DNA from: a virus
IMG/VR virus record: IMGVR_UViG_3300045988_161114
Coordinates: 1 to 64,000 of that record
DNA length: 64,000 nucleotides
Direction: 5' to 3' (one strand)
The notes beneath the pieces were generated by a model. That model saw only the letters and a list, made by a program, of their open reading frames with translations. It did no database searches and had not been told where the DNA came from. This document shows positions 1 through 64,000 of this stretch, in pieces. Each line of letters starts with the position of its first letter. Positions within the stretch are counted from its first letter, which is position 1. A program made the translations under genes and the position numbers.

Positions 1-240
1 GAGAACTTACTGCTGTGTATATTTTAAGAATCCCGCGAGTCTTCGGTTAATGACTCCCTCCCCAATGAGTGTTATTGGAATGCCGAACATAGCTAGAATA
101 ATGTTGGTTTATCAGTTTTTTCCAAAACTGTTTGTCTTCTTTATATAGTTTCAGACATGGGAAATTATATTGAACCATAGGCGTTAATTATGACTAGAGT
201 TTATCCTTCTAGAGATTGATAACCTGAAAAGGATTACAAT

Positions 241-327
241 GCGAGAGTGGCGAAATTGGCGATACGTGTCTGCCTTAGAAGCAGATGTCCTAGTGGCGTG
301 TGGGTTCGAGTCCCACCTCGGGTACCA
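241..327 (+). tRNA. tRNA-Leu (anticodon TAG), type II, CCA encoded; acceptor stem imperfect
   Basis: Hand fold: anticodon stem tctgc/gcaga with loop cTTAGaa. T arm is gtggg-ttcgagt-cccac, and the D region tggcgaaattgg resembles bacterial tRNA-Leu. The 5' gcgagag against 3' ctcgggt leaves mismatches at 3-70 and 4-69. Confidence 0.55.
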
Positions 328-347
328 TATTTTTAATAGGTGTAATT

Positions 348-740
348 ATGGCATTTGGAATTGTACTTTTAATTTATTTTGCATCTATTGTTGATGGATT
401 AAGGTTTTTCTTTTTTATTGCGGGGATTAGCTGTCTTGTATTTGCTTTTATTTCAGTTCCTGCGGTTTGTGATTTTAAAAATTTACCACATTTTAAAGAT
501 ATTAATCCTATAAAATTATTTAAAAGACTTTTTAGCACTGGTGTTATTTTTTGTTTACTATGTGCATTAATGCCTAGTGAAAAACAAGTCTATTATATGT
601 CTGCGGCATATATTGGCAGCACTGCCATTGAAAATATTACAAATAGTCCAGAAGTTTCTAAAGTAAGACTAATTGTAAATCATAAAATGGATGAATATAT
701 TAAAGAAAATCATATTCAGCCAGTTAAACAAAACAACTAA
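348..740 (+). CDS. hypothetical small membrane protein
   Basis: ORF track 300..740. The first 48 nt overlap tRNA-Leu, so the ATG at 348 (aggtg 7 nt upstream) was chosen. Hydrophobic helices: FGIVLLIYFASIV, FFFIAGISCLVFAFISV, VIFCLLCALM. Confidence 0.6.
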   Translation: MAFGIVLLIYFASIVDGLRFFFFIAGISCLVFAFISVPAVCDFKNLPHFKDINPIKLFKRLFSTGVIFCLLCALMPSEKQVYYMSAAYIGSTAIENITNSPEVSKVRLIVNHKMDEYIKENHIQPVKQNN

Positions 741-750
741 TTGTAGTAAT

Positions 751-839
751 GGAGGATAGGCTGCATGGCGTAGAAGCGGTCTTGAAAACCGTCCCACTGT
801 AGAGATACGGTGATGGTTCGATTCCATTATCCTCCTCCA
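751..839 (+). tRNA. tRNA-Ser (anticodon TGA), type II, CCA encoded
   Basis: Acceptor ggaggat/atcctcc. 3-bp D stem gct/agc. Anticodon stem gcggt/accgt with loop cTTGAaa. Long variable arm cactg..cggtg. T arm gatgg-ttcgatt-ccatt. Confidence 0.85.
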
Positions 840-929
840 GGTTAAATATCCTCGAATGCAGTATACGATTACATTTATTATGGTTAAATAAAGCGCAGTT
901 ATCGTTACATTTTTGTCGAGGACCCTATT

Positions 930-1370
930 ATGATAGAAGAAAAAGGATGGATGTATCAGATTGAAGAAGATTCTGATTATCCGTCATTTTTTTACAAGAA
1001 CAAAATTGGAAACAATTTTGTTTACATCAGTTTTGAATTTAATAGAAAATATAATAAGATTCCTGTTTATACTATTGCTGCTTATATTGGTAGGAAAAGA
1101 AATATTATAGAAACTTCTATGTATAGTAAAAGTATTACTGGTACAATAGGAGTGAGCGGACTTATTAAAATAAAAGAGTGTATTGATTTCTTCATTGAAG
1201 ATTTCTTTGATAATAATGATACTCTTATGATTTCTATTTATGGAACTGATCCTAAAAGAGATAAAGTATATGCTAGAACATTATCTCGTGATGGGTATGT
1301 TCAAAGTAATATATTGGGTAAGATAAAATCTTACTGTAAAGTGTTTCATAGGAATGCGGGTATGGTATAA
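930..1370 (+). CDS. hypothetical protein
   Basis: 146-aa ORF between tRNAs. Its last 15 nt overlap the 5' end of tRNA-Gly. No recognisable motifs. Confidence 0.6.
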   Translation: MIEEKGWMYQIEEDSDYPSFFYKNKIGNNFVYISFEFNRKYNKIPVYTIAAYIGRKRNIIETSMYSKSITGTIGVSGLIKIKECIDFFIEDFFDNNDTLMISIYGTDPKRDKVYARTLSRDGYVQSNILGKIKSYCKVFHRNAGMV

Positions 1371-1430
1371 GGGTTGTGCCTCGGTTTTCCACACCGATGA
1401 AGACAAGTTCAAATCTTGCTACCCGCTCCA
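1356..1430 (+). tRNA. tRNA-Gly (anticodon TCC), CCA encoded
   Basis: Acceptor gcgggta/tacccgc. Anticodon stem tcggt/accga with loop ttTCCac. T arm caag-ttcaaat-cttg. D stem gtat/gtgc has two G-U pairs. Confidence 0.8.
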
Positions 1431-1444
1431 CTAAAGGTTATAAA

Positions 1445-1633
1445 ATGACTCATCGTCAAAAAAGATTAAAAGATGTTGCAGCTCGTTTAAGTAAACGATT
1501 CTTCGTCCCTGAAGAATTACGAGCTAAATTGATTGAATTTCAAGAACGTGCAAATAGAGATGGCAAATTTGATTTTGAAGTCTTGTTTGATTTCAAAAAG
1601 AAACGTGTTCTTGATATTCGAGAAGTGAAATAA
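1445..1633 (+). CDS. hypothetical small basic protein
   Basis: ORF track 1376..1633 overlaps tRNA-Gly, so the ATG at 1445 after aaagg was chosen. Product: MTHRQKRLKDVAARLSKRFF... Confidence 0.5.
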   Translation: MTHRQKRLKDVAARLSKRFFVPEELRAKLIEFQERANRDGKFDFEVLFDFKKKRVLDIREVK

Positions 1634-1640
1634 TTTATAC

Positions 1641-1729
1641 GGAAGCTTGACAGAGTGGTAATGTGCCTGTTTGCTAAACAGAGTCCATGCGAGAGCATGA
1701 CATAGGTTCAATTCCTATAGCTTCCGCCA
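1641..1729 (+). tRNA. tRNA-Ser (anticodon GCT), type II, CCA encoded
   Basis: Acceptor ggaagct/agcttcc. Anticodon loop ttGCTaa. Long variable arm ccatgcgagagcatg. T arm atagg-ttcaatt-cctat. Confidence 0.8.
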
Positions 1730-1731
1730 TA

Positions 1732-1806
1732 GACGAGTTGGTATAGACAGATGTGCCACGGACTGCAAATCCGTAGAGGAAGGTGAAATTCCTTCACTCG
1801 TCTCCA
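1732..1806 (+). tRNA. tRNA-Cys (anticodon GCA), CCA encoded
   Basis: Acceptor gacgagt/actcgtc. Anticodon stem acgga/tccgt with loop ctGCAaa. T arm gaagg-tgaaatt-ccttc. Confidence 0.85.
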
Positions 1807-1811
1807 TATAT

Positions 1812-1881
1812 TGCGAATTAGTGTAACGGTAGCACACGAGGCTCATAACCTTGAGGTCCAGTTCGACTCTGTGGTTCGCAT
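1812..1881 (+). tRNA. tRNA-Met-like (anticodon CAT), short and non-canonical
   Basis: Acceptor tgcgaat/gttcgca. D stem gtgt/gcac. Anticodon stem cgagg/ccttg with loop ctCATaa. The variable loop is only ~3 nt and the T stem tccag/ctgtg has a C-U mismatch. No CCA. Confidence 0.5.
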
Positions 1882-1892
1882 CCGTTTTATAG

Positions 1893-1906
1893 ATTCTTTA
1901 GAGAAT
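1893..1906 (+). repeat. TTAG-loop hairpin (attct-ttag-agaat) followed by a T-run
   Basis: Copy of the recurring motif ATyCyTTAGrGrAT. It lies just after tRNA-Met and ~15 nt before GC-rich island A. Confidence 0.5.
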
Positions 1907-1920
1907 TTTTTATTTGCTTA

Positions 1921-2017
1921 AAAATTTTCAAAGCCCACGGCTCCGTACTATTCCGTACCCGTTTGGCGCATGACCCGCACGGACGTCGAGTACAACGCCA
2001 AGGCTCTTGAAAATTTT
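1921..2017 (+). ncRNA. candidate structured small RNA (GC-rich island A)
   Basis: A ~66-nt GC-rich core with no ORF, set in an AT-rich background. It is closed by a ~15-bp inverted repeat, aaaattttcaaagcc / ggct(c)ttgaaaatttt. The inner stem is ttggcg/cgccaa. It sits inside the tRNA cluster. Confidence 0.45.
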
Positions 2018-2041
2018 TTCTGGCTTTTAGTCAGATTTTTA

Positions 2042-2057
2042 CATTCCTTAGGGAATG
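2042..2057 (+). repeat. TTAG-loop hairpin (cattcc-ttag-ggaatg)
   Basis: Perfect 6-bp stem with a ttag loop, followed by AT-rich tract. Same motif family as 1893, 4473 and 38361. Confidence 0.5.
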
Positions 2058-2071
2058 ATATATTTATTTAT

Positions 2072-2123
2072 TTTTTGATTATCTGATCTGATCACAAGTG
2101 ATCATATCATATCTAATCAAAAA
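2072..2123. repeat. imperfect GATC-rich palindrome
   Basis: Outer arms are tttttgatta / taatcaaaaa and inner arms tgatcac / gtgatca. Three GATC sites fall within ~20 nt. Confidence 0.5.
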
Positions 2124-2144
2124 CAGGCATACGTCTGACTTTTA

Positions 2145-2220
2145 GGTTATTTAGTGTAGTCGGTTAGCACATATCCCTCATAAGGATATAGCAGTAGTTC
2201 AAGTCTACTAATAACCTCCA
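2145..2220 (+). tRNA. tRNA with CAT anticodon (Met or lysidine-Ile2), CCA encoded
   Basis: Acceptor ggttatt/aataacc. Anticodon stem tatcc/ggata with loop ctCATaa. T arm agtag-ttcaagt-ctact. Confidence 0.8.
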
Positions 2221-2226
2221 AGTATA

Positions 2227-2297
2227 GCTGCCATAATATAATGGTATTATATTGGCTTTGTAATCCAGGTATATAGGTTCGATTCCTATTGGCAACA
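2227..2297 (+). tRNA. tRNA-Thr (anticodon TGT)
   Basis: Acceptor gctgcca/tggcaac with one C-A mismatch. Anticodon loop ttTGTaa. T arm atagg-ttcgatt-cctat. No CCA. Confidence 0.6.
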
Positions 2298-2298
2298 T

Positions 2299-2314
2299 CA
2301 ATATTTAGATATTG
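2299..2314 (+). repeat. TTAG-loop hairpin (caatat-ttag-atattg)
   Basis: 6-bp stem with a ttag loop, starting 2 nt after tRNA-Thr. A second hairpin, gaatct-t7-agattc, follows at 2321..2339. Confidence 0.45.
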
Positions 2315-2343
2315 GTTTTAGAATCTTTTTTTTAGATTCCTAC

Positions 2344-2457
2344 TGCTGATCAAACGCAAGGTTAGATCAGCAGGATCCTAGGGCCCTTCCGTGCCGGTGC
2401 CTTCGTGTCACCTGGTCCGGTCAGCCCCTGGCCTACATTTACTGTAGGACTTTTACT
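2344..2457 (+). ncRNA. candidate structured small RNA (GC-rich island B)
   Basis: 9-bp hairpin ctgctgatc/gatcagcag, then a GC-rich tract (ggcccttccgtgccggtgccttcgtgtcacctggtccggtcagcccctggcc) with nested ccgg and ggtg/cacc pairings, then hairpin cctaca/tgtagg. No ORF. Confidence 0.45.
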
Positions 2458-2552
2458 ATCAAGTTATTGATCATATATATGTTCGACTCACTTACTAATT
2501 AACATGATATTGGATCATAAAATTCTAAGTGTGTTATTGTATATGACTTTCA

Positions 2553-2590
2553 AAAAGCTCCGGAGTTTTTTACTCTGGAGCTTTTTCATT
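2553..2590 (+). terminator. rho-independent terminator closing the tRNA/sRNA cluster
   Basis: Stem aaaagctccggag / ctctggagctttt with one G-U pair. Loop is tttttta, and a T-run follows. Confidence 0.7.
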
Positions 2591-2606
2591 TAATAGGATT
2601 TGTTTT

Positions 2607-3161
2607 ATGGGAATATTTACTGGTGATATTTTAAATTATTTTAAAATAATTAAAGATATAGATAATTTAATTGATCCAAATTTTAGATTTTTAAATCCTG
2701 AAGAAGTAAATTCTTTAAAATTCTTTAAAAGATATTTTAGTCATCTTCCTCTTAGATTTTACGATGGCAGGTTAAAATCTGGTGCCGATTTTAAAAAATA
2801 TATAAAAGATTCTAATTTGCTTAAGTTCATTGATTATTTTAGGATTTACCCTATTTTAAGAGACTGTAAAATGTTTTTTGTTATTGTCCCTTATTCTTAT
2901 AATAATCCAATACTTACTAAAAAATCTAGTAATTTAGATTCTATTGCTGCTATTGTTGATAATTTAGATGATTTTGAATTTAGTGGTGATGATGAATTAG
3001 TTTATAAGAATATTATTCTTAAATTTCCTAAATTTAAAAAGAATTATATTTCTTATAGAAAAAGATTCTTTAGAGAAAATGACGATTTGGTTAGAGCAAT
3101 ACAAGAGCGGCGCAATAGATTCAGAATTCGACAAGTTATTTTTGATGAAGTTCTATTTTGA
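2607..3161 (+). CDS. hypothetical protein
   Basis: 184-aa ORF starting after the terminator. No recognisable motifs. Confidence 0.7.
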   Translation: MGIFTGDILNYFKIIKDIDNLIDPNFRFLNPEEVNSLKFFKRYFSHLPLRFYDGRLKSGADFKKYIKDSNLLKFIDYFRIYPILRDCKMFFVIVPYSYNNPILTKKSSNLDSIAAIVDNLDDFEFSGDDELVYKNIILKFPKFKKNYISYRKRFFRENDDLVRAIQERRNRFRIRQVIFDEVLF

Positions 3162-3167
3162 TTTATT

Positions 3168-3647
3168 ATGATTGTAAAGATTATTTTTGATGATAAGTCT
3201 ATAGGCTTATTTGGGTACACTGAAGATTCTGAAGGATATATTCATCTTGCTGAAGTTATTGATATGAATCCATATTATGTTTATGGGCCCAGTATTAAAT
3301 GTTTTCACAAAGATGAAATAAATTTTTACAATAATCCTTATATTATTCATAATCCAAGGTTTCATGTTATTGAATATGAGTTTTCTTATTTGCCTAAAAA
3401 TATTACAAATAAAAAGACTCTTTTTGTTCCTTTAGGAATTGATTCTGCAGATTATGATCAGACTTCTAAGCAAATAGTTAATGAGCTTATGTTTGTTGTT
3501 CATACTGTTCGTAATTTGTCTATGATTGATAGACGCATAAATATTAGTGTCGTTGACCCCAATCAGTTTTCTATGAAATTTAATGATCCAATTGTTTTCG
3601 GATTAGTAAAACACACGGCTGATCAATTGGAGAATTCTAATGATTAG
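3168..3647 (+). CDS. hypothetical protein
   Basis: 159-aa ORF, tightly packed against its neighbours. No motifs recognised. Confidence 0.7.
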   Translation: MIVKIIFDDKSIGLFGYTEDSEGYIHLAEVIDMNPYYVYGPSIKCFHKDEINFYNNPYIIHNPRFHVIEYEFSYLPKNITNKKTLFVPLGIDSADYDQTSKQIVNELMFVVHTVRNLSMIDRRINISVVDPNQFSMKFNDPIVFGLVKHTADQLENSND

Positions 3648-4131
3648 AATGTTTTATGCATGTGAAGGGCGTACAAACGGAATGGGAATAAATAATTCTA
3701 TTCCGTGGAAATGTCCATTAGATATGCAAATGTATATGAAAGTTTTAAAAGAATCTGATATATCCGTTTGCGGACCTAATACATGGGAAAATTTACCTCC
3801 TAATGCCAAGAGACTTAATATCCCTGTAGTGATTAATAATAGAAAAGGATCTAAACAATATCCTTTGTTGTCTAATGTTATCAATACGGATTGCAATGTT
3901 CTTATTAGCGGCGGATCTTCTATTTATAAGTTCTGCGCTGAGCATGGTATAGCAGATGAAATTATTGTAAATAGAATTATTTTTCATGATAAAAAATATT
4001 TAAAATCAGATTTTGACATATTTGGTTTAAGCTTTGATGAGATATCAAAGCATTATTCTTTAGATAAAACGTTTGAATTTAGTGAAAAAGATTATATCAT
4101 TTTTCAAGAAATTTATACAAGGAGAAAATAA
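3640..4131 (+). CDS. folA: dihydrofolate reductase
   Basis: Alignable by eye to E. coli FolA: GMGINNSIPWKCPLDMQMY, VCGPNTWENLP, LISGGSSIY. Length is ~160 aa. Confidence 0.7.
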   Translation: MIRMFYACEGRTNGMGINNSIPWKCPLDMQMYMKVLKESDISVCGPNTWENLPPNAKRLNIPVVINNRKGSKQYPLLSNVINTDCNVLISGGSSIYKFCAEHGIADEIIVNRIIFHDKKYLKSDFDIFGLSFDEISKHYSLDKTFEFSEKDYIIFQEIYTRRK

Positions 4132-4175
4132 AACAAAAATTTGTAGTTTATTCTACATTTATATTGGAGTTTATA

Positions 4176-4460
4176 ATGAATAAAGCATCACTGATTCAAT
4201 CATGGGCTGAACACAAAGGTATCACTAAAGCTGCTGCTGAACGTGAACTTGTTGAAGTTTTTGAATTCACTCATGAAAAAGTAGTAGCTGCACTGAAAGC
4301 CGGTGAAGAAGCTGTTGTTCCCGGCCTGGTTAAGTTTGCTGCTAAAGAACGTGCTGAGCGTCAAGGTCGTAACCCTAAAACTGGTGAAGCATTGACAATT
4401 CCAGCTAAAACTGTTGTTAAAGCAACAGTTGCCAATAGTCTGAAAAACGCATTGGCATAA
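4176..4460 (+). CDS. hup: HU/IHF-family DNA-binding protein
   Basis: MNKASLI..., then GLVKFAAKERAERQGRNPKTGEALTIPAKTVVK, the classic HU arm. ATG at 4176 has ggag upstream; the track's TTG at 4164 was not used. Confidence 0.85.
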   Translation: MNKASLIQSWAEHKGITKAAAERELVEVFEFTHEKVVAALKAGEEAVVPGLVKFAAKERAERQGRNPKTGEALTIPAKTVVKATVANSLKNALA

Positions 4461-4472
4461 TTAAGTTTTCAT

Positions 4473-4484
4473 ATCCTTAGGGAT
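4473..4484 (+). repeat. TTAG-loop hairpin (atcc-ttag-ggat) followed by a T-rich tract
   Basis: Lies 13 nt after the hup stop codon. Same ATyCyTTAGrGrAT motif. Confidence 0.4.
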
Positions 4485-4528
4485 TGTTGTTATTTTTGTT
4501 AGGCAAAGAAGTTACCTAGAAATGTAAA

Positions 4529-4556
4529 TGGCGCTAACATTTGGGCGCCAGCTTTT
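4529..4556 (+). terminator. GC hairpin with T-tract (terminator-like)
   Basis: Stem tggcgc / gcgcca, loop taacatttgg, then gctttta. It overlaps the 5' extension of ORF 4528..4908. Confidence 0.4.
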
Positions 4557-4587
4557 ACGCTGTATGCTAAATCACTATATTTTAAAT

Positions 4588-4908
4588 ATGAAAAATCCTT
4601 CGACTTATATTTTTAAAGAGTTGAAGAATGCGTTTGAAACATTTTGTGATTACGCAAAAATGAGTATTGTTTCTGATGCTCATTATATGTTTAGCAATGA
4701 CACTATCGCTAATACTGGAGTATTGGTATTAGCAACAAGTCATTTTGCTTGGCATACTTTTCCTGAACATGATTATATTTCGATTCAATATAGTACATGT
4801 TCAGAAGATAATTTAAGTGAAGATCAGGTTAAATCATTACTGGAATTATCATTTAAAAATAATAACATAAAATTTGGAGAAATTTTATGTTGTAAAGTGA
4901 TTTTTTAG
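4588..4908 (+). CDS. speD: S-adenosylmethionine decarboxylase-like (pyruvoyl, SpeH/SpeD class 1)
   Basis: VLVLATSHFAWHTFPEHDYISIQYSTCSED matches the family core ESH(I/L)xIHTWPE...D(I/V)FTCG. Start moved to the ATG at 4588, downstream of the hairpin; 4528 or 4564 remain possible. Confidence 0.5.
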   Translation: MKNPSTYIFKELKNAFETFCDYAKMSIVSDAHYMFSNDTIANTGVLVLATSHFAWHTFPEHDYISIQYSTCSEDNLSEDQVKSLLELSFKNNNIKFGEILCCKVIF

Positions 4909-4951
4909 ATACAGTTTTCTATAACAATAATAATAACAAGGAAAACTATAC

Positions 4952-5482
4952 ATGAGTAAGAAAGATTTGCTCATTGTATCTATGCTGAATGACCAAACTA
5001 CAGATAAAAATGGTCCTAGATACATTCGAAACACTGATTCAACTTTAGCTTTTTTGAAATCTAGTATTTCAAAAGGACTTATCAAAGCTGATCGCATATT
5101 GTTAGTAGATTATAATAGAGATACTAATAATATGTGGGATGATAAAAAACATCCAATAGCTCGATTGGTTATAGCTAATGATGATTGGTTCCATGTAGAC
5201 AATAGACTGCACCTGAAAGATGTTACTGATGGTTCTGATGTTGTTGTAAATGGGTCTGATTTAGATTTTGTATTTGATAAAAATACTTATAATTTATCCT
5301 TTGTTGGACTTGATTTATTCGGGTCTATGAGTAATACCATGAAACGTTTTGCCAAAGAAGGATATACTGTAAGATATTTTGCAGATGCTTCTCATCTGTA
5401 TGGTAAAGATGTTAATGCTGAATTAAAAGAAGCCGGCGTTTATAGACACTTTATCAATTATCGTAAAAAGGGTACAAAATGA
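4952..5482 (+). CDS. isochorismatase/nicotinamidase-fold protein (catalytic Cys apparently replaced)
   Basis: LLIVSMLNDQ and LSFVGLDLFGSMSNTMKRFAKEGYTVRYFADAS resemble the family pattern LxxxDMQNDF ... GxxxxxCVxxTxxDAxxxGYxV. Ser occupies the Cys position. Confidence 0.35.
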   Translation: MSKKDLLIVSMLNDQTTDKNGPRYIRNTDSTLAFLKSSISKGLIKADRILLVDYNRDTNNMWDDKKHPIARLVIANDDWFHVDNRLHLKDVTDGSDVVVNGSDLDFVFDKNTYNLSFVGLDLFGSMSNTMKRFAKEGYTVRYFADASHLYGKDVNAELKEAGVYRHFINYRKKGTK

Positions 5483-5838
5483 AGATCAATGTAAGAATGT
5501 GGCCAAAAAGAGCTTCAGATAAACATTCTGGCTCTGGATTTGTAGTGATAGCGGACGCAGTTCAGCTAAACTTTACAATATGGGGAGACCCATCTAAAGG
5601 CTATTTTGTTTCTTATCCAGGTTATAAAAAGACTGATGGTAAGTGGCAAGAAACTGCCGGACCTATCAATAAAGAAGCGCGTGACAGTATTTCTGAGGCA
5701 ATTCTAAAAGAAGCTGGATTGATAGGCGGATTAAAACCAAAAGCTAGCTCAGATGAAGCCCCAGAAGAGACTAAGAAACCTATTAAGGCGGAAGAAGTTA
5801 AATCTGAAGCCCATATACCATCTGGAGCACCTTGGTAA
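5479..5838 (+). CDS. spoVG: SpoVG-like DNA/RNA-binding protein with K/E-rich tail
   Basis: FVVIADAVQLNFTIWGDPSKGYFVSYPGYKKTDGKWQETAGPINKEARDSISEAILKE parallels the SpoVG core ([37 protein letters not shown]..AVL). Confidence 0.6.
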   Translation: MKINVRMWPKRASDKHSGSGFVVIADAVQLNFTIWGDPSKGYFVSYPGYKKTDGKWQETAGPINKEARDSISEAILKEAGLIGGLKPKASSDEAPEETKKPIKAEEVKSEAHIPSGAPW

Positions 5839-6311
5839 TGGCCGAGTATGATGTTTCTAAAGAGGCAAAACATTATTCGATTTTTAAAGGCAAATCTGCC
5901 CTTAGATTTCGATTGGTAAAACCTCAAGTTGTTGAAGAAAGCACTAATAAAAAACTTAATGCTGGATTTGTATTTTTGGAAGCGGCACCTGTAAAAGATG
6001 CCAATGCTAAAAATAAAACATACCAATGGGAAAACAAGAAAATTGGAATAAAATTGGGTATGCCTGATTTACAAAAATTAGGATATGCAATTGAACGTGG
6101 ACTAGATGTTGATTTATTCCATGAATTTAATGGCAACACAAAAACAATTGGACTTAAACGTTCAACTGGTGGAGCCTCTCCATATTTCTTGTCTGTTGCA
6201 CAAAATGTAGATGGAGAAAAATCCTCACTATCTATTCCTTTGAGTGTTGATGAAACATTCGCTTTGAGTGTTTTAATTAAGCATTCAATTCCTTCAATTT
6301 TGAATTGGTAA
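5838..6311 (+). CDS. Whirly-like single-stranded DNA-binding protein
   Basis: YSIFKGKSALRFRLVKP, YQWENKKIGIKLGMPDLQKLG, LFHEFNG..TKTIGLKRS, YFLSVAQNV..SLSIPLSVDETFALSVLIKHSIPSILNW all match the Whirly/p24 pattern recalled from memory. The ATG at 5838 overlaps the preceding stop codon (taatg). Confidence 0.55.
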   Translation: MAEYDVSKEAKHYSIFKGKSALRFRLVKPQVVEESTNKKLNAGFVFLEAAPVKDANAKNKTYQWENKKIGIKLGMPDLQKLGYAIERGLDVDLFHEFNGNTKTIGLKRSTGGASPYFLSVAQNVDGEKSSLSIPLSVDETFALSVLIKHSIPSILNW

Positions 6312-6317
6312 AAACAA

Positions 6318-6728
6318 ATGAATGAAATTAATGTTCGTATTACCGGCGTTGATTTGTCAAATATTGCCCTGTTGGGCGGTGAATTGACCATTACTGTTCC
6401 TGCTCGTTTGCCTAGCGCTGCTCAGGTTCTTAGCGGAAGTGATGTTCTTAGCGCTGTTCGTGGTTCTGGCTCTACTACTGTAGCTGTACAGACTCCGCAA
6501 GTATTGAGCGCGGCTAAACTTACTGGTCTTGTTAAAAAACAACCTTTGGTTGTTCTTGATGAAGATGCAGTTCGTGACGCAGTTCAATCTGATTTGGATT
6601 CTTTGATTGTGTTTAACACTGTTGAAGAGTTTAATGAATTTGTTCGTCAAGAAGGTTTGATCGGCGATCGTATTAAACTTCATGATGAATTTGGTAATGT
6701 TGTGGCTGTACACAGCATTCTTTCTTAA
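6318..6728 (+). CDS. hypothetical protein (first gene of the Ubl-cassette neighbourhood)
   Basis: 136-aa ORF, co-directional and tightly packed. No motifs recognised. Confidence 0.7.
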   Translation: MNEINVRITGVDLSNIALLGGELTITVPARLPSAAQVLSGSDVLSAVRGSGSTTVAVQTPQVLSAAKLTGLVKKQPLVVLDEDAVRDAVQSDLDSLIVFNTVEEFNEFVRQEGLIGDRIKLHDEFGNVVAVHSILS

Positions 6729-6755
6729 TTATTTTTTAAAATTTAAGGCACAAAT

Positions 6756-6950
6756 ATGTCTACTCAATACGTAAAAGGCTTCACTTACAATGGTGAAACT
6801 ACCACTTTCAATGGCGCTGTAGCCCCTGTTTCTGAAGTTTTGTCAGCTCTGGCTCAAGAACATCCTGTTCTAAATAATGCAGCTAACTACACTACCCAAA
6901 TTCAAGATGAAATTTTGGTAGTGTCACTGTCTACTGGCAGCAAAGCTTAA
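6756..6950 (+). CDS. candidate small ubiquitin-like (beta-grasp, Prok_Ub / PRTRC protein C-like) protein
   Basis: 64 aa. VKGFTYNGETTTFNG..VSEVLSALAQEHPVLNNA...ILVVSLSTGSKA resembles the Prok_Ub pattern as recalled (FxYNG..L..P....V...YA..YPEL..A....Y.F....GTKG). It lies upstream of the E2/JAB/E1 genes. Confidence 0.4.
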   Translation: MSTQYVKGFTYNGETTTFNGAVAPVSEVLSALAQEHPVLNNAANYTTQIQDEILVVSLSTGSKA

Positions 6951-7006
6951 TAAAGTTTTATAACTTTACAATTTGATTTATAAGAGATTCAGTTCTCATA
7001 AGAATT

Positions 7007-7052
7007 AAGGCACTTGTATACACTTTATATAGTATACAGGTGCCTTTTAAAT
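7007..7052 (+). terminator. rho-independent terminator
   Basis: 15-bp stem aaggcacttgtatac / gtatacaggtgcctt, followed by ttaaatttt. Confidence 0.65.
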
Positions 7053-7072
7053 TTTATAGAGGTTTATAATTT

Positions 7073-8332
7073 ATGTCTAATGTGTTAAATGTTAGCGACT
7101 TGCGTAGTCTTATATCTGGAAGTAGAAGAGTGGACATAGATGATAGTCCTCGTGGTGAAACTGCTACTTCAAGAATTTTAAGTAGACTTAATTTAAGTTA
7201 TGCGGATCCTCAAACAGGTTCTGATGTTCAGGTCTTTGCAATGCCAAGAGCTGCTGCTGAAAGAATTGCCGTTTCTGTTCCTACACCTTCAGCTGCCCCA
7301 TGTAATAATTATTTTGCTATTGGTCAATTAGGATTAGATGTTTCAGGAAATATTTCCATTTCTGCTGATCCACATCCAAGTGGAGCTTTGCTTTATAGCT
7401 TTAATCTTCATAATTATTCATATATATCTGATTCTAGTAGAAGATTAATTGAGTCTAAAATAGATGAAATTATATCAGTTATGAAGACGTTTAATCCATG
7501 TATTTCTAGAGATAGTATTACAGTACACGATGCAAGAATACTTGTTGAAAAATTGAAAATATCTTTATTTAGAAATTTCTCTTGGATAGAGTTAGGGTTT
7601 AATATTCAGACTAGAAGTATTATTTTAAATTTTGAATTTGTTTCAAGTTATACAGATGATGAATATGCTGACCCGAATTATTATCTAAGAGTTATTAGAC
7701 ATGAAGATTGTGATCCAATTCCTGAATGCATTATATCCACTGTTTCTGAATATTTGTCCGCTTTAGATAAACGTCATTTATCATTGTTCACCGAAGAAGA
7801 GCATGCAAATTTCGAAGACTTTTTTGACGAATATGCGTCTAGATGGAATATTGAATTCAGATCTTATCTTGATGATGGGATTATATCTCTTGTTATTGAT
7901 GATATAGGTGATGTAGAGGATCATGTATTAGAACCTGTGGAAAATGAAATGAGTACTAGTGAATCCTCTAGCAGGGTGTTGTCTCTGCTTAGCTCTTCTC
8001 TTATTAAGGATAAAACTAAAGTAAAAGAAGTCGAAAAGCCTAAAGAAGAGAAAATTCTATTTAATACTTTTGAGGAAAGATTTAAATATATTCTTGACTC
8101 TGCTCAAGATATAAAAGAGATTGAAGAACCTCCTCTTTTGAAAAAGCTTGAGGAAGCACGTAGTAGTGCTTATCTTTCTAGAGAAGAAGTTGTTGCTTTT
8201 GCTGAATCTAATATTAATGAAATTATTGAAAAATATAAAAAAGATTTAGCTATTCATTCTAGAAAACCAATGAGAAATTCTATTAGAAATATTAAATTTC
8301 TTCCTCAAGTTCAACTTATTACTTATTTTTAA
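7073..8332 (+). CDS. hypothetical protein
   Basis: 419-aa ORF with an acidic K/E-rich C-terminal third. No motifs recognised. Confidence 0.75.
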   Translation: MSNVLNVSDLRSLISGSRRVDIDDSPRGETATSRILSRLNLSYADPQTGSDVQVFAMPRAAAERIAVSVPTPSAAPCNNYFAIGQLGLDVSGNISISADPHPSGALLYSFNLHNYSYISDSSRRLIESKIDEIISVMKTFNPCISRDSITVHDARILVEKLKISLFRNFSWIELGFNIQTRSIILNFEFVSSYTDDEYADPNYYLRVIRHEDCDPIPECIISTVSEYLSALDKRHLSLFTEEEHANFEDFFDEYASRWNIEFRSYLDDGIISLVIDDIGDVEDHVLEPVENEMSTSESSSRVLSLLSSSLIKDKTKVKEVEKPKEEKILFNTFEERFKYILDSAQDIKEIEEPPLLKKLEEARSSAYLSREEVVAFAESNINEIIEKYKKDLAIHSRKPMRNSIRNIKFLPQVQLITYF

Positions 8333-8344
8333 TAGGTTAAAATA

Positions 8345-9787
8345 ATGAATGAACATATAGTTTATAAAGCTGCTTTAAATTCTTTAAAGTATACTTTTGA
8401 AGATTTTGGATTATCTAAAACGTTTAAATATAATGGCGATCCTAATAATTTTACTAGGACATATAAGTCTCAAATTGGGAATTTAATTAAGCTTGCTTTT
8501 GAAACAGAAGCTGAATCTAATTCTATAAATTTGATTAATCTTAATAAAAATGTTACGATTACCCTTGAGAAAGTTATTATCAATATTGATGGCAGAGTTC
8601 AAATTGATTCTCTGCCTAGAACTGTAAATGATCTTCAAGATTATCAAAAAGGTGCTTATAAGTTTTTCTTATTTGTAAATTATCCTATGTTCTTTGGTAT
8701 TCAGAATATGTCTGCTGAAGAATTTAATGAGATTAAAAGAGCTAAAAGTTCTACTACTCATAGTGGCAAAATAACGCTAGATGGATATGATATTTGGTAT
8801 AAGGCTATCGGCGGCGATGCTTTTAAATCTGAATTTGCACATCATGTGTCTAAATATTCTGCTCTTTCACATGATGATGTAAGAATCAGCAATGATCAAA
8901 TAGATAATATTTTACAGCTTATTTATGCACATAACTTTATCATTGATGATTATAAAGATATAGATATTTCAAAGCTTAAACTATTTTTTGATGTTGCTAA
9001 TCTTCAATACATTAAAAATGAGAGCGGACTAACTGTTAATGGTTCTGCACCGCCTTTGTATAGAGATGACACTCTTAGTGAGATGAATCTCAATTACGCC
9101 GTTAATAGTGTTGGTGAAATTCCATATGCTGACCCTAATTTTGGATACCACATCTATGAAGGTTTTAATTATGATTTGGTATTAAATAGTGAGAATATGA
9201 AATGCCACAGAATTGATTATATGGCATATGGCTTTAATAACTATTCTACAAGAATGGGAATGGGTTATAAAAATCTTATTAGAACTACTAAATTTGATTA
9301 TTATGAAAGCGAATTTAGTAGAGATTATTCTGAATCACTATTGCTTCAAAAACTTTTTGTATTGTCAATTGTAGCATTAAATTTTGCTACTTTGTCTGGT
9401 GCTACTGCAAGTAACTTTAACAAAGATCAAATACTTAAGTATTATAATCAATTTTCTAATAATATTTCATGTAAGAATTTTTATATTGCCCGCGGTAATT
9501 TTGGACAATATAAAAATAGATTATTTGTTTCTAATAACCCTTCAGATACACCTGCAAATCTTTCATGGGATAATAAATTTTACGATACTACCTTGTTCTT
9601 ATTTAGCAATGATTATACAACAAAATTCTTCATAGTTAATAAGACTGAGGATATCAAAATTGGTATATCTAGACAATCTGGTTTTTATGACAGTATATTG
9701 ATTCCTCATGAAGATTATCTGAATCCTGATAAGCTTACTCCTATTATTAAAAATAGAACAAGAGAAATTTTAAATGCAATTAGATAA
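8345..9787 (+). CDS. hypothetical protein
   Basis: 480-aa ORF whose end overlaps the start of the E2-like gene by 14 nt (translational coupling). Confidence 0.75.
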   Translation: MNEHIVYKAALNSLKYTFEDFGLSKTFKYNGDPNNFTRTYKSQIGNLIKLAFETEAESNSINLINLNKNVTITLEKVIINIDGRVQIDSLPRTVNDLQDYQKGAYKFFLFVNYPMFFGIQNMSAEEFNEIKRAKSSTTHSGKITLDGYDIWYKAIGGDAFKSEFAHHVSKYSALSHDDVRISNDQIDNILQLIYAHNFIIDDYKDIDISKLKLFFDVANLQYIKNESGLTVNGSAPPLYRDDTLSEMNLNYAVNSVGEIPYADPNFGYHIYEGFNYDLVLNSENMKCHRIDYMAYGFNNYSTRMGMGYKNLIRTTKFDYYESEFSRDYSESLLLQKLFVLSIVALNFATLSGATASNFNKDQILKYYNQFSNNISCKNFYIARGNFGQYKNRLFVSNNPSDTPANLSWDNKFYDTTLFLFSNDYTTKFFIVNKTEDIKIGISRQSGFYDSILIPHEDYLNPDKLTPIIKNRTREILNAIR

Positions 9788-10535
9788 TGTCACTTTTAAA
9801 ATCGTAGATAATGATCTTGTAAATCTCGTTATCGAAGAGAATGGTAAAAAATCTACAAAAGTTGTTCAACTTAAAGATTTTATAACTGCTTTTACAGATT
9901 CTACTAGTGTAGAGGAAACTCCTCTTATGCCAGCATCTGTTATTAAATATTGGAAGAATGGTCCAAATACTGTTATCTTTTTGAATAAACCTGGAAGAAA
10001 CGTAGATATGATTTCTTCCTATTCTAAGGATCCCATTCCTATTCGTATTCCAAATACTGTTTATGCTTTAAAATTTAAAAATAATCGGTTAATTAAAACA
10101 ATTATTGGGTCTTATGATGACAAACGTTTGACTAAGAATACAAAAATTTTTAAATTTCCGATGCATAACTATAGTTCAACTTTTAGTCCTGGCATTTGTT
10201 GGGGCTCTAATTTTGATATGGTTGAATCTGTATGTGCAGGTATGGATCTCTTTAATATTGAAACAATACCAGACTTGTATTGGGCTAGTAAGTTCAATAC
10301 AGATTTAGGTGGTGATTGCAGTATTAAGGCTCCATTTGAAGAATTAAGAGAATCTGCGCTTAGAAATGGAATGCCAGAAGGTGTTATGGAGCAGGCATCT
10401 AGATTTAATAGATTTGTTAAACTTTGTGCATTAATGCGCTTTAATCCTGCATTAAAATTTGACGTTTCTAATTATCTGGATGGTGTATCAGCAGATAATT
10501 TGGAAGCTTTTATTTCTCTTAACTGTAGAGTATAA
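9774..10535 (+). CDS. E2/UBC-like protein (prokaryotic E2 family candidate)
   Basis: FPMHNYSSTFSPGICWGSNF resembles the UBC catalytic loop HPN-x(5-8)-G-x-I-C-L. The gene lies directly upstream of JAB and E1, the order seen in Bil/PRTRC-type operons. Confidence 0.5.
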   Translation: MQLDNVTFKIVDNDLVNLVIEENGKKSTKVVQLKDFITAFTDSTSVEETPLMPASVIKYWKNGPNTVIFLNKPGRNVDMISSYSKDPIPIRIPNTVYALKFKNNRLIKTIIGSYDDKRLTKNTKIFKFPMHNYSSTFSPGICWGSNFDMVESVCAGMDLFNIETIPDLYWASKFNTDLGGDCSIKAPFEELRESALRNGMPEGVMEQASRFNRFVKLCALMRFNPALKFDVSNYLDGVSADNLEAFISLNCRV

Positions 10536-10538
10536 ATT

Positions 10539-11948
10539 ATGACAGTAACGAATACTACTATTGGTGGCAGCGATCAAGCTGCCGCTACTGCTAATCCGGC
10601 TCCTGTTATGAGTCTGGCTGCATTATCATCTCTTATTACTGGCGTTGAAAAACCTGAAGTCTTTATTGGCGAAAAAGGTAAAAAACGTGGTGATATTTCT
10701 ATAATGCAGGACGGTATGTACCGTATTTTTTCTTCGCCTATTGGCGACTTTTTTATTCTTAAAGACGAATTTAAGAATAAGCTTTTCCACCTGCCTGAGG
10801 GCAAAGTTACATTTACTCCTAATCCTGATTTCCCTAAAATTCCAGGACGTTATTATAAAGCTATTTGTGATTTTTATAAAACCATTTATGCTACCAATAA
10901 GAACGAAGTAATGGCTCAAATCTGGTGGGATAAAGAACTAAAAGAATTCTTTATTGAGGTTCCTGTTCAACGTGTTGCTGCTGCTAGTATTTCTTTTGAT
11001 AAAACTGGTCCATTCTATGATGACCCTAATAAGGTCCTTGTAGTAACAAGTCATTCTCATCATACTATGGGTGCTTTTTATAGTGGAACTGATAAATCTG
11101 ATGAAGCTAAACACAATGGTATTTATTCATTTGTATTTGGCGGATTAAAAATTAATCCTGATGGTACTTATACTAACACTACAGTACAGCGTTGTGTTTA
11201 TGATAAGTATGAGTTTTTACTTCAATTGTCAGATATTTTTGATTTAGAGGATCCTCTTATCGGGACTATTTCTATTCCTGAAAGTGAATATTCTAAAGTT
11301 ACAGCAATTAATGCTGCCCCTAAATATCCTTCTCATTTGACTGGATATTCTTATGGTAAAACTGGCAGTAATTCTAATGTCAAAAAAGGTGGCCATCAAC
11401 ATTACAATGGTAAAGGATGGAAACCAGGCATTGATTATAATCTTTGGGATTATGATTTTGCTGACGAAGATTATTCTGATCTTTATAATTCTGTAATGTC
11501 CGTAAATAATAATAATCCTGGCTATGGGCATAATCCATTCCCTCATCCTGTTAAGATGAATATGTGGGATTATGTTGACCCTGTTGATTACGATGGAATT
11601 TTTGAACAATATTGCGGTGACTCAACTGGATTTACTACAGAAGAAATTCAAGAAATTTATAAAGCCGGCTCAGTCATTATAGACATTTTGCAGAAAAAAG
11701 CTGGCAGTTATGACAAAAATTGTTGTCTTGTACAATCGTTCATAGATACAATTGCTAGCCATGATGTGTCTGATAAACTTGAAAAAACAATTTTTAATGG
11801 CTTAATGCATGGTATTCATGCATATATGCTTAAAAGTAGTAAAGCTATAGATGAAGACATTGACTCTTTTGTAGAAGAGATAGGAATGGTTAGGTATAGT
11901 ATTCAAGACTGTATTGTTAAAAAAGACCCTTTTAAAAACGTTCCATAG
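10539..11948 (+). CDS. JAB/MPN (JAMM) metallopeptidase domain protein with long C-terminal extension
   Basis: Glu in FFIEVPVQ, then VVTSHSHHTMGAFYSGTD, which gives H-x-H-x7-S-x2-D, the complete JAMM motif. 469 aa. Confidence 0.75.
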   Translation: MTVTNTTIGGSDQAAATANPAPVMSLAALSSLITGVEKPEVFIGEKGKKRGDISIMQDGMYRIFSSPIGDFFILKDEFKNKLFHLPEGKVTFTPNPDFPKIPGRYYKAICDFYKTIYATNKNEVMAQIWWDKELKEFFIEVPVQRVAAASISFDKTGPFYDDPNKVLVVTSHSHHTMGAFYSGTDKSDEAKHNGIYSFVFGGLKINPDGTYTNTTVQRCVYDKYEFLLQLSDIFDLEDPLIGTISIPESEYSKVTAINAAPKYPSHLTGYSYGKTGSNSNVKKGGHQHYNGKGWKPGIDYNLWDYDFADEDYSDLYNSVMSVNNNNPGYGHNPFPHPVKMNMWDYVDPVDYDGIFEQYCGDSTGFTTEEIQEIYKAGSVIIDILQKKAGSYDKNCCLVQSFIDTIASHDVSDKLEKTIFNGLMHGIHAYMLKSSKAIDEDIDSFVEEIGMVRYSIQDCIVKKDPFKNVP

Positions 11949-11955
11949 TTTATGC

Positions 11956-11979
11956 TGGGGCCTAGTGCCCCATTTTTTC
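11956..11979 (+). terminator. rho-independent terminator
   Basis: Stem tggggc / gcccca, loop ctagt, then tttttt. Confidence 0.6.
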
Positions 11980-12002
11980 TAATATTTTATATTGGATTTT
12001 AA

Positions 12003-13676
12003 ATGAGTATTTATAGAGAAGTAAAAGATAGTTCATCTCAAACGTATCAAATTATTAGTGATGAACAACGTCAACGTACAGACTTTTTAAATAAAAAAGC
12101 CGAAGAGATTGGCAAGAAGGCCTTTTTGAAAGGCGGCTTGCAATATCTATTTTCTGTAAAAGATTTGAATAAATTTTATACAGATCCTACACCTGAAATT
12201 AAATTAGGCAAAGTAACTGTAATTGGATGTGGCGGTACTGGTTCATGGTTAATGCCTAAGTTGGCTAAAACTATTAATGATTTAATTCGTAAAAATATTA
12301 TTTTTAAAGACAGTTTTTGTTTAAATCTTGTTGATTTCGACACGGTTAACCTGATTTTTCTAACCGGCCGTGTATAAATTTGCCCTAATTGACTTGGACC
12401 TCTGGCATAACAGAAAACAAGGCGCAAGCAGAGGTTATCCCTCGTGCAGCGTGAACGACTAATGCGGGTGAACACTTAATTGTGAAGCGATAGTCTGTAC
12501 TGCATCGGAAATATGCGATTAAGAGATGCAGAGCAAGGCGGAACAGAAACGACCTTGCCCTTACTTTATGTAAGAGTAACAATAAGCGAAACTAAAAATC
12601 TTGTGCGGCAGAACTTTATTGAGGCTGATATTGGTAAAAATAAAGCTGAAGTAATGGCTATGCGTTATGGATCTACGTTGTCTGAAGGTACTCAATGTGT
12701 ATTTTATGACAAGTATCTTGCACTAGATCCTTCTAAAAAAGAACATCCAGAAGCGTTTATCTCTTTTGATGATGTTTTAGGTTCTACAATTAATAAAAAT
12801 AAATTTGTTAGTGTTATTTTCAATCTTGTGGATAATGATGTTGAGCGTCGTGAATTACATAAATGGATTCGTGATTCTAGATCTCCATACATAGTTATTG
12901 ATATTGGGAATGAACAGACTCATGGTCAGTTATTTGCGTCATATTATAATATGGCTAATATTGATCAGTCATATGAAAAATATGTCAAGAATGTTCCATT
13001 GATTCTTCAAGACTCTTTTGCTGAATATAATCAAGCGATTATTACATCAGATGAAGATGTAGTTGTATTCTCATGTGCAGAAGCTGATGTTTCTGAAGAA
13101 TTTCAAGATCAATTTTTAGTGGCAAATGATGTTGCAGCAACTGTTGGTCATTCATATTTTGTTACATTAATCGATAATCTCACTAAGCATAGATTTACAA
13201 GTCCTTTGCCTCAAGAGATTCGATTTAGTGCAATGTCTCCGGTTCTAGTAACTACTGAACGCAAAGTTTACAATGAGCATGTTCTTTCTTGTATTGAATC
13301 TGCAATTAAGCTTAAAGAAGCTATTGGTGAAGACCAAGTAAAAAGACTGTTTGATATCTTTGATAAAGTTATTTCTTCTCAAAGTTCTTTTGCTTCTAGC
13401 AATAATACTATCAGGATTATTCCTGAAGATGAAAGATGTTATGGCTGGTTTTCTGATTTTATCGATAGAAATATCGGTAATAAAAAGATCAACAAAGAAC
13501 TCAAAAAGCAATTACTAGATGCATGTGCCCCCTCAATGGCTTATCGTACCGGATATCCTAATAACTATAGAGTCAATTATTATGAAATTGATAAAGATTA
13601 TGGCCAATATCTTGGTTATTCTTTAGCCCTTCTTTATTGCGTTTATTCTGTTTTAAAGATTGCTCAATACATTTAA
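12003..13676 (+). CDS. ThiF/MoeB/E1-like adenylyltransferase, two exons: join(12003..12346,12587..13676)
   Basis: Rossmann motif VTVIGCGGTGSW. The spliced junction gives LVDFDTV|ETKNLVRQNFIEADIGKNKAEV, which restores the E1 motif D-x-D-x-V-E-x-x-N-L-x-R-Q...DIGxxKA. Unspliced, exon 1 runs into a stop codon. Confidence 0.75.
12347..12586 (+). mobile_element. group I intron (ORF-less, 240 nt) in the E1-like gene
   Basis: A GC-richer block splits a conserved motif. The exon ends in U (acggt|) and the intron ends in G (aataag|c). Core-like gcgatagtctgtactgcatcgg resembles the gatatagtctgctctgcatgg region of the T4 td intron. Confidence 0.75.
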
Positions 13677-13685
13677 TTAAAACAA

Positions 13686-13719
13686 GCCTGCACTAAATTT
13701 AAAAGTGCAGGCATTTTTA
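13686..13719 (+). terminator. rho-independent terminator
   Basis: Stem gcctgcact / agtgcaggc, then atttttatt. Confidence 0.7.
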
Positions 13720-13734
13720 TTATAAGAAAATAAT

Positions 13735-15834
13735 ATGTATAGATATATTACAGATAATAAGTTTTGGTATTCGCTTGTTGTTGTTACTTCTGGATATGCT
13801 AATAAGTGCTCTTTGATCTTAGATCAAATTATTAAAGGCGAATCCGCTATCAATAAGGACTTAGGTCAAAAATGTTATATTAAGAATAGTAAAGAAAACG
13901 TTACTAAATCTATAAACTTATTGAACCAATGTGTCAACAAGAATAAGTTTCGGGAAATGTACTTCCCCGATTTTGGTAGTAGAGCTGAATTATTAAATGC
14001 TTACTCTATTGTATCTGAATTTTTATCTGATTTTGCCGATACCATTCTGTTTAGAAATTATACAAATAGAAAGGGTCGCAAAATCACTGCAATGAATACT
14101 CTTTTATCTGAAGAAGATAGAGAGAATATAAAATATTTTCATCGGTTATATACAGCTATATTTGAATGTGAATATGATAGAGCACTTCACAATATGTGTT
14201 TGAGCGCCAATGTAATTGGGTTTAGAAAAAGCATGAGCATCGCTAATACTGTACATATGCTCAAATTTAATCGTATTGAAATTATAAATATAGACATTGC
14301 TAAATTTTTTAACAATGTTGATATGAAGAAATTTTTTGATAATGATGTTGTAAATATTCTTTTTAATTCTATTTTGGGTAATAAATATGAATATTTAGAA
14401 TATTTATTTGATAAGCCGCTTAATGTCTTTTCTTTGGATTATTCCAATAAGAATCCTAAAGATTTTGTAAGTTGCCCACCGTCTTTTAAATTTAATGGCA
14501 GTGATGTTATTTCTATAGTACCCTCTTTTGGCGGTACTGCTTTTATTCAAAGAAGGTCGAATAATGATAAGGCAAGATATGGAAGAATGTACAGCTTCTT
14601 ATTGTCTAACTCATCTAATGTTGGCAGTATTTATAAAGTAAATGATTCAGGTTATTCAATAAGATTAAGAGATCCTGGTATTCCAGATAAAAGGGAATTT
14701 TTCCTTCAATTCTTTTATCGAACTCTATCATTCTTAATGCATAATAATAAACTTCCCACAGGTGCTTCTTATAGTCCCGTCTTGAGTAATATATTTTTAC
14801 TTGATTTTGATATAAAGCTCAAAAAACTTCTCGATTCAATGTCTGTAAATACGAGATATAATTTTATTAGGTATGCTGATGATATAACTATTTATACTTC
14901 CAAGAAGAATATTATTAGTGAAACTGTTCTTCCTACTGATGGACGTATTAATTTATATCCTAATACAGATGATATTATTAGTTCTGACAATGAAATAGAT
15001 TTTTCTGTTGCTAAAAGAGTTGAAGAGCTTATTAATCAATACGGACTGTATTTAAATTATAGCAAGACTAAGATTTTTAGAAGGCATGAAGAAGCTTCTA
15101 TTTTAGGCTTAACTATACCAGCTGTTGATAAAGCTACTATTAGCGATATAAAAATCGGATCTTCAAGAAGAAAAGAAATGATTGATTTAATTTCTAATTC
15201 TTTAGATTTCGATTATGATTCTAAGACTAAAGGATTTTTATCCTATTGTATTACTAATGGCGGAATGAGAGATTTTGTGATTCATCATGGTATGAATTCT
15301 AAATTGAATGACCCTAGTTTAAAAAATATCTTTGAAAAGTATTTCAATAAGTCATCTTTTAATAGCTTCAGAGAATTGTTTTATGACATATCTAAAGATT
15401 CTAAGACTATAAGAATTACCATATTTAATGATCTTATCAGAATAAATTTCCATAATAGACTGGTAAATCATTATATGCATAATATAACTGTCAGGAAAGA
15501 TATAAATGTTTCTGAATTCTTTATTGCTCATGGTGACATATTTAATAATATAACTGTTTCCGAATTAAGACTTATGCTTATATATTATATAATGTATAAA
15601 GAATTTATATTTATTGGAAGTTATTTACGAAGAGATGAGGATAGAGTAAGGTTGTTACTTAAGTCTTATACACGAATGGGAAGTGTTATTGCTTTCCCGC
15701 TGGATGTATATTCTGACGCTATTAATGAAGAGTCCTATTATTCCGATTTAAGAAATATTTTTGAAGGCGATGAAAAAGCTTTAGAATATATAGATTTATT
15801 TGAGGCTATTGAAAATAGCAGAGGGGTAAATTAA
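13735..15834 (+). CDS. reverse transcriptase (stand-alone, 699 aa, unclassified lineage)
   Basis: RT motifs in order: A NIDIAKFFNNV; B LPTGASYSPVLSNIFLLDFD; C FIRYADDITIY; D/E LYLNYSKTKIF and ILGLTI. There is a ~170-aa N-terminal extension, an unusually long A-B spacer and a ~230-aa C-terminal extension. Confidence 0.85.
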   Translation: MYRYITDNKFWYSLVVVTSGYANKCSLILDQIIKGESAINKDLGQKCYIKNSKENVTKSINLLNQCVNKNKFREMYFPDFGSRAELLNAYSIVSEFLSDFADTILFRNYTNRKGRKITAMNTLLSEEDRENIKYFHRLYTAIFECEYDRALHNMCLSANVIGFRKSMSIANTVHMLKFNRIEIINIDIAKFFNNVDMKKFFDNDVVNILFNSILGNKYEYLEYLFDKPLNVFSLDYSNKNPKDFVSCPPSFKFNGSDVISIVPSFGGTAFIQRRSNNDKARYGRMYSFLLSNSSNVGSIYKVNDSGYSIRLRDPGIPDKREFFLQFFYRTLSFLMHNNKLPTGASYSPVLSNIFLLDFDIKLKKLLDSMSVNTRYNFIRYADDITIYTSKKNIISETVLPTDGRINLYPNTDDIISSDNEIDFSVAKRVEELINQYGLYLNYSKTKIFRRHEEASILGLTIPAVDKATISDIKIGSSRRKEMIDLISNSLDFDYDSKTKGFLSYCITNGGMRDFVIHHGMNSKLNDPSLKNIFEKYFNKSSFNSFRELFYDISKDSKTIRITIFNDLIRINFHNRLVNHYMHNITVRKDINVSEFFIAHGDIFNNITVSELRLMLIYYIMYKEFIFIGSYLRRDEDRVRLLLKSYTRMGSVIAFPLDVYSDAINEESYYSDLRNIFEGDEKALEYIDLFEAIENSRGVN

Positions 15835-16607
15835 TGCAAAATGTTTATATTATAGCTGATAAGGTTTCTAATGCTGATATAGAAGATATTAAAAAAGTCT
15901 TGTCATTTATTGGTATTTCTGAAAGCTTTATCAAAGTGTTAGATGTATCAGCCACAGATATTGATATATCTGATAAAAAATTATTTATCTGCTTTAATAG
16001 TCTCTTTGGCGTAATTGCCCGTAAGTTTATTGAAGCTAAGATTTATAAAGCAAAAGATCTTTTAAATGGTGCGATAGTAGACAGAGATCGTGGCGTTTTG
16101 TTATATGGTCTTACTGGATGTATTAAAGAGTATGCATCTAGTATTGCTGTAAATGATGATAAGATGCAACTCTGGGAATTGCTTCAGGATTTCAAAAAGA
16201 ATCTTGAATCTTTTAGTGCTCCACAAGAGCCTAAGAAAGAGCCTGAAATACATGATAATGGATCATTTGAATTAGTAGAAGATCCATTGGAAAAAGAATT
16301 AGGCTCTAAAAAACAAGATGAAGTAATAACAAATTCAGAAGAATTAGTATCAATAAATGTAGAGGATCTTCTCAATAAGGTTTTGGAAGAAATAAAACTT
16401 TCTGATCCTGGCTTGGGTAAGTCTCTTAAACTGACAAATAGGATATCCCTGACTAATAGTGATGGTAAAGTCCTTAATATTTACCCTGGCAATGTTATTG
16501 ATGATAAAATTCCTGGGGCACATTTGTCTTACAAAGACATGTGCAATATAGTAAAAATGGCTTTAATTTATGGTTCAGACAAAATTGATTTCTGGATTAA
16601 GGATTAA
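15834..16607 (+). CDS. hypothetical protein
   Basis: 257-aa ORF. Its start overlaps the RT stop codon (ttaatg). Confidence 0.7.
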   Translation: MQNVYIIADKVSNADIEDIKKVLSFIGISESFIKVLDVSATDIDISDKKLFICFNSLFGVIARKFIEAKIYKAKDLLNGAIVDRDRGVLLYGLTGCIKEYASSIAVNDDKMQLWELLQDFKKNLESFSAPQEPKKEPEIHDNGSFELVEDPLEKELGSKKQDEVITNSEELVSINVEDLLNKVLEEIKLSDPGLGKSLKLTNRISLTNSDGKVLNIYPGNVIDDKIPGAHLSYKDMCNIVKMALIYGSDKIDFWIKD

Positions 16608-16609
16608 TA

Positions 16610-16990
16610 ATGGAAACACTTACTACTATTAATGGTGATGGAATAATTGCTACAAGTGGTGAAAGCTCTTCTGAGCTTTCTACTACGCCTCCTAATAATT
16701 TGGATATATTAGATGTTGTATCTGCAGAACATAAAGATGATTCTGTAGATTATAAATCACCTGAAGATAGTCCTACTACATTTAGTAGAGTAAAACCTGA
16801 AGTAGAGTATTTTGACATCCGCTTTAATAATAACGGAGCATTAGAATACAATACTAATATGGATATATATAAAGCTCTTGGCGCTATTGATGTTGTAAAA
16901 ACTCAAATAATGAAGAATATTACATCTGCTGGTGATACTCGTAGTGTAATCGATACTGCACTAGAGAATTATTTCATGGGCCGTAAATAA
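16610..16990 (+). CDS. hypothetical protein
   Basis: 126-aa ORF, tightly packed against its neighbours. Confidence 0.65.
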   Translation: METLTTINGDGIIATSGESSSELSTTPPNNLDILDVVSAEHKDDSVDYKSPEDSPTTFSRVKPEVEYFDIRFNNNGALEYNTNMDIYKALGAIDVVKTQIMKNITSAGDTRSVIDTALENYFMGRK

Positions 16991-16991
16991 T

Positions 16992-17513
16992 ATGGCCTAT
17001 TTTGCTGGTGTAGATATATCTATATCATCAACTGGTATTGCTGTCGTTGAGTATCTCGGCGACAGCAAATTTAGACTTATTGATAAGAAAACTATTAGCC
17101 CTTCAAGACATTCCAAAGGATTTGACAGAAAGCTGGAAAATTATCAAGTGTTTAAATTTTATACTGAAAATTTTTCTGCTGCACAAGGAATATCATTCTT
17201 TGTTTTGGAAAACTATAGTTACGGGTCGCCAGGTAAGATAGCTGATCTTGGTGAACTTGGAGGCTTGTATAGATTTCAAATAGTCAATAATCTTAAAAAA
17301 TCATTTGATGTATTGGCACCTCAATCTGTTAAAAAGATTGTTGCTGGAAGCGGTAGAGCTACTAAAGAAGAAGTAAGAGATTCTCTGTCTAAATATATTG
17401 TAGATTTTGAATCTATAAGTTTCAATAATTATGATGAATCTGATGCTGTAGCTATTGCCGTTGCTTATGGACTTTTATTTGAAAAGAATAATAATGAACA
17501 AAGTAAAAGTTAA
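16992..17513 (+). CDS. ruvC: RuvC-like Holliday junction resolvase
   Basis: FAGVDISISSTGIAVVE (Asp), FVLENYSYG (Glu) and YDESDAVAIAVAY (Asp-x-x-Asp) are the RNase H-fold catalytic residues, in RuvC order. Confidence 0.6.
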   Translation: MAYFAGVDISISSTGIAVVEYLGDSKFRLIDKKTISPSRHSKGFDRKLENYQVFKFYTENFSAAQGISFFVLENYSYGSPGKIADLGELGGLYRFQIVNNLKKSFDVLAPQSVKKIVAGSGRATKEEVRDSLSKYIVDFESISFNNYDESDAVAIAVAYGLLFEKNNNEQSKS

Positions 17514-17772
17514 AAATCTTATTAAGGCTTATTCTGAAGTATTGGAAAAAGATTATCCCACTAATGAAGAGTTCTTAATCATACTTGGTAATATTGTAAG
17601 AATATTTGCTTTACAATTTACCCAAAAAGATCCTGATTTATCTGCATTGAATCCTGATGATGCATGGAGTATTGAACGTCATTGTAATGAATATCCTGAA
17701 CATATAGGATTACAATTATTATTGCAATCTCATGTATTAATAAAGCTATCTGAAAGGTTTAAGAATGACTGA
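17494..17772 (+). CDS. hypothetical protein
   Basis: ORF track 17455..17772. The internal ATG at 17494 (MNKVKVKNLIK...) minimises overlap with ruvC. Confidence 0.55.
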   Translation: MNKVKVKNLIKAYSEVLEKDYPTNEEFLIILGNIVRIFALQFTQKDPDLSALNPDDAWSIERHCNEYPEHIGLQLLLQSHVLIKLSERFKND

Positions 17773-18289
17773 TTCGATAGCTGATACAGCACTAGAAGGG
17801 TATCCGGATTACGATAGTGTAACTTCTGATTTCATGTCTCATGCTAAATTTAGAGGTAAGAGCTTAACAGAATGGGAAAGCTTATTAGAATTGCCGCAGA
17901 TTAATGAAACTGATGGCCTAGATGAATTAAAGACCTCTAATATCGAATTCTTAAGAATATGTAGACTAATAATAAATAATTATTCTTATGCTAAATCGTC
18001 TTTTAAGTCTTGCGAGATGCATTATGAAAGAAATCTTGCATTAAAAAGAGCAGAAGTTATTCAAGAATTTCAGGATACTAATGCCGGTAAAAGAATTCCT
18101 GGCAATGATACAATAAATCAATTAGCTAGTTTTAGATGTAATAAAGAATATATTGCTATGAACATAGCAGAAATCTTTTTGAATTTTTGGGAATCTCAAA
18201 AAGAAAAAATAAAATTTTATGATTCAAGGCTAAATAGCCTTGGGTATATAATTGCTATAGAAAATAAATATCAATTCCAATATCAATAA
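17765..18289 (+). CDS. hypothetical protein
   Basis: 174-aa ORF immediately upstream of recA. No motifs recognised. Confidence 0.7.
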   Translation: MTDSIADTALEGYPDYDSVTSDFMSHAKFRGKSLTEWESLLELPQINETDGLDELKTSNIEFLRICRLIINNYSYAKSSFKSCEMHYERNLALKRAEVIQEFQDTNAGKRIPGNDTINQLASFRCNKEYIAMNIAEIFLNFWESQKEKIKFYDSRLNSLGYIIAIENKYQFQYQ

Positions 18290-18303
18290 TAATAGGAATT
18301 AAT

Positions 18304-20868
18304 ATGGCAAGAGTTGCAAAAGAAGTAAAAGAAGGCAAAGAAATAGTTGCCGAAAGTAGTTCTACTATATCTAAAGATGATAGAGCTGCGATAGAAATAC
18401 TGAAAAGAAGTATGAATAAAAAGTATGGTGATGGCGATCAAGTATTCATAACAGATTATGATATGGATCTTGAAGGTATCCCTACTGGTAGTGCAATATT
18501 GGATGCTCTTATTGGTAATGGTGGTTGGGCAGAAGGACGTGTTCATGAAATTCATGGGCAATCAGGTAGTGGTAAATCCTCTATTGTTACATTGACTTGT
18601 GCTAATGCACTTAAGAAGCATCCTGATAAATTTATACTATACATTGACGCAGAGCAAGCACAAAACTTCCGCTATATGAAGTTACTTGGACTTGATATGG
18701 AAAAAGATGATAGAATTCTTTTTACTCAGGTTAATTCTGCTGAAGAAGCATTTGATATTATAAATAATTCTATTAAAACAGGTGCATTTAGTCTTATCGT
18801 TTTAGATAGTGTGCCTGCAATACAAACTAAACGTGAAATGAGTGGTGATTTCACTCAAGAAACTATGGCCGAGAAGGCTAGGTTCCTGTCTAAATCTATC
18901 CCTCAATTATTGAAACCTCTGAAACGTTCTAATACTACTCTGATCTTTGTTAATCAAGTAAGGGACAAAATGGATCTTTGGGGTGGGATGGTAACTCCAG
19001 GTAATATAAGCTTTTATTTTTTGACATATCATGTTATAATAGTCTTAATATAGAAAACATTAATTGTTTTAATTTTAAGGTTATAATATGAGATGGTCAA
19101 AATCTGAAGACGATATAATAATTGATTTTATCAGAAATACAAATAATAGAACATTCAAAGATTTACATGAGATGTTTCCAGATAGAACTATATATTCTAT
19201 AAAAATGAGATACCGGTATCGTAAAAGAAATATGTCTGGTAATTATATAACAAAAATCTGGACCAAAGATAAAATAAATATTTTACTCGAAAATTATACT
19301 AATAAAAATATATATGAACTTAGTGAAATTCTCGATATTAAATATTCTACTATTCATGCTAAATTAAGGGATATGAATTTAGTCCCTAAACAAATATTAA
19401 AAAGCTATACAGAAGAAGATGATTTATTTATAAAGGAAAATTATAAAAAAATTAAAACTTCTGATATTGCTTTTGAACTTAAAGTATCTCCCGATGCTAT
19501 TATTCAGAGAGCAGCAAAATTAGGACTTAATACATCTAAAACTAAAAATTATACTGAAGATGAGAAAATTTTTATAATTGAAAATTATTCTAAAATTCCT
19601 ATTGCTGAAATTTCCAAAGTAACTGGAAGAAGTTATTCTTCTATAAATAGTTTTGCTAGAAGAAATAATTTAATTCCGTATAGTAAAATACTGTATGAAA
19701 ATAATGTTAAATTTATTTTGGAAAATTATGAGTCAATGACAGATTCCGAGATATCAAGAAAAATTTCTTTATCAATAGATGCTGTTGAAAATATCCGGAA
19801 AAATCATGGGATATATAAGTCCCCTGCGTTAATTAATGGGATTTCATCTATTGAAAAATTTGTAAAAAATGTTCTTGACGAATTATCCATTAAATATGTT
19901 TATTGTGCAGAACTTGGAAATTTTAAACCTGATTTTCTTTTAGAAAATGGTAAAATTATCGAAGTTAATGGTGATTATTGGCATTGTAATCCTCGTATTT
20001 ATGGCAATGGGCCAGAAGATGAGATACAAGTTAAGCATGTATTAAGAGATTATTCTAAGAAATGTTATTATTTGTCAAATAATATCGATTATATAGAGGT
20101 CTGGGAACATGATATTAATCATAACCCAAACCTAATTGTCGAACAGATAAAGGCTTTCTGCCGTTCATAGTAGAAATATTATGAATTATTATAGCGGAAT
20201 TAAGCGAGAAAATCCTCCCTGTTTCATAGGACAACTCGAACCGAAGGCTAGCTTTAAAAGGCTGGTCAGGGGCAACGCATAGAAGCTGAAACTAATAAAA
20301 AGAATATAATGCTTCCACGAGGCCGCTATACCTAAGTCTTTTTAGATATGGTAAAAAAATATGCTGAACTACATTGTAATGATGTAGAAGCAAAGATAAA
20401 AAACTTTGCGATAACAAATTGGGAAGAGCAATTCCATTTTACTCAAGTACACGTGTTAAAGTTAACTCTACTCCATCTATGCGAATAAAAGGATTAAATG
20501 ATAATTATATTGGCCAAAGAGTAGAATTTTCTGTTGTTAAAAATAAAGTTGGCAATCCGTTTGGCGTTGCTGAAAGCAATCTTTATTTTGGTGTAGGTTT
20601 TAATCCTGTTGAAGAATTAGTTTCTACAGCTGTTAAAGCTGGTATTATCACTAGGGCTGGTTCATGGTTTACTATCCCAGTTAAAAATGATAAAGACGAA
20701 TATATTAAATGTCAGGGTGAAAACGGCTGTTGTGTTTATTATAAAGAGCATCTAGATCATTTAGAAGAATTAAGACAAATTGTTAATAAACATAAAGATT
20801 CTATTTTTGATCAAATGTCTGATGAAGATGTAAAAGAGGCATCTGAAAGTGAAGTATTAGATGAGTAA
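18304..20868 (+). CDS. recA: RecA-family recombinase, two exons: join(18304..19002,20422..20868)
   Basis: IPTGSAILDALIGNGGWAEGRVHEIHGQSGSGKSS (Walker A) and LIFVNQVRDKM. The spliced junction GMVTPG|GRAIPFYSSTRVKV restores the RecA motif TTGGNALKFYASVR. Confidence 0.85.
19003..20421 (+). mobile_element. group I intron (1419 nt) carrying a homing-endonuclease ORF
   Basis: The exon ends in U (ccaggt|) and the intron ends in G (aaattg|gga). The 3' ~250 nt (ggaattaagcgagaa...ccacgaggccg...aaatatgctgaac) is clearly homologous to the ORF-less dnaE introns at 29686 and 30414. Confidence 0.85.
19088..20170 (+). CDS. intron-encoded homing endonuclease: five HTH repeats plus a Vsr-like/PD-(D/E)XK nuclease domain
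   Basis: Five ~45-aa repeats (WSKSEDDIIIDF.., WTKDKINILLENY.., YTEEDDLFIKENY.., YTEDEKIFIIENY.., YENNVKFILENY..). These are followed by FKPDFLLENGKIIEVNGDYWHCNP...IEVWEHD. Confidence 0.65.
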   Translation: MRWSKSEDDIIIDFIRNTNNRTFKDLHEMFPDRTIYSIKMRYRYRKRNMSGNYITKIWTKDKINILLENYTNKNIYELSEILDIKYSTIHAKLRDMNLVPKQILKSYTEEDDLFIKENYKKIKTSDIAFELKVSPDAIIQRAAKLGLNTSKTKNYTEDEKIFIIENYSKIPIAEISKVTGRSYSSINSFARRNNLIPYSKILYENNVKFILENYESMTDSEISRKISLSIDAVENIRKNHGIYKSPALINGISSIEKFVKNVLDELSIKYVYCAELGNFKPDFLLENGKIIEVNGDYWHCNPRIYGNGPEDEIQVKHVLRDYSKKCYYLSNNIDYIEVWEHDINHNPNLIVEQIKAFCRS

Positions 20869-21133
20869 ATTCTCTGATATTGTTTACGACCGTGTCCATA
20901 AGGATGCGGTCTCTCTTTTTATTGGAACTTTAGGTCAGGTATTTAATGGTTACCATAGCTTTGATATTTCTGGCTCTAATTTGTATAATGGTTATTCCTT
21001 CGAAATGAATGAAAATTATACAGAACAAGATGTTAGAATTTGTATTAAATTGTTAGAATTAAATGGCTTTGACGTTAAAGTCAAAGAACAGGATTCTAAA
21101 TTAAAGGGTTTTTCTATAACATGGAAAAAATAA
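20861..21133 (+). CDS. hypothetical protein
   Basis: 90-aa ORF overlapping the recA stop codon. Confidence 0.6.
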   Translation: MSKFSDIVYDRVHKDAVSLFIGTLGQVFNGYHSFDISGSNLYNGYSFEMNENYTEQDVRICIKLLELNGFDVKVKEQDSKLKGFSITWKK

Positions 21134-21606
21134 AAAATGCTCAAGATTCGATAATGGAGTTTATGAAAGCTTGTGAGCAAGAAGTAAGAGAAACTCCCTC
21201 TGTGCCATCTAAAGAAGCTGTATATTTAAGAGCTAAGCTTACATTAGAAGAATGTACAGAATTTATTGAAGCGCTGTTTACTGGTGAAAGCAGAAAGCTT
21301 CCTTATACTAAGATGGTTATTGTTAGCCTTAAGGCTGCAATGTCTGCTTTAGAATTGGGGGCTAAACATCAAGATTTTAATCCTGCTGATGTTGATATGA
21401 AAGAAGTATTAGACGCTATTACTGATATTGAGTATGTAAATATTGGTGCGGCCAATACATTTGGATTTGATCTTGAAAAGTCTTTTAATATAGTCCATGA
21501 TTCTAATATGTCTAAACTAGTTGATGGTAAAGCTGTTAAAAATGAATTTGGCAAAGTTATTAAAGGGCCTAATTATTATCCGCCCAATTTAGATGGATTA
21601 TACTGA
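21121..21606 (+). CDS. MazG-like all-alpha NTP pyrophosphohydrolase
   Basis: LRAKLTLEECTEFIEAL and VLDAITDIEYVNIGAANTFGFDLEKSFNIVHDSNMSKL fit the phage MazG/HisE-like pattern (EE..E ... DaLaDi.Yv..G ... vh.SNmSK). Confidence 0.55.
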   Translation: MEKIKNAQDSIMEFMKACEQEVRETPSVPSKEAVYLRAKLTLEECTEFIEALFTGESRKLPYTKMVIVSLKAAMSALELGAKHQDFNPADVDMKEVLDAITDIEYVNIGAANTFGFDLEKSFNIVHDSNMSKLVDGKAVKNEFGKVIKGPNYYPPNLDGLY

Positions 21607-22106
21607 TGAATAAATTTAAAGCTTTCTTGTTCCTAGTATTATTGTTTTTTATTTTAATTGTATCATTACCATTATTGTTTTTGATTTCACTGTATTGTTT
21701 ATTCTTCTGTAAAGAAGATAAAGTTATTTTAAACGAAGCTAAAAAAGAATTGGCTAAGTTTAAAAAGCATTGTGAAGAAGATGAATCATTTAAGACTCAA
21801 ATAAGTGAAATGTCTATATCAGATAAATTTGATGTTTATAACTGTTATATGGCGGCAGTAGACAATAAAATTGATTTTGATGAAAATAAGGCTATTAAAT
21901 TTATTAAAAAGAAATGGCCTTTGCCTTATGCTATGTGGAAACCTAAAGAGGAATCTATGTATAATGAAATCCGTGCTAAAGCATGGTTTCTATGGGCACT
22001 AGAGGATTTGGGAATTGAATTTCCTGAAATAGAAGATATTGAATTTGTTTATAATACAGATTATCTTTCTATCGATATTGAAAAATTTAAAAATATTTTT
22101 AATTAA
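21606..22106 (+). CDS. hypothetical membrane-anchored protein
   Basis: N-terminal hydrophobic stretch FLFLVLLFFILIVSLPLLFLISLYCLFF. Confidence 0.65.
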   Translation: MNKFKAFLFLVLLFFILIVSLPLLFLISLYCLFFCKEDKVILNEAKKELAKFKKHCEEDESFKTQISEMSISDKFDVYNCYMAAVDNKIDFDENKAIKFIKKKWPLPYAMWKPKEESMYNEIRAKAWFLWALEDLGIEFPEIEDIEFVYNTDYLSIDIEKFKNIFN

Positions 22107-22117
22107 TAAGAAATAAT

Positions 22118-23479
22118 ATGGATTTTGTGTCTACTCCTGAGAATCCCGATGGGGATATTAAACCAGAAGATTTTGGTATGTATACTAATCTTCATGCCCA
22201 TAGTGTTTTTAGCCCACTAGATGGTTATGGTAAACTAGATGATTACTGTAAAAGAGCTAAAGCTCTTGGATTCAAAGGTTTATGCCTATCAGAACATGGC
22301 AATATGATGGGTCATAAAGACCAAGAGAAAATATGTAAGAAATATGGTATAAAACCTATTTATGCAAATGAAGGTTATATGACTCTTCATAGCGGTGCGA
22401 GAAAAGAAAAAATAGAAGGATATAAAGCTAATTACCATATCCTTCTTATAGCTATGAATGATGTAGGTTATAAAAACCTTATGAAGATTACCTCTATTGC
22501 GTGGACTAGATATAAGTATTATAAGCCCAGATTTGACCTTGATCTTTTAAGAGAGAATAATGAAGGCATTATTTGCACTAGTGCATGTTTAGGTGGACCA
22601 ATTAATCAGCTGTACCTCGATGGTAAAGAAGAGGAAGCTGAACAGATTGCTCTAATCCTTAAAGGTATTTTTAAGGATAGGTTCTATCTTGAAAAAACCT
22701 ATACTGGATTAAAAGAACAGGACATTGCAAATAAAAATTTAGTTGAATTGTCCAAGAAGCATAACATACCAATGATTATTACTTGTGATAGTCATTATGT
22801 TTATCCGTGGGAATCTGATTCCCATATGAAACTTGTTATGTTAAACACAGGTGGTCAATTAAATAAAGCTGCCAAAAGTGTAGATTTAACTGATACTGAA
22901 AAAGATGATTCTGATGTAGATAATAACTCTATGTTCTATCAGCCATCACAGTATTATGTCAAACCTCATCATGTTCTTGTTGAGGAATATTATTCTAATC
23001 CAGAAGATGCTGAAGCTTTTGCAAATACCAACAAGATTGCCGAGATGTGTAATGTTACATTACCTAGTAGTGATAGAATGGTTTATCCAGAACCATTTGA
23101 TGATCCAGATAAGGTTTTAAGAGATCGTGCATATGTATGGTATGATGTATATACAAAAGATTTTGAAGATGACAAGAAAAAGCTTTATAAAGATAGACTT
23201 GAGGAAGAATTAAGTCTCTACGAAAAGATGGGTTTTAGCTCTTATCCTCTTGTACTTCAAGATATTATTGAATATGCTAAAAATAATGATATTATGACTG
23301 GCCCTGGACGAGGCAGTGCTGCAGGAAGTTTATTGTCATTTGCACTAGGGCTGACCGCTATTGATCCTATTCCATATGGACTATTATTCTCCAGATATTT
23401 AAATTCTGGCCGTGCTAAATATCCTCTTATTGAAATTCCTGGATATCCATTAAAAGAATGGAATAATAAAGAAGTGTAA
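22118..23479 (+). CDS. dnaE: DNA polymerase III alpha (DnaE) N-terminal fragment: PHP domain up to the palm active-site motif
   Basis: NLHAHSVFSPLDGYG, LSEHGNMMG, and GPGRGSAAGSLLSFALGLTAIDPIPYGLLFSRYLNSGRAKYP. The last aligns with E. coli [42 protein letters not shown]. The match stops exactly before PDFDVDF, after which 17 unrelated codons run to a stop. Confidence 0.85.
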   Translation: MDFVSTPENPDGDIKPEDFGMYTNLHAHSVFSPLDGYGKLDDYCKRAKALGFKGLCLSEHGNMMGHKDQEKICKKYGIKPIYANEGYMTLHSGARKEKIEGYKANYHILLIAMNDVGYKNLMKITSIAWTRYKYYKPRFDLDLLRENNEGIICTSACLGGPINQLYLDGKEEEAEQIALILKGIFKDRFYLEKTYTGLKEQDIANKNLVELSKKHNIPMIITCDSHYVYPWESDSHMKLVMLNTGGQLNKAAKSVDLTDTEKDDSDVDNNSMFYQPSQYYVKPHHVLVEEYYSNPEDAEAFANTNKIAEMCNVTLPSSDRMVYPEPFDDPDKVLRDRAYVWYDVYTKDFEDDKKKLYKDRLEEELSLYEKMGFSSYPLVLQDIIEYAKNNDIMTGPGRGSAAGSLLSFALGLTAIDPIPYGLLFSRYLNSGRAKYPLIEIPGYPLKEWNNKEV

Positions 23480-23497
23480 ATAGTTTCTTTTAGGTAT

Positions 23498-23519
23498 AGC
23501 CACTTTTAAGTAAGTGGCT
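23498..23519 (+). terminator. hairpin downstream of the dnaE N-fragment (weak terminator)
   Basis: 8-bp stem agccactt / aagtggct. The downstream T-tract is poor. Confidence 0.4.
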
Positions 23520-23588
23520 TATCATATATAAGATATAAGTGGATATACTTATCCCGTAGAATATATGATTTCTTTTTAAGGAAATAAA

Positions 23589-23798
23589 ATGCCTGAAACA
23601 AGTAAACCTGTTGGATTCAGCATTCCTCAATGGACTACTGGTACTAGCTCTCTAATGAGAACTGATGGTGCTGGATCCGTTAAACGTGTATCTACAAATG
23701 ATGATATCAGAATTAATGATATTAATGATATGCGAACTTTTTTAGAATCTCTATCAGAACATACTCATAGTTATACAGACTCTATTGGGAGCTGTTAA
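23589..23798 (+). CDS. hypothetical 69-aa protein (possible precursor peptide or small structural protein)
   Basis: First ORF of the cassette, with aaggaaataaaatg at the start. It ends ...SEHTHSYTDSIGSC. The next ORF overlaps its stop codon (taatg). Confidence 0.55.
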   Translation: MPETSKPVGFSIPQWTTGTSSLMRTDGAGSVKRVSTNDDIRINDINDMRTFLESLSEHTHSYTDSIGSC

Positions 23799-24439
23799 TG
23801 ACTAGCAAATTCTCTTTTTATGATTTTGATAATTTTGTTATAAATGATCCAAATAAAGAGCGTCTTGGTGATTTTCTAAAAAACGAATGGCAAAGAGATA
23901 AAGATGACACTTTGCTTTGTGAAAGATTGTTTTTCCTTGCCAATGATTTAGAAGATCTAGAATTCGATATAGATATTTATGTCTTTATTAAAGATTTATT
24001 CAATTGGGCAATAGAACAAATTTCTCAAAAAGAGGGTACAGATAAAAATTCTAAAGAATTTATAAACTGTATTAGTTTATTGCGTTTTGGATTGGGTCTT
24101 GTTGAGATGTATTATGTCCCAAGAAGCTTTTCAAAACTTGTTGATAAAACAAAAGATGACAAAAATAATATTCCCTCTACAGTTAGTGCAATAGTTAATT
24201 CTCTTATTGCTACATATGATCTTTGGAATGGAATAGAAGAATCTGATTTCATTGATCTTAAATATCAGTTTGTATTTGACTATGAGACTGATGTTTATTA
24301 TGCTGTAATTAGAGATTATGTTGCTAATATGAATCAAGAAATTAAACCTATTGTTACTCATCCATTTGTTTTATTTGATGATAATAAATCTGGTATTGAG
24401 ACTTTTAAGAAAAGACTTGCTGAAGCTTGTTCAAAATAA
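23798..24439 (+). CDS. hypothetical acidic protein
   Basis: 213-aa ORF, translationally coupled to the preceding gene. Confidence 0.7.
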   Translation: MTSKFSFYDFDNFVINDPNKERLGDFLKNEWQRDKDDTLLCERLFFLANDLEDLEFDIDIYVFIKDLFNWAIEQISQKEGTDKNSKEFINCISLLRFGLGLVEMYYVPRSFSKLVDKTKDDKNNIPSTVSAIVNSLIATYDLWNGIEESDFIDLKYQFVFDYETDVYYAVIRDYVANMNQEIKPIVTHPFVLFDDNKSGIETFKKRLAEACSK

Positions 24440-24445
24440 TATAAT

Positions 24446-24471
24446 AGCCTGCCTTATGGCGGGCTTTTTTA
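24446..24471 (+). terminator. rho-independent terminator
   Basis: Stem agcctgcc / ggcgggct, loop ttat, then tttttt. Confidence 0.7.
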
Positions 24472-24480
24472 GGACTTTAA

Positions 24481-25584
24481 ATGTTATTACCTATTGTATT
24501 TAGTAATCATTGTGATCTTGATTGTACATATTGCTGTATACAATCCAAAAATATGAGTCCATTTTTAGATATCAATAAAATTGATAACTTTATTGCAACC
24601 TATTCTACTAAAAAGAATATAGTAGAATTTTATGGTGGTGAACCTACATTACACAAAGATTTAATTTTTGAGACTATAAAGCTTATTAATGATAAGCATT
24701 CTGACAAAGAATTTTCTTATCGTTTGTATACAAATGGTGTATTTAAAGATTATTCTGTTGACGAGATTAAATTCATAGCATCAAATATAGACGAGATACT
24801 ATTATCTCTTGATGGATTTGATTACGAAGACAATACAAAACGTTTTACATCTATTGATGAATATAATTCTGTAATTAATAATCTGAAAGTTCTTATATCT
24901 AATGATGCTAATGTAGGAATAAGTTCTGTTTTGTATAATATGTCTAACTATTCTAAGATATATGATAATTATAAAAAATTTTTTGACATTGGTGTTAGAT
25001 ATTTTTCTTATGAGCCGTTGACTATATTTCAAACAGATAAGGCTGTTGTTATTCCTAAGAAGTTTATGAAAGCTTTTACAAAAAATATTTATAAGGTTGT
25101 AAAAGATATTTCTGATAATGATTTAATAGGCGAAGTAGAACTATTTGTTGCTAAAGAGTTATTATCTTCTTCTTGGTATAATAATGGGGAAAAGACACAA
25201 TGCAGTAAATGGATTAGGGCATTAAGTCCTCGTGGCAATATATACATGTGTAGGGATCATGCCGCAAATGAAGAAGAGATGTTCTTTTCTCCAAAAGTAA
25301 TACAATTCTTTAACAAGAATAATTTAAAAATAGATAATGGATCATTTCCATTTGTTGAACAAAATGAAAATAATTTAACTCTGTGTTCTGTTAAAAATAT
25401 TCAATACAGAGATTTAAAAATAGATGACAAGTTATATTGGTTAGATGATGAATGGCAAGATTTAATAATAAGGCCATTGTATCAAATTATTATGGCTATT
25501 GATGTTGGTGATAAGTCCATCAAGCCATATATAGAAAAATATATTTCTATGCTCCCTGCTATATTTGAAAGACTTAAAATATGA
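24481..25584 (+). CDS. radical SAM enzyme with twitch/partial-SPASM-like C-terminal Cys motif
   Basis: FSNHCDLDCTYCC gives C-x3-C-x2-C. EFYGGEPTLH is also present. Downstream, CSKWIRALSPRGNIYMC gives C-x10-G-x4-C, the first half of the SPASM/twitch signature. Confidence 0.75.
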   Translation: MLLPIVFSNHCDLDCTYCCIQSKNMSPFLDINKIDNFIATYSTKKNIVEFYGGEPTLHKDLIFETIKLINDKHSDKEFSYRLYTNGVFKDYSVDEIKFIASNIDEILLSLDGFDYEDNTKRFTSIDEYNSVINNLKVLISNDANVGISSVLYNMSNYSKIYDNYKKFFDIGVRYFSYEPLTIFQTDKAVVIPKKFMKAFTKNIYKVVKDISDNDLIGEVELFVAKELLSSSWYNNGEKTQCSKWIRALSPRGNIYMCRDHAANEEEMFFSPKVIQFFNKNNLKIDNGSFPFVEQNENNLTLCSVKNIQYRDLKIDDKLYWLDDEWQDLIIRPLYQIIMAIDVGDKSIKPYIEKYISMLPAIFERLKI

Positions 25585-26144
25585 TTTCTATTAGAAAAGC
25601 TACAGAATCTGATGTAGAATTCATGATCGAATGTATCAATAAAGATTATCAGATTAATGATTATCAAATGGATTTTGATGATTGGATTGCTGACGTATTC
25701 CCGGGCGGCAGAGATTTAAAAACAATTCAAACATATGTTAATCCTAAATTACCCCAAGATTTATATATTGTTAATACTGGATACAAAGATGTTGGATTCT
25801 TTAGTCAAGATGTAGATGAAACTAATTCTACAATTGGCGGTATTGCCTTTATGCATAGACATGCATGTAAAATGGCTATATTAAAAATAATTAAAGCCAT
25901 TGCTATTAGGGGTACTTTAATATCTGATAATTATAGATATTTTGAATACAATACATGGAATAAGTTAATTGTTACTGTTGTTCAGTCAGTTATTCCTAGT
26001 TTAAAAGAATTTAAAATAACCGATGGTTATCGTATTGTAGTTGGTGAAACTAATTACAGTAAAGAAAAGGTCGATGCTGTTAAAGATAAGTATAATATCA
26101 CAGACCTCACAAAAGATTTTACATTTTGTTTTGATGATAGATAA
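25581..26144 (+). CDS. GNAT-like N-acetyltransferase (tentative)
   Basis: It starts MISIRKATESDVEFMIECI, typical of GNAT N-termini, and has the right size (187 aa). The Q/RxxGxG/A motif is not clearly seen. Confidence 0.35.
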   Translation: MISIRKATESDVEFMIECINKDYQINDYQMDFDDWIADVFPGGRDLKTIQTYVNPKLPQDLYIVNTGYKDVGFFSQDVDETNSTIGGIAFMHRHACKMAILKIIKAIAIRGTLISDNYRYFEYNTWNKLIVTVVQSVIPSLKEFKITDGYRIVVGETNYSKEKVDAVKDKYNITDLTKDFTFCFDDR

Positions 26145-26145
26145 T

Positions 26146-26799
26146 ATGAAGCCAGAGTTTAAGACTGAAAATTGTCCTCCAGGATTTTATATAGATGGCG
26201 CCATTCAATGGAGTGCGTCAAAAGAGTATTATACATATTCATTAATATTTCAAAGAATATTTAATTCAATGTTTCCGCCAGGTAAAGCTCCTCAAGAGTT
26301 TTTGAATATACTTGTAGTTGGAGGTGGAGACTTCCAACTTATTAGTGGAAAGACATTTTTATCAAATGAGAATAGAATAACGCTTGTTGATCCTGGTGTT
26401 ACTGAATATTTTAAACTTCTTGAAGAGAATAAAGAAAATATTCCTGAAAGGATTTATAATGAACAAAGGCATTGTTATGAATCTAAGTCCTTCTTAAATA
26501 TTCATGAAAAAACTATTCAGGAATTCTTAAAAGATAATACTCAGACTTTTGATATTATTGTGGTAGATTTAATAGATGAACTTGCTGCTGATCCATATAA
26601 TGAATATGCGTCAGGGCTATATAAAGCTTTGCGTCCTGAAGGAGTTATGATTGGATACGGCGGATTAAGCTATACTGATTTTGTTGTAAATGGATCAATT
26701 CTTCCATTGGAATGGAATGATGTAGTTATACATAAAAAGTATTTTAAATCTTGGAAAGATAATGGTGTCTTTTATGGGCTCAGAAAACCTAAGAAATAA
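26146..26799 (+). CDS. spermidine synthase-like (aminopropyltransferase / class I SAM-dependent fold)
   Basis: ILVVGGGDFQL (compare GGGDGG), ITLVDPG, FDIIVVDLIDELAADPY (compare YDVIIxDxxDP) and LRPEGVM. The ATG at 26146 was used rather than the track's 26041, which overlaps the previous gene. Confidence 0.5.
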   Translation: MKPEFKTENCPPGFYIDGAIQWSASKEYYTYSLIFQRIFNSMFPPGKAPQEFLNILVVGGGDFQLISGKTFLSNENRITLVDPGVTEYFKLLEENKENIPERIYNEQRHCYESKSFLNIHEKTIQEFLKDNTQTFDIIVVDLIDELAADPYNEYASGLYKALRPEGVMIGYGGLSYTDFVVNGSILPLEWNDVVIHKKYFKSWKDNGVFYGLRKPKK

Positions 26800-27346
26800 A
26801 ATCCATAACATTATAAAATGGATGGATGATAATTCTTTCTGTAAAAATATTATTGAAGATGACAAAAACGGGAAGATTATAAAAAAGAATGTTGATGCAA
26901 TAGATCATATTTGTTTTTCCAAGTCTAAATGGTCTGCGTTTCCTGTATATCCATTTTCATGGAACGATAATTTATATGGAATAGAAAACATCTTATTTGA
27001 AAATAAGATTGGATTCGCTTGGATAAATAAATTCTCTGAAGGGTCTATTGTTAGCGAACATTCTGATTCTGAAAAAATAAACGAATATATTAATTATCGC
27101 ATAATAATGTCTATGTCAGATGGTAAATGTTTGTTTAAGACGGATCATAAGCATAGACTTGATACAATGTATCAGTTTTCTGTATTTAAGCCTATGGAGC
27201 CACATTCTCTTATTCAAGAAGAGAATGATGGATATTATCTGATATTAGATGTATATAAAGAAGATTTATCTATTGATGATTTAAAAACCATCTATAAATA
27301 TTACAAAGAAAGATATATAGATGATATTCCAGAAACGAATAAATGA
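26762..27346 (+). CDS. cupin-type 2OG-Fe(II) dioxygenase-like (Asp/Asn beta-hydroxylase-like), paralog 1
   Basis: SIVSEHSDSE provides H-x-D, followed by YRIIMSM and a distal His in MEPHSLIQ. The start is uncertain (26762, 26774 or 26822). Confidence 0.4.
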   Translation: MVSFMGSENLRNKIHNIIKWMDDNSFCKNIIEDDKNGKIIKKNVDAIDHICFSKSKWSAFPVYPFSWNDNLYGIENILFENKIGFAWINKFSEGSIVSEHSDSEKINEYINYRIIMSMSDGKCLFKTDHKHRLDTMYQFSVFKPMEPHSLIQEENDGYYLILDVYKEDLSIDDLKTIYKYYKERYIDDIPETNK

Positions 27347-27929
27347 ATTAAAAGATTCAATATCTGGTTATTTTTCTGATATTTTAGAAGAGTATAAAGC
27401 TGCAAGCTTTGATAATACTATGGATACCTATACTGGTATTTGGCGTAGTGCTGTTGTATATGGTATTGATATAATCAATACAGAAGTATTGCGTAAAACT
27501 AATTTCCGTGGCTATGAAAAACTTTTAAGAGGCATAGATTCTTTTAATAGAATATTGGCTATGGATAATTATAAAATAGCCTCTATTGAATTTAATTACT
27601 TTGAAGATTGCAAAGTAGAACCTCATGTCGATGATCATAATTTTGACGATAGAAGAATAAGAATATTTATTCCTATATCTTATAATAAAAAGCCTGAAGT
27701 TTATATCCATGAAGGAAATCCTTTTAATTCAGAGGAAACTATAAGTGGATATAATGATGGCACACCTTTTATCTTTGATTGTACATTAAAACATTCAGCT
27801 AATATACAAGGAACAGCAACTTGTGCAATAGTGGATTTGCTACCAAAAGATATTAGCGCATTAGACTATATTAAATATTGTTCTAAGCCTTTAATGTATT
27901 ATTGGGAAAAAACTTTTAAACTTACTTAG
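27321..27929 (+). CDS. cupin-type 2OG-Fe(II) dioxygenase-like (Asp/Asn beta-hydroxylase-like), paralog 2
   Basis: KVEPHVDDHNFDDRRIRIFIPI provides H-x-D then R-x-h-h-P, and FIFDCTLKHSANIQG provides the distal His. This is the pattern of the Asp_Arg_Hydrox family as recalled. Confidence 0.45.
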   Translation: MIFQKRINELKDSISGYFSDILEEYKAASFDNTMDTYTGIWRSAVVYGIDIINTEVLRKTNFRGYEKLLRGIDSFNRILAMDNYKIASIEFNYFEDCKVEPHVDDHNFDDRRIRIFIPISYNKKPEVYIHEGNPFNSEETISGYNDGTPFIFDCTLKHSANIQGTATCAIVDLLPKDISALDYIKYCSKPLMYYWEKTFKLT

Positions 27930-27942
27930 AAAGAAAATTAAT

Positions 27943-28206
27943 ATGAACCAAGAATTAGATAAAGCAATAGCATTGTATCAAGAAGGCTTAGATAATGTAA
28001 TGAAGCCTGTTTATGATGCTATATTTTGTGTAGCAAGTAAAGGCGAAGATTCTTATGTATTTAAATTAGATACATATGAGCCGCATATTGTTGATAAAGT
28101 TATCTCTATTCTTAAAAAGAAAAAGTTCACTATTGAAAAAATATCTGATACTGAATTTGAAGTATGGGGATGGGCATATGAAAATCCTCAACTTTATTTA
28201 TTCTAA
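27943..28206 (+). CDS. hypothetical protein
   Basis: 87-aa ORF, the last gene of the cassette before the dnaE C-gene. Confidence 0.6.
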   Translation: MNQELDKAIALYQEGLDNVMKPVYDAIFCVASKGEDSYVFKLDTYEPHIVDKVISILKKKKFTIEKISDTEFEVWGWAYENPQLYLF

Positions 28207-28218
28207 TGTAAGATAAAA

Positions 28219-31200
28219 ATGAAATATAAAACTTTAAGAGAATTAGTATTAAGCCACTCCCAAGAGGAGTGGTTTTTGCATAATAAGAAGAATATCATGT
28301 TTGAGCTTAATCATTGTGAGCTCCACCATATTGATTCTTATTTTTTAAATCTTTACAATGCTGGTATTAAAGATCTAGATAATCCTAATAGTAGTAATAT
28401 TTTATATTTACTAGGTATGACTAGTGTTGAACCACATAAACGTATTGATACTGTTGGTGGTGGCTTCCCGGATTAAATTAGTCCCTTTTGTTAAGAAATT
28501 AACAATAGAAAACTCTGTGAAAACGGTGAAACTCCTGTAAGGACAATACCGTGCGAAACTTTACCAAAGTAAAGGACGTGTAACGACTATTATGTAGGGC
28601 CAAGTGGTTCGAAGCGCAGAGCGCCTAAGTCTTCATAGATATGGCGATGAGATAGTCTGCTCTATATAGTAATATATAGCTGGGTTTTATTCCCGGGTAT
28701 GGATTAACGACCCATACTGAACATAAAGGATCGATAGCGATTTCAGTAATGATAAACGTGAAAAAGTATTTGATTATTTAAAATCTAAATATGGTGATGG
28801 TTTCGCACATTTAGGTACTATTACTTATACTGCTGGCAAACAAGTATTTAAATCAGCTGCCCGCATTCATGGTATGTCATTTGAAAAGGCAAATAAGATT
28901 TCTAATCTTATGCCTGACATAAATTGTCCCAGATTAGAAGTTTTATTAGAAGAAAATTCTGATATAAAGAAACTTTACAATTCTGATACAGAAATTAAAG
29001 AAATATGGGATGATGCTGTTAAATTGCAAGATTGCATTAATGCAACAGGGGTTCACGCTTGCATGTTATCAGGCACCAAAGTTACCATAAAAAGAACTAA
29101 TAATTCTGAACCTGAATACATGAATATTGAAGATGTTAAAGTTGGATATCTGGCTTTAACACATCTATTAAATTGGAAGCCTGTAGTAGATGTTCAGGTT
29201 AATGAATCTAAGTTAAGTAATGTTGTGGCATTTACATACCAGCAAACTGATTATGACGAATTTTCAGTTTTAAGATGTACATCTAATCATCCTATATTTG
29301 TAATTGACACTATTGAAGATGATGATGATCAAAAAGATGAACTTAATGGTACTTGTTATTGGATAAATGCCGGCGATATTAAACGTCGTTATAGAGTTGT
29401 TGGTGCAGACATTAATGGATCTTTTAGAACTCCAAGAATGGTTCTTCATACACATCCATATTCTACTGTATATAATGATTCGAATGATGAAACAGTCAGT
29501 GTATATAACCTTACTGTTTTAGATGATTCCTCATATATCGCTAATGGTATTGTAGTACATAATTGCGGAGTAGCATTATCTGATAGACCATTATGGGAAG
29601 ATGTTCCATTATGGGATAGTAAAGGTAAAACTGTTACCCAATGGGAGGGTAACAAAATTGAAGAATATGCTGGTATTGTTAAGCTAGGAATCTGGCGTTT
29701 CCAATAGGAATATTGGTTATTATTACACCGGAATTAAGCGAGAAGGCTGTGATGCTAACTCGAGTCCGAAGGCTATTTTAAAGCAATAGTCAGGCGCAGA
29801 GCATAGGTAGTGAAACTGTTAATCAGAATATAATCTACCCACGAGGCCGGTGCAACCAGAACGGTTGAAAAAATATGCCGAACCAGATTAAAAAGAAGTC
29901 TGGATTGTTAAGATAAAAAACTTAACACTATATATTTTATATATATAGAATTTTTGAGACATCCTTGGTTTAAAAACGCTTGGTGTACTCGAGTATGCTA
30001 AGAAACTTATTAAAGATAGACATGGTATTGATATAGATTGGTATACATTACCAATGGATGATGAAAAAGCATATAAGATTATGTGGGATAGACGTAATTA
30101 TGGAATATTCCAATTTGAAGAATCTGGTATGTCTTCTTTTATTAATAAGTGTAAACCTAAAACAATACATGATATAGCAGTATGTGTTAGTACATGGCGG
30201 CCAGGACCAATGTCGGTGACTGGACTTGTAGAGCGTATAATAGGTAAGATTAGTGGAGAAATCCCTAAGACTGACTTTATATTCCCAAAATATAATTATA
30301 TTTTTGAAAATGCACATAACGAAATTGTCTTCCAAGAAGGTTTCATCAGATTATCAATGGATATGTGTGGATTCACAGAAATAGAAGCGGATAAACTAAG
30401 AAAAGCAGTAGGTGAGTAATTGCCCCTTGTTTTAGTAATGAAACAATGTGTATCGAGCAAAATCGGTGAAGGCTGAGATGCTAATACCGAGGTAAGCTTA
30501 TAGTAACTATAAGCCACCGTAGAGCGTAGAGATTGAAAAGATATAATATCTCCAAGAGTGTTCGACATCCTTATAGGATGAAAATGTACGCCGAACTTAT
30601 GCAAATATGAAGTATAAGAACTATTGGATAAAAAGCCAATAGGATAACATAATTGAAAAAAGATGCTGCTTTGCTTGCGTCATTAAAAGACAAGTTCATT
30701 AATGGTGCTGTTGCTTCTGGTGAAGATGAGAGAAAAGTTAGTTCATTTTGGGAAGAACTAATGCTGTTTGCGCAGTATGCGTTTAATGCTTCGCATGCGT
30801 ACTCGTATGGTCATTTGACCTATTATACTGCTTGGCTTAAAGCCAATTATCCAAATGAGTTTTATTGTTCTATTATAAGTTGTGAAACTGAGGCTTCTAC
30901 TCAGCGTATTTATATGGAAGATGCTAAAGCTCATGGTATTAAAATTTTACCTCCTAATCTTAATGAATCTGATAGTGGTTTTACACTAGATAGGAATAGT
31001 GATATTATTTATGGTTTATCTGGTATTGCTAATATTGGTGAACCTATTTATAAGCAAATTATAGAATTGCGCCCGTTTAAAAGTTTCGGCGATTTCTTAT
31101 TAAAAACACATCTGTTTGGATCTAGTATTACTAAGAAAGCTATTGATGCTTTAATACGTTCTGGATCTATGGATTGTTTTGGATATAAACGAAGCGTTAT

Positions 31201-32089
31201 GCTTCGTTCTTATGAGAAGTTTAAATTAGACTTTGATCCTAAGAAATCATTTAAACGTGAAATTGCTAAAACTGGCGAAATGTCTGATGAAATTAGGGCA
31301 AGATATAAAGAGTTCTTAGAAAAGGAATCTGAATATTTTGAGGATAAAACATTTAAAGAATTCTCATTGTTTGATATTTTAGAAGACGAAAAGAACTTTA
31401 TTGGAGTGTATATTTCCGGCGATCCAATGGATTTAGTAGTAAAAACTGTAACCGAAAGACACTTTACATCAGAAGAAGTTAAATCTGCTGTAGAGTATAA
31501 AGGTATGTTTTCTGGTTCTGTTATCGCTTATATTTCTTCTGTTCGTGCTTTGAATACCCGTACTGGTAAGAAGATGTGCTTCTTAGATTGTATAGATCAT
31601 GAGGGGAAACGTTTTTCTGCTACTGTATTTGATCCTAATTATACAAAACTGAAAGATATTTTACGTTCTGGTAATTATATACAATTAGTTATTTCTGCTA
31701 AACCAAGTTATAAGGGCAACGGCGAAATAGATTCTATTGTTAATATGGCGATAGATTTAGGTGAACGGTGTAAAGAACAAGTCCGCGAGGAAGAGCATAA
31801 AAATAAAGTTAAAGAAGCCTTTATTATATTAGATGATATTCCTAGTAGTGTAAGATTTAAATCTATTTTGAATAAAGTTCAAGAATTAATTCCTGAAGAT
31901 AAATTTGATTCAGATGGAGCTGTATCAATAGTGGTAAAAGTTCCTTCTAAGAAATATGAATCTGTTAATATCGAAAGGAAAGATTCTGACTTTGAAATGA
32001 GATTTGGGCCTTTTTATACTAAACTTATTGATGTTGAAGTAATCAGAATGCTTAATAAGCTTCTTGATGTTACAATAGCTACAAGATAG
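28219..32089 (+). CDS. dnaE: DNA polymerase III alpha (DnaE) C-terminal gene, four exons: join(28219..28473,28730..29685,29957..30413,30656..32089); contains a mini-intein
   Basis: Spliced junctions restore DnaE motifs: GGGFPD|IDSDF (PDxDxDF), AGIVKL|DILGLKTL (KxDFLGL) and ADKLRKAVG|KKDAA (RRAMGKKK). Also present: IFQFEESGM, WRPGPM, FNASHAYSY, and an OB-fold-like tail. The 85-aa exon 1 carries a degenerate copy (SYFLNLYN...NILYLLGMTSVEP) of the end of the N-fragment. Confidence 0.85.
28474..28729 (+). mobile_element. group I intron (IA2, T4 td-like; 256 nt, ORF-less) in dnaE
   Basis: The 3' half, gagatagtctgctctatatag...ttcccgggtatggattaacgacccatactgaacataaagg, is near-collinear with the T4 td intron 3' half (GAGATATAGTCTGCTCTGCATGG...TTCCGGGGTAAGATTAACGACCTTATCTGAACATAATG). 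U at -1 and a terminal G. Confidence 0.85.
29060..29563 (+). mobile_element. mini-intein (168 aa, no endonuclease domain) in DnaE
   Basis: Begins CMLSGTKVTI (block A) and has LRCTSNHPIFV (TxxH, block B). It ends VYNLTVLDDSSYIANGIVVHN with +1 Cys. Excision gives TGVHA-CGVALSD, aligning with E. coli GKHAGGVVIAP. Confidence 0.85.
29686..29956 (+). mobile_element. group I intron (271 nt, ORF-less) in dnaE
   Basis: The exon ends in U (aagct|) and the intron ends in G (tttttg|a). The sequence (ccggaattaagcgagaaggctgtgatgctaa...ccacgaggccgg...aaatatgccgaac) is homologous to the 3' part of the recA intron. Confidence 0.8.
30414..30655 (+). mobile_element. group I intron (242 nt, ORF-less) in dnaE
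   Basis: The exon ends in U (gtaggt|) and the intron ends in G (ataattg|aaa). It shares gaaggctgagatgctaa and aaatgtacgccgaac blocks with the 29686 and recA introns. Confidence 0.8.
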
Positions 32090-32120
32090 GCTGAGAGAAA
32101 TCTCAGCCTTTTCTTTTTGT
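32088..32120 (+). terminator. rho-independent terminator after dnaE
   Basis: Stem aggctgaga / tctcagcct, loop gaaa, then ttttcttttt. Confidence 0.75.
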
Positions 32121-32177
32121 ATAAAAACAAAAAATTGTATATAATTAGAACAATAATAATTTATATGAAAGTTTCTA

Positions 32178-32570
32178 ATGAAAAAAGAGTTTTATATCGA
32201 TAGTTATAATAATTTTGTATTTAAAGCTACTTTTAAAGAGTATGAAGAAATAAAAGAAGTTCATTACGATGATATTTCTGATCTTATACCTGTTAAAGGC
32301 AATAGGGTAATAGGTGTTTCTATTAATAAGACAAAATTTAAAGAAGCTATTGTAGCAATGACTAAAACTAGAGATAGTGTATATCAGATGGAACTTTATG
32401 CTGATTTCTCCTTTTTTAATTTTGGTGATAATCATCATTTTTTGTTATTCCGCGCAGATGATGGATTAATCGAATGCAAAGTTGTATTCAGAATAGAAGA
32501 TGACTTTTATGCTATTAATATGTCTGATTACCTTCCTATCTCTGTTATAGATTTCTTAACTGAATATTGA
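32178..32570 (+). CDS. hypothetical protein
   Basis: 130-aa ORF. No motifs recognised. Confidence 0.65.
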   Translation: MKKEFYIDSYNNFVFKATFKEYEEIKEVHYDDISDLIPVKGNRVIGVSINKTKFKEAIVAMTKTRDSVYQMELYADFSFFNFGDNHHFLLFRADDGLIECKVVFRIEDDFYAINMSDYLPISVIDFLTEY

Positions 32571-32571
32571 T

Positions 32572-32709
32572 ATGTATTATATTCATTTAATTTATAAATG
32601 GATAAAGAGTAATTTATTCTGCATCCATGATTGGAAATATAAAGAAATGAAGACATATTGTGGTCGCTCATATAGAGAGTGCAGCAAATGTGGAAAAGTT
32701 TCTAATTGA
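32572..32709 (+). CDS. small Cys-rich (zinc-ribbon-like) protein, 45 aa, below the ORF-track cutoff
   Basis: Hand translation: MYYIHLIYKWIKSNLFCIHDWKYKEMKTYCGRSYRECSKCGKVSN. The CxH...C...CxxC spacing is present. The ORF fills an otherwise empty 150-nt gap. Confidence 0.35.
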   Translation: MYYIHLIYKWIKSNLFCIHDWKYKEMKTYCGRSYRECSKCGKVSN

Positions 32710-32721
32710 TGGTAAAATTGA

Positions 32722-33657
32722 ATGCATTTTTTTAATAAATTAAATAATCATTTAACACGTAAGCCTGCCCTTAAAGCCAAACGATTACCAACAATGTATC
32801 CTAGCGCTGCTAGTTGTCGTGATATGGACAATCCAGCAATAGTGTATGGTGCATGTATGAGACAGCAATGGTATCGATGTGCTGGATATAAAGAAAGTGA
32901 TCCATCTGGTGAGTATAGCCAATATATATTTGCTGCTGGTAATCTATGGGAAGATTGGCTTACTGAACAATGTAAACAAATGGGGATTTGGGAAGCTAAC
33001 AGTGTAAAATGGTCACTACCAGAATATTATTTATCTGGTGAGGTTGATATTGTTGTTAGAGATCCTGAAACTGATGAAGTTATAATTATTGAATCTAAGA
33101 CTTATAGTAGTAATAATTATAAAGCTAAGTCTGAATTAATTGGTTTATCAGGTCGTACTCCTACTCCTAAAGTTCAAAATGTAATGCAGGCTGCATTATA
33201 TTTAATGTATTTTTCTAAACCAGAAAACGGCGGAGTTAAAAGAGTCTTGTTGACTTACTTTGATAGAAGCTGTGCTGGCCCAGAAAACAATCAAGAATTC
33301 TGGATTACTTTAAATCCAGTTGAAGAAGGTAAAACCTTTATTCATATTGATTGTAAAAATTCTAAGGGTGCATCATTTTCTTATGATATGCCCGGCATAA
33401 CTATGGAAAATCTACTTGCTCGTTATACAGAATTGATAAATTCTTTACGAGAAAGTCAAGAAGTTCCACCTCGTCCAGATTATGAACATGTATATTCTGA
33501 TGAAAAAGTCATTAGGTTATACAATGCTGGAGAGATTGCAAAAACCAATTACGAAAAATGGGAATCTAATAAAACTAAATATCCTATTGGTGATTGGCAA
33601 TGCGCTTATTGTAACTATAAAACTTTATGTAAAAAACAACAAGAAACATTAGCTTAA
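32722..33657 (+). CDS. Cas4/RecB-family PD-(D/E)XK exonuclease with Fe-S Cys cluster
   Basis: GEVDIVVRDPETDEVIIIESKTYSS (D...E-x-K), VMQAALYLMYF (QxxxY), an N-terminal Cys (GACMRQQWYRCAG) and a C-terminal CAYCNYKTLC (C-x2-C-x5-C). Confidence 0.7.
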   Translation: MHFFNKLNNHLTRKPALKAKRLPTMYPSAASCRDMDNPAIVYGACMRQQWYRCAGYKESDPSGEYSQYIFAAGNLWEDWLTEQCKQMGIWEANSVKWSLPEYYLSGEVDIVVRDPETDEVIIIESKTYSSNNYKAKSELIGLSGRTPTPKVQNVMQAALYLMYFSKPENGGVKRVLLTYFDRSCAGPENNQEFWITLNPVEEGKTFIHIDCKNSKGASFSYDMPGITMENLLARYTELINSLRESQEVPPRPDYEHVYSDEKVIRLYNAGEIAKTNYEKWESNKTKYPIGDWQCAYCNYKTLCKKQQETLA

Positions 33658-33670
33658 TAAAGGCAATAAA

Positions 33671-33988
33671 ATGACTCAACAAAATAATACTCAAGTCTAC
33701 ACTTTAGAACAATTGACAGCTGCTGTTAATAATCTTAGCAGCGGCATAATTAGCCATGAAGAAGGAATTGCTAATATTAGCATTCTTGTATCTTCTGTTA
33801 TGGATGTTCTAATTCAAAAAGGTGTTGTTACAGAAGAAGAACTGACTGCATCTGTTGCTAAAACTTCTGCTAAAGTTACTGAACAAATTGAATTGATGCA
33901 AAAAGAAGCTCTCGCTGATGCTGAAAAAGCTGCTGCTGTACAAACAGCATCTGCTGCTAATGATGAAGAAGTAAAAGCAGCGGAGTAA
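33671..33988 (+). CDS. hypothetical alanine-rich helical protein
   Basis: 105-aa ORF. Its composition suggests a coiled coil. Confidence 0.6.
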   Translation: MTQQNNTQVYTLEQLTAAVNNLSSGIISHEEGIANISILVSSVMDVLIQKGVVTEEELTASVAKTSAKVTEQIELMQKEALADAEKAAAVQTASAANDEEVKAAE

Positions 33989-33995
33989 TATAAGA

Positions 33996-36509
33996 ATGTC
34001 TATTAAGCAACTTACCGACTTTAAGACTCAGATGGATAAGTTGCGTATGTTTCTTCCCCAATATTTGGAAGAGCATGGTCATGATGTGAAAGACGGACAT
34101 AAAATAAGATGTCTGTCTCCAGATCATGATGATCATACGCCATCTATGTCTATGTTTAATACTGAAGAGGGGTACCCTCTTCTTCGTTGTCATGGCTGTA
34201 ATACAGTTATGGATATATTTAATGTAGCAAATGTCTTAGAAGGCAGACCTATTATGGGTGCAGGCTTAATAGACAATACTGCTACATATCTTGCATATAA
34301 ATATGGTGTTGAGCTTGTATATAAAAAACTTAGCGAAGATGATATATATGAACTTAATATGTATCAAGCATATGAAGCTGCTGCAAATTATATAATTTCT
34401 CAAGAAGATTTCAATGAGCTGCAAATAGCAGAAATGAAGAAAAGAAATTTTTCTAGAGAATTTATGAAAGCTTATAAAGTTGGCATATGTAATGATGTAG
34501 ACAAGCTTAGAGAGCATCTTAAGTCTTGTGGCTATATGGCATCATTCATAGATGAGATTGACCTTGGGAATAAGCGTATATTTAATTCTAATAATATAAT
34601 TTATACGATATGTGATGACAATGGTCGACCTGTTGCTTTCCAAGCAAGGAATCTTGCTTATGATGGCAAAGTAGATGAAAGCACTGGCAACTTTATAAAT
34701 GGGCCAAAGTTTATTGGATCTACAATATCTAATATTAAGAAAAATATTTACCGTAAAAAAGAAAGACTTTATCTTTTAGATAAAGCTAAGCGTAATGAAA
34801 GTGTTATTGTAGTAGAAGGTAATTCTGATGCTTTATCACTACATAATAATGGAATTACTAATGCTGTTGGTATTTGTGGTTTAAATTTTTCTGAACATCA
34901 TTTAAATACATTGCGGCGCAATGCTATTTATGAAATTATTATGTGTCTTGATAATGATGATGCTGGGACTGAGAAAGCTAAAGCTATTCTTGATGATGTG
35001 GCATCTAAGATACATGATATAAAAATTAAATTTATATTCTTGCCTGATGAGTATGATGAAGCTGGAAATAAACTTAAAGTTGATCCTGATGAATATATTC
35101 GTAGGCATGGTAAAGAAGCTTTTAAAGCTTTACCTGTAATAGATTCATTTTCTTGGCGATTGCAAAGATTTGATTCTGATACAGATCCTGAAGTAATATC
35201 ACTAGCAGTGATTCCTATTATATGTGCTGAGCCATCTTATATACGCAGAGAGCGTATGATTAATGAGCTTGCACTATATACTGGATATAGTGATAAAGTT
35301 ATTAGGGATGAGATTGAAAAGATCGAATCTGATAAGACTCGTAAAGTTGAAACTGCCAAGAAACGTGTTCTTGAAAATCTTGTACGTAATCTTGAAGAAT
35401 CGTCTTCTGTTGATGCTGAATTAGCTCTTAATGAAGCTCTTACTGAAATTTATGAAATTAACCAGAATTTTAATGCTGGTATAATGGAAACCTCTTCCCG
35501 TATTAATAATATTTTAGCTATTAAAGAATACCAAGAAGATACTGATAGCTTTAGTCTTATTAATTGGGGCAAACCACAATTTCATTCTTTGAATGCTGCT
35601 ACTGATGGAGATACCTCTGGTAAGGTAATATTCATTGGCGGCGGGTCTAATGTTGGTAAAACTTCGTGGGAAGTTAATCTTGCATGGAGAATTGTAGAAA
35701 ACAATCCAGATTCTATGGTTGTATTCCTATCTATTGACGATAGCGCTAAAGAATTGTTGCCTCGTATTTGTTGTTTTGACGCATGTTTAAGAGCATGGGA
35801 AAATGATGATATACGCTTATTTAAGCATTTAGATATTAATAAATTCGCTAAACCAGATTTATATAAAGATAATCCAGTTCTTTATGCATCTATTAAAGAT
35901 GAAAGAGAAATTTTCTATAAGAAATTTCTATCTTATGCAAGAGAAGATAGATTTGTTCTGTATGATTCAATAGATGGTAGAAGTTTAGATTTTATCGAGA
36001 CTCTACTTCGTACATATAGAGATAAATATCCTAATAGAAGACTGTACTTCTTCTTGGATAACTTCCATTTGGTTCAATTAAATAATGGTTCTGAAGGTAG
36101 AGAGAAATATAAAACTCTATCTCATGAAATAAAGGCATTGGCAGTTAAATATAATTCTACTGTTGTTAGTACAGTTGAATATACTAAGATGCCTCTTAAT
36201 CAGAAACCTGATAATAATAATATTGCTGAATCTAACAGTCTTGTATATGATAGTAATTTGATTATGCATGGTTGGAATGAGCTTCATGGTTTAAGAGAAG
36301 AGGCTACTGCATATCATATTGATCCAGATGATCCAAAACGATATAAACGTCCTATTGTAGAATGGGCCGTTGGTAAAAATAAAATAGCTGCATTTAAAGG
36401 TAATATATATACTAAGTCATGGCCTGAAAAGGCATTCTTTGTTGAAATAAGTGAAACTGAGTATAAAACCATTGTAGCTGAAAATACTGCTTATGAAAAA
36501 GGACTATAA
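33996..36509 (+). CDS. bifunctional DNA primase / DnaB-like replicative helicase
   Basis: Zinc finger CLSPDHDDHTPS...CHGC. TOPRIM motifs VVEGNSDALSL and CLDNDDAG. Walker A FIGGGSNVGKTSW and Walker B-like YFFLDNFHL. Confidence 0.8.
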   Translation: MSIKQLTDFKTQMDKLRMFLPQYLEEHGHDVKDGHKIRCLSPDHDDHTPSMSMFNTEEGYPLLRCHGCNTVMDIFNVANVLEGRPIMGAGLIDNTATYLAYKYGVELVYKKLSEDDIYELNMYQAYEAAANYIISQEDFNELQIAEMKKRNFSREFMKAYKVGICNDVDKLREHLKSCGYMASFIDEIDLGNKRIFNSNNIIYTICDDNGRPVAFQARNLAYDGKVDESTGNFINGPKFIGSTISNIKKNIYRKKERLYLLDKAKRNESVIVVEGNSDALSLHNNGITNAVGICGLNFSEHHLNTLRRNAIYEIIMCLDNDDAGTEKAKAILDDVASKIHDIKIKFIFLPDEYDEAGNKLKVDPDEYIRRHGKEAFKALPVIDSFSWRLQRFDSDTDPEVISLAVIPIICAEPSYIRRERMINELALYTGYSDKVIRDEIEKIESDKTRKVETAKKRVLENLVRNLEESSSVDAELALNEALTEIYEINQNFNAGIMETSSRINNILAIKEYQEDTDSFSLINWGKPQFHSLNAATDGDTSGKVIFIGGGSNVGKTSWEVNLAWRIVENNPDSMVVFLSIDDSAKELLPRICCFDACLRAWENDDIRLFKHLDINKFAKPDLYKDNPVLYASIKDEREIFYKKFLSYAREDRFVLYDSIDGRSLDFIETLLRTYRDKYPNRRLYFFLDNFHLVQLNNGSEGREKYKTLSHEIKALAVKYNSTVVSTVEYTKMPLNQKPDNNNIAESNSLVYDSNLIMHGWNELHGLREEATAYHIDPDDPKRYKRPIVEWAVGKNKIAAFKGNIYTKSWPEKAFFVEISETEYKTIVAENTAYEKGL

Positions 36510-37357
36510 TGTTTAATAATGAATTAGAGGAAGATTTAGTTGCTGGCAAAGTAGAATTTAAAGGATTTGATTTACCAAGAACTATTCCTAATTTTAATTC
36601 ATTTAATCATTTGTCAGTATCAATGTTTTGTAAGGCAATGTCAAAATATAATGATGTTGCCTTACATTATCCTGAATTTATAATAGATTTTGAAGGATTA
36701 CATAAAGAAGGTTTACCATTTAAACAATTCTGTAGTGTTATACTATTTGAAGCGTTTAATATATTTTTAAAAGATCCTAATGTTGACATATCTGAGCTTG
36801 CTTTGTATATAGACAATACGGAAAAATTAAAAATATTCAATATGAAGGAATCTGAAATAAAATATTTGTCTACTTTATATATGAGTTTTGTATCATGCAT
36901 AAAGAATTTGAAAGATGAAATTTTAAATTCCGCCGGATTTATTTCTAAAGAGAAAATATATTTTTCTTATGGAAGAAATCCTAGAGAATGTTATCAGCAA
37001 TATATAGATTTGATAACTGTTAAAGAAGAGGGCATTAATGTCTTTATTCTAACGCCACAAGTATTTGGTGCTAGGAATAATTCTAGAACAGTATCTAATC
37101 CTAGAGTTCTTCATATAATAAATCACTTTAATGACCTTGGATTAAATCTATTAAATGTTTATGAAATAACTATTCCGTTCTCTGAGGGGAATAGCGTTTC
37201 ATTGCAAAGAATCCCTATTAATAAAGTAAATGTTCAGTCTGCTATTAATTTTTGTAGGGCTGACCCTACATTTACTAGTAATCTTATTTTTTGTAGAACA
37301 TGTAAATATAATAATAGTTGCTCTATTAAAGATATGATTCCTATATACAGGGTTTAA
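36509..37357 (+). CDS. hypothetical protein with C-terminal C-x2-C-x5-C cluster (possible second Cas4-like nuclease)
   Basis: Ends FCRTCKYNNSCSIK, the same Cys spacing as the 32722 nuclease. A clear D...ExK motif was not found. Confidence 0.3.
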   Translation: MFNNELEEDLVAGKVEFKGFDLPRTIPNFNSFNHLSVSMFCKAMSKYNDVALHYPEFIIDFEGLHKEGLPFKQFCSVILFEAFNIFLKDPNVDISELALYIDNTEKLKIFNMKESEIKYLSTLYMSFVSCIKNLKDEILNSAGFISKEKIYFSYGRNPRECYQQYIDLITVKEEGINVFILTPQVFGARNNSRTVSNPRVLHIINHFNDLGLNLLNVYEITIPFSEGNSVSLQRIPINKVNVQSAINFCRADPTFTSNLIFCRTCKYNNSCSIKDMIPIYRV

Positions 37358-37358
37358 A

Positions 37359-37577
37359 ATGAAAATATATAAAATAAGAGAAGATGCCTATCCTTTTATA
37401 TTTGGATATATAATTGGAATGGTTATTGCATTAAGTATATTTAAAATGCTTGGTGTAATAGCAGTATCATGGATCGTAGTGTTTCTTGGTCCATTAATTT
37501 TTATTGGATGCGTTTCTGCTTCAATAATTATTGTTATGATGATGTTTTGTCTTGTTGGCTACGGAAATCAAAAATGA
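37359..37577 (+). CDS. small membrane protein (two TM helices)
   Basis: FIFGYIIGMVIALSIF and VSWIVVFLGPLIFIGCVSASIIIVMMMFCLVG. Confidence 0.6.
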   Translation: MKIYKIREDAYPFIFGYIIGMVIALSIFKMLGVIAVSWIVVFLGPLIFIGCVSASIIIVMMMFCLVGYGNQK

Positions 37578-37885
37578 AGATAGTACATATGGCTCCATTA
37601 AGTCAAGGATGGATAGTTGAGGGAACTGGAGATACTCAACTTGTAGTATCTGTTCTTGAAGACGATAACGATGAAATTGCCTGTATTGTAGACACTACTA
37701 CTGGCAAGTATTACATCAATAGGATAATTGATAAAAATGCTATTTGGAAATTTGCTCCTCACAACTTCGACCGCGTAGAAAGTGATGATGCATTTGATGC
37801 CTATCATAAATTCTTTTTTGATAATGGTCTTGGATTGGCTATTGATGGCATGAATTACAATTTCACCAGTAAATTAAAATCATGA
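37574..37885 (+). CDS. hypothetical protein
   Basis: ORF track 37469..37885. The ATG at 37574 overlaps the preceding stop codon (atga). Confidence 0.6.
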   Translation: MKIVHMAPLSQGWIVEGTGDTQLVVSVLEDDNDEIACIVDTTTGKYYINRIIDKNAIWKFAPHNFDRVESDDAFDAYHKFFFDNGLGLAIDGMNYNFTSKLKS

Positions 37886-38352
37886 GTGCTGATAATAGGG
37901 GCTCTGAAGAACAGAGAATTATCTATAGATTTCTCAAAGAGCTATATCCTCATTATGATGTGATTTATGAGGCTACTCTTCCGAATGGAATGCGTTTTGA
38001 TTGTTTTGTAAAACAAATTGGTGTAGTCGTGGAAACTGACGGGAAACAGCATACACAATTTGTCAAGCATTTCCATGGCGATTTTAATGGCTTCCTATCC
38101 CAACAGTTAAAAGATTCCAAAAAGGATACTATTGCTGCAGAAATGGGAATAAGGCTTCTTAGGATTAACCAATGGGATTGTCCTAAAACAAAAGAAGAAC
38201 TAAAAGATATGATAGATTCTATACCTGATCCTGGTGTAGAGTATGATTATCTTGTTCTGGATAATGACAAGCCTAATAAAGCTAATGAAAAAATTAAAGA
38301 GATAAAACGCAAACGTTATTTTGAATATAAAAATAGCAGACGAAAAGAGTAG
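37882..38352 (+). CDS. free-standing PD-(D/E)XK (Vsr/DUF559-like) endonuclease
   Basis: GMRFDCFVKQIGVVVETDGKQHTQF...IRLLRINQWD has the same D...E-x-D/N-G-x-x-H core as the intron-encoded nuclease (PDFLLENGKIIEVNGDYWH). Confidence 0.5.
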   Translation: MSADNRGSEEQRIIYRFLKELYPHYDVIYEATLPNGMRFDCFVKQIGVVVETDGKQHTQFVKHFHGDFNGFLSQQLKDSKKDTIAAEMGIRLLRINQWDCPKTKEELKDMIDSIPDPGVEYDYLVLDNDKPNKANEKIKEIKRKRYFEYKNSRRKE

Positions 38353-38360
38353 TCTGCTTT

Positions 38361-38376
38361 AAATCTTTAGGGATTT
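38361..38376 (+). repeat. TTAG-loop hairpin (aaatc-tttagg-gattt)
   Basis: Lies 9 nt after the CDS stop codon, followed by AT-rich tract and then GC-rich island C. Same motif family as 1893, 2042 and 4473. Confidence 0.45.
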
Positions 38377-38390
38377 ATATTTTATATTTT

Positions 38391-38505
38391 CTGTACAATC
38401 GCTTTGGGATTGTACAGACACTCAGCCAGATCTGCATGCATCAGCTGCAGCTCCAGGCTGAGCCGGGTCTATTACCTTAGTATTTATTATTGAGTTATAC
38501 GACCC
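38391..38505 (+). ncRNA. candidate structured small RNA (GC-rich island C)
   Basis: 10-bp hairpin ctgtacaatc / gattgtacag, then the GC-rich stem ctcagcc...ggctgag enclosing ctgcatgcatcagctgcag, then gggtc...gaccc. There is no ORF. The layout matches islands A and B. Confidence 0.45.
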
Positions 38506-38560
38506 ATTTTATTAGGTTTTATACCTAAAGAATAATGATAATAATAAAAAAGGTTTAATA

Positions 38561-39754
38561 ATGTCTTCAAAGGTTTTTAATAGAGATGCTGTATCTGATA
38601 CACTGTTTTTGAATAAAGAAAACGGTTTATCTATTCAGCGTTTTGATGATCCTAAATATCCAGTTATCCTTAAACTATTAGATCAACAACTTGGATTCTT
38701 TTGGCGTCCTGAAGAGATTGATATGTCAAAAGATAGATCTAATTTTAGTGGATTGACTAAAGCTCAAGAACATATAGTTATATCTAATATTAAGCGTCAA
38801 ATAATGCTAGATAGTATTATGGGGCGTGCTCCTGATTTAGTATTTGGAGTTGCTACTAGCGATCCTACTCTAGAGGCATGTGTCAAATGGTGGAGTGCAT
38901 ACGAAACATTACATAGTAAGTCATATACCCATATTATTCAATCTAGTTTTTCTCAACCTAAAGAGGTTCTAGACACTGTATTGGATATTAAAGAGATTGT
39001 TACATGTTCTGATTCTATTGCTAGATATTATGATGATGCTATAGAAAAAGTTCAATTATTTTACGAAAATAAAGTTTCTAGATATGAAGCTTGTAAAGCT
39101 ATTTATTTAGCATTACATGCTGCCAATTCACTAGAGGCATTAAGATTTCATATTTCATTTGCTTGTAGTTTTGCATTTGGTAAGAATGGCGTACTTCCAG
39201 GTCTTGCACGGATTATAACTCTTATCGCTCGTGATGAAAAAGTTCATGTTGCTATAACCAACAATCTTATAAAGATAGTAAAAAATGACGATCCTGATAT
39301 TGCTCTTATTGCGAAAGATCCTGAAGTAATAAAGGCTATTAAAGAGATGTGGCGTACTGTTATTCTTGAAGAAGCAGAATGGGCTAAGTATCTATTTAAA
39401 GAAGGTGAGATATTTGGATTAAATGAAAAAATATTGTTTAAATATCTTTGCTATCTTGCCACTACAAGATTGGAATATTTTGAAATTGGCACTTTAGAAG
39501 AAGTTGCTGGTTTTGAATCTGTACATGAAAATCCTATTGTTTGGATTAATAAATGGCTAGGCAATGATATGGGTGATCAACCTGCTCCTCAAGAAGTAGA
39601 AATCACTACATATGAAAAGGGTATTGTAGATTATGGTTCCGGCGATTATCGTGAAGGCTTAACAATGATTAATCTTGGGTTGCCCGAAGATATTGAACAT
39701 GACACTCCTGGTATCACAACAGAAGAAATCAAAGGATTGTTTTATGGAAATTAA
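38561..39754 (+). CDS. nrdB: ribonucleotide reductase class Ia beta subunit
   Basis: FFWRPEEIDMSKD, ETLHSKSYTHII, EALRFHISFACSFAF and ARDEKVHV are the di-iron and tyrosyl-radical motifs, in the canonical order. Confidence 0.9.
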   Translation: MSSKVFNRDAVSDTLFLNKENGLSIQRFDDPKYPVILKLLDQQLGFFWRPEEIDMSKDRSNFSGLTKAQEHIVISNIKRQIMLDSIMGRAPDLVFGVATSDPTLEACVKWWSAYETLHSKSYTHIIQSSFSQPKEVLDTVLDIKEIVTCSDSIARYYDDAIEKVQLFYENKVSRYEACKAIYLALHAANSLEALRFHISFACSFAFGKNGVLPGLARIITLIARDEKVHVAITNNLIKIVKNDDPDIALIAKDPEVIKAIKEMWRTVILEEAEWAKYLFKEGEIFGLNEKILFKYLCYLATTRLEYFEIGTLEEVAGFESVHENPIVWINKWLGNDMGDQPAPQEVEITTYEKGIVDYGSGDYREGLTMINLGLPEDIEHDTPGITTEEIKGLFYGN

Positions 39755-39935
39755 TGTCTTTTATAATAGCAAATTTGATAAAAGAATTATACAGTCTAAT
39801 TCTGATAAAAATATAAAATTTTTTCGTATTAATGAATCTAAATCTAAAGAGGCTTTAGATAGATTCTTTGAAGGCGATTCATATATTGATTCTGGATGCC
39901 AAATATACGTATATGATAATAAGGCTTTAGTATGA
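39744..39935 (+). CDS. hypothetical small protein
   Basis: ORF track 39675..39935 overlaps nrdB. The ATG at 39744 (MEINVFYNSKF...) was chosen. Confidence 0.5.
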   Translation: MEINVFYNSKFDKRIIQSNSDKNIKFFRINESKSKEALDRFFEGDSYIDSGCQIYVYDNKALV

Positions 39936-40210
39936 AAATAAAAGTTTATTCAAAAAATAATTGTCCCCACTGTAAAGAAGCTTTACATGCTTTGAAATCT
40001 TACCTTCCTGATTTTGATAAAACAGTTGAAGTTATTTATGTGGATGAAAAGCCTGAACTTAAAGATGAATTGCTAAGTATATTTGATAATCTGGGACTTC
40101 CTCGTCCTAGAACTGTTCCACAAGTATTTAAATATACTGAAGAGAAAGAATTAGTGTATCTTGGTGATAATAAAATAATCCAAGAAAAGATTGTAAATAA
40201 GACACTATGA
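39932..40210 (+). CDS. glutaredoxin/NrdH-like redoxin
   Basis: MKIKVYSKNNCPHCKEA provides the CxxC motif, and TVPQVF is also present. The gene lies between nrdB and nrdA. Confidence 0.75.
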   Translation: MKIKVYSKNNCPHCKEALHALKSYLPDFDKTVEVIYVDEKPELKDELLSIFDNLGLPRPRTVPQVFKYTEEKELVYLGDNKIIQEKIVNKTL

Positions 40211-42543
40211 TTGTAGTAAAACGTAATGGTTTAAGAGTAGAATATAATCCCGAAAAGATAAATAAATTTTTAGAATTTGTTTGCGATGGATTAGATGCAT
40301 CAATGTCTGATATTGCAATGAATTCTGATCTTCTTATTTATGACGGGATCACTACTGATAATATTAATAAGGCATTAAGAGACTCCGCTGAATCTTTAAT
40401 TTCTGAGAATAATCCCGACTATGCTATAGTTGCAGGTAGAATCTTGATGTCAGATCTTCGTAAGAAGGCTTATGGTGATTTTACTCCTGACAGTCTTCTT
40501 TCTATTATAAAAGAGAATACATATCTTGGTATGTATACTGAAGATCTATTGGCTAATTATACTGAAGAAGAAATTGAATATCTTGATTCTCTTATTGATC
40601 ATGATAGAGATTTCAATTTTAGTATTTCTGGCGCACTAGAATGGGAGAAGAAATATCTTGTCCAGAATCGTGCAACAGGAACTTATTTTGAAACACCGCA
40701 GATATCATATATGTGTGTTGCAATGATGTATTTCCTTAATGAAGATAAATTATATTCTAAAGAGGAAAGACTTCAATATGTTGCAAAAGCATATAAGTAT
40801 TTATCTGAAGGCGTGTGGAATATTCCAACCCCTCATTTAGCTAGACTCAGAACGCCTACAAGGGCGTTTAGTAGCTGTGTTGTTATCAAGACAGGTGATT
40901 CGATTGATTCGATTTCTGCGGTCGATATGGCGGCACGTAGATATGCTACTCTTGGTGCAGGACTAGGAATCCATACTGGTGATCTTCGCGGGAAGTTGTC
41001 GCCTATTCGTAATGGTGCTGCTATTAACACTGGGGCATTATATCATGCCCAATCAATAGAACGTGCTGCATTGTCTTGTTCTCAAGGTGGTGTTCGTAAA
41101 GGTAGTATTACATTCCATTGGCACGGATTGCATAAAGATTTCTTAGACACTGTAAGTTATAAAAACAGTGCTAGACCCGATGCAGATTCTATGAAACATA
41201 GTGATCATGCTATTTGGATTAATGGATTTATTCTTCATAAGATTCGTCAAAATGAAGATATTTATTTATTTGATCCGCCTGAAGTTCCTAAGCTCTGGAA
41301 ATTATTTTATTCTTCTAAGCTATCTGAATTTGCTAAAGAATATAATCGTTGTGTAGCTGATCCTAAAATAAATAAGGTTGCTGTTCCATCATCAAGATAT
41401 ATTGAACTTCTTGTTGCTGAACGTATTGGTACTGGTAGAGTATATATTGGATTTGCAGATACTCTTAATGAGAAGTCTACTTATGACGAAGATAAATATC
41501 CTATATTCTCTAGTAATCTATGTATGGAAATTGCATTACCTACTGCTGATTTAGAATTTAAATATGATAGCACTACAGAGAAATATGATGTAGATGGATT
41601 AATTGCATTATGTAATCTTGGTGGTATTAATTGGGGCGCGGTTAGTAACCCTAATGAATTCTATGATATTGCAGATGTAATGATGAATGCAATTGACAAT
41701 ATATTGAGTTATCAAGAACACCCATTTGGTGCTGCTAAACGACACAATAATTTATTCCGACCTATTGGTCTTGGTATAACAGGTTTCGCATATTGGCTTG
41801 CTAAAAATAATCTTACTTATAATAATAATTACGAATTGACTGATTATTGGATGCAAACATATTCACATGCTGTTATTAAAGCATCTATTGAATTAGCTAA
41901 AAAACGTGGTCCATGTGAAGGCTGGATGGATACAAAATGGGCAGAAGGTATATTGCCTTTAGATATCCGTAAACCCGCGCTAGAAAGTGTTATCCCTCAT
42001 AAGGAATATTATGATTGGGATGAAATAAGAAATGAAGTTAAAAAATATGGTGTAAGAAATGCATCTATGATTGCATTGTTCCCTGCTGAAACTTCTGCTA
42101 AAATTTCTGGATCAGGTACTACTAATGGTATTGAACCCGTTAGAGCTCTAATTCAAAGTAAGGGCGGCAAAGAAACTGTTGCTAAATTTACAGTTCCCGA
42201 ATTAATAAGATTAAAAGATAAGTATGATATAGTATGGGATTGGAAAAACAATGAAGGGTATATAAAAACAGTTGCTGTTTTGCAAAAATATACCGACCAG
42301 GCTATATCGGCCAATACTTATACTAATAGAAAGAATTTTTCAAATGACAAGGTTCCAGTTACATCCATTATTAATGAACTATACCTTGCCTATGCTTATG
42401 GTCTAAAAACTCTTTATTATAATAATAACCAAGATACAATGGATACTTCTTTGTATAATGGAGATGCTCAAACAAAGGCAGAGGTAGTAGTTGAACCTGT
42501 CGCTTCTGAGGAAGAAGAACATTGTGAGAGTTGTAGCTTATGA
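40207..42543 (+). CDS. nrdA: ribonucleotide reductase class Ia alpha subunit
   Basis: N-terminal ATP-cone (VVKRNGLRVEYNPEKI). Also SSCVVI, SSNLCMEIALP, the PAETSAKISG-type loop, and a C-terminal CESCSL redox tail. Confidence 0.9.
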   Translation: MIVVKRNGLRVEYNPEKINKFLEFVCDGLDASMSDIAMNSDLLIYDGITTDNINKALRDSAESLISENNPDYAIVAGRILMSDLRKKAYGDFTPDSLLSIIKENTYLGMYTEDLLANYTEEEIEYLDSLIDHDRDFNFSISGALEWEKKYLVQNRATGTYFETPQISYMCVAMMYFLNEDKLYSKEERLQYVAKAYKYLSEGVWNIPTPHLARLRTPTRAFSSCVVIKTGDSIDSISAVDMAARRYATLGAGLGIHTGDLRGKLSPIRNGAAINTGALYHAQSIERAALSCSQGGVRKGSITFHWHGLHKDFLDTVSYKNSARPDADSMKHSDHAIWINGFILHKIRQNEDIYLFDPPEVPKLWKLFYSSKLSEFAKEYNRCVADPKINKVAVPSSRYIELLVAERIGTGRVYIGFADTLNEKSTYDEDKYPIFSSNLCMEIALPTADLEFKYDSTTEKYDVDGLIALCNLGGINWGAVSNPNEFYDIADVMMNAIDNILSYQEHPFGAAKRHNNLFRPIGLGITGFAYWLAKNNLTYNNNYELTDYWMQTYSHAVIKASIELAKKRGPCEGWMDTKWAEGILPLDIRKPALESVIPHKEYYDWDEIRNEVKKYGVRNASMIALFPAETSAKISGSGTTNGIEPVRALIQSKGGKETVAKFTVPELIRLKDKYDIVWDWKNNEGYIKTVAVLQKYTDQAISANTYTNRKNFSNDKVPVTSIINELYLAYAYGLKTLYYNNNQDTMDTSLYNGDAQTKAEVVVEPVASEEEEHCESCSL

Positions 42544-42767
42544 TTATAAGCATGAAAGATATTATTAATGCCTCCATAGGGCAAAGTCTTGCTGAAGTTA
42601 ACAATAGGACTTGGAGAAATGAAAGGTTTATGGAAAAGTATGGACGCATTCCGCCTGAAAATGTATATGTTGAGCCCGCTCCTGTTAAGCCTGAGCCTAA
42701 GAGTCCCGGAGATTTCATTATGCTTGGCATTAATAGGGTTCTAGATTATCTTACCCCTATAAAATAA
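42540..42767 (+). CDS. hypothetical protein
   Basis: 75-aa ORF overlapping the nrdA stop codon (atga). Confidence 0.55.
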   Translation: MIISMKDIINASIGQSLAEVNNRTWRNERFMEKYGRIPPENVYVEPAPVKPEPKSPGDFIMLGINRVLDYLTPIK

Positions 42768-42770
42768 AAT

Positions 42771-42959
42771 ATGTTAATTGATTTGAAATATTCACTCAAT
42801 GAAAGTGGGAGAGAAAAACTCTCTCACTTTTCTTTAAATTTTAATGATGAACAGCAAGAAGCTATTGCTGCATCTGTTGGGACTATAGACATAACAATCG
42901 ATGTAGATGATACATGGGGATTCGTAAATATAGTTGCAATTAATGGAAATGAAATATGA
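42771..42959 (+). CDS. hypothetical protein
   Basis: 62-aa ORF, coupled to the next gene. Confidence 0.5.
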   Translation: MLIDLKYSLNESGREKLSHFSLNFNDEQQEAIAASVGTIDITIDVDDTWGFVNIVAINGNEI

Positions 42960-43510
42960 AGAAAATAATCGGCTTTTGTGGTAAAGCTCATAGTGGCAAA
43001 AGTTATGCCGCAAATATAATTAAGTCAGAATATCCTAGTGCTGAAATAATATCATTTGGTGATGCAGTTAGAGATATGCTTAAAGCTATTGTTGATGTTG
43101 ATTCTATTTATGAGTCTGAAACAAAAGAAGAGATTATTCCTGAATTAGGAGTTTCCTTAAGAAAACTTATGCAGACTCTTGGAACAGAATGGGGAAGAAA
43201 CTCTGTTTCTGATTCTTTATGGGTTGACATTTTAATGATGAAAGCTAATAAATCTGAATCTGATATAATTATTGTTCCAGATGTTAGATTTAAAAATGAA
43301 TATGATGCCATTATAAATAATGGTGGCATAATTATAAATCTTAAAACTGGAGATGATTTTAAAGATATTGATCTTTCATCACATATATCAGAGTCTTTTA
43401 TTCCAGAAGATAATGATAAAACTTTCAATATTAAAAATACTTTCGATAAACGATTTGCCGGTTTTCTTAAGGTTGTTTATAAACCTTATTTAAAAGACCT
43501 TCAGGATTAA
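42956..43510 (+). CDS. deoxynucleoside monophosphate kinase
   Basis: P-loop IIGFCGKAHSGKSYAA and LMQTLGTEWGRNSVSDSLWV fit the phage dNMP-kinase family pattern as recalled. Confidence 0.6.
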   Translation: MKKIIGFCGKAHSGKSYAANIIKSEYPSAEIISFGDAVRDMLKAIVDVDSIYESETKEEIIPELGVSLRKLMQTLGTEWGRNSVSDSLWVDILMMKANKSESDIIIVPDVRFKNEYDAIINNGGIIINLKTGDDFKDIDLSSHISESFIPEDNDKTFNIKNTFDKRFAGFLKVVYKPYLKDLQD

Positions 43511-43512
43511 AT

Positions 43513-43770
43513 ATGACATTAAATAATTGTATAGAAGCTGAAGAGGGTATGGAATTTGATTCAATAGAGTCAGCTTTAATGACGTCATGTCACCTTTGTG
43601 GTACACCATTGGAGTGGTCATTATCATTAGTATGGAATGACATCCATGAATTGAATTTTATTCATGGAATTTCTCATAGTTGCGGCGCAACGTTTACTAT
43701 AGAACCAATTCTTAGTCCCGAATCTCACGATGGCTACATACTTCACATTGATGAGAGTAAAATAGAATAA
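43513..43770 (+). CDS. hypothetical protein
   Basis: 85-aa ORF. Confidence 0.55.
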   Translation: MTLNNCIEAEEGMEFDSIESALMTSCHLCGTPLEWSLSLVWNDIHELNFIHGISHSCGATFTIEPILSPESHDGYILHIDESKIE

Positions 43771-43801
43771 TATCAAAATTGAAGTAGTTCGTTTTATTTT
43801 T

Positions 43802-43954
43802 ATGGTTTCTGTTTCAAAATTTTTAGGTATCTTAACTTTTCAAGCAATGCTTATTGTCGCTAAAAGAATAATAAACTTTCTTCTTGATTTTATAACTCAA
43901 AAAGAAAAAAGATTTAATAAGCAATATAATTCTTATAGATTACAAAATGTCTAA
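43802..43954 (+). CDS. possible small membrane protein (50 aa, below the ORF-track cutoff)
   Basis: Hand translation: MVSVSKFLGILTFQAMLIVAKRIINFLLDFITQKEKRFNKQYNSYRLQNV. Its end overlaps the start of the next gene. Confidence 0.25.
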   Translation: MVSVSKFLGILTFQAMLIVAKRIINFLLDFITQKEKRFNKQYNSYRLQNV

Positions 43955-44558
43955 AGGTAAATATTTAACTAGTAAGCTAAGATATCAAAATATTAAAAAA
44001 CTGGCCAAGTTTACTGGCTCTAAATTATCCAGAGATTATGGAATAGCTACCCTATACTCTGGAGCAAAATTAGACCATCTAGTTAAAGATGGTAATTATT
44101 TGAGAGGCACTGAATACTTATTAAAAGTATACAGTAATAAGGATTTGTGTCTCTCCTTTTTACAAAGCGATAAAAAGGATCCCGTTTTAAATCATATGTT
44201 ATCTAAAGCGGGATATTATAAAAACGAATATATAAGAAATATAATAAACGATAATTGGCTAGATATTATTAGCAGAGCCTTTTATAAGTTTATTCGCACA
44301 TCACTTGATAAATATGATATATCTTATGGAATAAAATTCTCTACCTTTTTTGGTTCATCAATACCGTACTGCTTTCAAAAAGAGGTATTGGAATTTATGC
44401 GATCTAAAAATGCTAAAGAAGAATATGATATTAATATAGACTTAAATATAGAAATAAATGATAATAAAGATATAGAATCTTTTGATAATGATATGCGTCT
44501 TAATAGAGATGGAATTGAACTTATCTCTATTGCATTAAAGAATAAGAGGACCTTGTAG
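43947..44558 (+). CDS. hypothetical protein (weak sigma-70 region-2-like stretch)
   Basis: YKFIRTSLDKYDISYGIKFSTFFGSSIPYCFQKEVLEF loosely resembles sigma region 2 (kF.TYA.wwIr..I). This is not conclusive. Confidence 0.3.
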   Translation: MSKGKYLTSKLRYQNIKKLAKFTGSKLSRDYGIATLYSGAKLDHLVKDGNYLRGTEYLLKVYSNKDLCLSFLQSDKKDPVLNHMLSKAGYYKNEYIRNIINDNWLDIISRAFYKFIRTSLDKYDISYGIKFSTFFGSSIPYCFQKEVLEFMRSKNAKEEYDINIDLNIEINDNKDIESFDNDMRLNRDGIELISIALKNKRTL

Positions 44559-44574
44559 TCCTCTTTTTTATTTT
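44545..44574 (+). terminator. rho-independent terminator
   Basis: Stem agaggac / gtcctct overlapping the stop codon, then ttttttatttt. Confidence 0.6.
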
Positions 44575-44584
44575 GAGGATTAAT

Positions 44585-45088
44585 ATGAAAGAGTATAGTT
44601 TAGAGCAGCTTAAATGGCTTAAAGTAGAATCATTTAAAAGTAAAAATAAAGTAAAGGAGAATATCCTTGCACTTGTTATTTCTAAAATAGAAACTGAAGG
44701 CAAACTTCATAATAATACTGATAAGGATTTTGAAGCAAAAGTTGTTTTAGAAGCTTTACAGTCTTTCTATAAAAGTTTAACTAAAACTCTTTTTGAGTTT
44801 TCTGATCGTATAAAAGATTCTGAAGAAGTTGAATCTGATAAAGCTCTAACGTTTATAAATAAAACAGAGCATGAGATTGAATTTATTTTATCTCTTCTTC
44901 CTGATCAATTATCTGATATTGAAATAACCAATATCGTTGAAAGTTTTGTTGAAGCAAATGGTCTTGATCTTAATGATAAGAAATCAATAGGGCAAATTAT
45001 GGCACATATGAATGCCAATTATAAAGACCAGTTTGATTCTAGAATTGTAATGGAAGTTATAAATTCTCTTAAAGGTAGTAAAGCTTGA
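44585..45088 (+). CDS. YqeY/GatB-C-terminal-domain-like protein
   Basis: LEQLKWLKVESFKSKNKVKENILALVISKIE, EHEIEFILSLLPDQLSDIEI and IGQIMAHMNANYKDQFDSRIVMEVINSL fit the YqeY pattern. ATG at 44585 has gagga upstream. Confidence 0.55.
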   Translation: MKEYSLEQLKWLKVESFKSKNKVKENILALVISKIETEGKLHNNTDKDFEAKVVLEALQSFYKSLTKTLFEFSDRIKDSEEVESDKALTFINKTEHEIEFILSLLPDQLSDIEITNIVESFVEANGLDLNDKKSIGQIMAHMNANYKDQFDSRIVMEVINSLKGSKA

Positions 45089-45987
45089 CTATTATAAAGC
45101 CTATGTTAGCTTCTCCTGTAGAGGAGAAGCATTTATCTAATTTAGAGTATCCTGTTATATGTAGTCCTAAAATAGATGGTGTAAGAGTTTTAGCTTTGAA
45201 TGGTGTTCTGTATAGTCGATCTATGAAGCCTATACGGAATAAAGCTCTTATAGAGAAATTCTCCAATTCTAAATATAAAAATATTAATTTTGACGGCGAG
45301 ATAACTGTTGTTGATAAAAATGATCCTAATGTATATAGGATAACTACTTCCTATGTCAATTCTTTTGATAAAGAAGAAGATGAATCTCATAAATTCGTTA
45401 TTAATGTATTTGATATTTTGAATATAGATAGTCTTGATACACCCTATATTGATAGATTGAAATCTATTCCTGATTTTGATGAACCTTTATTTTCAAAGCT
45501 TGAATATAAGCTATGTAACAATAGCAAAGAGGTATTGGAATATGAGCAGTATTGTCTTAATGCCGGATATGAAGGTATAATGGTTAGAAGCTATAATGGG
45601 AAGTATAAGTTAGGGCGATCTACATTAAAAGAGGGAATTATTCTTAAGCTGAAAAGGTTTAGTGACTATGAAGCCATTATAGTTGGCTTTGTAGAAGAAT
45701 ATAAGAATCTTAATGAAGCTAAAAAGAATGAGCTTGGTCGTACCGAAAGATCTTCTGCTAAGGATGGACTAGTTCCTAATGGTAGACTTGGTGCTTTGAT
45801 ATGTAAATTTAATGATATTGAATTTAATATTGGCTCTGGGTTTACTCATGAAGAACGTACTGAAGTATGGGACAATAGAGAATCCTATATTGGTAAACTT
45901 GTTAAATTTAAATGCTTCGAAGTTGGTGTTAAAGACGCTCCTAGATTTCCAATCTTTTTAGGATTTAGAAGTCCTGATGACTTATAA
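45085..45987 (+). CDS. lig: ATP-dependent DNA ligase
   Basis: KPMLASP...VICSPKIDGVRVL provides the KxDG adenylation motif. Also FDGEI, EGIMVRS, ILKLKRF and a C-terminal OB-like region. The TTG start overlaps the preceding stop codon; an ATG at 45103 is an alternative. Confidence 0.85.
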   Translation: MTIIKPMLASPVEEKHLSNLEYPVICSPKIDGVRVLALNGVLYSRSMKPIRNKALIEKFSNSKYKNINFDGEITVVDKNDPNVYRITTSYVNSFDKEEDESHKFVINVFDILNIDSLDTPYIDRLKSIPDFDEPLFSKLEYKLCNNSKEVLEYEQYCLNAGYEGIMVRSYNGKYKLGRSTLKEGIILKLKRFSDYEAIIVGFVEEYKNLNEAKKNELGRTERSSAKDGLVPNGRLGALICKFNDIEFNIGSGFTHEERTEVWDNRESYIGKLVKFKCFEVGVKDAPRFPIFLGFRSPDDL

Positions 45988-46111
45988 GGATTTATAAATG
46001 GATATTCAAAAACTCACTTTTATAAAAATGTCCGGTTTCATAGCATGGTTGCCGGGCATGTCACAACTATTCAAGAAAAATAATAAATAATTTAGTTTTA
46101 TAGGTATCTTT

Positions 46112-46564
46112 ATGCATTATGTACGCTCTGATATAGAAGATGGCATTAATAAATTCTTTGTATTGATATCAAAAGACGTCTTATCAGATATTGACGTTGG
46201 ACTCTCTTGTAATATAGAAAGACTATATAATAATGGTCTGCTTATAGAGAATAATGAATTTGAATTTTTCAAATTTCTTATAAAGACATTGATTAATTCT
46301 GATAGTATTGAAAGCGTTATAGACTCTGTCGGTATCACTACTGTAAAAGATTTGAGTCTATTGATGGAGTCTAAAAGGATAGAATCAGATATGCGCATTT
46401 GGGGTAAATATCTGTTAAATGAGTTTATTAAAACTTATGAAAAGTATTCCTTTTTGGTATATAAATTAAATAGCGGCACGTTATCTTTAGATGAGTGTCT
46501 TGATGCATATGAGAATTATAGCTCAGAAGATATCTATAATAAAATTATTGATTGTATTTCGTAA
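46112..46564 (+). CDS. hypothetical protein
   Basis: 150-aa ORF, the last plus-strand gene before the strand switch. Confidence 0.65.
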   Translation: MHYVRSDIEDGINKFFVLISKDVLSDIDVGLSCNIERLYNNGLLIENNEFEFFKFLIKTLINSDSIESVIDSVGITTVKDLSLLMESKRIESDMRIWGKYLLNEFIKTYEKYSFLVYKLNSGTLSLDECLDAYENYSSEDIYNKIIDCIS

Positions 46565-46572
46565 AAATAAAG

Positions 46573-46598
46573 AGCCTATAGAAATTAAGCTATAGGCT
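46573..46598. terminator. bidirectional terminator at the convergence point
   Basis: Stem agcctatag / ctataggct, flanked by an A-run (aaaaataaag) upstream and a T-run (ttctttttttatttt) downstream. It lies between the 3' ends of convergent genes. Confidence 0.75.
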
Positions 46599-46606
46599 TT
46601 CTTTTT

Positions 46607-47398
46607 TTATTTTGCTTTTCTTAAGGCTGTTTCAAACTTATCTGCGTAACTCGCAATAGTAAGTTGTTTGTCAGTTCCGTTTATAATTCTTCTAGCTTCA
46701 GAATAATTGGCATCAAACATACTTATATAGTCTGATAGTTTCTTACCTGTAAACCATCCGTAGGTCATACCCCAAAGCATTATTTTAGCAGCGTTTGTAG
46801 GCTCTAATGCTAATTCTGGTTTATTTACAAAATCTTGCCCAATATGCTTTTTAGCTTTTTCATAGTTATCTAACCATGTTAATTGGACATATCCTCTACC
46901 ATAGTAGAAATGATCTAAATCTGATTGGTAATAAACTTTAGTTCTTGAACCGTTTGAGTAGCATGCATTTTTACCATTGTTTAGATGCCATTTGCCGTAT
47001 ACATAGTTCTTACCCTTGCCGTATTCACCAATAGGTTGCATTGTTTTAGCGCATTCATGGTATATGGTAGCCAACATGTATGCTTGTTCTGTTATAGTAT
47101 TTTTACTTATAACATCTAAGATTGTATTAATGCCGTCTACTTGAGATTGAGTAAAAGAAGAAAATAATTTTTGTTCTTTTAAAGCATTAAAGAATACTTG
47201 TCTATTTAATTCTTTGTGTTCTTTCTCTACAATAATTGCATATACATATAGCATTGTTTTATTACCGGCAACGCCGTCTACTACTAATCCATTTTTAGAT
47301 TGTAATGCTTTTATTGCTTCAACGGTTTTTGGTCCGATTACGCCATCTATCTCTAAGCCGAGTGCATGTTGTATTAATTTGTTTTTAGTTAAACTCAT
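46607..47398 (-). CDS. endolysin: N-terminal peptidoglycan-binding domain plus GH19 (chitinase-like) muramidase domain
   Basis: LEIDGVIGPKTVEAIKALQSKNGLVVDGVAGNKT resembles PG_binding_1. YHECAKTMQPIGEYGKG and YYGRGYVQLTWLDNY are GH19 catalytic-region motifs. Confidence 0.8.
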   Translation of the reverse strand: MSLTKNKLIQHALGLEIDGVIGPKTVEAIKALQSKNGLVVDGVAGNKTMLYVYAIIVEKEHKELNRQVFFNALKEQKLFSSFTQSQVDGINTILDVISKNTITEQAYMLATIYHECAKTMQPIGEYGKGKNYVYGKWHLNNGKNACYSNGSRTKVYYQSDLDHFYYGRGYVQLTWLDNYEKAKKHIGQDFVNKPELALEPTNAAKIMLWGMTYGWFTGKKLSDYISMFDANYSEARRIINGTDKQLTIASYADKFETALRKAK

Positions 47399-47820
47399 TT
47401 TAATCTTTCATATAATGATGCTTTTTCTTCTAACAATTTTACTCTGCTTTGTAGTTCACCTAGAGTATCATGTATTTCTGTATATGTAACTCTTTTACTC
47501 AATTCTTTTGATAATCTATTCTGGACATATATAATTTCGCCAAGAATTTTGATTATCTTAGTAAGAGTTGAATTTGATAAATTTTCAACAAATGTAGTTT
47601 TGGTTACATTTTTATTTGCACCATCACCTGTTTTATAGGTAATAGTAAATTCTTTGTCTTGATTTATAGGCGGCTCTATTAGGAATAATCCAGCACTAGG
47701 ATCTAATTCATCTATCCTATGTCCAGACCTATTGATTTGTAATGAGCCAGCAACATATGATTCAGATAATGTATATAATGTATTTCCAATAGACGTTAAT
47801 GTTGCTGTTTTTGTATTCAT
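47395..47820 (-). CDS. hypothetical protein within the lysis cassette
   Basis: 141-aa ORF, overlap-coupled on both sides. No TM segment was seen. Confidence 0.65.
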   Translation of the reverse strand: MNTKTATLTSIGNTLYTLSESYVAGSLQINRSGHRIDELDPSAGLFLIEPPINQDKEFTITYKTGDGANKNVTKTTFVENLSNSTLTKIIKILGEIIYVQNRLSKELSKRVTYTEIHDTLGELQSRVKLLEEKASLYERLK

Positions 47821-48089
47821 TTTAACTCACCGTTTATTTTGTCAATTTGGTTAATTAGTGAAGCTTTTTCAATTTTACACTGTTCAATATGGTCAATAAG
47901 TGAAGCGGCATAGTTTACTAAGTCTCTAGAAGTATTTCCTGTTAGTAATGCTCGATCTTTTTCGCATTCACCGTGTCTGATTTCTTCTGGTATTTCTATT
48001 TTTGTTTTGTTTGTTAGGTTAGGATTATATAATGATTTGCATCCTACTAGGAATACTGATAGAAGTGAAAGTAATAATATGTTTTTCAT
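47817..48089 (-). CDS. o-spanin (outer-membrane lipoprotein)
   Basis: Signal peptide plus lipobox, MKNILLLSLLSVFLVGC|KS. The gene overlaps the end of the i-spanin gene by 4 nt. Confidence 0.7.
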   Translation of the reverse strand: MKNILLLSLLSVFLVGCKSLYNPNLTNKTKIEIPEEIRHGECEKDRALLTGNTSRDLVNYAASLIDHIEQCKIEKASLINQIDKINGELK

Positions 48090-48424
48090 TTTCTGCCCCG
48101 TTTGTTAAGTGCATCTACAACATCTTGTTTAACACAAATTTGATCGTAAAAGTCACCTCTTAAGATTTCAATCAGCTGATAGTTTTGTTTTTCAATAGTC
48201 TTTTTAAATTCTTCTTTTTGTAAAGAATTATTTTTGCTGATTTCATATCTTATGTCATTCATTGCTGCATTTAGTTTATTGTTTGAATCATCATATGCTT
48301 TTTGCGCAGCTACATAACCATCATTAAATTTTAGATCCCCATATGCTTTTATTGCGAATAGAGATACCAATATAACCAATAATAGTCCTATTGCTATGTA
48401 TCCGTATTTATTTAGTAAAGGCAT
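48086..48424 (-). CDS. i-spanin (type II inner-membrane protein with coiled-coil periplasmic domain)
   Basis: N-terminal TM helix YIAIGLLLVILVSLFAI, followed by a charged helical region. It lies immediately upstream of the lipoprotein gene. Confidence 0.65.
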   Translation of the reverse strand: MPLLNKYGYIAIGLLLVILVSLFAIKAYGDLKFNDGYVAAQKAYDDSNNKLNAAMNDIRYEISKNNSLQKEEFKKTIEKQNYQLIEILRGDFYDQICVKQDVVDALNKRGRK

Positions 48425-48552
48425 TATATTATTCCTTGTTAGTGGGGCAACCCATTTTAAGTGGGCGCCCCTTTATAAAAGATTATCTAAACTCCCCAAA
48501 TAGATATAAAACTACCTTGCCTGTTTTATACCATTAGTTTAGATTTTCTTTT

Positions 48553-49107
48553 TTATTCTTTTGGAAGTATATTTTCTTTAACAGTTTTAATATAGTTAGC
48601 AATAATGTCGTCTTCTATTTTTCCTTTAACGATCACCATGCTTTCACCAAAGTCTGCTTCTAGTCCATAACGAGATTTATGTCCAGAACCTAATAATAGA
48701 CCTTTTGTTTTAGCTAGCCCTTGAACTACTAATATATGCCATTCTCCAGCATTAACTTCTGTACCATAGCTTAATGTTTCTGGATCTTTGCTAGTTACTA
48801 CTGTGCGTGGGCTATTTTTATTAGTCCATTCATCCCATTGTGCTGTCCAGCTTGTAGCAGCAATAGAGAATTTCTTAACGCCATCCACTTCTCGTTTATA
48901 AACTGTCAAATATCCTGTACCGCTAGTTTCATTACCATCAGGAGTATCTATAACTGTGCCAAACAGTACAGTTCTTTCCGATGGAGCATCGTGAAATCTA
49001 ACTGGAATTACTGCAGTAATTTGTTCTCCGGCTTGGATATCTAAACCATCAATTCTAGGATAGTGGCCATAACCAACTGCATTAACTTTTGATTGTAAAA
49101 AATACAT
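48553..49107 (-). CDS. hypothetical structural protein (N-terminal region resembles that of 49125..50840)
   Basis: 184-aa ORF. HYPRIDGLDIQAGEQITAVIPVRFH parallels LHPVIKAGLRADHGEHTVFVPFRLE in the upstream gene. Confidence 0.6.
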   Translation of the reverse strand: MYFLQSKVNAVGYGHYPRIDGLDIQAGEQITAVIPVRFHDAPSERTVLFGTVIDTPDGNETSGTGYLTVYKREVDGVKKFSIAATSWTAQWDEWTNKNSPRTVVTSKDPETLSYGTEVNAGEWHILVVQGLAKTKGLLLGSGHKSRYGLEADFGESMVIVKGKIEDDIIANYIKTVKENILPKE

Positions 49108-49124
49108 TTTTATTCCCTATATTG

Positions 49125-50840
49125 TTATTTATCTTCTTTAACTATAAGTTTATATCCAACTACTGGAGTAGATGTTGCTACTGCTCTAACTGTTAAACCT
49201 TCTCCATCAGATTTAACTGATTCTTCTGTTGCATTTTTAAGATTAAAGGTGTACATACCTTTAGCTTCTTGTCCTTTTGCAGTTTCCTCTTCGTCTTCGG
49301 TTTCGCTGTTTTCAGTATTACCGCTAGTTACTGGAGGGTTTGTTTCTGCCGTACCGCTAGGTTGCTCAGTTTCACCAGCAGGTTTGTTTCCTTCAGATTC
49401 TGCAGCTGGTTGAGCTGTGTTAGCTCCACCATTTTGTGCTTCAGATTCTTTAGGAGTGTTTTCTGCATTAGGAGTAGCTGTTTCAGATGGTGTTACAACT
49501 GGAGACTCATTATTTTCTGGTTTAGGTTTTACTTCTTCACTAGATCCACTTTCTACTGGTTTAGCCACCTCTCCTGTATTTTGTTCAGATTGTGACCCTT
49601 CTGTTGCAGGAGCAGGAATTACGGCGGCAGTAGATTCAGTTTCTGAATTGGCTGGTGCTGGTTGAGTAGCTGCTGCAGCTTCAGATTCTTTTAATTCGGT
49701 GTTGCCACTCTCCGAGTTACCTGGTTGGGTAGCCTCACTTGTTGGAGGTGTCCCTTGTGGAGATTCTGGCTGTGTTACAGCACCGTTATTCCCTGACTCT
49801 GTAGTAGCTGGGTTTTCAGTTTGTCCTGACTCACCTGATGGTTGTGGTGATGCTGGAGCTACTGGTTGTGGTTGTGTTACTGTGGGTTGCTCACTTACTT
49901 CTGGCTGATTCGCTGCGGTATCTGAACTTGTTTCTGGTGCAGGTTTTTTAACTGGTTTATCTGTTTGGGCAACATAGTTTGGTTGTCCCTTATCCTCATC
50001 ATTATCAGTTGCGTAGAATATATATCCTTCTACTGGAGGCACAGATTTAACTACACTAATCTTTAGCTCGCCTTTGCCATCAGACTGAGATGTTTGAGTT
50101 TCATTATCTGATAAGACTAAATTAAATGTGTATATGCCAAACTTAGCTCTGTCTCCCTCACCTAATTCTAATATATTATTATTAGGAATGTTAGGATTTA
50201 CATTTTTAGGCGTTTCAGGTACTGCAGGAGTTGCAGGTGCTGGATTAGCCGGTGTAGCTGCTGGTGGTTGTGCCGGTGCAGGTGTAGGCTCTACGGGGGT
50301 GGCAGGCTTAGGCTGTACTGGAACTAATTTAGCTGCTTCAATAGCTGCTAATGTTTTAGTTTTCTCTTCGCCATATTTAGTAGTCCACTTAGTATGTTCA
50401 GCGACTATTGATTCACCCTCTATTTTTCTTTCAGAGAATACTTTTATACCCTGATAGAAATCTGCAGTTACAAGTTTGGATGCACCAAGATGAACAAGTG
50501 TTCCAAGCTCTGCTGAGAATGATAATGTATAAATTTGGCCGAAGTCTAATTCTCTACCATCATATTTTTGTCCATCAATATAGATATTATATTTTTCTAC
50601 ATTGCTAGTAATCTTGAACTTTTTGCCCCCTTTTGTAGGGTCAGTTACAACTATACCGTGTGAATATCCATTACCAGATACCAATACGCCAATATTATGC
50701 TGCGTATTGATAGACTCAAGTCTGAATGGGACAAATACAGTATGTTCGCCATGATCAGCTCTAAGTCCTGCTTTTATTACTGGATGTAAGCCGGCTGAAT
50801 ATGTAGTTTCTTTTCTGCCTGATCTAACAAATTTTAACAT
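49125..50840 (-). CDS. virion-associated protein with long P/T/E/A-rich low-complexity linkers and a duplicated ~50-aa module
   Basis: Repeated modules: FGIYTFNLVLSDNETQTSQSDGKGELKISVVKSVPPVEGYIFYA and GMYTFNLKNATEESVKSDGEGLTVRAVATSTPVVGYKLIV. They are separated by PATP/PQP/ESG-rich spacers. Confidence 0.7.
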   Translation of the reverse strand: MLKFVRSGRKETTYSAGLHPVIKAGLRADHGEHTVFVPFRLESINTQHNIGVLVSGNGYSHGIVVTDPTKGGKKFKITSNVEKYNIYIDGQKYDGRELDFGQIYTLSFSAELGTLVHLGASKLVTADFYQGIKVFSERKIEGESIVAEHTKWTTKYGEEKTKTLAAIEAAKLVPVQPKPATPVEPTPAPAQPPAATPANPAPATPAVPETPKNVNPNIPNNNILELGEGDRAKFGIYTFNLVLSDNETQTSQSDGKGELKISVVKSVPPVEGYIFYATDNDEDKGQPNYVAQTDKPVKKPAPETSSDTAANQPEVSEQPTVTQPQPVAPASPQPSGESGQTENPATTESGNNGAVTQPESPQGTPPTSEATQPGNSESGNTELKESEAAAATQPAPANSETESTAAVIPAPATEGSQSEQNTGEVAKPVESGSSEEVKPKPENNESPVVTPSETATPNAENTPKESEAQNGGANTAQPAAESEGNKPAGETEQPSGTAETNPPVTSGNTENSETEDEEETAKGQEAKGMYTFNLKNATEESVKSDGEGLTVRAVATSTPVVGYKLIVKEDK

Positions 50841-50854
50841 AATTTACCTTTTAT

Positions 50855-50875
50855 AGAGGGGCTGTTAACCCCTCT
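50855..50875 (-). terminator. intergenic GC hairpin between two late genes (weak terminator or attenuator)
   Basis: Stem agagggg / cccctct, loop ctgttaa. There is no strong U-run on the minus strand. Confidence 0.35.
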
Positions 50876-50885
50876 TATTAAGTTA

Positions 50886-53800
50886 TTAAATAGCACCTAC
50901 TAATTTAAATCCATCTGGAGCATATTTAGCTTCAGCTGAATCTAATGATTCTGTACTAACCAATTCTATAGTTGATGTGCCGGTGTCTTCAACAACTTTA
51001 TTGTCGCCGACATTTGCTTTATCCATAGAGAATACTATCTCTCTAACATCCGGAAGATCTTCTGGATCTTCGATACCAGATTTAACAGACAACTGTTTCA
51101 TCTCTTCAGGAGTTCTTTGAATAAACTTATCTACTATGAAGTTTCCTCTAGCAACTAAATCTACAGCTAAATTACCAGCACCTTTGCTATATCTACTACC
51201 AATGCCAATAGATTTTCCTTTAGCATTAATATGTGTAGATATTCTAAACCATTGGTCTAACATAACCTTAGTGGCGCCATTTCTTTCTGCTGCGCCTGAT
51301 GTAATATCTTCATCAGTTGTGGTAATTACTTCTTTACCGTCTATATAAATAGTATTTTGATTTTTATTACGCATTATATAGAAGTAGTTAGCCTTTTTAC
51401 CGCCTATTGTAGGTACTAAGCCTTCAACAGATTCATTTTCATTACCAAATAAAACTACTCTTCCATAGCCATTAATACCTTTGCTACTTACCCTCATTTC
51501 TGCAGAAATTGTGGATTTTTTATTATCTGAATTTTCGCCGAAATCTATTTGAAGTAGAGCTATTTGTCCTCCAGTAACTGGGGATCCATTTATTCTTCCA
51601 ACACGTGTTACTAGTCTACCACGTTCACGATATGGGTCGATATAATACCATGTAGGATCAGTATATCTGTTTACCTGATTTGTAATTGTTACAAATGGAA
51701 CTACAGGGTATTTACCGTTTGTATCCCAAGCATACTCATCTGGCTTTTCACCTTTGAAGTTGAATATAATTCTTTCTTCGCTGGCGTCAAATGCTGGCAT
51801 TACAAGTTCTCTATCTGGACTCTTATCTGCTCGTACTGGAACTGTAACTACTTTATAGTAATTACCATTGAACATATTACCATCAATACCATATGTATCT
51901 TTATTGGTAGGAGGTTCTTTAATGTAAGAATATTTACCAGTTGCATCGTTGACCATCCAGTTGTTATCCCATTTAGAGGCTATAACACCTGTACCGCCAT
52001 CTGATGTATCCATATAGTATGTATTAGTTTCGATACCAGATCTGAATGCGCGTTTAGACGCATAAGGCATCGTTAATGTTTCTTTCATTACAGGGTCAAT
52101 AGTGTAGTAAGGTGCACTTTCTACTATATTGCCAGTGATTGTTGCATTAACAAGTGAATACAAGTTGAATGCGTATGCAAAGTTACCGTCGCGGCTATTT
52201 CTAACTCTGTTGTCAACGATTTTATCGCCGAATGCTGGACCACGATGTCTCCACGCACCCATAGTGATTGCAGAAGATCCGTTAATTGTGCTTGTTTCAA
52301 ATTCAGCACCAGTACCATTTTCTGTTATCACATGTGATACTTGAGGAGCTTTATAGTAATCAGATCCTCTATTTACACCAACTGCTCTAATACCGCCGTT
52401 TGCGTCAACTTCTGTTACCCAACCGAAGCATCCACGTGCATCATGTGAACCTGTAGATTTATAACTATTATCTATAATAATACGGTCATGCACTTTATAT
52501 CCGGTACCAGGTTTTGTAACCTTAATGTTTCTTACAGCTCGGCTTCCGTATGGCTCACCAAATGGCAATGCATATGTAAATACATTATCTTTGATTGAGA
52601 ATCCATAGTGTCCATAGTTGTAATATAGGCCAGATGGGGCATATATATTGTTGCCATGAACAATAAAATTACCGCGCAACCACCATTTGTTTAGTTTACG
52701 TCTTTCATTAGGACCAAGGTCACCATTGCTGAAATGCAGGCCCATAACTCCAACCACAAATGTGTTGTAAGAAATATCCATTACTGAGTCTGAATAAGTA
52801 TGTGTTAACAGCTCTTCTGTTACACCATCATCGCCTGTAGCTAATGATTCACCAACTACAACTGATACACCATAGTAACCTGCTGTACCTTTATTCCATC
52901 TGTAGTAGATTTTAGAGCCACAGTGAGCATCCATTACTTTACGGGCACATGTACCGAAGTCATTATGTTCGGCACGGATATCTGTCATTGGCAATGATCT
53001 AGAAACCCATAATCCATAACCAGGGTCGATGTTAACACCAGTACCAGAACGAGAATGTTGTACACTCCAATCTGGGTGTCCTACTATGCCATCACATTCC
53101 AGCCCTGATATAACAATACGGTCAACACGGTTTAATCCTATGATACCGGTATAGTTGTAGCGTCCATTACCACCAAGTAGATATTGTCGTCTTGCAACAA
53201 GGCCATTTGCCTCAGCAGTTTTAATATCTCCACGTCCAACAGATACACCGTCAATACGACCTAAACGTCCGTATACAATTGCACCACCGTGGAAACCTTC
53301 TGCTAAGAAGTTCATAATTACAGTGTCTTCATCACCGAAGATTGTAATTGCGTTACCGTTAGAACCATATTGCATTCCGCCCCATGTTCCCCATCTTTCA
53401 GCAGTAGTACCATCTTCTTGAGGGAATTCATGTTTGCCTGTTTGTTTATTTATATAACCACCAGGACTAACCCTTGAACGACAATTTAATTCTTGTGCGC
53501 TAAGTTTAGTTACAGGGTCGGCTTGTAATCCAGCATCGTTACCGTTTTCATACACACGGTTAAGAATATCTCTAGTGATAAGTTTAGTTAACGCAGGAGT
53601 TTCTTGTATATTTTCCGTTATGGCAGAGTTGTTATCAAATACTGATAAATCAATAGTATAATTAGAAGTATTGAAACCGAACTTCCAATAACCTTTTGTT
53701 GCATAGCTATTACCGTGGTTAGGATGCTCTTCTGACCATCCATCTATAGGAGGCATGAATCCTTTTTTGCCACCTTTATATCCACGTTCCTGGAACCAAC

Positions 53801-54524
53801 GAGTAGTAAATGTACCGAAATCTTTAATGAAGTGATTACCGGAATTGTAACCATCATGAGATCCAAGATAGAATGCTGATTGACCAAGTTTCTTAACGAT
53901 AAACATTGTTCCGTTAAAGTCGATATACAGTCTACGCTTGTGATGTATGTACACACATGGCTGCATTGTTCTAAGTTCTAATCCTAGATCCTCATGTCTC
54001 ATTTCGCCAGCTTCTACAAGCTGTCTTTGTAATTGTCCACGAGTATCTGGACCATCAGATTGTTCTACTCTGGAAACTTTTTTATACACGCCGTTTTCAA
54101 GGACTTTAAATGAGAACTCATCTACCATGTAGTTTTCATTTTTGTCAATCAAGAATCTAGATGTCTTACGAGTCTTGATTATAGAGCCATCAGGAATAGC
54201 ATCAAAGGCTTGTTGAAGTATTATAGAGTGGTTAGTTTCAGCATCGCGGCTTCTATTCTTTTCATAGAAACCAGAGATGATTCTTTCTTTTTCTTCGCCT
54301 TCAAACCAGTCTTCCAAATAGAAAACTTTGTCTTCATCATGAAGTGGCCACTTAAGGGCCGCTTCATTTAATAAGGTTTGTTTACGTTTCTCTGCTAACC
54401 CTCTTGATGTTTCTTCATCATAGAAAGAGCTTTGAATTGTTTTAGGCAATGTTTCTTTAAGTTTAAATTGGTCTAAGCCTATTTTAAATATAGACTTATT
54501 AACACTTGCTTCATCAAATGCCAT
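50886..54524 (-). CDS. large tail fibre/tailspike-like protein (1212 aa)
   Basis: Long Gly/Asn/Thr/Tyr-rich ORF in the late cluster. The composition suggests beta-helix-like repeats, but no specific catalytic motif was identified. Confidence 0.6.
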   Translation of the reverse strand: MAFDEASVNKSIFKIGLDQFKLKETLPKTIQSSFYDEETSRGLAEKRKQTLLNEAALKWPLHDEDKVFYLEDWFEGEEKERIISGFYEKNRSRDAETNHSIILQQAFDAIPDGSIIKTRKTSRFLIDKNENYMVDEFSFKVLENGVYKKVSRVEQSDGPDTRGQLQRQLVEAGEMRHEDLGLELRTMQPCVYIHHKRRLYIDFNGTMFIVKKLGQSAFYLGSHDGYNSGNHFIKDFGTFTTRWFQERGYKGGKKGFMPPIDGWSEEHPNHGNSYATKGYWKFGFNTSNYTIDLSVFDNNSAITENIQETPALTKLITRDILNRVYENGNDAGLQADPVTKLSAQELNCRSRVSPGGYINKQTGKHEFPQEDGTTAERWGTWGGMQYGSNGNAITIFGDEDTVIMNFLAEGFHGGAIVYGRLGRIDGVSVGRGDIKTAEANGLVARRQYLLGGNGRYNYTGIIGLNRVDRIVISGLECDGIVGHPDWSVQHSRSGTGVNIDPGYGLWVSRSLPMTDIRAEHNDFGTCARKVMDAHCGSKIYYRWNKGTAGYYGVSVVVGESLATGDDGVTEELLTHTYSDSVMDISYNTFVVGVMGLHFSNGDLGPNERRKLNKWWLRGNFIVHGNNIYAPSGLYYNYGHYGFSIKDNVFTYALPFGEPYGSRAVRNIKVTKPGTGYKVHDRIIIDNSYKSTGSHDARGCFGWVTEVDANGGIRAVGVNRGSDYYKAPQVSHVITENGTGAEFETSTINGSSAITMGAWRHRGPAFGDKIVDNRVRNSRDGNFAYAFNLYSLVNATITGNIVESAPYYTIDPVMKETLTMPYASKRAFRSGIETNTYYMDTSDGGTGVIASKWDNNWMVNDATGKYSYIKEPPTNKDTYGIDGNMFNGNYYKVVTVPVRADKSPDRELVMPAFDASEERIIFNFKGEKPDEYAWDTNGKYPVVPFVTITNQVNRYTDPTWYYIDPYRERGRLVTRVGRINGSPVTGGQIALLQIDFGENSDNKKSTISAEMRVSSKGINGYGRVVLFGNENESVEGLVPTIGGKKANYFYIMRNKNQNTIYIDGKEVITTTDEDITSGAAERNGATKVMLDQWFRISTHINAKGKSIGIGSRYSKGAGNLAVDLVARGNFIVDKFIQRTPEEMKQLSVKSGIEDPEDLPDVREIVFSMDKANVGDNKVVEDTGTSTIELVSTESLDSAEAKYAPDGFKLVGAI

Positions 54525-54536
54525 TATTTAAAATCC

Positions 54537-56123
54537 TTATTCAGTAAATACTTCTACACCAGGTTTAGGGTTTAGATCTTCGTCTAATTGTGCGTCACCA
54601 TTCGCTAAGACATAACTGGTAAGCTCACTTGGGTCAACTTTAGGTCCAGATATGTAAAGTTTTTGTCCATTATCTTTTCTGATTATGTATTTATTTGGAT
54701 TAGCTGGCTGAGCCGGAGTTGGTTCTGCTGGGGCAGGAGCTGCAGGAGTTCCACCTTGATCACCATTTCCAGGTGTTGGAGCTACTGGGCCTGGAGTGTT
54801 GCCAGGTTGTCCAGGAGTAGGTGCTGGAGCAGGGTTATCTGGCTGAACTGGCTGTGCATTAGCTTTTTCAAGTGCCTCAACTTTAAGTCTTAATGCGCTC
54901 AGAGCTTCTTCCAAGCTTGTAGCTTTAGTGGCAGCTGTACCAGCTAAGGTTTTAACCTCATTAATAGCCAACACTGTACTTCCTTTAGCTTCTGTTTCCA
55001 GAGCAGTTAAAGCACCAACTTTGTCTTCTACAGATTTAACAGATTCTTTTGCTTCAGTGGCAGATTTAGCAGCTTCATTTGCAGTGCTTGTAGTGACAGA
55101 CAAATCAGTTTCTACTTTAGTGATTTTGCCTTCATGTTCAGTAACTTTTGTTGCAGCCTGTTCGATTTTGCTTGTAGCTTCATTTACACGAGCTTCAGCT
55201 TGAGATGCTTTTGTTTCAGCAGCTGATGCTTTACTTTCAGCTTGAGTAGCCTTTGTTTCGGCCTGTTCTACCTTGCCAGTAACTGCTTCTGCTTTTTCTT
55301 GTGCGCTTGCAGCTTTTTTCTCTGCTTCTTCAATTTTGTTTGTAGCAGAATCAACTTTAGATGAAGCTTCCAATGCTTTTTGTTCAGCCTGGGTTATTTT
55401 GCTTACAGCTTCATTTGCTTTAGATTCTGCCTCGTTTGCTTTAGTAACAGCTTGTGAAGCTTTTGTTTCTGCCTCATTAGCTTTACCACTAGCTTCGGTA
55501 GCCTTAGTTTCAACTTCTGTTACTTTTCCAGCAGTCTCTGCAGCTTTAGTAGCAGTATCCGTAGCTTGTTGTGCTTTTTCGCTAGCAGATTGTGCAGCTT
55601 CCAATGCTTTGCGGGCTTTTTCTTCGGCATCAGTTGTTTTAGTATTTATGATTGTAATTGCTCCAGATACATCGCTTGCTGTTTTGGCAGCTTGTGAAGC
55701 TTGTTGTGCAGCCTGTTGTGCAGTTTGTTGAGCAGCTGATGCAGTTTCTGTTGCCTTAAGAGCTTTTGTACCGGCTTCTTCTGCGGTAGTTTTAACTCCT
55801 GAAACTATTTGATTTTTAATAGCTTCATCTGTTAATGCTGAATTTACAGCACCACTAACTGCTTGCTTAAGCATTTCTTGGTCTATGCTTGCTGCATCTA
55901 AAACTGCTGTACCATCTCTAGCGGCAATTAATGCGCCCTGTTTTGACAGAACAGTTGATCTAGGTGCGTCTGAAGTAACACGGCCATCGTCTATAGCAGC
56001 TAAGATGGCAGAGACTGTCTCTAAGCTAACTTTATCCAGATCAACTTTAGTTCCATTACGTGTAACAGAGATACCGTTTACAAAGGTAAAGCTGGTATCT
56101 TTAGAAGTTAATGTAACTTGCAT
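54537..56123 (-). CDS. fibrous coiled-coil protein (about two dozen A/K/E/T heptads), P-rich hinge and C-terminal knob
   Basis: Consecutive heptads ...ANEAESK ANEAVSK ITQAEQK ALEASSK VDSATNK IEEAEKK AASAQEK AEAVTGK VEQAETK ATQAESK ASAAETK... are followed by QPVQPDNPAPAPTPGQPGNTPGP... Confidence 0.75.
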   Translation of the reverse strand: MQVTLTSKDTSFTFVNGISVTRNGTKVDLDKVSLETVSAILAAIDDGRVTSDAPRSTVLSKQGALIAARDGTAVLDAASIDQEMLKQAVSGAVNSALTDEAIKNQIVSGVKTTAEEAGTKALKATETASAAQQTAQQAAQQASQAAKTASDVSGAITIINTKTTDAEEKARKALEAAQSASEKAQQATDTATKAAETAGKVTEVETKATEASGKANEAETKASQAVTKANEAESKANEAVSKITQAEQKALEASSKVDSATNKIEEAEKKAASAQEKAEAVTGKVEQAETKATQAESKASAAETKASQAEARVNEATSKIEQAATKVTEHEGKITKVETDLSVTTSTANEAAKSATEAKESVKSVEDKVGALTALETEAKGSTVLAINEVKTLAGTAATKATSLEEALSALRLKVEALEKANAQPVQPDNPAPAPTPGQPGNTPGPVAPTPGNGDQGGTPAAPAPAEPTPAQPANPNKYIIRKDNGQKLYISGPKVDPSELTSYVLANGDAQLDEDLNPKPGVEVFTE

Positions 56124-56158
56124 GTTTTGTTTCCTGATTATATTTTAATCTTCTTATA

Positions 56159-57919
56159 TTAGACGACTTTAAATATTATTCTTGTTATTTCAGGTTTAGT
56201 ATATGAATCCAATGATTTCATATCTGCCCTTATCTTAACAGATTTAATAGAAGAATATCTACTACGCGCCAATACATACAGTTTTGAAACGTCGTCAGAT
56301 GTCTGCAATTGAACACCATCTTCTTTAGTGTTCAATTCAATTGTATCTGTTATTTCGTTTCCAAGTATATAGTCAAATGTATTAACAATAAGTACGAACA
56401 TATTGTTTTCGTAATCATTGTCATGTACAGTTGATTCTATATTATCTTTTTTGATAGTAAATGTTCCATTTGAATACGAAATTATTTCGACATTTGAATA
56501 ATCAAATAGCTTATTAAATTTACTTTTTGGAACATCTATTGTTAATAGGCCGCATCTTAGTAATGTATCTCCGCTAAATGGTACACCATTTATAAATACA
56601 GTATCTTTAAAATGAACCTTTTTATCTTTTGTAACTATTCCTGTTATAGATATACTATCACCATTATCTACAAATGGGTTAGACCCATTGTAGAATTTTA
56701 TAAGATTGCTTTCAAACATTCCTTTATCAATAAGATTAGTATATATGTGTTTTCCATTAGATTCTGTGAATCTTGTCATTACACCAACATTATTATCTAT
56801 AAAATCATTTATAGGAATTAAAGATCTTATTGTATAATCACTTCTAGATATAGCTCTTAATGGTTTTATTGTTTTATATATTCCACCATCAATAGAGATC
56901 ATGTAATTTATGCTTACGTTTTTATTTTCGTAATTATCACATGTATCTATTGCGATATATTCCCCGGCGGCGTTTATATCTATATCGTTACTTTGGAATA
57001 TCGTTTCCGTTTTGTATTTCTTCATAGCTATGAATATATGACTAACATCCCATATATAGTTGTATAATCCATTATTCAAAGCTGTATGCCTAGAGAAATG
57101 AACAGATATTTTTACATATCTGTCATTAGACATATTGAATGACAAATCTAATTCATCCGTCAATATTTTATCACTGTTTAGATAATTATAATAGACCCCA
57201 TCGCTACTGGTGTACACTGTATAGACATATGGCTTTTCTGTCTTTATTTGTATATTGTTAAATGAATTATATTCTGCGCGGTCAACTACAAATTCTAATG
57301 TTTTACTGCCAGATAATGAAGATGTACCAGTAACATTAAATTGCTTCATGATGTTTATTATTTCATCAGATTTCATAATTGGCGTATTATCAACACTTCT
57401 TATTAAACATTCATTGACGCCAGTTATATCAGACATTGTACATCTTATATGTTCTAATGTTATCTTAGAATTTGATATATCCTTATCATTGTCGAATTTG
57501 TCTGAACTGTTTACACCAAATATTTTACCATTTGATACTGATGCTGTTGTACTTGCAGAATTATAAGATTTATTAGTTGGAGTGTAATACACTATCTTTG
57601 TATATTTAGAGTTTGATCTATCTGCTAGTGCAGCACCTTTTGCAGATGTAGATAACTTATTTATTCTGTTACCTATATCTGTTGTATAGTTTAACATTTT
57701 TTCATAAATCTTATTTGCCTTTTCTGTCATTTCAGTAACTTTATCTTGATTATGAAATAATATTTTATGCCAATTCCAAAAAGTATCTCTAAGATTTTTA
57801 TCAGTGTAAACACCGTTACTTAATGATAACGGTGTTACATCTGATCTTTCGGTATTTATAGTAGATTCATTTATTGGCGAATATGAATCAAAAAGCCTAG
57901 ATATTTTATTTAAATCCAC
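56159..57919 (-). CDS. hypothetical tail/baseplate structural protein
   Basis: 586-aa N/S/T/Y-rich ORF in the late operon. Confidence 0.65.
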   Translation of the reverse strand: MDLNKISRLFDSYSPINESTINTERSDVTPLSLSNGVYTDKNLRDTFWNWHKILFHNQDKVTEMTEKANKIYEKMLNYTTDIGNRINKLSTSAKGAALADRSNSKYTKIVYYTPTNKSYNSASTTASVSNGKIFGVNSSDKFDNDKDISNSKITLEHIRCTMSDITGVNECLIRSVDNTPIMKSDEIINIMKQFNVTGTSSLSGSKTLEFVVDRAEYNSFNNIQIKTEKPYVYTVYTSSDGVYYNYLNSDKILTDELDLSFNMSNDRYVKISVHFSRHTALNNGLYNYIWDVSHIFIAMKKYKTETIFQSNDIDINAAGEYIAIDTCDNYENKNVSINYMISIDGGIYKTIKPLRAISRSDYTIRSLIPINDFIDNNVGVMTRFTESNGKHIYTNLIDKGMFESNLIKFYNGSNPFVDNGDSISITGIVTKDKKVHFKDTVFINGVPFSGDTLLRCGLLTIDVPKSKFNKLFDYSNVEIISYSNGTFTIKKDNIESTVHDNDYENNMFVLIVNTFDYILGNEITDTIELNTKEDGVQLQTSDDVSKLYVLARSRYSSIKSVKIRADMKSLDSYTKPEITRIIFKVV

Positions 57920-57923
57920 TATA

Positions 57924-60545
57924 TTATCCTATCACTGTATTTAATGTTATATTTGATACAACAGGAGTTTTGTTAATATTAATACTTATAGAATCTTCTA
58001 GTAAAGATAATACTGCATACGTGTCAGAATCTGAAGGTTCTTTTATATTAATTGTTCTTCCAGATATATCGTATTTATCTTTAGCTATTGTTTCCATACT
58101 TTGACCTTCTATAAATACATTAGAGTATAAATATGAAACCTTTATATCTCCACTTATTATAGATTGGGAATATATAATTCCATTATTATAATCAATAGAG
58201 AAATATCCTGTTCCCGCCGAAGATATATTAGTATCTAGTATTATAGATGTATCTATCAGGTCATGGGTTTTTGCATTATCAGCCAATGTTATATATGTCT
58301 GATTGTTTTCATCTGTTAATAAATAATCCCCGGCATATATTAGTTCCGATTCAGAATACACTTGTGTTTTAAATATATCAGTATATCCCACAAAGTTTAA
58401 ATCAGAGAAGTGATCTATTAGTCTTCCTAATGAAAACTTATTTACGCCTTTGGGTATTTGAATCTCAATACTATTTCCTGTGTTGAATTCGTCTATACCA
58501 TTTATGAAATCTACTTCTTTTAAGAATGTAAATACTGATGCATTTTTGTATGAAAACTCTAGAGAACCTTTTATTATTTGTGTCTTAGAAAGTTTGGCAA
58601 CTTTTAAGCCATCATATTGATTTAATGATTCAGATGTCTTAGATAGTCTTACATCATCTGTATAGATATCTATACTATTTATAGAGAAGTCTGTATTTAT
58701 ATCAAGTTTATTTTTTACAACATAGTCTACATTTATTATTGCTGAACTATTGTGGGCAAAAATCTTGCCATCAACTATTGTAAATTCAGAGTCCTCTAAT
58801 TTAACCTCTGGATATTTTTTATTAAACTTCATGTTTACCGGTGACTTACCAGAAGATACCGGCGCTGTAAATGTAAAATAATCAAGAAGGTTAACTGGCT
58901 CTTCGGCTTTAAATGTATGAACTATTGTTCCAGATGGGCCATATAAATATAAATCCTTGCTATATGGTTTAAATGTCCATTGGAAACATGATTCAAAGAA
59001 TCCAGATGTGAGATCTAAATCTCTATAGATATTTCCATCCGTAAGTCTATATACACCAGCATGTTCATTAAATGATAGAACAACATTTTCTGAATTAGCT
59101 ACCCTTATATCTCTTCTTATAGGGTTAGAGTAAGAATAAACTTTAACTGATTCTGGTTCTATTGTATCACTAGAGATTATTTTGTATTTATTGTCTTTTT
59201 CTACTCTACATCTTCTGGGTGTATATCTTACTTTTGTTTCGCCCATATATCCCATACTATCAAAAGATCTGTACACGTATTCATTATTTCTTTTAATAGA
59301 AGATATATAATCAGTTGTGCCAGTTATATCTGAGTAAGATGTTGTTGTGATACTTCCGCCGTAATAACTATTCAATAACTTCCCTAGTATATATTTTTCT
59401 CCAAGATCAAATGGTGATACTATTACAGGATTTATTTTAGTTATACTTTGTGTATGTTTTTGCACTCTATTATCAGAATATGAATTGCTGTATTTTTTAC
59501 CAGAGAATATGATTCTTAAATATAAAACCCTTACCGGATTTTCAGTAGATATTGAATCTTTTGATATAGTATTAAAGTCTAAATGTTTAGGTTTTTCACT
59601 TATAGAGTATGGTGTACTTATATCGTACCATTTTGTAAGATCGTAACTTATTGAGAACTGAAGATTGTTAAAAGAGAATCCATCATTATTTATTTTTGCG
59701 GCTATAGATGCTTTTAGGATCTCATATCCAGAATTGAATGGGCCGAATATAATTTCGCCAGAATCAGCAACAGTGGTTATACCAATAGACAAATTAGATA
59801 TACCTATTGCAAACCTATTTCTCTTGCCGTCGGAAATATATCCGTTATCCTGAACTATGGTTATTCTTATAGTTTTTATGAATGACTCATCTATTTGGAT
59901 ACTTCTCAATGTATTATTAAGAACTGTAAACGGAACTCTCTTAAAAGATTTTCCATCTGTTGATACGTCTATAGATACTATCTCTGGAAGACTGACTCCG
60001 AAATTAACATCTTTAAATGAAATCAAATTTACTGGAGATAATTTAGACAGTTTTATGGTATACACTGCTGATACAGGAAGATTAAATCTCTCAACTTCAA
60101 ATTGAGTGTCTGATACTATTGAATCCTTGTTATAAAATCTTGAATTTTCGTAGTCAGAAGAATTTCCATATACGCCAGATGTATTTACATCTATTGATTC
60201 AATTGTGTATTTATTAGAGATCTTTGGTTTCAAATAAACAGAGTTGTTCTTAATAACGACATTTTCTGATGAATACACAACACTAGATGAGATATCATAT
60301 TGTGTATTACTATTGCCGGATATTGTAGCCATAGACAATGACATATCTACAGCCTCGGCCATCTTATCTCTTAATGCGGCAATATATTTGGCAAACTCCC
60401 CAACATTACTAGTCATCTTATTATTGAGTTTATTTATATCTGATATCAGAGTGTTTCCATCCTCTTGGACTTTATTAATTAAGCCAGACTGCCAGTTAGG
60501 ATGATTGCCAACATACTTTTCAGATGTATTTAAAAAATTGTTCAT
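57924..60545 (-). CDS. hypothetical tail/baseplate structural protein
   Basis: 873-aa ORF. Its start overlaps the upstream gene by 4 nt. Confidence 0.65.
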   Translation of the reverse strand: MNNFLNTSEKYVGNHPNWQSGLINKVQEDGNTLISDINKLNNKMTSNVGEFAKYIAALRDKMAEAVDMSLSMATISGNSNTQYDISSSVVYSSENVVIKNNSVYLKPKISNKYTIESIDVNTSGVYGNSSDYENSRFYNKDSIVSDTQFEVERFNLPVSAVYTIKLSKLSPVNLISFKDVNFGVSLPEIVSIDVSTDGKSFKRVPFTVLNNTLRSIQIDESFIKTIRITIVQDNGYISDGKRNRFAIGISNLSIGITTVADSGEIIFGPFNSGYEILKASIAAKINNDGFSFNNLQFSISYDLTKWYDISTPYSISEKPKHLDFNTISKDSISTENPVRVLYLRIIFSGKKYSNSYSDNRVQKHTQSITKINPVIVSPFDLGEKYILGKLLNSYYGGSITTTSYSDITGTTDYISSIKRNNEYVYRSFDSMGYMGETKVRYTPRRCRVEKDNKYKIISSDTIEPESVKVYSYSNPIRRDIRVANSENVVLSFNEHAGVYRLTDGNIYRDLDLTSGFFESCFQWTFKPYSKDLYLYGPSGTIVHTFKAEEPVNLLDYFTFTAPVSSGKSPVNMKFNKKYPEVKLEDSEFTIVDGKIFAHNSSAIINVDYVVKNKLDINTDFSINSIDIYTDDVRLSKTSESLNQYDGLKVAKLSKTQIIKGSLEFSYKNASVFTFLKEVDFINGIDEFNTGNSIEIQIPKGVNKFSLGRLIDHFSDLNFVGYTDIFKTQVYSESELIYAGDYLLTDENNQTYITLADNAKTHDLIDTSIILDTNISSAGTGYFSIDYNNGIIYSQSIISGDIKVSYLYSNVFIEGQSMETIAKDKYDISGRTINIKEPSDSDTYAVLSLLEDSISININKTPVVSNITLNTVIG

Positions 60546-61324
60546 CTAGATACAACTCCTATATATTTTATTATAGGATAAGATGATAATGTATCAAGAA
60601 CTGTAGCTGTTATTGAGCACTCAATTTTATATGTATCTTTGTTTAGTATAAAGATACTATTGTTTCCATTTATTGCTATATTCTCTGATATATTCTTCTT
60701 ATCTGAGCTGTCAATATATTTTGGGTGGCATATATAAAACGTTTCTTCATCAAACGTTTTTATATTTGTAGACTTAGAATATTTACTTACTACGCCATCC
60801 TTGAAGAATCTTATTTTATCAAATTCTATATTGCCATCTTTTTTATATAAAAATTCTTTTGAATCACCAATACCTATATTAATTGATTCATTAAATAGCG
60901 TTCTTCCGTCAGAAGATATTCCTCTTATACTTATATCGGCTGATACTATTACACCATTATTGTTATCTATTTTTATTATAGGGGCTATATACCCTTTGCA
61001 CAATATTTCAACAGGTTTAGTTTTTAATACTCCGGCATAGTTACTTCTTATTCTTGAAATGTCTATATCTATATAATCAGATATTTCTGTATCATTTGAG
61101 AAGTTGCTGTGCTCGAATACTATTTCTATTGCAATAGAGTCTTTATGTAAACTGTTTATATTAACTATGTCGTCTATATAGAACGGGTTTGTTATTATAG
61201 GACTAACTGTACCGGCGCTATTTATAGATGATATAGATTTAATAAAGATATTAGATATTTTTGGTTTAAGTATTATCTTATTAAAGAATAATGACTCAGA
61301 AGAAAATGTTTTCTTTATTTCCAT
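60542..61324 (-). CDS. hypothetical structural protein
   Basis: 260-aa ORF, overlap-coupled to its neighbours. Confidence 0.65.
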   Translation of the reverse strand: MEIKKTFSSESLFFNKIILKPKISNIFIKSISSINSAGTVSPIITNPFYIDDIVNINSLHKDSIAIEIVFEHSNFSNDTEISDYIDIDISRIRSNYAGVLKTKPVEILCKGYIAPIIKIDNNNGVIVSADISIRGISSDGRTLFNESINIGIGDSKEFLYKKDGNIEFDKIRFFKDGVVSKYSKSTNIKTFDEETFYICHPKYIDSSDKKNISENIAINGNNSIFILNKDTYKIECSITATVLDTLSSYPIIKYIGVVSR

Positions 61325-61716
61325 TATAATAATTCTTTCTCATCATAGCTGCTAAGTACATACCCCTTATCTGATAATGAATATATTACAGAATTAGGAT
61401 TTGATGTATCTATCTCAAATAACGAGTAGTATCCGCTATCTTCTGTAGATAAATTTAACAGTTGTATAAACATATTATTTGACTCTGCTAAATCTATCTT
61501 TTTTATATATCCAGAATACCATTCTTCTAGTTGGGTATCTATTCTATCCAGTGATTCTTTTAGAAATTCTACAGATGGATTTGCCTGTAGTGATACTCTT
61601 AGTAGGCTTCTATTTATGAAATCAATGCCAAGTCTATTAATATTGCCGCCAAGAAGAGATAGGTTTAATATATCATTGACATAATTAAACTGCTGATTTT
61701 CAATAAACTTTCTCAT
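61324..61716 (-). CDS. hypothetical structural protein
   Basis: 130-aa ORF, overlap-coupled to its neighbours. Confidence 0.6.
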   Translation of the reverse strand: MRKFIENQQFNYVNDILNLSLLGGNINRLGIDFINRSLLRVSLQANPSVEFLKESLDRIDTQLEEWYSGYIKKIDLAESNNMFIQLLNLSTEDSGYYSLFEIDTSNPNSVIYSLSDKGYVLSSYDEKELL

Positions 61717-63437
61717 ACCTTATGCACCATAGTTGGAATTGAATCATTATAAACTACACTTAGCCTATAGTCAGGTTTTATATCTTCTTTATTTATTATG
61801 AAGTATACCTTATCATCAAATAATTTCTTTACACTATTGATTTTAGAATATGTTTTCCCATCTATATGGACCATTTCGTATTTCATTGGATCTTTATTTA
61901 TAAATACAGGATTTTTAAAATCTAGATCTTTTTGTAGATCCTCACCAACATATTCAACATCGCCTATATACTTATCTGCTGAATAATCTAACTGAAATAT
62001 TATTTTTGTATCAGTATTTAAATATAGAGATAGTGACCCTTCTGTAGACATGCCAACATTCAGTTCTGATACTCCAGAATTAAAATATGATTCTTTTTCT
62101 TTTCCAATCGATATTCTACAGTATGCTAGATTAGGAATATATACCTCTCTAAGCCCGTGTCCACCAGAAACAGGGAGTGATGGCCTTTTATTTAAAACAT
62201 ATTTAAGTTTTGATATATCTTTCATATCTATTTTAGATATCTCTATAAAGTCATCAGGGATCTTCTCTCCGTTGTAAACATTTCCGCTATTTTCAGGTTT
62301 TCCAGAAATGTTCCATTTTAATGGAGCTTTATCTTTTAGATTTACTGCATAGGGTTTATTATCTATCTTACTATTAGAATATATAATAAAACCAAAAGAA
62401 TCATAAGCATAATATTTAACCCCTTCTTTTGTTAGACCAACAGAAATATATTCTGAAGAATCAATAATATATCTAGGTATTCTTATATTATTGGATATAA
62501 AATCATAATAATTATATGTAACATAAACAGAGTCATAAGATATTTGTGCTATCTCATCTTTAAATCTATGCAATTTGATAGATCCGTATTTAGGCTCTAT
62601 TTCATAATTTTTAAGAGATTCACCTAAAATGTCTTTTACAGATGAACCATTTTTCATAAAGGATATTTTAATTCCGGATTTTGATAATCCAGAATGTTTT
62701 AGCAATATCTCATTATTAGAATATTTAGCGATTTCATTATTTACTTTTACAAGATTTAGTCCATGCCGTATTGTCGAATAGTCGATGCCATTCCTATGCA
62801 TAATGAAACTGTTAATGTAAATACTTAACATATCTGTATTATATATTGAATATTCAGATACGTTAAAAATTGGAGTGTCTAATACTTTATAAGATGTATT
62901 TGTATTCGACCATGTTACTTTATAGTGATCTTTATCAAATACAGATTTAAATACTTTTCCATCAATAGAGGATATTGATTCATAATTCTTATACGCACAA
63001 TTTATATATACTGGATATGTAGTATCCGAATACTCCAATATTAGTGAGCCGTTCTTATAATAAGAAACATGAACACTATCATCATTGGTATATAAAAAAT
63101 TAGAATCAGATATTGGTTTTTCGCCGTTAACTAATATACGGTCGTAGTCTTTAAATCGTATTGGAGTTTTTCTATACAGTGGTGTTCCGTTATCATATAC
63201 ATCTGTAATTAATATATTTTCAGAATTTGATCGTACAGCTACACCTTTTATATTTTTTGATACAAATTTTATAAATCTGTTCTCATTATCTTTAGATGTA
63301 TTTCTTATATTGAATAATGAATTATTTAAAGGTTTTGTATCTACTGCATAAATAGTGTTCAATGTATTATCTGATTGAACCAAATGAGGGGCCTTTTCGA
63401 CCCCTCCTATTTTTATGTTATATGTGATAGTATTCAT
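61713..63437 (-). CDS. hypothetical tail/baseplate structural protein
   Basis: 574-aa ORF in the late operon. Confidence 0.65.
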   Translation of the reverse strand: MNTITYNIKIGGVEKAPHLVQSDNTLNTIYAVDTKPLNNSLFNIRNTSKDNENRFIKFVSKNIKGVAVRSNSENILITDVYDNGTPLYRKTPIRFKDYDRILVNGEKPISDSNFLYTNDDSVHVSYYKNGSLILEYSDTTYPVYINCAYKNYESISSIDGKVFKSVFDKDHYKVTWSNTNTSYKVLDTPIFNVSEYSIYNTDMLSIYINSFIMHRNGIDYSTIRHGLNLVKVNNEIAKYSNNEILLKHSGLSKSGIKISFMKNGSSVKDILGESLKNYEIEPKYGSIKLHRFKDEIAQISYDSVYVTYNYYDFISNNIRIPRYIIDSSEYISVGLTKEGVKYYAYDSFGFIIYSNSKIDNKPYAVNLKDKAPLKWNISGKPENSGNVYNGEKIPDDFIEISKIDMKDISKLKYVLNKRPSLPVSGGHGLREVYIPNLAYCRISIGKEKESYFNSGVSELNVGMSTEGSLSLYLNTDTKIIFQLDYSADKYIGDVEYVGEDLQKDLDFKNPVFINKDPMKYEMVHIDGKTYSKINSVKKLFDDKVYFIINKEDIKPDYRLSVVYNDSIPTMVHKV

Positions 63438-63446
63438 GTCGTTTTA

Positions 63447-64000
63447 TTATGGGGCATATCTAGCTCTAGCAGCACGGATGTTCATCACTGCAGAGTTCTC
63501 ATCAAATCTATTATTTGATCCTGGAACTTCAATTACCTGCATATCGCCTACATATAATGTACCTAAACAGAATATATCACTAGCGTTAACTTGTGAATCT
63601 TCTACATAGATATTATCCATTACTGTATAACGTTTATTGGATAAGCTTACGGCTTTTGTTGCTGCTGTTGAATTTCTTGATGATACCGAACCTATTACTT
63701 TAGTAGCTCCACCGCTTAATTTATCTATTACAGCTGTTTTAGATGTTATAAGTGATGTTGGTCCATTAAGTGTTACAGAGTTACCCTCTATTGTTACACC
63801 TGATGTTTGAGTACCAGATATAATAGAGCCTTTTATTGTTGCGTTGCCCGCAATTGTTATATCGTTATTGAATATACTTGATGCTGCAAATTGGTTACTT
63901 CCTGAGTTATCAGATTGGTTGATAAACTTAGTTACGTTAACTGTACCAAGTGTAGCTACTGATGTAGATAGTGTTGTTATGTCGCCGTTATAAGAAATAG
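63447..64000 (-). CDS. 3' part of a minus-strand CDS running off the window (G/S/T/N/V-rich beta-repeat protein)
   Basis: Absent from the ORF track because its start lies beyond 64000. Hand translation of the frame ending at TAA (63447..63449) is open through to 64000. It reads ...GNSVTLNGPTSLITSKTAVIDKLSGGATKVIGSVSS...VMNIRAARARYAP*. Confidence 0.55.
   Translation of the reverse strand, partial: ISYNGDITTLSTSVATLGTVNVTKFINQSDNSGSNQFAASSIFNNDITIAGNATIKGSIISGTQTSGVTIEGNSVTLNGPTSLITSKTAVIDKLSGGATKVIGSVSSRNSTAATKAVSLSNKRYTVMDNIYVEDSQVNASDIFCLGTLYVGDMQVIEVPGSNNRFDENSAVMNIRAARARYAP

Follow-up and report, generated by a model that had tools for sequence, protein, structure and literature searches.

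Two conserved non-coding hairpin elements in the tRNA-operon spacers of a human-gut phage

Two spacers in the tRNA operons of a ~184-kb human-gut phage carry single-copy, lineage-specific non-coding hairpin elements, here called A and B, whose folds are under selection and which fit no described RNA family. That they exist, do not code for protein and are conserved with compensating changes has been shown, and the combination of invariant loops with covarying stems argues for selection on the fold. The usual annotation of a phage tRNA island is a series of tRNAs separated by junk spacers; here, two of these spacers are structurally selected. Furthermore, RNA family libraries could be extended by both motifs, which would then help in annotating this clade of gut phages.

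The stretch of DNA analysed (64 kb, referred to as the window) has a GC content of 32.0%, and a preliminary description, made from the letters alone, had pointed to two GC-rich, ORF-free blocks within this AT-rich background. Composition and folding against shuffled sequences confirmed both of them. In 60-nt windows, the GC content was 0.53-0.60 across A and 0.57-0.68 across B, and when tRNAs and coding DNA were excluded just two further intergenic stretches of at least 55% GC were found in the window. Along the locus, the order is Ser-Cys-Met tRNAs, A, Met-Thr tRNAs, B and then the closing terminator. Element A begins 36-37 nt past tRNA-Met, depending on the end called, while in B the first hairpin (H1) begins 46 nt, and the GC core 80 nt, past tRNA-Thr. 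From 1 to 46 kb, tRNAs and ORFs lie on the plus strand throughout. A 38-codon ORF at positions 1970-2086 is not conserved: its ATG is gone in two relatives, and in the remaining ones it spans 11 to 38 codons; on these grounds a coding reading was rejected.

The searches found 13 related phage genomes, and each of them has one copy of A and one of B at the identical location. These relatives form two subclades, between which the flanking protein is only 50-52% identical. Pattern and protein scans of IMG/VR yielded one related contig, and a DNA search against GenBank phages retrieved no relative, the matches being only tRNA-sized. The phage has a DnaE-type polymerase plus a primase-helicase and is not T4-like. 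It also encodes Ro60, an RNA ligase, a group I intron, insertion-bearing tRNAs and a reverse transcriptase (RT); the intron (L008:2263-2501, 83.6 bits) is located in the same island as the insertion-bearing tRNAs. Consensus folds of the elements were computed on hand-made alignments padded with N, in place of a MAFFT and RNAalifold run on the raw sequences, in which the arms were misaligned and the consensus was meaningless. The coordinates of the features are collected in Table 1.

Table 1. Features of elements A and B and of the small hairpins around them (window positions; strand given where assigned)
Feature	Positions	Strand	Sequence or structure	Basis
Element A, rod-like hairpin of ~99 nt	1920-2018			fold, covariance model, consensus energies
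A, closing helix P1, 5' arm	1920-1935		AAAAATTTTCAAAGCC; partner 2002-2018	
A, closing helix P1, 3' arm	2002-2018		GGCT-C-TTGAAAATTTTT	
A, internal loop and helix	1936-1941		A/C-rich loop, then 3-bp helix	alignments
A, apical module	1960-1981		CGT / TTYGGCGCATGRCCnnC / ACG	near-invariant, 13 genomes
B, hairpin H1	2343-2373		13-position stem, one mismatch, loop GCAAG	
B, hairpin P2 (rod)	2377-2431		long, irregular, GC-rich	single and group consensus folds
B, hairpin P3 and tail	2432-2465		CCTACA/TGTAGG (2432-2448), tail ACTTTTACTATCAAGTT	covariation, alignment
Small hairpin directly before A	1891-1910	+	TTAG loop, T-run	conservation, energy
Small hairpin directly after A	2020-2040	+	CTGGC/GTCAG, then ATTTTT	terminator scan (2019-2035), consensus energy
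Strong hairpin	2553-2590	+	A-run before, T-run after	fold; kept in relatives

On the plus strand, A folds with -36.2 kcal/mol (z = -3.97), and none of 200 shuffled sequences folded as well; on the minus strand the z-score was -4.11. A covariance model of the element (R1) found one A per genome in the 13 relatives, with 52-97 bits. The closing helix P1 comprises 16-17 bp with one bulged C (C2006 in subclade 1) and is the longest inverted repeat anywhere in the window; the preliminary description had given it as an AT stem of ~15 bp. The pair counts for P1 were drawn from seven sequences (the wider alignment has 13) and showed two-sided changes in 8 of 17 pairs, with 97-98% of the cells paired as compared with 32-58% in slid-partner controls. 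Above P1, an internal loop (CAC opposite the AA at 2000-2001, or AA opposite ACA in subclade 2) is followed by the 3-bp helix GGC (1939-1941)/GCC (1997-1999), which is invariant in the seven sequences counted and also in the 13-sequence alignment. The apical 22 nt are near-invariant in the 13 genomes even though the stems beneath them diverge. Matches to this apical module elsewhere in the window were at chance level. In GTDB genomes the core pattern gave 12 hits, and since all of them were limited to the 22-nt seed and lay in GC-rich bacteria, we consider them chance matches. Two other features reported earlier for A were not borne out: the duplicated ccgtac is confined to the window's own lineage, most relatives being without it, and the ttggcg/cgccaa helix falls outside the covariation-supported fold, both of its segments being invariant, and is at most a possible alternative pairing in A. 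A pairing between the loop region of A and the rod of B was also dropped; the complementarity exists in the window and, by eye, is absent in L001.

Element B extends over positions 2343-2448, with a conserved tail to 2465, and consists of three tandem hairpins (H1, P2 and P3) with no terminal stem, in agreement with the hairpin, GC-rich core and cctaca/tgtagg hairpin described before. Its fold on the plus strand has -48.6 kcal/mol (z = -3.62), and again none of 200 shuffles was as good. The top of H1 is conserved as C-n-AAC GCAAG GTT-n-G, while 4 of the 13 pairs of its stem show a two-sided change between subclades and L004 is without one whole A-T pair. This H1 motif occurs once in the window, further matches being at chance level only. 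The sequence of P2 differs entirely between subclades and its length varies from 44 to 64 nt including the linker, but a hairpin was always predicted, both when the first seven homologues were folded singly and in the group consensus folds, which span all 13. Adjoining P2, P3 presents a compensating pair in L004 (CCCACA/TGTGGG), and its tail is kept in both subclades. Taken together, H1 and P3 showed two-sided changes in 5 of 19 pairs and 93.6% pairing, compared with 22-36% for slid partners. The invariant parts of B are the top of H1 and the P3 hairpin with its tail.

Downstream of A and of B alike there is a conserved hairpin with a U-run, and its folding favours the plus strand. The one directly after A contains a G-U pair on plus, is compensated in L007 (CTGGT/ACCAG) and has a consensus energy of -6.6 on plus versus -2.4 on minus; it looks like a plus-strand terminator. 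The hairpin directly before A shows a compensating change from GATTCT/AGAATT to AATCCT/AGGATT, with energies of -3.7 on plus and -2.3 on minus. The strong hairpin at 2553, already named as a terminator in the preliminary description, closes the RNA-gene region ahead of the first ORF at 2607. It folds with -22.4 kcal/mol on plus and -18.9 on minus and, flanked by an A-run and a U-run, looks in shape like a bidirectional terminator. An intrinsic-terminator scan did not flag the whole-element rods of A and B; in A, eight AU-rich pairs lie between the GC core and the U-run. On the plus strand the same kind of scan flagged P3 of B (2432-2448), whose tail has just four U. Two AU-clamped elements were observed as well: a hairpin at window positions 2072-2123, which exists in several alternative versions with a distribution crossing both subclades, and a further one in L001, L004 and L013 only, with ATTTTA at both flanks.

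As for the function of A and B, the reading that we prefer, although tentatively, is that they are structured spacer RNAs which persist as small, stable molecules with protein-binding loops, Ro60 being a candidate partner. Both would be transcribed together with the tRNAs from the plus strand, and the precursor would be cut by way of the flanking conserved small hairpins and AU-rich stretches, by RNase P and by the 3'-end processing of the neighbouring tRNAs. The GC-rich rods would withstand exonucleases and leave small RNAs of about 100 nt. In these, the recognised parts would be the invariant loops (the apical 22 nt of A, the top of H1, and P3 with its tail), most probably as protein-binding sites, with the stems as mere scaffolds; the phage's own Ro60 homologue would be the most plausible partner, for A above all. 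The plus-strand transcript, its processing, its stability and the protein partner are inferred.

Another explanation is that A and B are purely cis-acting punctuation of the tRNA operons, with no function after release. The rods would then be entry sites for a double-strand nuclease such as RNase III, or barriers to 3'-to-5' exonucleases or to transcription, that separate and stabilise tRNA sub-transcripts. Their positions exactly between tRNA groups and ahead of the closing terminator, the retention of pairing in stems whose sequence is free, and the many small, highly conserved U-run hairpins around them are consistent with such a role, and the shape of A (a lower stem of ~17 bp, an asymmetric internal loop and upper stems) may recall the RNase III sites of T7. 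However, punctuation would not need the invariant 22-nt apical module, the top and loop of H1 or the P3 tail, all kept across subclades whose proteins are only 50% identical, and it leaves the strand asymmetry described below unexplained; we regard it as a serious but rather unlikely reading. That the elements are selfish palindromic insertions in the tRNA spacers, of miniature mobile or REP-like type, seems very unlikely. Although the alternative versions of the hairpin at 2072-2123 and the ATTTTA-flanked element of three genomes would suit insertions of this kind, A was found once per locus by the R1 model and the H1 motif once in the window, both elements occupy the same site in 13 of 13 genomes, A is unique among the inverted repeats of the window, and invariant loops over covarying stems point to selection on the fold. 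Least probable of all is a degenerate tRNA, an intron remnant or a small self-cleaving ribozyme such as an HDV-like theta ribozyme maturing tRNA 3' ends, an idea suggested by the tRNA neighbours in a gut phage and by the group I intron and insertion-bearing tRNAs of the same island. ARAGORN and Rfam, the latter run both at the gathering score and, with permissive filters, at E up to 10, gave no hit in 1920-2018 or 2343-2465, whereas all eight neighbouring tRNAs were detected; Rfam searches of the window at gathering scores and of 1850-2620 at E up to 10 returned tRNAs and noise only. The absence of a tRNA cloverleaf, noticed from the start, was thereby upheld, and the Rfam scan that had been proposed for A and B found no family match. 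Lack of conservation or covariation, or a match to a tRNA or intron, had been named beforehand as grounds for abandoning the elements, and both turned out to be conserved and covarying in 13 relatives with no such match. Theta ribozymes cut no more than 5 nt away from the tRNA end and adopt a double pseudoknot of the HDV kind that holds a catalytic C (PMC10879173), but A and the GC core of B lie 36-37 and 80 nt past their tRNAs, the covariation fits simple hairpins with no nested double pseudoknot, and the HDV-type families of Rfam gave no hit at A or B.

It should be noted that the selected fold of A, and perhaps of B, could also be that of the minus-strand sequence, acting either as an antisense RNA from its own promoter within the tRNA region or as a single-stranded DNA hairpin, the latter being either reverse-transcribed from the tRNA-operon transcript or folded on a template strand that is transiently single-stranded. 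The consensus energies of A were lower on minus in both subclades (-26.5 on plus versus -41.1 on minus in subclade 1, and -23.1 versus -34.6 in subclade 2), an advantage of about 50%. Whole B favoured minus in subclade 2 (-46.9 versus -60.8), as did H1 (-12.6 versus -16.6), and in subclade 1 it gave -36.4 on plus versus -36.3 on minus. The controls from the same alignment, five tRNAs and six small hairpins, went the opposite way, 11 of 11 favouring plus. Many positions of A toggle between Watson-Crick and A-C on plus (equivalent to G-U on minus); A-C oppositions outnumber G-U on plus by 55 to 8 cells and 17 to 4 columns, and on minus the internal loops close into G-U pairs to give a near-continuous hairpin of ~40-45 bp. 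In addition, the loop of P3 as read on minus is GAAA, GAAAA or GTAAA, the plus strand of both elements is rich in C, with G exceeding C on minus, and there is an RT gene at a distance of 11.7 kb. In favour of plus, the unpaired positions on that strand are A-rich. A minus-sense product would explain the better minus fold and the tolerance of G-T or G-U pairs, though the transcription signals point to plus: neighbouring genes are all on plus, no terminator after A or B and no conserved promoter were found on minus, and the hairpin at 2553-2590 would halt minus transcripts entering from the right. Promoter motifs, sought to settle the strand, gave two candidate consensus patterns that did not recur upstream of genes. 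Furthermore, the count of G-U and A-C columns did not discriminate in the tRNA controls (~22 versus 21) and is therefore uncalibrated, so we relied on the comparison of consensus energies, the only calibrated test; the composition-corrected shuffle z-scores of A and B were similar on both strands. In B, the G-U and A-C counts are balanced, and pairs at the base of P2 alternate between G-U, as read on plus, and Watson-Crick. The RT gene does not adjoin the elements, and the enzyme carries LGL after motif 6 in place of the retron VTG. On balance, a minus-strand product appears doubtful to us, yet worth considering. Co-transcription and processing with the tRNAs, as put forward in the preliminary description, presuppose the plus strand and are not supported by the consensus energies of A and of part of B, which favour minus. 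If the minus signal is real, it would point to an antisense RNA or a cDNA made within a tRNA operon, for which we know of no precedent.

Among known systems, the stable RNAs of T4 (species 1 and 2) had been cited as a precedent, which is valid for the position and not for homology. Like T4 rnaC and rnaD, A and B would be small non-tRNA RNAs of ~100-140 nt inside, or at the end of, a phage tRNA cluster. In contrast, rnaC has a tRNA-like T arm (CCGGGTTCGAATCCCGG) and an acceptor-like stem, both missing from A and B, and the fold of rnaD is not significant (z = -0.8) while those of A and B are. There is no sequence or model similarity between the two pairs, and the covariance model of A found nothing in the T4 locus (L010), so a homology with rnaC or rnaD was rejected. 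The RNase III sites of T7 punctuate the polycistronic early transcript as intergenic hairpins, 60-100 nt long, in which a lower stem leads through an asymmetric internal loop to an upper stem. Element A may resemble them in shape; the T7 hairpins are not known to have invariant apical modules.

With retron msr-msd and its msDNA, A shares a long hairpin clamped by inverted repeats whose complement folds better, and the best matches of the phage RT (gene at 13735-15834) in a defence library are retron RTs. VTG after motif 6 is a hallmark of retron RTs. Here the enzyme has LGL, the gene is distant (in retrons the non-coding RNA adjoins the RT, and A lies 11.7 kb from it), and A presents the clamp and hairpin without separate msr stem-loops or an identifiable branching G. 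A GC-rich island just ahead of the RT operon (12372-12515) showed no significant fold, and when the RT was considered as that of a DGR, no template/variable repeat pair turned up within 9-22 kb, so this interpretation was dropped. We consider it very improbable that A, and possibly the rod of B, is copied by this retron-related RT into an msDNA-like hairpin, or made as an antisense RNA; if so, a large lytic gut phage would be making a retron-like product within its tRNA operon.

The preferred reading, that of small stable RNAs with protein-binding loops, invites a comparison with Ro60 and its Y RNAs. A full-length Ro60 homologue of 525 aa is encoded on the plus strand at L008:2628-4205 (53.7 bits on PF25045), 3.2 kb ahead of the window start, and does not appear in the preliminary description. 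Both subclades possess it. The homologue shares 39% identity with the protein of phage Mx1, whose Ro60 is likewise inside a tRNA cluster, and also matches the Ro60 of Thermus phage phiLo. Measured from its stop codon, A starts at 5.1 kb and B at 5.5 kb, and the strand would be shared only in the case of a plus-strand action of the two elements. In bacteria, Y RNAs are located no more than 4 kb from Ro60 and carry a Ro60-binding motif, GNCGAAN0-1G or GGUCCGA-like, near the 5' end (PMC4201824). The YrlA model (RF02553), which was contained in the library searched, had no match in window positions 1850-2620 at E up to 10, nor, with an E limit of 5, in positions 1-10000 of L008, which cover -2.6 to +5.8 kb around Ro60, and a regular-expression scan for GNCGAAN0-1G over L008 1-10600 found it nowhere but in the variable arm of a tRNA-Arg. 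Both elements are devoid of a conserved CGAA and of tRNA-like D or T arms, and their identity as YrlA-type Y RNAs was rejected. Another candidate for a Ro60 partner competes with them, namely the AT-rich, hairpin-rich stretch right after the gene (L008:4206-4439, z = -2.7), with CGAA in a stem-closed loop. In Y RNAs the 5' and 3' ends are paired in a long stem, as in A (16-17 bp, eight covarying pairs) and not in B, with its three tandem hairpins. Set against the descriptions of Y RNAs (PMC4201824, PMC12135203), the overall shape of A is similar to that of YrlA and of Yrl1/Yrl2 of Thermus phage phiLo, with paired ends, a bulge and an internal loop. The size of about 100 nt is shared as well and so, provided that A and B act on plus, would be a same-strand Ro60 in a tRNA-rich island, though at 5.1-5.5 kb as opposed to 4 kb or less. 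If A or B were a Ro60 partner, it would represent a class of Y RNA without the tRNA-like module, and a tractable system to study the action of a phage Ro60 toward host or phage RNA.

A (1920-2018) and B (2343-2465), the two GC-rich blocks of the tRNA island, are a genuine new pair of structurally constrained non-coding elements. As had been claimed in the preliminary description, they stand out from this AT-rich phage (32% GC), with GC peaks of 0.60 for A and 0.68 for B, and their folds (-36.2 kcal/mol, z = -3.97, and -48.6 kcal/mol, z = -3.62, respectively) were not equalled in any of 200 shuffles. Their ORF-free character also holds, since the single ORF crossing A is not conserved, and the failure to fold a cloverleaf agrees with ARAGORN and Rfam, which recognised no tRNA in either block, nor any Rfam family at E up to 10.

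The window matched a 184,711-bp human gut metagenome contig (ENA ERZ914781, k127_25176; here L008, the window's own genome) without a single mismatch across the 13,161 nt that were compared, and window positions equal L008 positions minus 7394. Among GenBank phages no DNA-level relative was found. Among the gene products of the phage are a DnaE-type polymerase, a primase-helicase and a ribonucleotide reductase. A long tRNA island extends into the window and takes up its first 2.3 kb. Eight plus-strand tRNAs are present in the window, seven called by ARAGORN and one, a tRNA-Cys (1732-1803), by Rfam (45.1 bits); ARAGORN missed the latter in the window and called its homologue in the related contig L001 tRNA-Cys (GCA). 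Public data contain six clusters (at 90% identity) of the protein encoded just downstream of the RNA genes (2607-3161), with identities from 100% to 50%. The contigs of these clusters, together with one from IMG/VR and seven from metagenomes (B-derived pattern), provided 13 distinct locus versions, all from genomes of roughly 177-185 kb, which form subclade 1 (window, L016, L026, L001, L003, L015 and L004) and subclade 2 (L005, L006, L007, L020, L022 and L025). A and B are present exactly once each, at identical position, in all 13, and the core pattern of A gave only seed-length matches, at chance level, across 185,579 species genomes.

The proposed check by covariation came out in favour of both structures. 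The closing helix of A is the longest inverted repeat within the 64-kb window; in a hand-registered alignment 98.2% of the cells were paired and 8 of the 17 pairs of P1 showed two-sided changes, while sliding the P1 partner by 1-3 columns lowered pairing to 32-58%. The middle section differs as, for example, CGT/ACG in the window and CATA/TATG in L001. In B, two-sided changes affected 5/19 pairs of H1 and P3 (93.6% paired vs 22-36% when slid), and one complete A-T pair of H1 is missing in L004. P2 folded as one long hairpin in the seven homologues folded singly (7/7), and the group consensus folds of the 13 genomes concur.

Structural features of A, B and the adjacent spacers (window coordinates)
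Feature	Position	Description
Small hairpin	1891-1910	before A; TTAG loop
A, P1 closing helix	1920-1935 with 2002-2018	16-17 bp; C2006 bulged in subclade 1
A, internal loop above P1		small, A/C-rich; CAC opposite AA (subclade 1), AA opposite ACA (subclade 2)
A, helix above internal loop		3 bp, GGC with GCC; invariant
A, middle section		variable; differs between subclades, paired in each
A, apical module		TTYGGCGCATGRCCnnC on CGT/ACG helix; module nearly invariant, helix invariant
Small hairpin	2020-2040	after A
Small hairpin	2042-2057	after A; TTAG loop
Small hairpin	2124-2143	before tRNA-Met
Small hairpin	2299-2319	after tRNA-Thr; TTAG loop
Small hairpin	2321-2339	before B
B, H1		13-position stem, one mismatch, loop GCAAG; top invariant
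B, linker		3-4 nt, between H1 and P2
B, P2		long GC-rich hairpin (rod); sequence and length wholly different between subclades
B, P3		CCTACA/TGTAGG, abuts P2; conserved tail ACTTTTACTATCAAGTT

In the 13-genome alignment, the AT-rich spacers flanking A and B were unexpectedly well conserved compared with the ~50% identity of the adjacent protein, and they are made up of small hairpins with T-runs after them; in several of these hairpins the loop is TTAG. The TTAG-loop type, followed by T-rich sequence, combines high conservation with compensating changes and may be a signal, specific to this phage, for processing or termination. Both the small hairpins and a large one at 2553-2590 are energetically favoured on the plus strand, where their G-U pairs lie; therefore, the plus strand is certainly transcribed and punctuated at this locus.

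Two AU-clamped hairpins near A and B behave like exchangeable or insertable cassettes. The one at 2072-2123, between A and tRNA-Met, has at least four alternative core versions (GATC-rich, GAATTC-containing and others), whose distribution over the 13 genomes cuts across both subclades, as if exchanged by recombination. The other, with a small companion hairpin and ATTTTA on either side (L001:5235-5318), is also found in L004 and L013 and missing in the window, where its site lies between 1890 and 1891; this is an insertion/deletion polymorphism. Elsewhere in the window, another GC-rich intergenic island (38390-38475, about 55% GC) presents, by eye, two hairpins, CTGTACAATC/GATTGTACAG and CTCAGCC/GGCTGAG.

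Against expectation, A and B do not share the strand preference of their neighbours. In the same alignment five of five tRNAs and six of six small hairpins favour plus, as do 7/8 window tRNAs folded singly. The consensus energies of A were -26.5 kcal/mol on plus and -41.1 on minus in subclade 1, and -23.1 and -34.6 in subclade 2; those of whole B were -36.4 and -36.3, and -46.9 and -60.8, and those of H1 alone -12.6 and -16.6. On minus, the internal loops of A close, and the hairpin then runs nearly unbroken for about 40-45 bp. Many positions of A switch, among close relatives, between Watson-Crick pairs and A opposite C on plus (G-U on minus), but the count of G-U/A-C columns was not discriminating for the tRNA controls. 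Likewise, shuffle z-scores, with composition removed, are similar for both strands, the base of P2 in B has plus-strand G-U pairs toggling with Watson-Crick pairs, and no minus-strand promoter or terminator was recognised. Thus, the leaning is split, the fold evidence on A inclining toward minus and the context toward plus. A product of A and B from the minus strand is considered rather unlikely.

L007 was the first genome in which a gene of the Ro60 type came to light, upstream of the RNA locus. In L008 the full-length homologue (TROVE/vWA, 525 aa, L008:2628-4205) lies on the plus strand within the tRNA island, 3.2 kb before the window start. The vWA domain of Ro60 was recognised in it at 53.7 bits. 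Phage Ro-like proteins aligned with 95% of its length, among them a protein of Myxococcus phage Mx1 (39% identity), likewise encoded within a tRNA cluster, and it also matched Ro60 of Thermus phage phiLo. Before it come a partial RNA ligase gene (L008:1-46) and a group I intron (L008:2263-2501; Rfam RF00028, 83.6 bits) that is flanked by a 213-aa ORF and by Ro60 itself; an AAA_28 ATPase gene (L008:4833-5357) and tRNAs with ~50-nt insertions follow. The insertions have a common motif, GAATGCnnTAAgnTTTACAtTT, and may represent small tRNA introns of one family. The tRNA genes that carry them lie at L008:4529-4666 (by eye), 4676-4797 and 5788-5911; ARAGORN calls none of these genes, and those scored by Rfam are full-length tRNAs of 122-124 nt. 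Further on, an ORF-free stretch of ~830 nt (L008:6800 to window 240; z = -3.76, no Rfam family) is rich in hairpins, includes a single weak tRNA-like match and may harbour additional RNA genes.

The most economical mechanism for A and B, which we propose tentatively, is the one suggested in the preliminary description: stable RNAs that would be processed together with the tRNAs, and for which Ro60 may be a partner. A function in processing exerted solely in cis is considered rather unlikely, on a par with a minus-strand product. An intrinsic terminator fits the small flanking hairpins and not the rods of A and B. Little weight is given to selfish elements, and mobile palindromes fit poorly, A and B being single-copy and fixed in place. 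A small weight also goes to a degenerate tRNA or ribozyme; the HDV-like theta ribozyme of gut phages is a poor candidate, as A and B do not follow its position rule (PMC10879173) and no model matched.

A 699-aa protein (window 13735-15834) has an RT domain (RVT_1, 52.4 bits) and a YADD box, and its best matches in a defence library were retron RTs (about 1e-17). The hallmark of retron RTs is VTG, at whose position this protein reads LGL. The ORFs just upstream (10539-13676) gave weak JAB, ThiF and E1-like matches; no template/variable repeat pair was found in the interval 9-22 kb, and just upstream of the RT no RNA fold reached significance. A differs from a retron RNA in lying 11.7 kb from the RT and in being without msr features.

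With respect to the T4 stable RNAs (rnaC and rnaD), invoked earlier as a precedent, the likeness stands for position in a tRNA cluster and for nothing beyond it. The Y RNAs known from bacteria and phages are encoded ~4 kb or less from Ro60 on the same strand and present a stem of the 5' and 3' ends and a GNCGAA-type motif, to which YrlA adds a tRNA-like module (PMC4201824; PMC12135203). The Rfam YrlA model had no match near the L008 Ro60 gene, the motif is absent in A and B, and the terminal-stem architecture of A is the only common feature; therefore, membership among the Y RNAs fails. A and B, beside the hairpin-rich spacer directly after the Ro60 gene, are instead candidates for a non-canonical Ro60 partner.

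What the first reader, a model, noticed from the sequence alone, without database searches (positions are those of the whole stretch)
6756..13676. Phage-encoded ubiquitin-like conjugation cassette (Ubl candidate, E2-like, JAB, E1-like)
Seen in sequence: three consecutive co-directional genes carry the hallmarks of the E2 - deubiquitinase - E1 triad.
- 9774..10535 has FPMHNYSSTFSPGICWG, a UBC-like HPN...G-x-I-C loop.
- 10539..11948 has a complete JAMM motif: Glu, then HSHHTMGAFYSGTD.
- 12003..13676 has GCGGTGSW and, after intron removal, DFDTVETKNLVRQNF...DIGKNKA.
- 6756..6950, a few kb upstream in the same transcriptional direction, is a 64-aa ORF whose pattern recalls Prok_Ub / PRTRC protein C.
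- Two unknown proteins (419 and 480 aa) lie between it and the E2-like gene.

Established knowledge: E2/JAB/E1(+Ubl) operons are known as bacterial Bil and CBASS Cap2/Cap3 defence modules and as PRTRC cassettes on plasmids and ICEs.

Inference: here the set sits in a lytic-looking phage among replication genes. It could modify virion or host proteins, or counteract host Ubl-based defence. I am not aware of a functional description of a phage-borne version, which makes it the best candidate for a new system in this window.
Basis: partly seen in the sequence, partly recalled or inferred. Interest (0 to 1): 0.9.

Follow-up and report, generated by a model that had tools for sequence, protein, structure and literature searches.

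The report
Phage ubiquitin-like protein-tagging gene cassette
A large uncultivated phage carries an intact gene set for attaching a small ubiquitin-like protein to other proteins; it is a divergent relative of the 'PRTRC' cassette of plasmids, whose function I found tested nowhere, so the genes are real and the kind is known but the role is open.

Summary

- 9774-10535 is a Prok-E2_D protein, with an Asn and a Cys invariant in homologues.
- 10539-11948 is a JAB peptidase with a full JAMM motif. Its best family match is PRTRC_A.
- 12003-13676 is an E1 split by a 240-nt intron. Intronless homologues 94% and 74% identical align without a gap across the junction. The spliced protein best matches PRTRC_ThiF.
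- The 64-aa ORF 6756-6950 is a PRTRC_C-type Ubl. Profile-profile probability is 91-92%, the C-terminus G-x-K-[G/A] is shared, and the model has a beta-beta-alpha-beta-beta order.

The gene order Ubl, variable protein(s), E2, JAB, E1 matches canonical PRTRC (operon type '6d' of Iyer et al. 2006). Canonical PRTRC is already annotated in Ralstonia phage Dina. Partial annotations exist in Acinetobacter phage ME3, and Salmonella phage Arash carries unannotated homologues.

So this is a divergent phage lineage of a known family whose function is untested. It differs in four ways:
- no ParB and no detectable PRTRC_E or PRTRC_F;
- no conserved His after the E2 Cys;
- long C-terminal extensions on JAB and E1;
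- conserved synteny inside the replication block of ~165-185 kb phage contigs, next to a reverse transcriptase.

The targets and the biological role remain inferred.

The parts
6318..6728 (+). 136-aa protein directly upstream of the Ubl gene. It is the positional counterpart of PRTRC_E, and its membership in the cassette is uncertain.
   Evidence: A 100-159 aa ORF sits at this position in all five phage lineages. It has an Ala/Ser/Val-rich middle. No Pfam or NCBIfam hit. No profile similarity to PRTRC_E. It evolves fast: 22 synonymous against 30 non-synonymous codon changes versus L001.
6756..6950 (+). Ubiquitin-like protein (64 aa), a homologue of PRTRC protein C. Its C-terminus is ...T-G61-S-K63-A64.
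   Evidence: hhalign of the phage family against PRTRC_C gives 92.3% (E 5.4e-7) and 90.6%; negative controls stay below 2%. Gly61 and Lys63 are invariant in 10 sequences and the alignment is collinear. The AF2 model has pLDDT 88.6 with a beta-beta-alpha-(alpha)-beta-beta order and a disordered 62-64 tail. Purifying selection is clear. Foldseek against the PDB was inconclusive. No direct Pfam or NCBIfam hit.
7073..8332 (+). X1, 419 aa, unknown. Only the C-terminal ~100 aa recur in one other lineage, where the protein is 120 aa (a 104-123 aa protein holds this position in the others).
   Evidence: phmmer to the 120-aa L002 protein, E 1.5e-8. No family hits.
8345..9787 (+). X2, 480 aa, unknown and fast-diverging. 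It sits between the Ubl and the E2, where PRTRC has protein F.
   Evidence: A 286-480 aa ORF holds this position in five of the six lineages examined (L001, L002, L006, L007, L008; ME3 lacks one). These proteins are not detectably similar to each other or to PRTRC_F. A HMMER scan of 1.84 billion representatives found only close relatives. The AF2 model is unusable at pLDDT 35.
9774..10535 (+). E2-like protein (253 aa), family Prok-E2_D / PRTRC_B. The candidate catalytic Cys142 is encoded at 10197-10199.
   Evidence: Pfam Prok-E2_D 26.2 bits, above the gathering score of 25. Pro93, Asn132, Cys142 and Gly144 are invariant in 6 phage and 5 PRTRC_B sequences. hhalign of phage E2s against PRTRC_B gives 87.7%, P 3.4e-6.
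10539..11948 (+). JAB/JAMM metallopeptidase (469 aa) with the PRTRC_A-type N-terminal domain and a ~250-aa C-terminal extension of unknown function.
   Evidence: NCBIfam PRTRC_A E 6.6e-11. Pfam Prok-JAB E 1.2e-4. Glu123 and His172 are invariant, and the H172-S-H174...S182...D185 motif is present. hhalign against PRTRC_A gives 97.8%.
11956..11972 (+). GC-rich hairpin followed by a T-run, lying between the JAB stop codon and the E1 start codon. It is a possible attenuator or terminator.
   Evidence: Best-scoring terminator-like site in 4-17 kb: 6 bp stem, 5 of them GC, followed by TTTTTT. This is a consensus match only.
12003..12346 (+). E1 exon 1 (residues 1-115), carrying the GCGGTG nucleotide-binding loop and Asp111.
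12347..12586 (+). 240-nt intron, probably group I, inserted inside the codons of the DxDxVExxNLxRQ ATP-site motif.
   Evidence: Absent from the 94%- and 74%-identical homologues. The related IMG/VR contig L005 has a 1231-nt insert at the same site; its first 216 nt are 95% identical and it carries a 318-aa double-LAGLIDADG ORF. The 5' exon ends in U and the intron ends in G. Exon 12340-12346 (ACACGGU) pairs with intron 12367-12373 (GCCGUGU), giving a U.G pair at the splice site. GC is 0.44 against 0.32 in the exons. No Rfam hit even at E<=10. The folding z-score of -1.3 is not significant.
12587..13676 (+). E1 exon 2 (residues 116-477). It carries NLxRQ, Lys134, Asp197 and the invariant Cys278 in the 'SCAE' motif, plus a ~150-aa C-terminal extension.
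   Evidence: The spliced protein hits PRTRC_ThiF at E 6.9e-17. Invariant residues are listed. The best PDB profile matches are UBA3, then a ThiF-type protein, MccB, UBA1 and SAE2.
13735..15834 (+). 699-aa reverse transcriptase, a conserved neighbour. A functional link to the cassette is unproven.
   Evidence: RVT_1 E 7e-14, with weak retron or group II-like matches limited to residues ~330-460. It lies directly after the E1 in the loci of L001, L002, L003/L004 and L007, and three genes later in L006. It is absent next to the cassette in L008, ME3, Arash and Dina.

Best explanation
The region encodes a complete, intact ubiquitin-like protein conjugation pathway. It belongs to the PRTRC family (operon type '6d' of Iyer et al. 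2006) and is carried as a conserved module by a clade of ~165-185 kb uncultivated phages.

Proposed mechanism:
1. The 64-aa beta-grasp-like protein ends in G-S-K-A, so its C-terminal carboxylate is probably already exposed. Orthologues with extra residues after the G-x-K-[G/A] motif would first be trimmed by the JAB peptidase.
2. The E1, after its intron is spliced out, adenylates that C-terminus with ATP. It probably then takes the Ubl onto its invariant Cys278 as a thioester.
3. The Ubl passes to Cys142 of the E2-like protein.
4. The E2 transfers it to a lysine of one or more target proteins. Target choice is probably made by the fast-diverging protein(s) encoded between the Ubl and E2 genes (X2, perhaps X1).
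5. The JAB metallopeptidase reverses or edits the conjugates.

Biological role, which is the least certain step: the family occurs on phages, plasmids and ICEs, and here it is fixed inside the early replication and recombination block. I therefore think it serves the mobile element during establishment or replication, by tagging a host factor or one of the element's own DNA-handling proteins. I do not think it acts as a host anti-phage defence.

Shown: homology of the four parts, intact catalytic residues, conservation and synteny. Inferred: every chemical step, the targets and the role.

Approximate confidence by claim: about 0.9 that it is a PRTRC/6d-type homologue set, about 0.6 that it performs thioester-based Ubl-protein conjugation, and about 0.3 for the pro-phage establishment or replication role.
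For: Four homologous parts lie in the canonical order. PRTRC on pHG1, pPRO1 and phage Dina reads E-C(Ubl)-F-B(E2)-A(JAB)-ThiF. The window reads 136aa-Ubl-X1-X2-E2-JAB-E1.

Family and profile support:
- E2: Prok-E2_D above the gathering score.
- JAB: PRTRC_A, E 6.6e-11.
- E1: PRTRC_ThiF is the best of 14 NCBIfam hits, E 6.9e-17.
- Ubl against PRTRC_C: hhalign 92.3% and 90.6%. E2 and JAB act as positive controls at 87.7% and 97.8%. All negative controls are below 2%.

Catalytic residues are invariant across lineages that share only 17-40% identity:
- E2: Asn132 and Cys142.
- JAB: Glu123 and His172, within the HxH...S...D motif.
- E1: GxGGxG, Asp111, Asn119, Arg122, Gln123, Lys134, Asp197 and Cys278.

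Ubl evidence:
- Gly61 and Lys63 are invariant.
- The chain ends right after the motif in 7 of 10 aligned sequences. Three carry extra residues that would need trimming.
- The same ending occurs in L008 (...AGTKG) and ME3 gp322 (...GNKAA).
- The AF2 model has pLDDT 88.6, a beta-beta-alpha-beta-beta order and a flexible tail.

Other support:
- The E1 profile scores best against NEDD8, ubiquitin and SUMO E1s in the PDB.
- The module sits at the same locus (Whirly ... RuvC/RecA/DnaE) in five lineages whose E1s are only 28-47% identical to the window's (alignment-wide 28-40%; best local 36-47%). This argues for long vertical retention.
- Mobile inserts hit the catalytic-motif codons of the E1 (window, L005) and of the JAB HxH motif (L007, ME3). 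This is the usual signature of strongly constrained sequence.
- The family is found on plasmids, ICEs and phages (PMC1779556).
Against: - There is no biochemical evidence for any member of the PRTRC/6d family. I found no functional paper.
- Scores against the curated PRTRC models are far below their trusted cut-offs: 42 against 102 bits, and 62 against 145 bits. PRTRC_B, C, E and F models do not hit at all.
- Foldseek did not confirm a beta-grasp fold for the Ubl model; the best hit had E 0.2.
- The Ubl lacks a Gly-Gly end.
- The His that is 'absolutely conserved' after the Cys in 6d E2s (PMC1779556) is not conserved in the phage E2s.
- Bub pathways show that E1/E2 relatives can use oxyester rather than thioester chemistry (PMC11601596), so the thioester route is an assumption.
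- No target, E3 or adaptor has been identified. X1 and X2 have no detectable relatives or fold.
- A terminator-like hairpin separates the JAB and E1 genes.
- The pro-phage role rests only on gene location and family distribution.
Confidence: 0.6

Rival explanations
1. Counter-defence by deconjugation. The JAB peptidase is the effector: it strips host Ubl-type defence conjugates (Bil Ubl on tail proteins, or cGAS conjugates of type II CBASS). The Ubl, E1 and E2 act as decoys or competitors for the host machinery.
For: Bil and type II CBASS defences work through Ubl-like conjugation, and their own JAB enzymes reverse it (PMC11601596, PMC10557695, PMC10097602). The JAMM site here is intact. The fast-evolving partners X2 and PRTRC_F fit an arms race.
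Against: A deconjugase alone would not need a co-conserved Ubl, E1 Cys and E2 Cys in every lineage. The JAB is closest to PRTRC_A, and no PADLOC model hit it, including any CBASS-associated JAB models that library holds. The cassette is syntenic and long retained in this clade, unlike typical variable anti-defence genes.
Confidence: 0.12
2. The Ubl system works together with the adjacent reverse transcriptase. For example, it might tag or prime the RT or its product as part of one replication or conflict module.
For: The RT gene follows the E1 directly in the loci of L001, L002, L003/L004 and L007, and is three genes away in L006. Another E1-bearing phage contig (L010) also has an RT about 8 kb away.
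Against: The whole region is syntenic in this clade, so adjacency alone is weak evidence. Cassettes in L008, ME3, Arash, Dina and the plasmids have no RT. The RT matches known families only in its palm motifs.
Confidence: 0.1
3. A sulfur-carrier or other non-protein adenylation pathway of the ThiS/MoaD-ThiF/MoeB or MccB type. It would serve, for example, thiolation or a nucleotide or DNA modification, rather than protein tagging.
For: The E1 is a ThiF-fold adenylating enzyme, and ThiF, MoeB, TcdA and MccB all appear among weaker hits. The phage encodes many nucleotide and polyamine-related enzymes: DHFR, AdoMet decarboxylase, a spermidine-synthase-like protein and a radical SAM protein.
Against: An E2-like protein with an invariant Cys and a JAB peptidase are co-conserved. 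No rhodanese domain or ThiG/MoaE partner gave a Pfam hit in the E1 or in the scanned neighbouring ORFs. The Ubl ends in -KA or -KG, not -GG. PRTRC_ThiF is the best family hit by 23 bits, and UBA3 is the best PDB hit.
Confidence: 0.07
4. A selfish, addiction-like pair of opposing activities (conjugation against deconjugation). It would persist on mobile elements without a dedicated role in infection, as Iyer et al. speculated for these mobile operons.
For: The family has a patchy, mobile distribution (PMC1779556). Only ~10-13 of 50,697 phage records (8 named phages plus one metagenomic record) carry the phage-type JAB+E1.
Against: In this clade the module stays at a fixed locus through deep divergence, with all catalytic residues kept. 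A lytic-looking phage gains little from post-segregational killing.
Confidence: 0.08

Closest known systems
PRTRC system (TIGR03735-03742), the same as operon type '6d' of Iyer, Burroughs & Aravind 2006. Found on plasmids and ICEs such as C. necator pHG1 and P. propionicus pPRO1.
   Same: It has the same four core parts in the same order: a small Ubl ending G-x-K-[G/A], an E2 of family Prok-E2_D lacking the classical His, a JAB with an extra N-terminal domain, and a ThiF-type E1. A fast-diverging protein lies between the Ubl and E2 genes. It is carried by a mobile element. Its function is untested.
   Different: No ParB-family gene. No detectable PRTRC_E or PRTRC_F homologue. An extra gene (X1). 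The E2 lacks the conserved His after the Cys and has a nearly invariant Asn one position earlier. The JAB and E1 are about 200 aa longer. All scores fall below the curated PRTRC cut-offs. The E1 carries an intron. The cassette sits in a large lytic-looking phage.
Phage copies already in GenBank: Ralstonia phage Dina (annotated PRTRC E-C-F-B-A-ThiF), Burkholderia phage BgVeeders33, Acinetobacter jumbo phage vB_AbaM_ME3, Salmonella phage Arash, Vibrio phages D69/D181/D148, and Bacillus phages WH1, Edson and KLEB27-3.
   Same: ME3 has a Ubl (gp322, ending GNKAA), an E2 (gp325), a split JAB (gp326 + gp131) and an E1 (gp130). Arash has an E2, JAB and E1 (gp248c-246c). In a phmmer search of the proteins collected here, the ME3 and Arash E1s score far better against the phage-clade E1s (E 1e-41 to 1e-15) than against plasmid PRTRC ThiF (E 1e-11 to 1e-6).
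   Different: Identity to the window proteins is only 26-39% by tblastn. None has an adjacent RT. ME3 lacks a large X2. Dina's cassette is the canonical plasmid type in a 39-kb phage. None has been studied functionally.
Bil (BilABCD; '6C') anti-phage systems.
   Same: Separate Ubl, E2, JAB and E1 genes. Ubl-to-lysine conjugation without a recognisable E3, with the E2 proposed to pick the targets (PMC11601596, PMC10557695).
   Different: Bil is a host defence. [quoted passage not shown] Here the E1 has a single adenylation domain, and the E2 matches Prok-E2_D. I ran no direct comparison with Bil sequences.
Type II CBASS Cap2/Cap3 ('6B').
   Same: E1, E2 and JAB chemistry. There are weak PADLOC 'E1-E2' hits to the adenylation domain (33 bits).
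   Different: Cap2 is an E2-E1 fusion that conjugates a CD-NTase, and there is no free Ubl. The scanned neighbouring ORFs gave no Pfam hit to a CD-NTase or a CBASS effector, and the cassette has a free Ubl.
Bub ('6E', DUF6527) pathways.
   Same: A divergent bacterial Ubl, E1 and E2 set with unusual features.
   Different: Bub E1 and E2 lack catalytic Cys residues and use oxyesters, and Bub includes a DUF6527 serine protease (PMC11601596). Here both Cys residues are invariant and the peptidase is a JAMM enzyme.
ThiS/MoaD-ThiF/MoeB sulfur-carrier systems.
   Same: A ThiF-fold adenylating enzyme and a small protein predicted to be beta-grasp-like.
   Different: Those systems have no E2 and a Gly-Gly C-terminus, and they sit next to biosynthetic partner genes. 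None of that applies here.

Membership tests
PRTRC / Iyer 6d operon | Small standalone Ubl with a highly conserved Gly at the C-terminus (PRTRC_C / Prok_Ub) | tested here: met
   hhalign against PRTRC_C gives 92.3% and 90.6% with clean negative controls. Gly61 and Lys63 are invariant and the C-terminus is G-x-K-[G/A]. The curated HMMs themselves give no hit at E<=1. The AF2 secondary-structure order is compatible with a beta-grasp. Foldseek was inconclusive.
PRTRC / Iyer 6d operon | E2-like protein with a conserved Cys, lacking the classical E2 His (Prok-E2_D / PRTRC_B) | tested here: met
   Prok-E2_D scores 26.2 bits, above the gathering score of 25. Asn132 and Cys142 are invariant, and His131 is not conserved. 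hhalign against PRTRC_B gives 87.7%. The TIGR03737 model does not hit the window protein.
PRTRC / Iyer 6d operon | An absolutely conserved His C-terminal to the E2 Cys (PMC1779556) | tested here: not met
   In alignment A1, four of five PRTRC_B sequences have F-[TS]-H. The phage E2s have T, C, G, Y, T or D at that column, and Asn in 5 of 6 at the column before it.
PRTRC / Iyer 6d operon | JAB peptidase with an N-terminal alpha+beta domain (JAB-N, conserved Arg and Trp) / PRTRC_A | tested here: inconclusive
   PRTRC_A gives E 6.6e-11 over model positions 59-172, but 42 bits is well below the cut-off of 101.8. The JAMM motif is complete. Trp (IWWDK) and Arg (YRI) are present in the window protein but not in all phage homologues. 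hhalign gives 97.8%.
PRTRC / Iyer 6d operon | ThiF-family E1 of the PRTRC type | tested here: inconclusive
   It is the best NCBIfam hit (61.6 bits, E 6.9e-17) but falls below the cut-off of 144.75. All adenylation residues and one Cys are invariant in the alignment with PRTRC ThiF.
PRTRC / Iyer 6d operon | Largely alpha-helical, rapidly diverging protein between the Ubl and E2 genes (PRTRC_F) | tested here: inconclusive
   A 480-aa ORF occupies the position, but there is no profile similarity. The PRTRC_F proteins of Dina and pHG1 are themselves mutually undetectable by phmmer. The AF2 model of X2 is unusable at pLDDT 35.
PRTRC / Iyer 6d operon | PRTRC_E protein upstream of the Ubl | tested here: not met
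   A 136-aa ORF occupies the position, but hhalign probability is 0.3%.
PRTRC / Iyer 6d operon | Associated ParB-family protein (the 'PR' of PRTRC) | tested here: not met
   No ParB domain appeared in any of the 39 + strand ORFs of 64 aa or more between 2.6 and 46 kb that I scanned with Pfam. Seven ORFs of 100 aa or more in that span, all shorter ORFs and part of the - strand were not scanned. Phage Dina also lacks an annotated ParB next to its cassette.
Type II CBASS (Cap2/Cap3) | E2-E1 fusion protein plus a CD-NTase and an effector, with no free Ubl | tested here: not met
   The E1 and E2 are separate genes. There are only weak PADLOC E1-E2 hits to the Rossmann region (33 bits or less). A free Ubl is present.
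Bil (BilABCD) | [quoted passage not shown] | not tested
   There was no direct comparison with Bil sequences or structures. Family hits to the E1 cover a single ThiF-type adenylation region (residues ~65-310); the C-terminal ~150 aa has no assignment. The E2 matches Prok-E2_D.
ThiS/MoaD sulfur-carrier systems | Ubl ending in Gly-Gly; no E2; biosynthetic or sulfurtransferase partners | tested here: not met
   The C-terminus is -GSKA. An E2 and a JAB are present. ThiF and MoeB models score 23-45 bits below PRTRC_ThiF. No partner enzymes were found in the neighbours.
Group I intron (for the 240-nt insert) | Conserved catalytic core (P3-P9) recognisable by a covariance model; U.G pair at the 5' splice site in P1; terminal G | tested here: inconclusive
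   No Rfam hit at E<=10. A 7-bp P1 with a U.G pair at the splice site and a terminal G are present. A variant carrying a LAGLIDADG ORF sits at the same site in L005, and intronless alleles exist.

The most novel reading that the evidence does not exclude
Ubiquitin-like protein conjugation is a long-retained, vertically inherited function of a whole clade of large human-oral phages, and more broadly of PRTRC-bearing plasmids and phages. It would be used by the mobile element itself to tag host or self proteins during genome establishment and replication. It might work together with the neighbouring reverse transcriptase. That would make it a prokaryotic-virus counterpart of viral manipulation of ubiquitin signalling in eukaryotes, and it would give a function to the last of Iyer's E1/E2/JAB operon families for which I found no functional study.
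Probability: 0.2. Interest if true: 0.85.

Novelty: new variant of a known kind. Interest (0 to 1): 0.6.

Why it matters
Of the five bacterial E1/E2/JAB operon families defined in 2006, three now have characterised biochemistry: 6B as type II CBASS, 6C as Bil and 6E as Bub. 6A now carries an anti-phage name in NCBIfam. CBASS and Bil are proven host anti-phage defences, and Bub is suggested to be one.

I found no functional study of 6D/PRTRC. This locus shows that 6D has a distinct lineage that is fixed in the replication block of large phages, with every catalytic residue kept. That points away from host defence and towards a function that serves the mobile element.

The same phage-type cassette is present in cultured phages (Acinetobacter ME3, Salmonella Arash) and the canonical type in Ralstonia Dina. 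The question can therefore be tested directly.

The invariant Lys just before the C-terminal residue predicts a simple mass-spectrometry signature: a single Ala or Gly left on the target lysine after trypsin digestion.

Tried and rejected
- Megablast of the cassette, and tblastn of the 1212-aa structural protein, against INPHARED found nothing. The phage clade has no deposited relative there.
- Rfam found nothing for the intron, at gathering score or at E<=10. Folding energy was not significant, z -1.3.
- Pfam, NCBIfam, PHROGs and PADLOC gave no meaningful hit for the 64-aa, 419-aa, 480-aa and 136-aa proteins.
- The word-index homologue search for the Ubl and for X2 returned only close relatives.
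- The full HMMER scan of 1.84 billion representatives with X2 returned only close relatives, plus one weak repeat-protein hit.
- The AF2 model of X2 reached only pLDDT 35 and was discarded. No fold search was run on it.
- Foldseek of the confident Ubl model against the PDB gave no hit better than E 0.2. Protein G B1 and the USP14 Ubl domain appeared among the weak hits, so the beta-grasp assignment rests on topology and homology to PRTRC_C, not on Foldseek.
- Profile searches of the E2, JAB and Ubl alignments against PDB sequences found no relatives.
- hhalign of X1, X2 and the 136-aa protein against PRTRC_E, F and ParB was all negative.
- The search for related loci with the mixed E2 alignment failed because no block was conserved enough.
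- I first suspected a crAss-like (zeta or epsilon) phage because of genome size and introns. I could not support this: those groups use PolA or PolB, or lack a polymerase, whereas this phage has a split DnaE.
- I first considered cleavage after Gly61 as the maturation step. I now favour an exposed -K-[A/G] end, because 7 of 10 aligned family members terminate exactly there.
- The Arash GenBank record labels its E1 and E2 homologues 'structural protein'. The paper re-annotated proteins that way after LC-MS of a particle preparation in which 116 proteins were detected, including RNR and ligases (PMC10585845). Its Gp numbering may not match the record's locus tags. I therefore did not take this as evidence of virion packaging.

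Full report
**1. The observation**

The window is phage-like:
- seven tRNAs at 241-2297;
- a + strand block with DHFR, AdoMet decarboxylase, SpoVG, a Whirly-type ssDNA-binding protein, RuvC, RecA, split DnaE, primase-helicase, RNR and DNA ligase;
- a - strand block with endolysin and tail or virion-like proteins.

It has no nucleotide or structural-protein relative in INPHARED. It does have close relatives on 165-185 kb metagenomic contigs, at least one of them from a human oral sample, and one IMG/VR UViG of 181.6 kb.

**2. The three enzymes**

*E2.* The 253-aa protein hits Pfam Prok-E2_D just above the gathering score (26.2 against 25 bits, E 7.6e-6). I aligned it with five phage orthologues and five annotated PRTRC_B proteins. 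Pro93, Asn132, Cys142 and Gly144 are invariant although identity is only 10-22%. The His of 'MHN' is not conserved. This agrees with the published description of this E2 family as lacking the classical His (PMC1779556).

*JAB.* The 469-aa protein hits PRTRC_A (E 6.6e-11) and Prok-JAB. It keeps the full JAMM set of Glu123, His172-x-His174, Ser182 and Asp185. It also has a ~250-aa C-terminal extension that plasmid PRTRC_A lacks.

*E1.* The gene is interrupted. Joining 12003-12346 to 12587-13676 gives a 477-aa protein. Its best family is PRTRC_ThiF (E 6.9e-17, 23 bits ahead of any ThiF or MoeB model). Uninterrupted homologues 94% and 74% identical align without a gap across the junction DFDTV|ETKNL. 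Invariant residues include GxGGxG, Asp111, Asn119, Arg122, Gln123, Lys134, Asp197 and a single Cys (Cys278, 'SCAE'). From general knowledge of ThiF and MoeB, that Cys lies roughly where their crossover-loop Cys lies (the positional equivalence is my inference). A profile of these E1s scores best in the PDB against the NEDD8 E1 UBA3 (6e-10). A ThiF-type protein, MccB, UBA1 and SAE2 follow, with E. coli ThiF at 1.4e-5.

**3. The small protein**

The 64-aa ORF has no direct HMM hit but is a real gene:
- It has 16 synonymous against 4 non-synonymous codon differences from the L001 orthologue.
- A 61-66 aa ORF sits at the same place in four further lineages, all ending in G-[S/N]-K-A.

Aligned with annotated PRTRC_C proteins it is collinear. 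It shares the F-x-Y-N-G and [Y/H]-P-x-L motifs, and Gly61 and Lys63 are invariant. The chain ends one residue later in 7 of 10 sequences. Profile-profile comparison gives 92.3% (E 5.4e-7). With a slightly different sequence set it gives 90.6%. The E2 and JAB positive controls give 87.7% and 97.8%, and nine negative controls give at most 1.6%.

AlphaFold2 on a shallow alignment gave a confident model (pLDDT 88.6, pTM 0.72). It has two strands, a helix, a short helix and two strands, with a disordered three-residue tail. That order fits a minimal beta-grasp. Foldseek against the PDB found nothing significant, so I count the fold test as inconclusive.

The same C-terminal signature appears in a 249-kb contig (L008...AGTKG) and in gp322 of the cultured Acinetobacter jumbo phage ME3 (...GNKAA).

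**4. What family it is**

Canonical PRTRC reads (ParB)-E-C-F-B-A-ThiF on C. necator pHG1 and the P. propionicus and P. aeruginosa plasmids. It reads E-C-F-B-A-ThiF in Ralstonia phage Dina. The window reads 136aa-Ubl-X1-X2-E2-JAB-E1.

This is operon type '6d' of Iyer et al. 2006: a small Ubl with a conserved C-terminal Gly, a rapidly diverging helical protein, an E2 without the classical His, a JAB with an extra N-terminal domain, and an E1 (PMC1779556).

Four parts are homologous. The other positions are filled by proteins with no detectable similarity to PRTRC_E, F or ParB. The proteins at the 'F' position are mutually undetectable even between two bona fide PRTRC loci and between phage lineages. 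The published remark that this component diverges rapidly therefore applies here too, and homology of X2 to PRTRC_F can be neither shown nor excluded. X2 resisted every approach.

**5. Differences from canonical PRTRC**

- No ParB was found among the 39 scanned + strand ORFs between 2.6 and 46 kb.
- There is an extra gene (X1). Its conserved core is a ~100-aa C-terminal domain.
- The His reported as absolutely conserved after the E2 Cys is absent, and an Asn one position earlier is nearly invariant instead.
- The JAB and E1 carry long C-terminal extensions.
- All scores lie well below the curated PRTRC cut-offs.
- The module sits between the Whirly gene and the RT/RuvC/RecA/DnaE genes in five lineages whose E1s are only 28-47% identical to the window's. 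This argues for long vertical retention rather than recent acquisition.
- A 699-aa reverse transcriptase follows the E1 directly in most of these lineages. It is absent from cassettes in other phages and plasmids, so I treat the link as unproven.

**6. Distribution**

tblastn of the E1 and JAB against 50,697 phage records finds adjacent JAB and E1 genes in only a handful of mostly large phages. These are ME3, Arash, Vibrio D69/D181/D148, Bacillus WH1, Edson and KLEB27-3, and one faecal contig. Canonical PRTRC occurs in Dina, and BgVeeders33 has a related E1.

In ME3 I could assign the Ubl (gp322), E2 (gp325), a split JAB (gp326 + gp131) and the E1 (gp130). In Arash I could assign the E2, JAB and E1.

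Phage-borne copies are therefore already in public records, some with PRTRC annotation. I found no paper that tests the function of PRTRC/6d anywhere, and none that describes a phage version. The sister families have been characterised: CBASS type II, Bil and Bub (PMC11601596, PMC10557695).

**7. The intron**

The 240-nt insert (12347-12586) has these properties:
- GC of 0.44 against 0.32 in the exons.
- It follows a U and ends in G.
- It can form a 7-bp P1 between exon 12340-12346 and intron 12367-12373, with a U.G pair at the splice site.
- The IMG/VR relative L005 has the same insert at the same site, enlarged to 1231 nt by a double-LAGLIDADG ORF. Other close relatives lack it.

That pattern is typical of a mobile group I intron. 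However, no Rfam model matches, so the class remains probable rather than shown.

Independent inserts also split the JAB gene exactly at its HxH zinc-site codons, in L007 (with a LAGLIDADG ORF) and in ME3. Homing elements usually settle in the most constrained codons. I read this as further, indirect evidence that these active sites are under selection.

**8. Mechanism and role**

The best-supported mechanism is classical. The E1 adenylates the exposed -K-A carboxylate. A thioester forms on E1 Cys278 and the Ubl transfers to E2 Cys142. It is then conjugated to target lysines, with X2 and/or X1 as likely specificity factors. The JAB trims extended precursors and removes conjugates.

Only the presence and conservation of the parts is shown. 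The chemistry is inferred by homology, and Bub shows that such inference can fail in detail.

For the role I commit, with low confidence, to a function that serves the phage during establishment or replication. The reasons are that the family is restricted to mobile elements, the module has a fixed place in the replication block, and one component evolves fast. The rival readings and their tests are listed separately: JAB-centred counter-defence, coupling to the RT, sulfur or small-molecule chemistry, and a selfish addiction-like module.

**9. Verdict**

The finding is real and correctly interpreted in kind. It is a divergent phage lineage of a family that has been known bioinformatically since 2006 and for which I found no functional study. 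It is not a categorically new system.

Its value lies in three things. It points to a pro-element role for the one E1/E2/JAB operon family for which I found no functional study. It identifies cultured phages in which that role can be tested. And it predicts a simple mass-spectrometry signature.

Noticed in passing
window 13735-15834 (+): A 699-aa reverse transcriptase with ~330-aa N-terminal and ~240-aa C-terminal regions of unknown function. It matches retron, group II and DRT models only in the palm motifs. It lies directly after the E1 gene in several related phage lineages. No DGR-like features were looked for.
   Followed up: partly
window 18304-20868 (+): recA is split. The N-terminal part is at 18304-19053 and the C-terminal part at 20419-20868. 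They are separated by a 360-aa ORF (19088-20170) with Myb/HTH domains and a weak endonuclease I-like match. RecA is a single 381-aa gene in relative L001. This is probably another mobile intron or homing-endonuclease insertion.
   Followed up: partly
window 22118-32089 (+): The DnaE-type polymerase is in at least three pieces: PHP plus pol3-alpha N-terminal part at 22118-23479, a pol3-alpha fragment fused to a weak, sub-threshold intein splicing-domain match (23.4 bits against a cut-off of 35.8) at 28874-29707, and HHH_6 plus OB domains at 30653-32089. Unrelated genes lie between the pieces, including radical SAM and spermidine-synthase-like genes.
   Followed up: no
window 4528-4908 and 26041-26799 (+): An AdoMet decarboxylase-like gene and a spermine/spermidine synthase-like gene sit in the same phage, together with a radical SAM enzyme at 24481-25584. 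This suggests polyamine synthesis or a polyamine-type nucleic-acid modification.
   Followed up: no
L007 7723-9988; L011 (Acinetobacter phage ME3) 2736-5846: In two unrelated carriers the JAB gene of the cassette is split exactly at the H|xH zinc-site codons. In L007 the insert carries a reverse-strand LAGLIDADG ORF. In ME3 the insert is ~2 kb and carries tRNA-Met and three small ORFs.
   Followed up: partly
L005 12549-13779: The E1 intron of the IMG/VR relative carries a 318-aa double-LAGLIDADG homing endonuclease ORF (12831-13787). The window's copy of the intron lacks it.
   Followed up: yes
window 11956-11972 (+): A strong terminator-like hairpin (TGGGGC-CTAGT-GCCCCA followed by TTTTTT) lies in the 54-nt gap between the JAB and E1 genes. 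It could uncouple or attenuate E1 expression.
   Followed up: no
window ~46000-64000: The strand switches near 46.5 kb and the GC skew changes sign. The - strand block (endolysin at 46607-47398, tail or virion-like proteins up to 1212 aa) has higher GC (0.37-0.41 at 48-56 kb) than the ~0.30 of the replication block. The 1212-aa protein has no tblastn match in INPHARED.
   Followed up: partly
L012 (Salmonella phage Arash) 1519-4539: The E2- and E1-like homologues are annotated 'structural protein' in the GenBank record. The paper re-annotated proteins that way after LC-MS of a particle preparation in which 116 proteins were detected (PMC10585845). Its Gp numbering may not match the record's locus tags. 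Whether the Ubl machinery is truly packaged is open.
   Followed up: partly

Follow-up and report, generated by a model that had tools for sequence, protein, structure and literature searches.

The analysed window, a 64-kb stretch of viral DNA from a genome of ~180 kb, encodes a reverse transcriptase (RT) directly downstream of a cassette of ubiquitin-like (Ubl) conjugation genes, and this raises the question of what kind of RT it is and what it may do for a phage. To our knowledge, prokaryotic RTs outside mobile introns are almost all either bacterial defence genes or the RTs of DGRs, which diversify phage tail fibres. A sequence-only reading had called the gene an orphan, stand-alone RT of the Abi/UG/DRT type, and neither half of that description held up. 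The best explanation, put forward here tentatively, is that the gene may be a domesticated, retron-derived RT which would make a cDNA or ssDNA product together with two partner proteins, p257 and p126, for use in phage-host conflict. No description of an RT placed between an E2-JAB-ThiF cassette and two such partner genes could be found in the literature. The locus is made up as follows, with related loci designated by L numbers.

8345..9787, + strand: p480, the conserved first gene of the cassette, syntenic in L001, L002, L003 and L007, with no family match
9774..10535, + strand: E2-like gene (Prok-E2_D, Pfam PF14460, 26.2 bits against a cut-off of 25)
10539..11948, + strand: JAB/JAMM peptidase-like gene with the motif HSHHTMGAFYSGTD, H-x-H-x7-S-x2-D being readable in the translation
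12003..13676, + strand: ThiF/E1-like gene, the next one upstream of the RT, interrupted at 12348-12587 by an insert of ~240 nt (tblastn with the intact ThiF of L001)
13686..13723, + strand: GC-rich hairpin and T-run, terminator- or attenuator-like, 22 nt before the RT start codon
13735..15834, + strand: RT gene of 699 aa, an ORF with ATG and a Pfam RVT_1 match, with a retron-like catalytic core and clade-specific extensions
15834..16607, + strand: p257, a conserved two-domain partner whose start overlaps the RT stop
16610..16990, + strand: p126, a small conserved partner whose N-terminus is disordered and acidic/Ser-rich and whose C-terminal Lys is invariant (alignment)
16992..17513, + strand: RuvC-like resolvase, the first of the downstream recombination genes (Pfam RuvC, 32.8 bits; PHROG 159, E=4.7e-22)

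That the protein is a genuine RT with motifs A, B, C and D/E, as first read from the sequence, is borne out by a Pfam RVT_1 match of 52.4 bits (cut-off 29.6, E=7e-14) and by motifs 1-7, which are all intact and include a YADD catalytic box. Motif 1/2 (FRNYTNRKGRKITAMN) lies N-terminal to motif A (NIDIAKFFNNV, aa 185-195) and is followed in turn by motif B (LPTGASYSPVLSNIF, aa 340-354), motif C (RYADDITIY, aa 379-387), motifs D/E (YGLYLNYSKTKIF, aa 436-448) and RT7 (SILGLTI, aa 455-461). The large N- and C-terminal extensions noted earlier are likewise present, and the protein divides into seven regions.

13735..14034, + strand: N-terminal helical domain, aa 1-100, pLDDT 85-95, the most constrained part of the protein and confined to this phage RT clade
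14014..14319, + strand: fingers, with motif 1/2, a region X carrying a degenerate NAXXH (SIANTVH), and motif A with the catalytic D187
14380..14688, + strand: variable A-B insert, aa 216-318, pLDDT <50
14752..14895, + strand: palm, with motif B and with motif C and its catalytic D382/D383
14905..15000, + strand: hypervariable loop joining motif C to motif D, aa 391-422, pLDDT <50
15001..15369, + strand: motifs D/E, RT7 and a helical thumb
15370..15831, + strand: divergent C-terminal extension, aa 546-699, with pLDDT <50 at residues 544-666

Homologues of the RT numbered 27 in a word-indexed search and 45 representatives at E<=1e-30 in an exhaustive search, and the catalytic residues are invariant across family members at 25-97% identity. 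The residues conserved throughout the family alignment comprise T103, F106, R107, R115, I117, N121, G162, D187, I188, K190 and F191 in the fingers and N337, P341, T342, G343, Y346, S347, P348, S351, N352, R379, Y380, D382, D383 and T385 in the palm. A dN/dS of ~0.14 for the whole gene indicates purifying selection, with 0.01-0.07 in the N-terminal domain and 0.04-0.07 in the palm. Given the homologues, the invariant catalytic residues and the dN/dS values, the observation of this RT lies far beyond chance, and the enzyme is predicted to be catalytically competent.

The remaining regions of the RT are far more variable. Against the subgroup at 65% identity, the N-terminal domain retains 83-99% identity, with K46 invariant, while the A-B insert (aa 226-300) and the C-terminal extension retain 31-46% and 23-54%; dN/dS is 0.16-0.61 in the A-B insert, 0.76-1.13 in the C-D loop and 0.21-0.51 in the C-terminal extension. 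Most of the C-D loop is missing from a 678-aa subgroup (21 aa deleted). The A-B spacer had been singled out as unusually long at ~140 residues, and it is indeed long, with 154 residues between the motif A Asp and motif B, but the insert is short or missing in the members P0018, P0020 and P0026 (RT alignment), and a spacer so variable and poorly constrained is not family-defining. Structure prediction, which had been proposed for the extensions, yields a helical N-terminal domain and leaves the C-terminal extension and the inserts too poorly modelled for interpretation, with no alpha-repeat domain recognised; no known domain is fused to the RT in Pfam. The variability of the surface loops and the C-terminal extension, at dN/dS of up to ~1, is an observation in favour of a role in conflict.

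By sequence and by modelled fold, the RT is placed nearest to retron RTs, beneath every curated family cut-off. Its best PADLOC models are retron RTs (RT_II-A and RT_III-A, about 55-61 bits, palm only), its best NCBIfam match is retron_St85_RT (NF038233, 74.7 bits against a cut-off of 235), NF038237 reaches 52.4 bits against 450, the best PDB sequence matches are Ec78, Ec86 and Ec67, and the best fold matches of the model are retron Eco2, Ec86 and Ec78. Retron RTs carry a region X, NAXXH, between RT2 and RT3, of which the H is most conserved, and a region Y, a VTG triplet in RT7, of which the G is most conserved (PMC7736814). Region X of the window RT reads SIANTVH, i.e. N-x-x-H, one residue short; the H is kept in most family members and the full NAMLH occurs only in P0027. 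In place of the VTG of region Y stands ILG, within SILGLTI, in which G458 alone is invariant.

The assignment to the Abi/UG/DRT type fares less well, and membership of these groups was rejected, their models and structures ranking below those of retron RTs and no fused domain being present. The best such model, Drt2, scores 39.6-41.3 bits against a cut-off of 390 (39.6 bits in PADLOC), beneath the retron models, and the structures of Abi-P2, AbiA, DRT4 and DRT9 occupy fold ranks 19-45. Superinfection exclusion by a DNA polymerase of Abi/UG type (AbiK, Abi-P2 and DRT4 are examples), working without a template or primed by a protein, would fit the failure to find a template RNA, the large C-terminal extension modelled as helical, the presence of those four structures among the fold matches and the precedent of UG27 for a phage-borne UG-type RT. 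The model scores and structure ranks nevertheless favour retrons, and the C-terminal extension is poorly predicted, variable and devoid of a recognised alpha-repeat, so that this explanation is considered very unlikely.

Membership of the group II introns was also rejected, in agreement with the sequence-only reading. The group II RT/maturase model TIGR04416 scores 48.5 bits against 300, in the palm only; the RT has no maturase or HNH Pfam domain; no group II family of Rfam occurs around it at the gathering threshold or at E<=1; and the ORF is directly flanked by coding genes.

Among the RT systems of phages DGRs are the most frequent, and their RTs carry the motif 4 signature I/LGxxxSQ. The absence of a nearby template/variable (TR/VR) repeat pair, remarked upon earlier, is upheld for the 64-kb window, in which neither a TR/VR-like direct repeat nor a repeat of any 13.6-16 kb segment was detected, and the RT does not cluster firmly with DGR RTs. 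Its motif B (PTGASYSPVLSN) is of the SP type, SYSPVLSN being the retron/group II form rather than I/LGxxxSQ, and no Avd-like gene is found among the RT neighbours (ThiF and p257; Pfam, PADLOC, NCBIfam and PHROG), nor does one or a template repeat adjoin the RT in any locus. DGR membership was rejected within the window. The searched 64 kb form part of a ~180-kb genome, and a DGR with its repeats elsewhere, for example in a tail-fibre gene, would be extremely improbable, the HMM, PDB and fold matches all favouring retrons.

Retrons are defined by an RNA gene, and the region upstream of the RT is relevant in this regard. The spacer comprises 58 nt (13677-13734) and holds a hairpin (GCCTGCACT/AGTGCAGGC, 13686-13712) with a T-run after it, as had been read from the sequence. 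This hairpin is not specific to the RT. Sites built alike from unrelated sequence occur in L001, L002, L003, L005, L006 and L007, a similar one lies between JAB and ThiF (11956-11972), and the hairpin is missing where ThiF and RT overlap; from its sequence and recurrence it is judged to be generic intergenic punctuation of this genome.

The earlier statement that no retron msr/msd is evident was confirmed. There is no contiguous msr/msd, the spacer containing only the terminator-like hairpin, and no a1/a2-flanked non-coding region was found in the 64-kb window or beside the RT; the same search detected the repeats in L055, L053, L072 and L038, and for the L055 type the fold of the ncRNA was confirmed as well. 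Rfam, at the gathering threshold and at E<=1, returned no retron, group II or group I family for the window, only tRNAs and two chance sRNA matches. Comparison of +-10 kb with seven divergent loci revealed no conserved non-coding nucleotides, the matches being coding apart from a shared ThiF insert, which is absent from many RT-bearing loci and therefore cannot be an obligate partner. Two further candidates were discarded: a retron RNA overlapping the 3' end of ThiF, where only short AT-rich chance inverted repeats occur and the folding signal (z = -2.2) is owed mostly to the terminator hairpin; and the gaps past the partner gene in L080 and L081, which encode a Zn-ribbon ORF rather than an RNA. 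The empty search for a template RNA, by way of a spacer of 58 nt or none, Rfam, a1/a2 repeats and the +-10 kb comparison, is an observation against a role in conflict.

A functional retron with its msr/msd supplied in trans, whose msDNA would hold p257 and p126 as an effector pair, could be envisaged from the retron-type core with the region X H and region Y G kept, from the two tightly coupled downstream genes in an effector-like arrangement, and from the genuine retrons which adjoin the same cassette in other phages. In all characterised retrons, however, the ncRNA is contiguous with the RT, and none is contiguous in the clade loci; the 64-kb window holds no candidate, and the RT has ILG for VTG and a degenerate NAXXH. 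A retron of this kind is regarded as unlikely.

The two downstream genes had been suggested as partners of the RT, and their conservation directly after it makes p257 and p126 plausible in that role on sequence grounds. The RT stop and the ATG of p257 overlap as TAATG (15832-15836), and the next two genes (16610.. and 16992..) follow with gaps of 2 nt and then 1 nt. The p257 family is confined to this phage clade, always directly follows the RT and evolves at a dN/dS of 0.04-0.10; its model has a pLDDT of 70, a fold search against the PDB gave no significant match (best E = 0.23) and a profile search against PDB sequences gave none. The p126 gene is syntenic in all loci examined, where its size is p~110/126, and it has no Pfam match and no significant match in a PDB profile search (best E = 0.12).

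Its neighbourhood, which recurs in each of the related phages examined, contradicts the description of the RT as an orphan. All ~25 related loci examined (L001-L003, L005-L008, L076-L083 and L084-L097), which lie on contigs of 120-198 kb with RT identities down to ~25%, preserve the order E2-JAB-ThiF-RT-p257-p~110/126 within a replication/recombination module. In the window and in each of these loci, an RT with the conserved N-terminal domain stands between ThiF and a p257 homologue on a large phage contig; ThiF and RT overlap or abut in L080, L081 and L083, with overlap in L080 and L081. The clade phages encode DnaE and RecA, and their structural genes gave no PHROG matches. A relative of the RT was found neither in the 185,579 species-representative bacterial and archaeal genomes of GTDB nor among GenBank phages (tblastn with the RT; megablast with 8-22 kb). 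Judged from this distribution and synteny, the RT is a fixed gene of an uncultivated clade of ~120-200 kb phages and appears to be inherited vertically. Counter-defence genes are usually patchy and lie in variable regions, and the universal presence of the RT in the clade, inside a replication/recombination module, is an observation that speaks against conflict.

Directly downstream of the RT block lie RuvC, p174 and RecA, suggesting that the RT could be a polymerase of phage replication, recombination or repair, acting with RuvC, RecA and a Whirly-type ssDNA-binding protein in gap filling, microhomology-mediated end joining or primer synthesis. G2L4 RTs, which are group II intron-like, act in bacterial double-strand-break repair, and the fold search matched G2L4 and group II RTs at ranks 14, 24 and 25. 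In favour of such a polymerase are the fixed place of the RT upstream of these genes in every clade member, the fact that it would require no dedicated ncRNA, as fits the absence of one, and the strong purifying selection on the RT core. The RT nevertheless evolves much faster than the replication genes: between the window and L001 it is 68% identical (64-78% for the RT and Ubl cassette together), compared to 90-97% for RuvC, p174, RecA and DnaE, so that by sequence its divergence resembles that of the Ubl cassette and not that of the latter genes. It is also nearest to retrons rather than to G2L RTs and has YADD, G2L4 being reported with YIDD. Finally, in L078 and L079 two extra genes part the RT block from RuvC, which suggests that the tight unit of the RT comprises ThiF, p257 and p126 and not the recombination genes. 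A repair polymerase is accordingly possible but doubtful.

In the cassette upstream of the RT, the JAB gene scores 22.4 bits with Prok-JAB and 42.1 bits with PRTRC_A, and the window ThiF 34.7 bits with PRTRC_ThiF and 16 bits with ThiF, all four under cut-off; the ThiF of L001 has a Pfam ThiF match. In CBASS, E1/E2 conjugates the C-terminus of a polymerase and JAB reverses the conjugation. By analogy, reverse transcription could be obligatory and under ubiquitin-like regulation, with E2, ThiF and JAB conjugating or processing the RT or p126 and thereby switching on a DNA product that the phage needs either to disarm host immunity or in recombination-dependent replication; if so, a domesticated retron would serve a whole clade of large dsDNA phages as a core viral enzyme, under a control like that which type II CBASS exerts on its cyclase. 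This reading is quite unlikely. RT is lacking from 62 of the 80 phage JAB-ThiF loci, and no other polymerase occupies the slot after ThiF there, so the link between RT and cassette could be simple synteny. A CBASS-like logic in which E1, E2 and JAB control a polymerase was tried and rejected on the same observation.

The domesticated retron-derived RT tentatively preferred here would trace back to the retron branch among prokaryotic RTs. It would since have shed the msr/msd RNA gene that once adjoined it, gained its N-terminal helical domain, variable surface inserts and C-terminal extension, and become fixed after ThiF, leading into the RuvC/RecA recombination genes. In infected cells it may act with p257 and p126 to synthesise a DNA product, either on an RNA template that another phage locus or the host supplies, or in a self-primed reaction. 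That product would serve phage-host conflict, as counter-defence, decoy or a means of competitor exclusion, rather than bulk genome replication, and the Ubl cassette, presumably co-expressed with the RT, may act on or with it. All characterised retrons known to us act in phage-host conflict.

Whichever function applies, the lineage is unusual in being a phage-confined, vertically inherited core gene across deep divergence, one that is without the RNA gene defining its nearest relatives and shares an operon with ubiquitin-like conjugation enzymes and two partners. If counter-defence were its role, retron biology would reach the virus side of the conflict; were it replication or repair, no earlier case of an RT with a demonstrated housekeeping role in a dsDNA phage would be known to us. 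The association of retron-type RTs with JAB-ThiF cassettes across several phage groups appears to have gone unremarked, and RT, p257, p126, E2, JAB and ThiF constitute a concrete, expressible and testable gene set. New RTs with unusual priming are also of practical interest for genome-editing tools.

Several known systems resemble the clade in part. UG27 is a class 2 UG/Abi RT of gut phages with a predicted three-stem-loop ncRNA in the spacer adjoining the RT, and its authors proposed a non-defence or anti-defence role (Mestre et al. 2022, PMC9226505). Like the clade RT, it is phage-borne and associated with two or three uncharacterised protein clusters (337/346 in UG27). Compared by description only, UG27 belongs to UG/Abi and not to the retrons, its spacer ncRNA has no counterpart in the clade spacer, and ThiF, JAB and E2 are unmentioned for it. 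The E1/JAB cassettes of PRTRC type, found in plasmids and jumbo phages, are matched under cut-off by the upstream genes (PRTRC_A and PRTRC_ThiF), and jumbo phages in culture also carry homologues, one example being Acinetobacter phage ME3, in which the gene is annotated as 'PRTRC system protein A'; no ParB-related gene was seen in the clade locus, and we know of no PRTRC system that includes an RT. In type II CBASS, a CD-NTase shares one operon with the Cap2 E1/E2 and the Cap3 JAB (PMC10097602). The clade locus similarly may be seen as a nucleotide-polymerising enzyme in an operon with E1-like, E2-like and JAB genes, in analogy only; its polymerase is an RT and not a CD-NTase of Pol-beta fold, the system is phage-encoded, and the C-terminal residue is not consistently Gly or Ala across RT family members (alignment).

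Genuine retrons adjoin JAB-ThiF in four other phage locus groups (the L055, L033, L053 and L041/L054 types), an observation which speaks for a role in conflict, and the order JAB-ThiF-RT is shared with the clade in three of the four types. At 250-438 aa their RTs are compact, and they reach 110-180 bits with retron models, unlike the clade RT, and their loci lack p257 and p126. In contrast to the clade loci, L055, L038, L053 and L072 carry an a1/a2-flanked ncRNA of ~300 nt, and one of them has RNase H. A specific kinship with these RTs was rejected, the profile scores giving the clade RT no preference for the compact, ThiF-linked retron RTs over the remaining retron RTs, so that shared descent of the modules is not supported. 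With the retron RTs at large (Ec86/Eco1, Ec78/Eco7 and Ec67/Eco2), the clade RT has in common motifs 1-7 with YADD, the G of region Y and, in most family members, an H in region X, and its tightly coupled downstream genes stand where retron effectors do. It differs in the lack of a contiguous msr/msd and of a1/a2, in the replacement of VTG by ILG, and in being ~380 aa longer on account of the N-terminal domain, the A-B insert, the C-D loop and the C-terminal extension. While retrons are mobile defence genes of bacteria, the clade RT is a core gene exclusive to phages.

The reverse transcriptase (RT) is encoded by an ORF of 699 aa (13735..15834, + strand), and the claim of the sequence-only reading that all of the quoted RT motifs are present is confirmed by translation and by a Pfam RVT_1 match of 52.4 bits (cut-off 29.6).

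Motifs of the window RT
Upstream of motif A: motif 1/2, clear, FRNYTNRKGRKITAMN
aa 185-195: motif A, NIDIAKFFNNV
aa 340-354: motif B, LPTGASYSPVLSNIF
aa 379-387: motif C, RYADDITIY
aa 436-448: motifs D/E, YGLYLNYSKTKIF
aa 455-461: RT7, SILGLTI

In an RT alignment spanning 25-97% identity, the catalytic Asp residues never vary, nor do about 30 further positions. Nei-Gojobori comparison with three relatives gives an overall dN/dS of 0.14-0.26. The lowest values are those of the N-terminal domain (0.01-0.07) and the palm (0.04-0.07), a loop of 32 codons between motifs C and D reaches 0.76-1.13, and the A-B insert and C-terminal extension are intermediate between the core and this loop. Sequence divergence is concentrated in the same regions as the raised dN/dS. 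The AlphaFold2 model (mean pLDDT 60.6) is good in the core but drops below 50 at residues 216-318, 392-418 and 544-666; the poorly modelled regions are the divergent, weakly constrained ones, and the A-B spacer is accordingly a variable insert. The unusual length of this spacer, remarked on previously, holds at 154 residues, but it is not a family hallmark, as it is short or absent in some members. Judged from its sequence, the RT is a working gene.

The RT is an intact enzyme of the retron lineage with clade-specific domains. All lines of evidence favour the retron branch, although none reaches membership. Retron RT models are the top PADLOC matches, at about 55-61 bits and over the palm only, while the NCBIfam scores are 74.7 for retron_St85_RT (cut-off 235), 52.4 for Ec67 (450), 48.5 for group II (300) and 41.3 for Drt2 (390). 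The Ec78, Ec86, Ec67 and St85 RTs come first when the family profile is compared with PDB sequences. Two retron hallmarks are the NAXXH of region X and the VTG of region Y (Mestre et al. 2020, PMC7736814). The RT has N-T-V-H in region X, one residue shorter with the H kept, and I-L-G in region Y, where the G alone is kept. Its motif B belongs to the SP type, whereas the SQ type is diagnostic of DGR RTs. A Foldseek search of the PDB with the RT model places retron Eco2, DRT2, retron I-A, Ec86, Eco7 and Ec78 at the top, and G2L4, Abi-P2, DRT9, group II RTs, DRT4 and AbiA at lower ranks; an Abi-like, template-independent enzyme is considered very unlikely.

The description of the RT as an "orphan" is not borne out, as the order E2-JAB-ThiF-RT-p257 is fixed in relatives at every distance. 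The genes concerned in the window are:

8345..9787: p480, first gene
9774..10535: E2, ubiquitin-like (Ubl) cassette
10539..11948: JAB, Ubl cassette
12003..13676: ThiF/E1-like, Ubl cassette
15834..16607: p257, directly 3' of the RT
16610..16990: p126
16992..17513: RuvC

A word-indexed search recovers only 27 RT homologues, whose contigs reach about 185 kb apart from one of 353 kb, and an exhaustive profile search 45 representatives at E<=1e-30. Contexts were inspected by distance (L001, 65% identity; L002, L003 and L005, ~25-35%) and by RT-profile score (L006 and L007, ~240-400 bits; L080-L083, ~190-215 bits), and all show the order (p480)-E2-JAB-ThiF-RT-p~257-p~100-126, with DHFR, ThyA, HU, AdoMet_dc, SpoVG and Whirly upstream and RuvC, a 92-aa gene, a ~172-aa gene, RecA, PRA-PH and a DnaE PHP fragment downstream. 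In the window, the stop of the RT and the start codon of the next gene overlap as TAATG, and later genes are packed with gaps of 1-2 nt. Start-to-stop overlap through five genes, E2 to p290, in L081 indicates one operon. In L078 and L079 two extra genes part p111 from RuvC, making JAB-ThiF-RT-p257-p111 the tightest unit. A ThiF-anchored IMG/VR scan adds 14 further clade loci (contigs of 120-188 kb), and E2, JAB, ThiF, RT, p257 and RuvC are present in 14/14. The RT is a core gene, inherited vertically, with its position fixed between ThiF and p257. No family member was found in GenBank phages or in 185,579 species-representative genomes; as sampled, the family is phage-exclusive and rare in curated collections. 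The "gap" after the p257 homologue in L080 (5727-5966) and L081 (10246-10462) encodes an unannotated small zinc-ribbon protein (CxxC...CxxC).

Several genes of the window are interrupted. ThiF (12003-13676), intact in L001, is broken by a ~240-nt GC-richer insert (12348-12587) without an Rfam match, which also occurs in L007 at the identical site (75% nucleotide identity) and is probably a small self-splicing intron. The RecA-like gene (18304-20868), uninterrupted in L001, is split into 18304-19017 and 20422-20868 by a ~1.4-kb insert with a 360-aa ORF (19088-20170; Myb-like DNA-binding N-terminus, nuclease-like C-terminus), which resembles an intron that carries a homing-endonuclease-like gene. 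Three non-coding blocks are 73-78% identical, 20157-20380 in the RecA insert and 28624-28673 and 29691-29849 flanking ORF 28874-29707, a piece of DnaE in which an intein-like stretch scores below cut-off; replication genes are thus interrupted by several related intron-like elements. On the minus strand, six large ORFs (527-1211 aa) in 46600-64000 have no PHROG match at 1e-5; 54537-56123 (-), a large ORF without a PHROG match, is probably a structural gene, in which ten copies of a 43-nt unit (55045-55714), set apart by multiples of 21 nt, resemble a protein repeat of the heptad type. Going by these sequences, this lineage has a virion module very remote from those of described phages.

Rfam identifies seven tRNAs in the window and no other family. 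The tRNA genes (two Ser, two Met and one each of Leu, Gly and Thr) are clustered at the start of the window (241-2297). At E<=1 over 6-22 kb, no relevant hit appears. Convincing a1/a2-type bracketing repeats are absent from all 16 non-coding gaps of at least 100 nt, the bigger of which are intron-like regions. The ThiF 3' end and spacer were rejected as a retron RNA, with just chance AT-rich inverted repeats there. The absence of a retron-like msr/msd beside the RT thus stands for the gaps, ThiF 3' end and spacer alike. The RT is without an adjacent RNA partner, and a retron RNA encoded in trans is considered unlikely. The reported lack of a DGR-style template/variable repeat near the RT extends to the whole 64-kb window, where no TR/VR-like direct repeat was found; a DGR with distant repeats is most improbable. 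The 58-nt spacer 5' of the RT ATG does carry a terminator-like element, as ascribed to it, in which a GC-rich hairpin of 9 bp precedes a T-run. In relatives the ThiF-RT spacer is 47-131 nt, always with a GC hairpin and T-run of unrelated sequence, and in more distant relatives ThiF and RT abut or overlap. A site of the same kind lies between JAB and ThiF in the window, and such sites are 3.5-fold enriched in this region; the hairpin is read as ordinary terminator/attenuator punctuation.

An RT-anchored IMG/VR scan yields 67 loci with generic retron-type RTs in other phages, 26 with a ThiF gene within 1-3 kb, in four layouts:

L055-type, 17 closely related loci: 505 aa, JAB-like (HSHVDFGVTPSSRD), ThiF, ~300 nt, RT 411, 112 aa
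L033/L036/L038-type: RNase H between ThiF and RT in L033
L053/L072-type: retron-type RT with nearby ThiF
L041/L042/L054/L069-type: RT...JAB-ThiF-small ORF

These RTs score 110-180 bits against retron models, and Pfam gives 73.7 bits for ThiF, 153 bits for RNase H and 24.8 bits for Prok-JAB, slightly below the 25-bit cut-off. The RNase H gene (L033 4690-5118), found in one phage group, would be suited to msDNA maturation. Perfect inverted repeats lie at both ends of the ~300-nt spacers in four loci on gut-phage contigs, where ncRNA and RT are directly 3' of the ThiF (and JAB-like) genes.

Retron ncRNA genes upstream of retron-type RTs, with spacer repeats
L055 5052-5355: AAATCGTGAT...ATCACGATTT
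L053 1569-1876 and L072 3652-3970: CTATTACAA...TTGTAATAG
L038 5082-5412: TGTGATGTT...AACATCACA

The L055-group RNA folds so that a helix of 10 bp closes it; its 5' part, which has two hairpins, is invariant, and its central region varies, with compensatory changes. This is the msr/msd layout, indicating genuine phage-borne retrons. By profile score, the ThiF-linked RTs are no closer to the window RT family than other retron RTs. This result and the RT-less loci described next limit what the association implies.

JAB-ThiF occurs without any RT within 6 kb in 62 of the 80 ThiF-anchored phage loci, where ThiF is followed by unknown ~250-aa proteins or ordinary replication or nucleotide-metabolism genes and no polymerase was seen. 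JAB homologues are also encoded in cultured jumbo phages without the window-type RT. This makes the Ubl cassette a widespread module of large phages, with the RT fixed beside it in the clade only. PRTRC-like JAB-ThiF pairs are widespread in large and jumbo phages, both in IMG/VR (L098-L163) and among the GenBank phages (Vibrio D69/D181/D148, Acinetobacter ME3, Bacillus KLEB27-3 and Salmonella Arash), usually in replication/nucleotide-metabolism regions and usually without an RT. From the operon structure alone, regulation of the RT by the E1/E2/JAB cassette, as in type II CBASS, would be an attractive analogy, weakened by the slot after ThiF in RT-less phages, which holds no other polymerase.

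Neither p257 nor p126 has a match above threshold in Pfam, PHROG, PADLOC, NCBIfam or PDB sequences. The p257 family, restricted to the clade and always directly after the RT, has two conserved domains separated by a variable acidic linker, with GKSL, NIYP, G-x-H and KDM among its invariant residues; the N-terminal half of its model (pLDDT 70) is flavodoxin-like, with no significant match among PDB structures. In p126 a disordered N-terminus is followed by a short conserved core, and the C-terminal Lys is invariant. This Lys is the last residue in 5/5 aligned lineages (window 16610-16990 and homologues), often 1-3 residues after Gly, and might be a processing/conjugation site for the JAB/E1 enzymes.

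Protein identities between the window and L001 separate a fast set (RT 68%, p480 64%, ThiF 71%, JAB 78%, E2 83%, p126 72%) from a slow one (p257 89%, RuvC 96%, p174 97%, RecA 90%, PRA-PH 90%, DnaE 94%). The tempo of the RT is therefore that of the Ubl cassette, unlike that of the replication/recombination enzymes, although its catalytic core and N-terminal domain are strongly constrained. A recombination or repair polymerase, the main rival explanation, would account for an RT that is universal inside a replication/recombination block and for which no template RNA was found, and is possible but doubtful. A role in phage-host conflict is tentatively favoured because of the retron ancestry, the fast-evolving surface regions, the tempo common with the Ubl cassette and the true retrons adjoining the same cassette in other phages. 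The RT, p257 and p126 would together make a DNA product.

The architecture, genomic role and partners of this RT lineage of retron descent are new, while its function is what we infer, and the lineage would come as a surprise to experts on prokaryotic RTs and phages. No published link of an RT with ThiF, JAB or E2 in phages was found in the literature, nor a retron-ThiF/JAB association of the L055/L053/L038/L072 kind, and Mestre et al. (2020, PMC7736814) list no retron type with ThiF/JAB/E2. The nearest published concept, compared by published description only, is UG27, a class 2 UG/Abi RT carried by phages and accompanied by a spacer ncRNA and by clusters whose function is unknown, for which the authors propose either a role other than defence or one in anti-defence (Mestre et al. 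2022, PMC9226505). Whereas the window RT is without a spacer RNA, UG27 possesses one.
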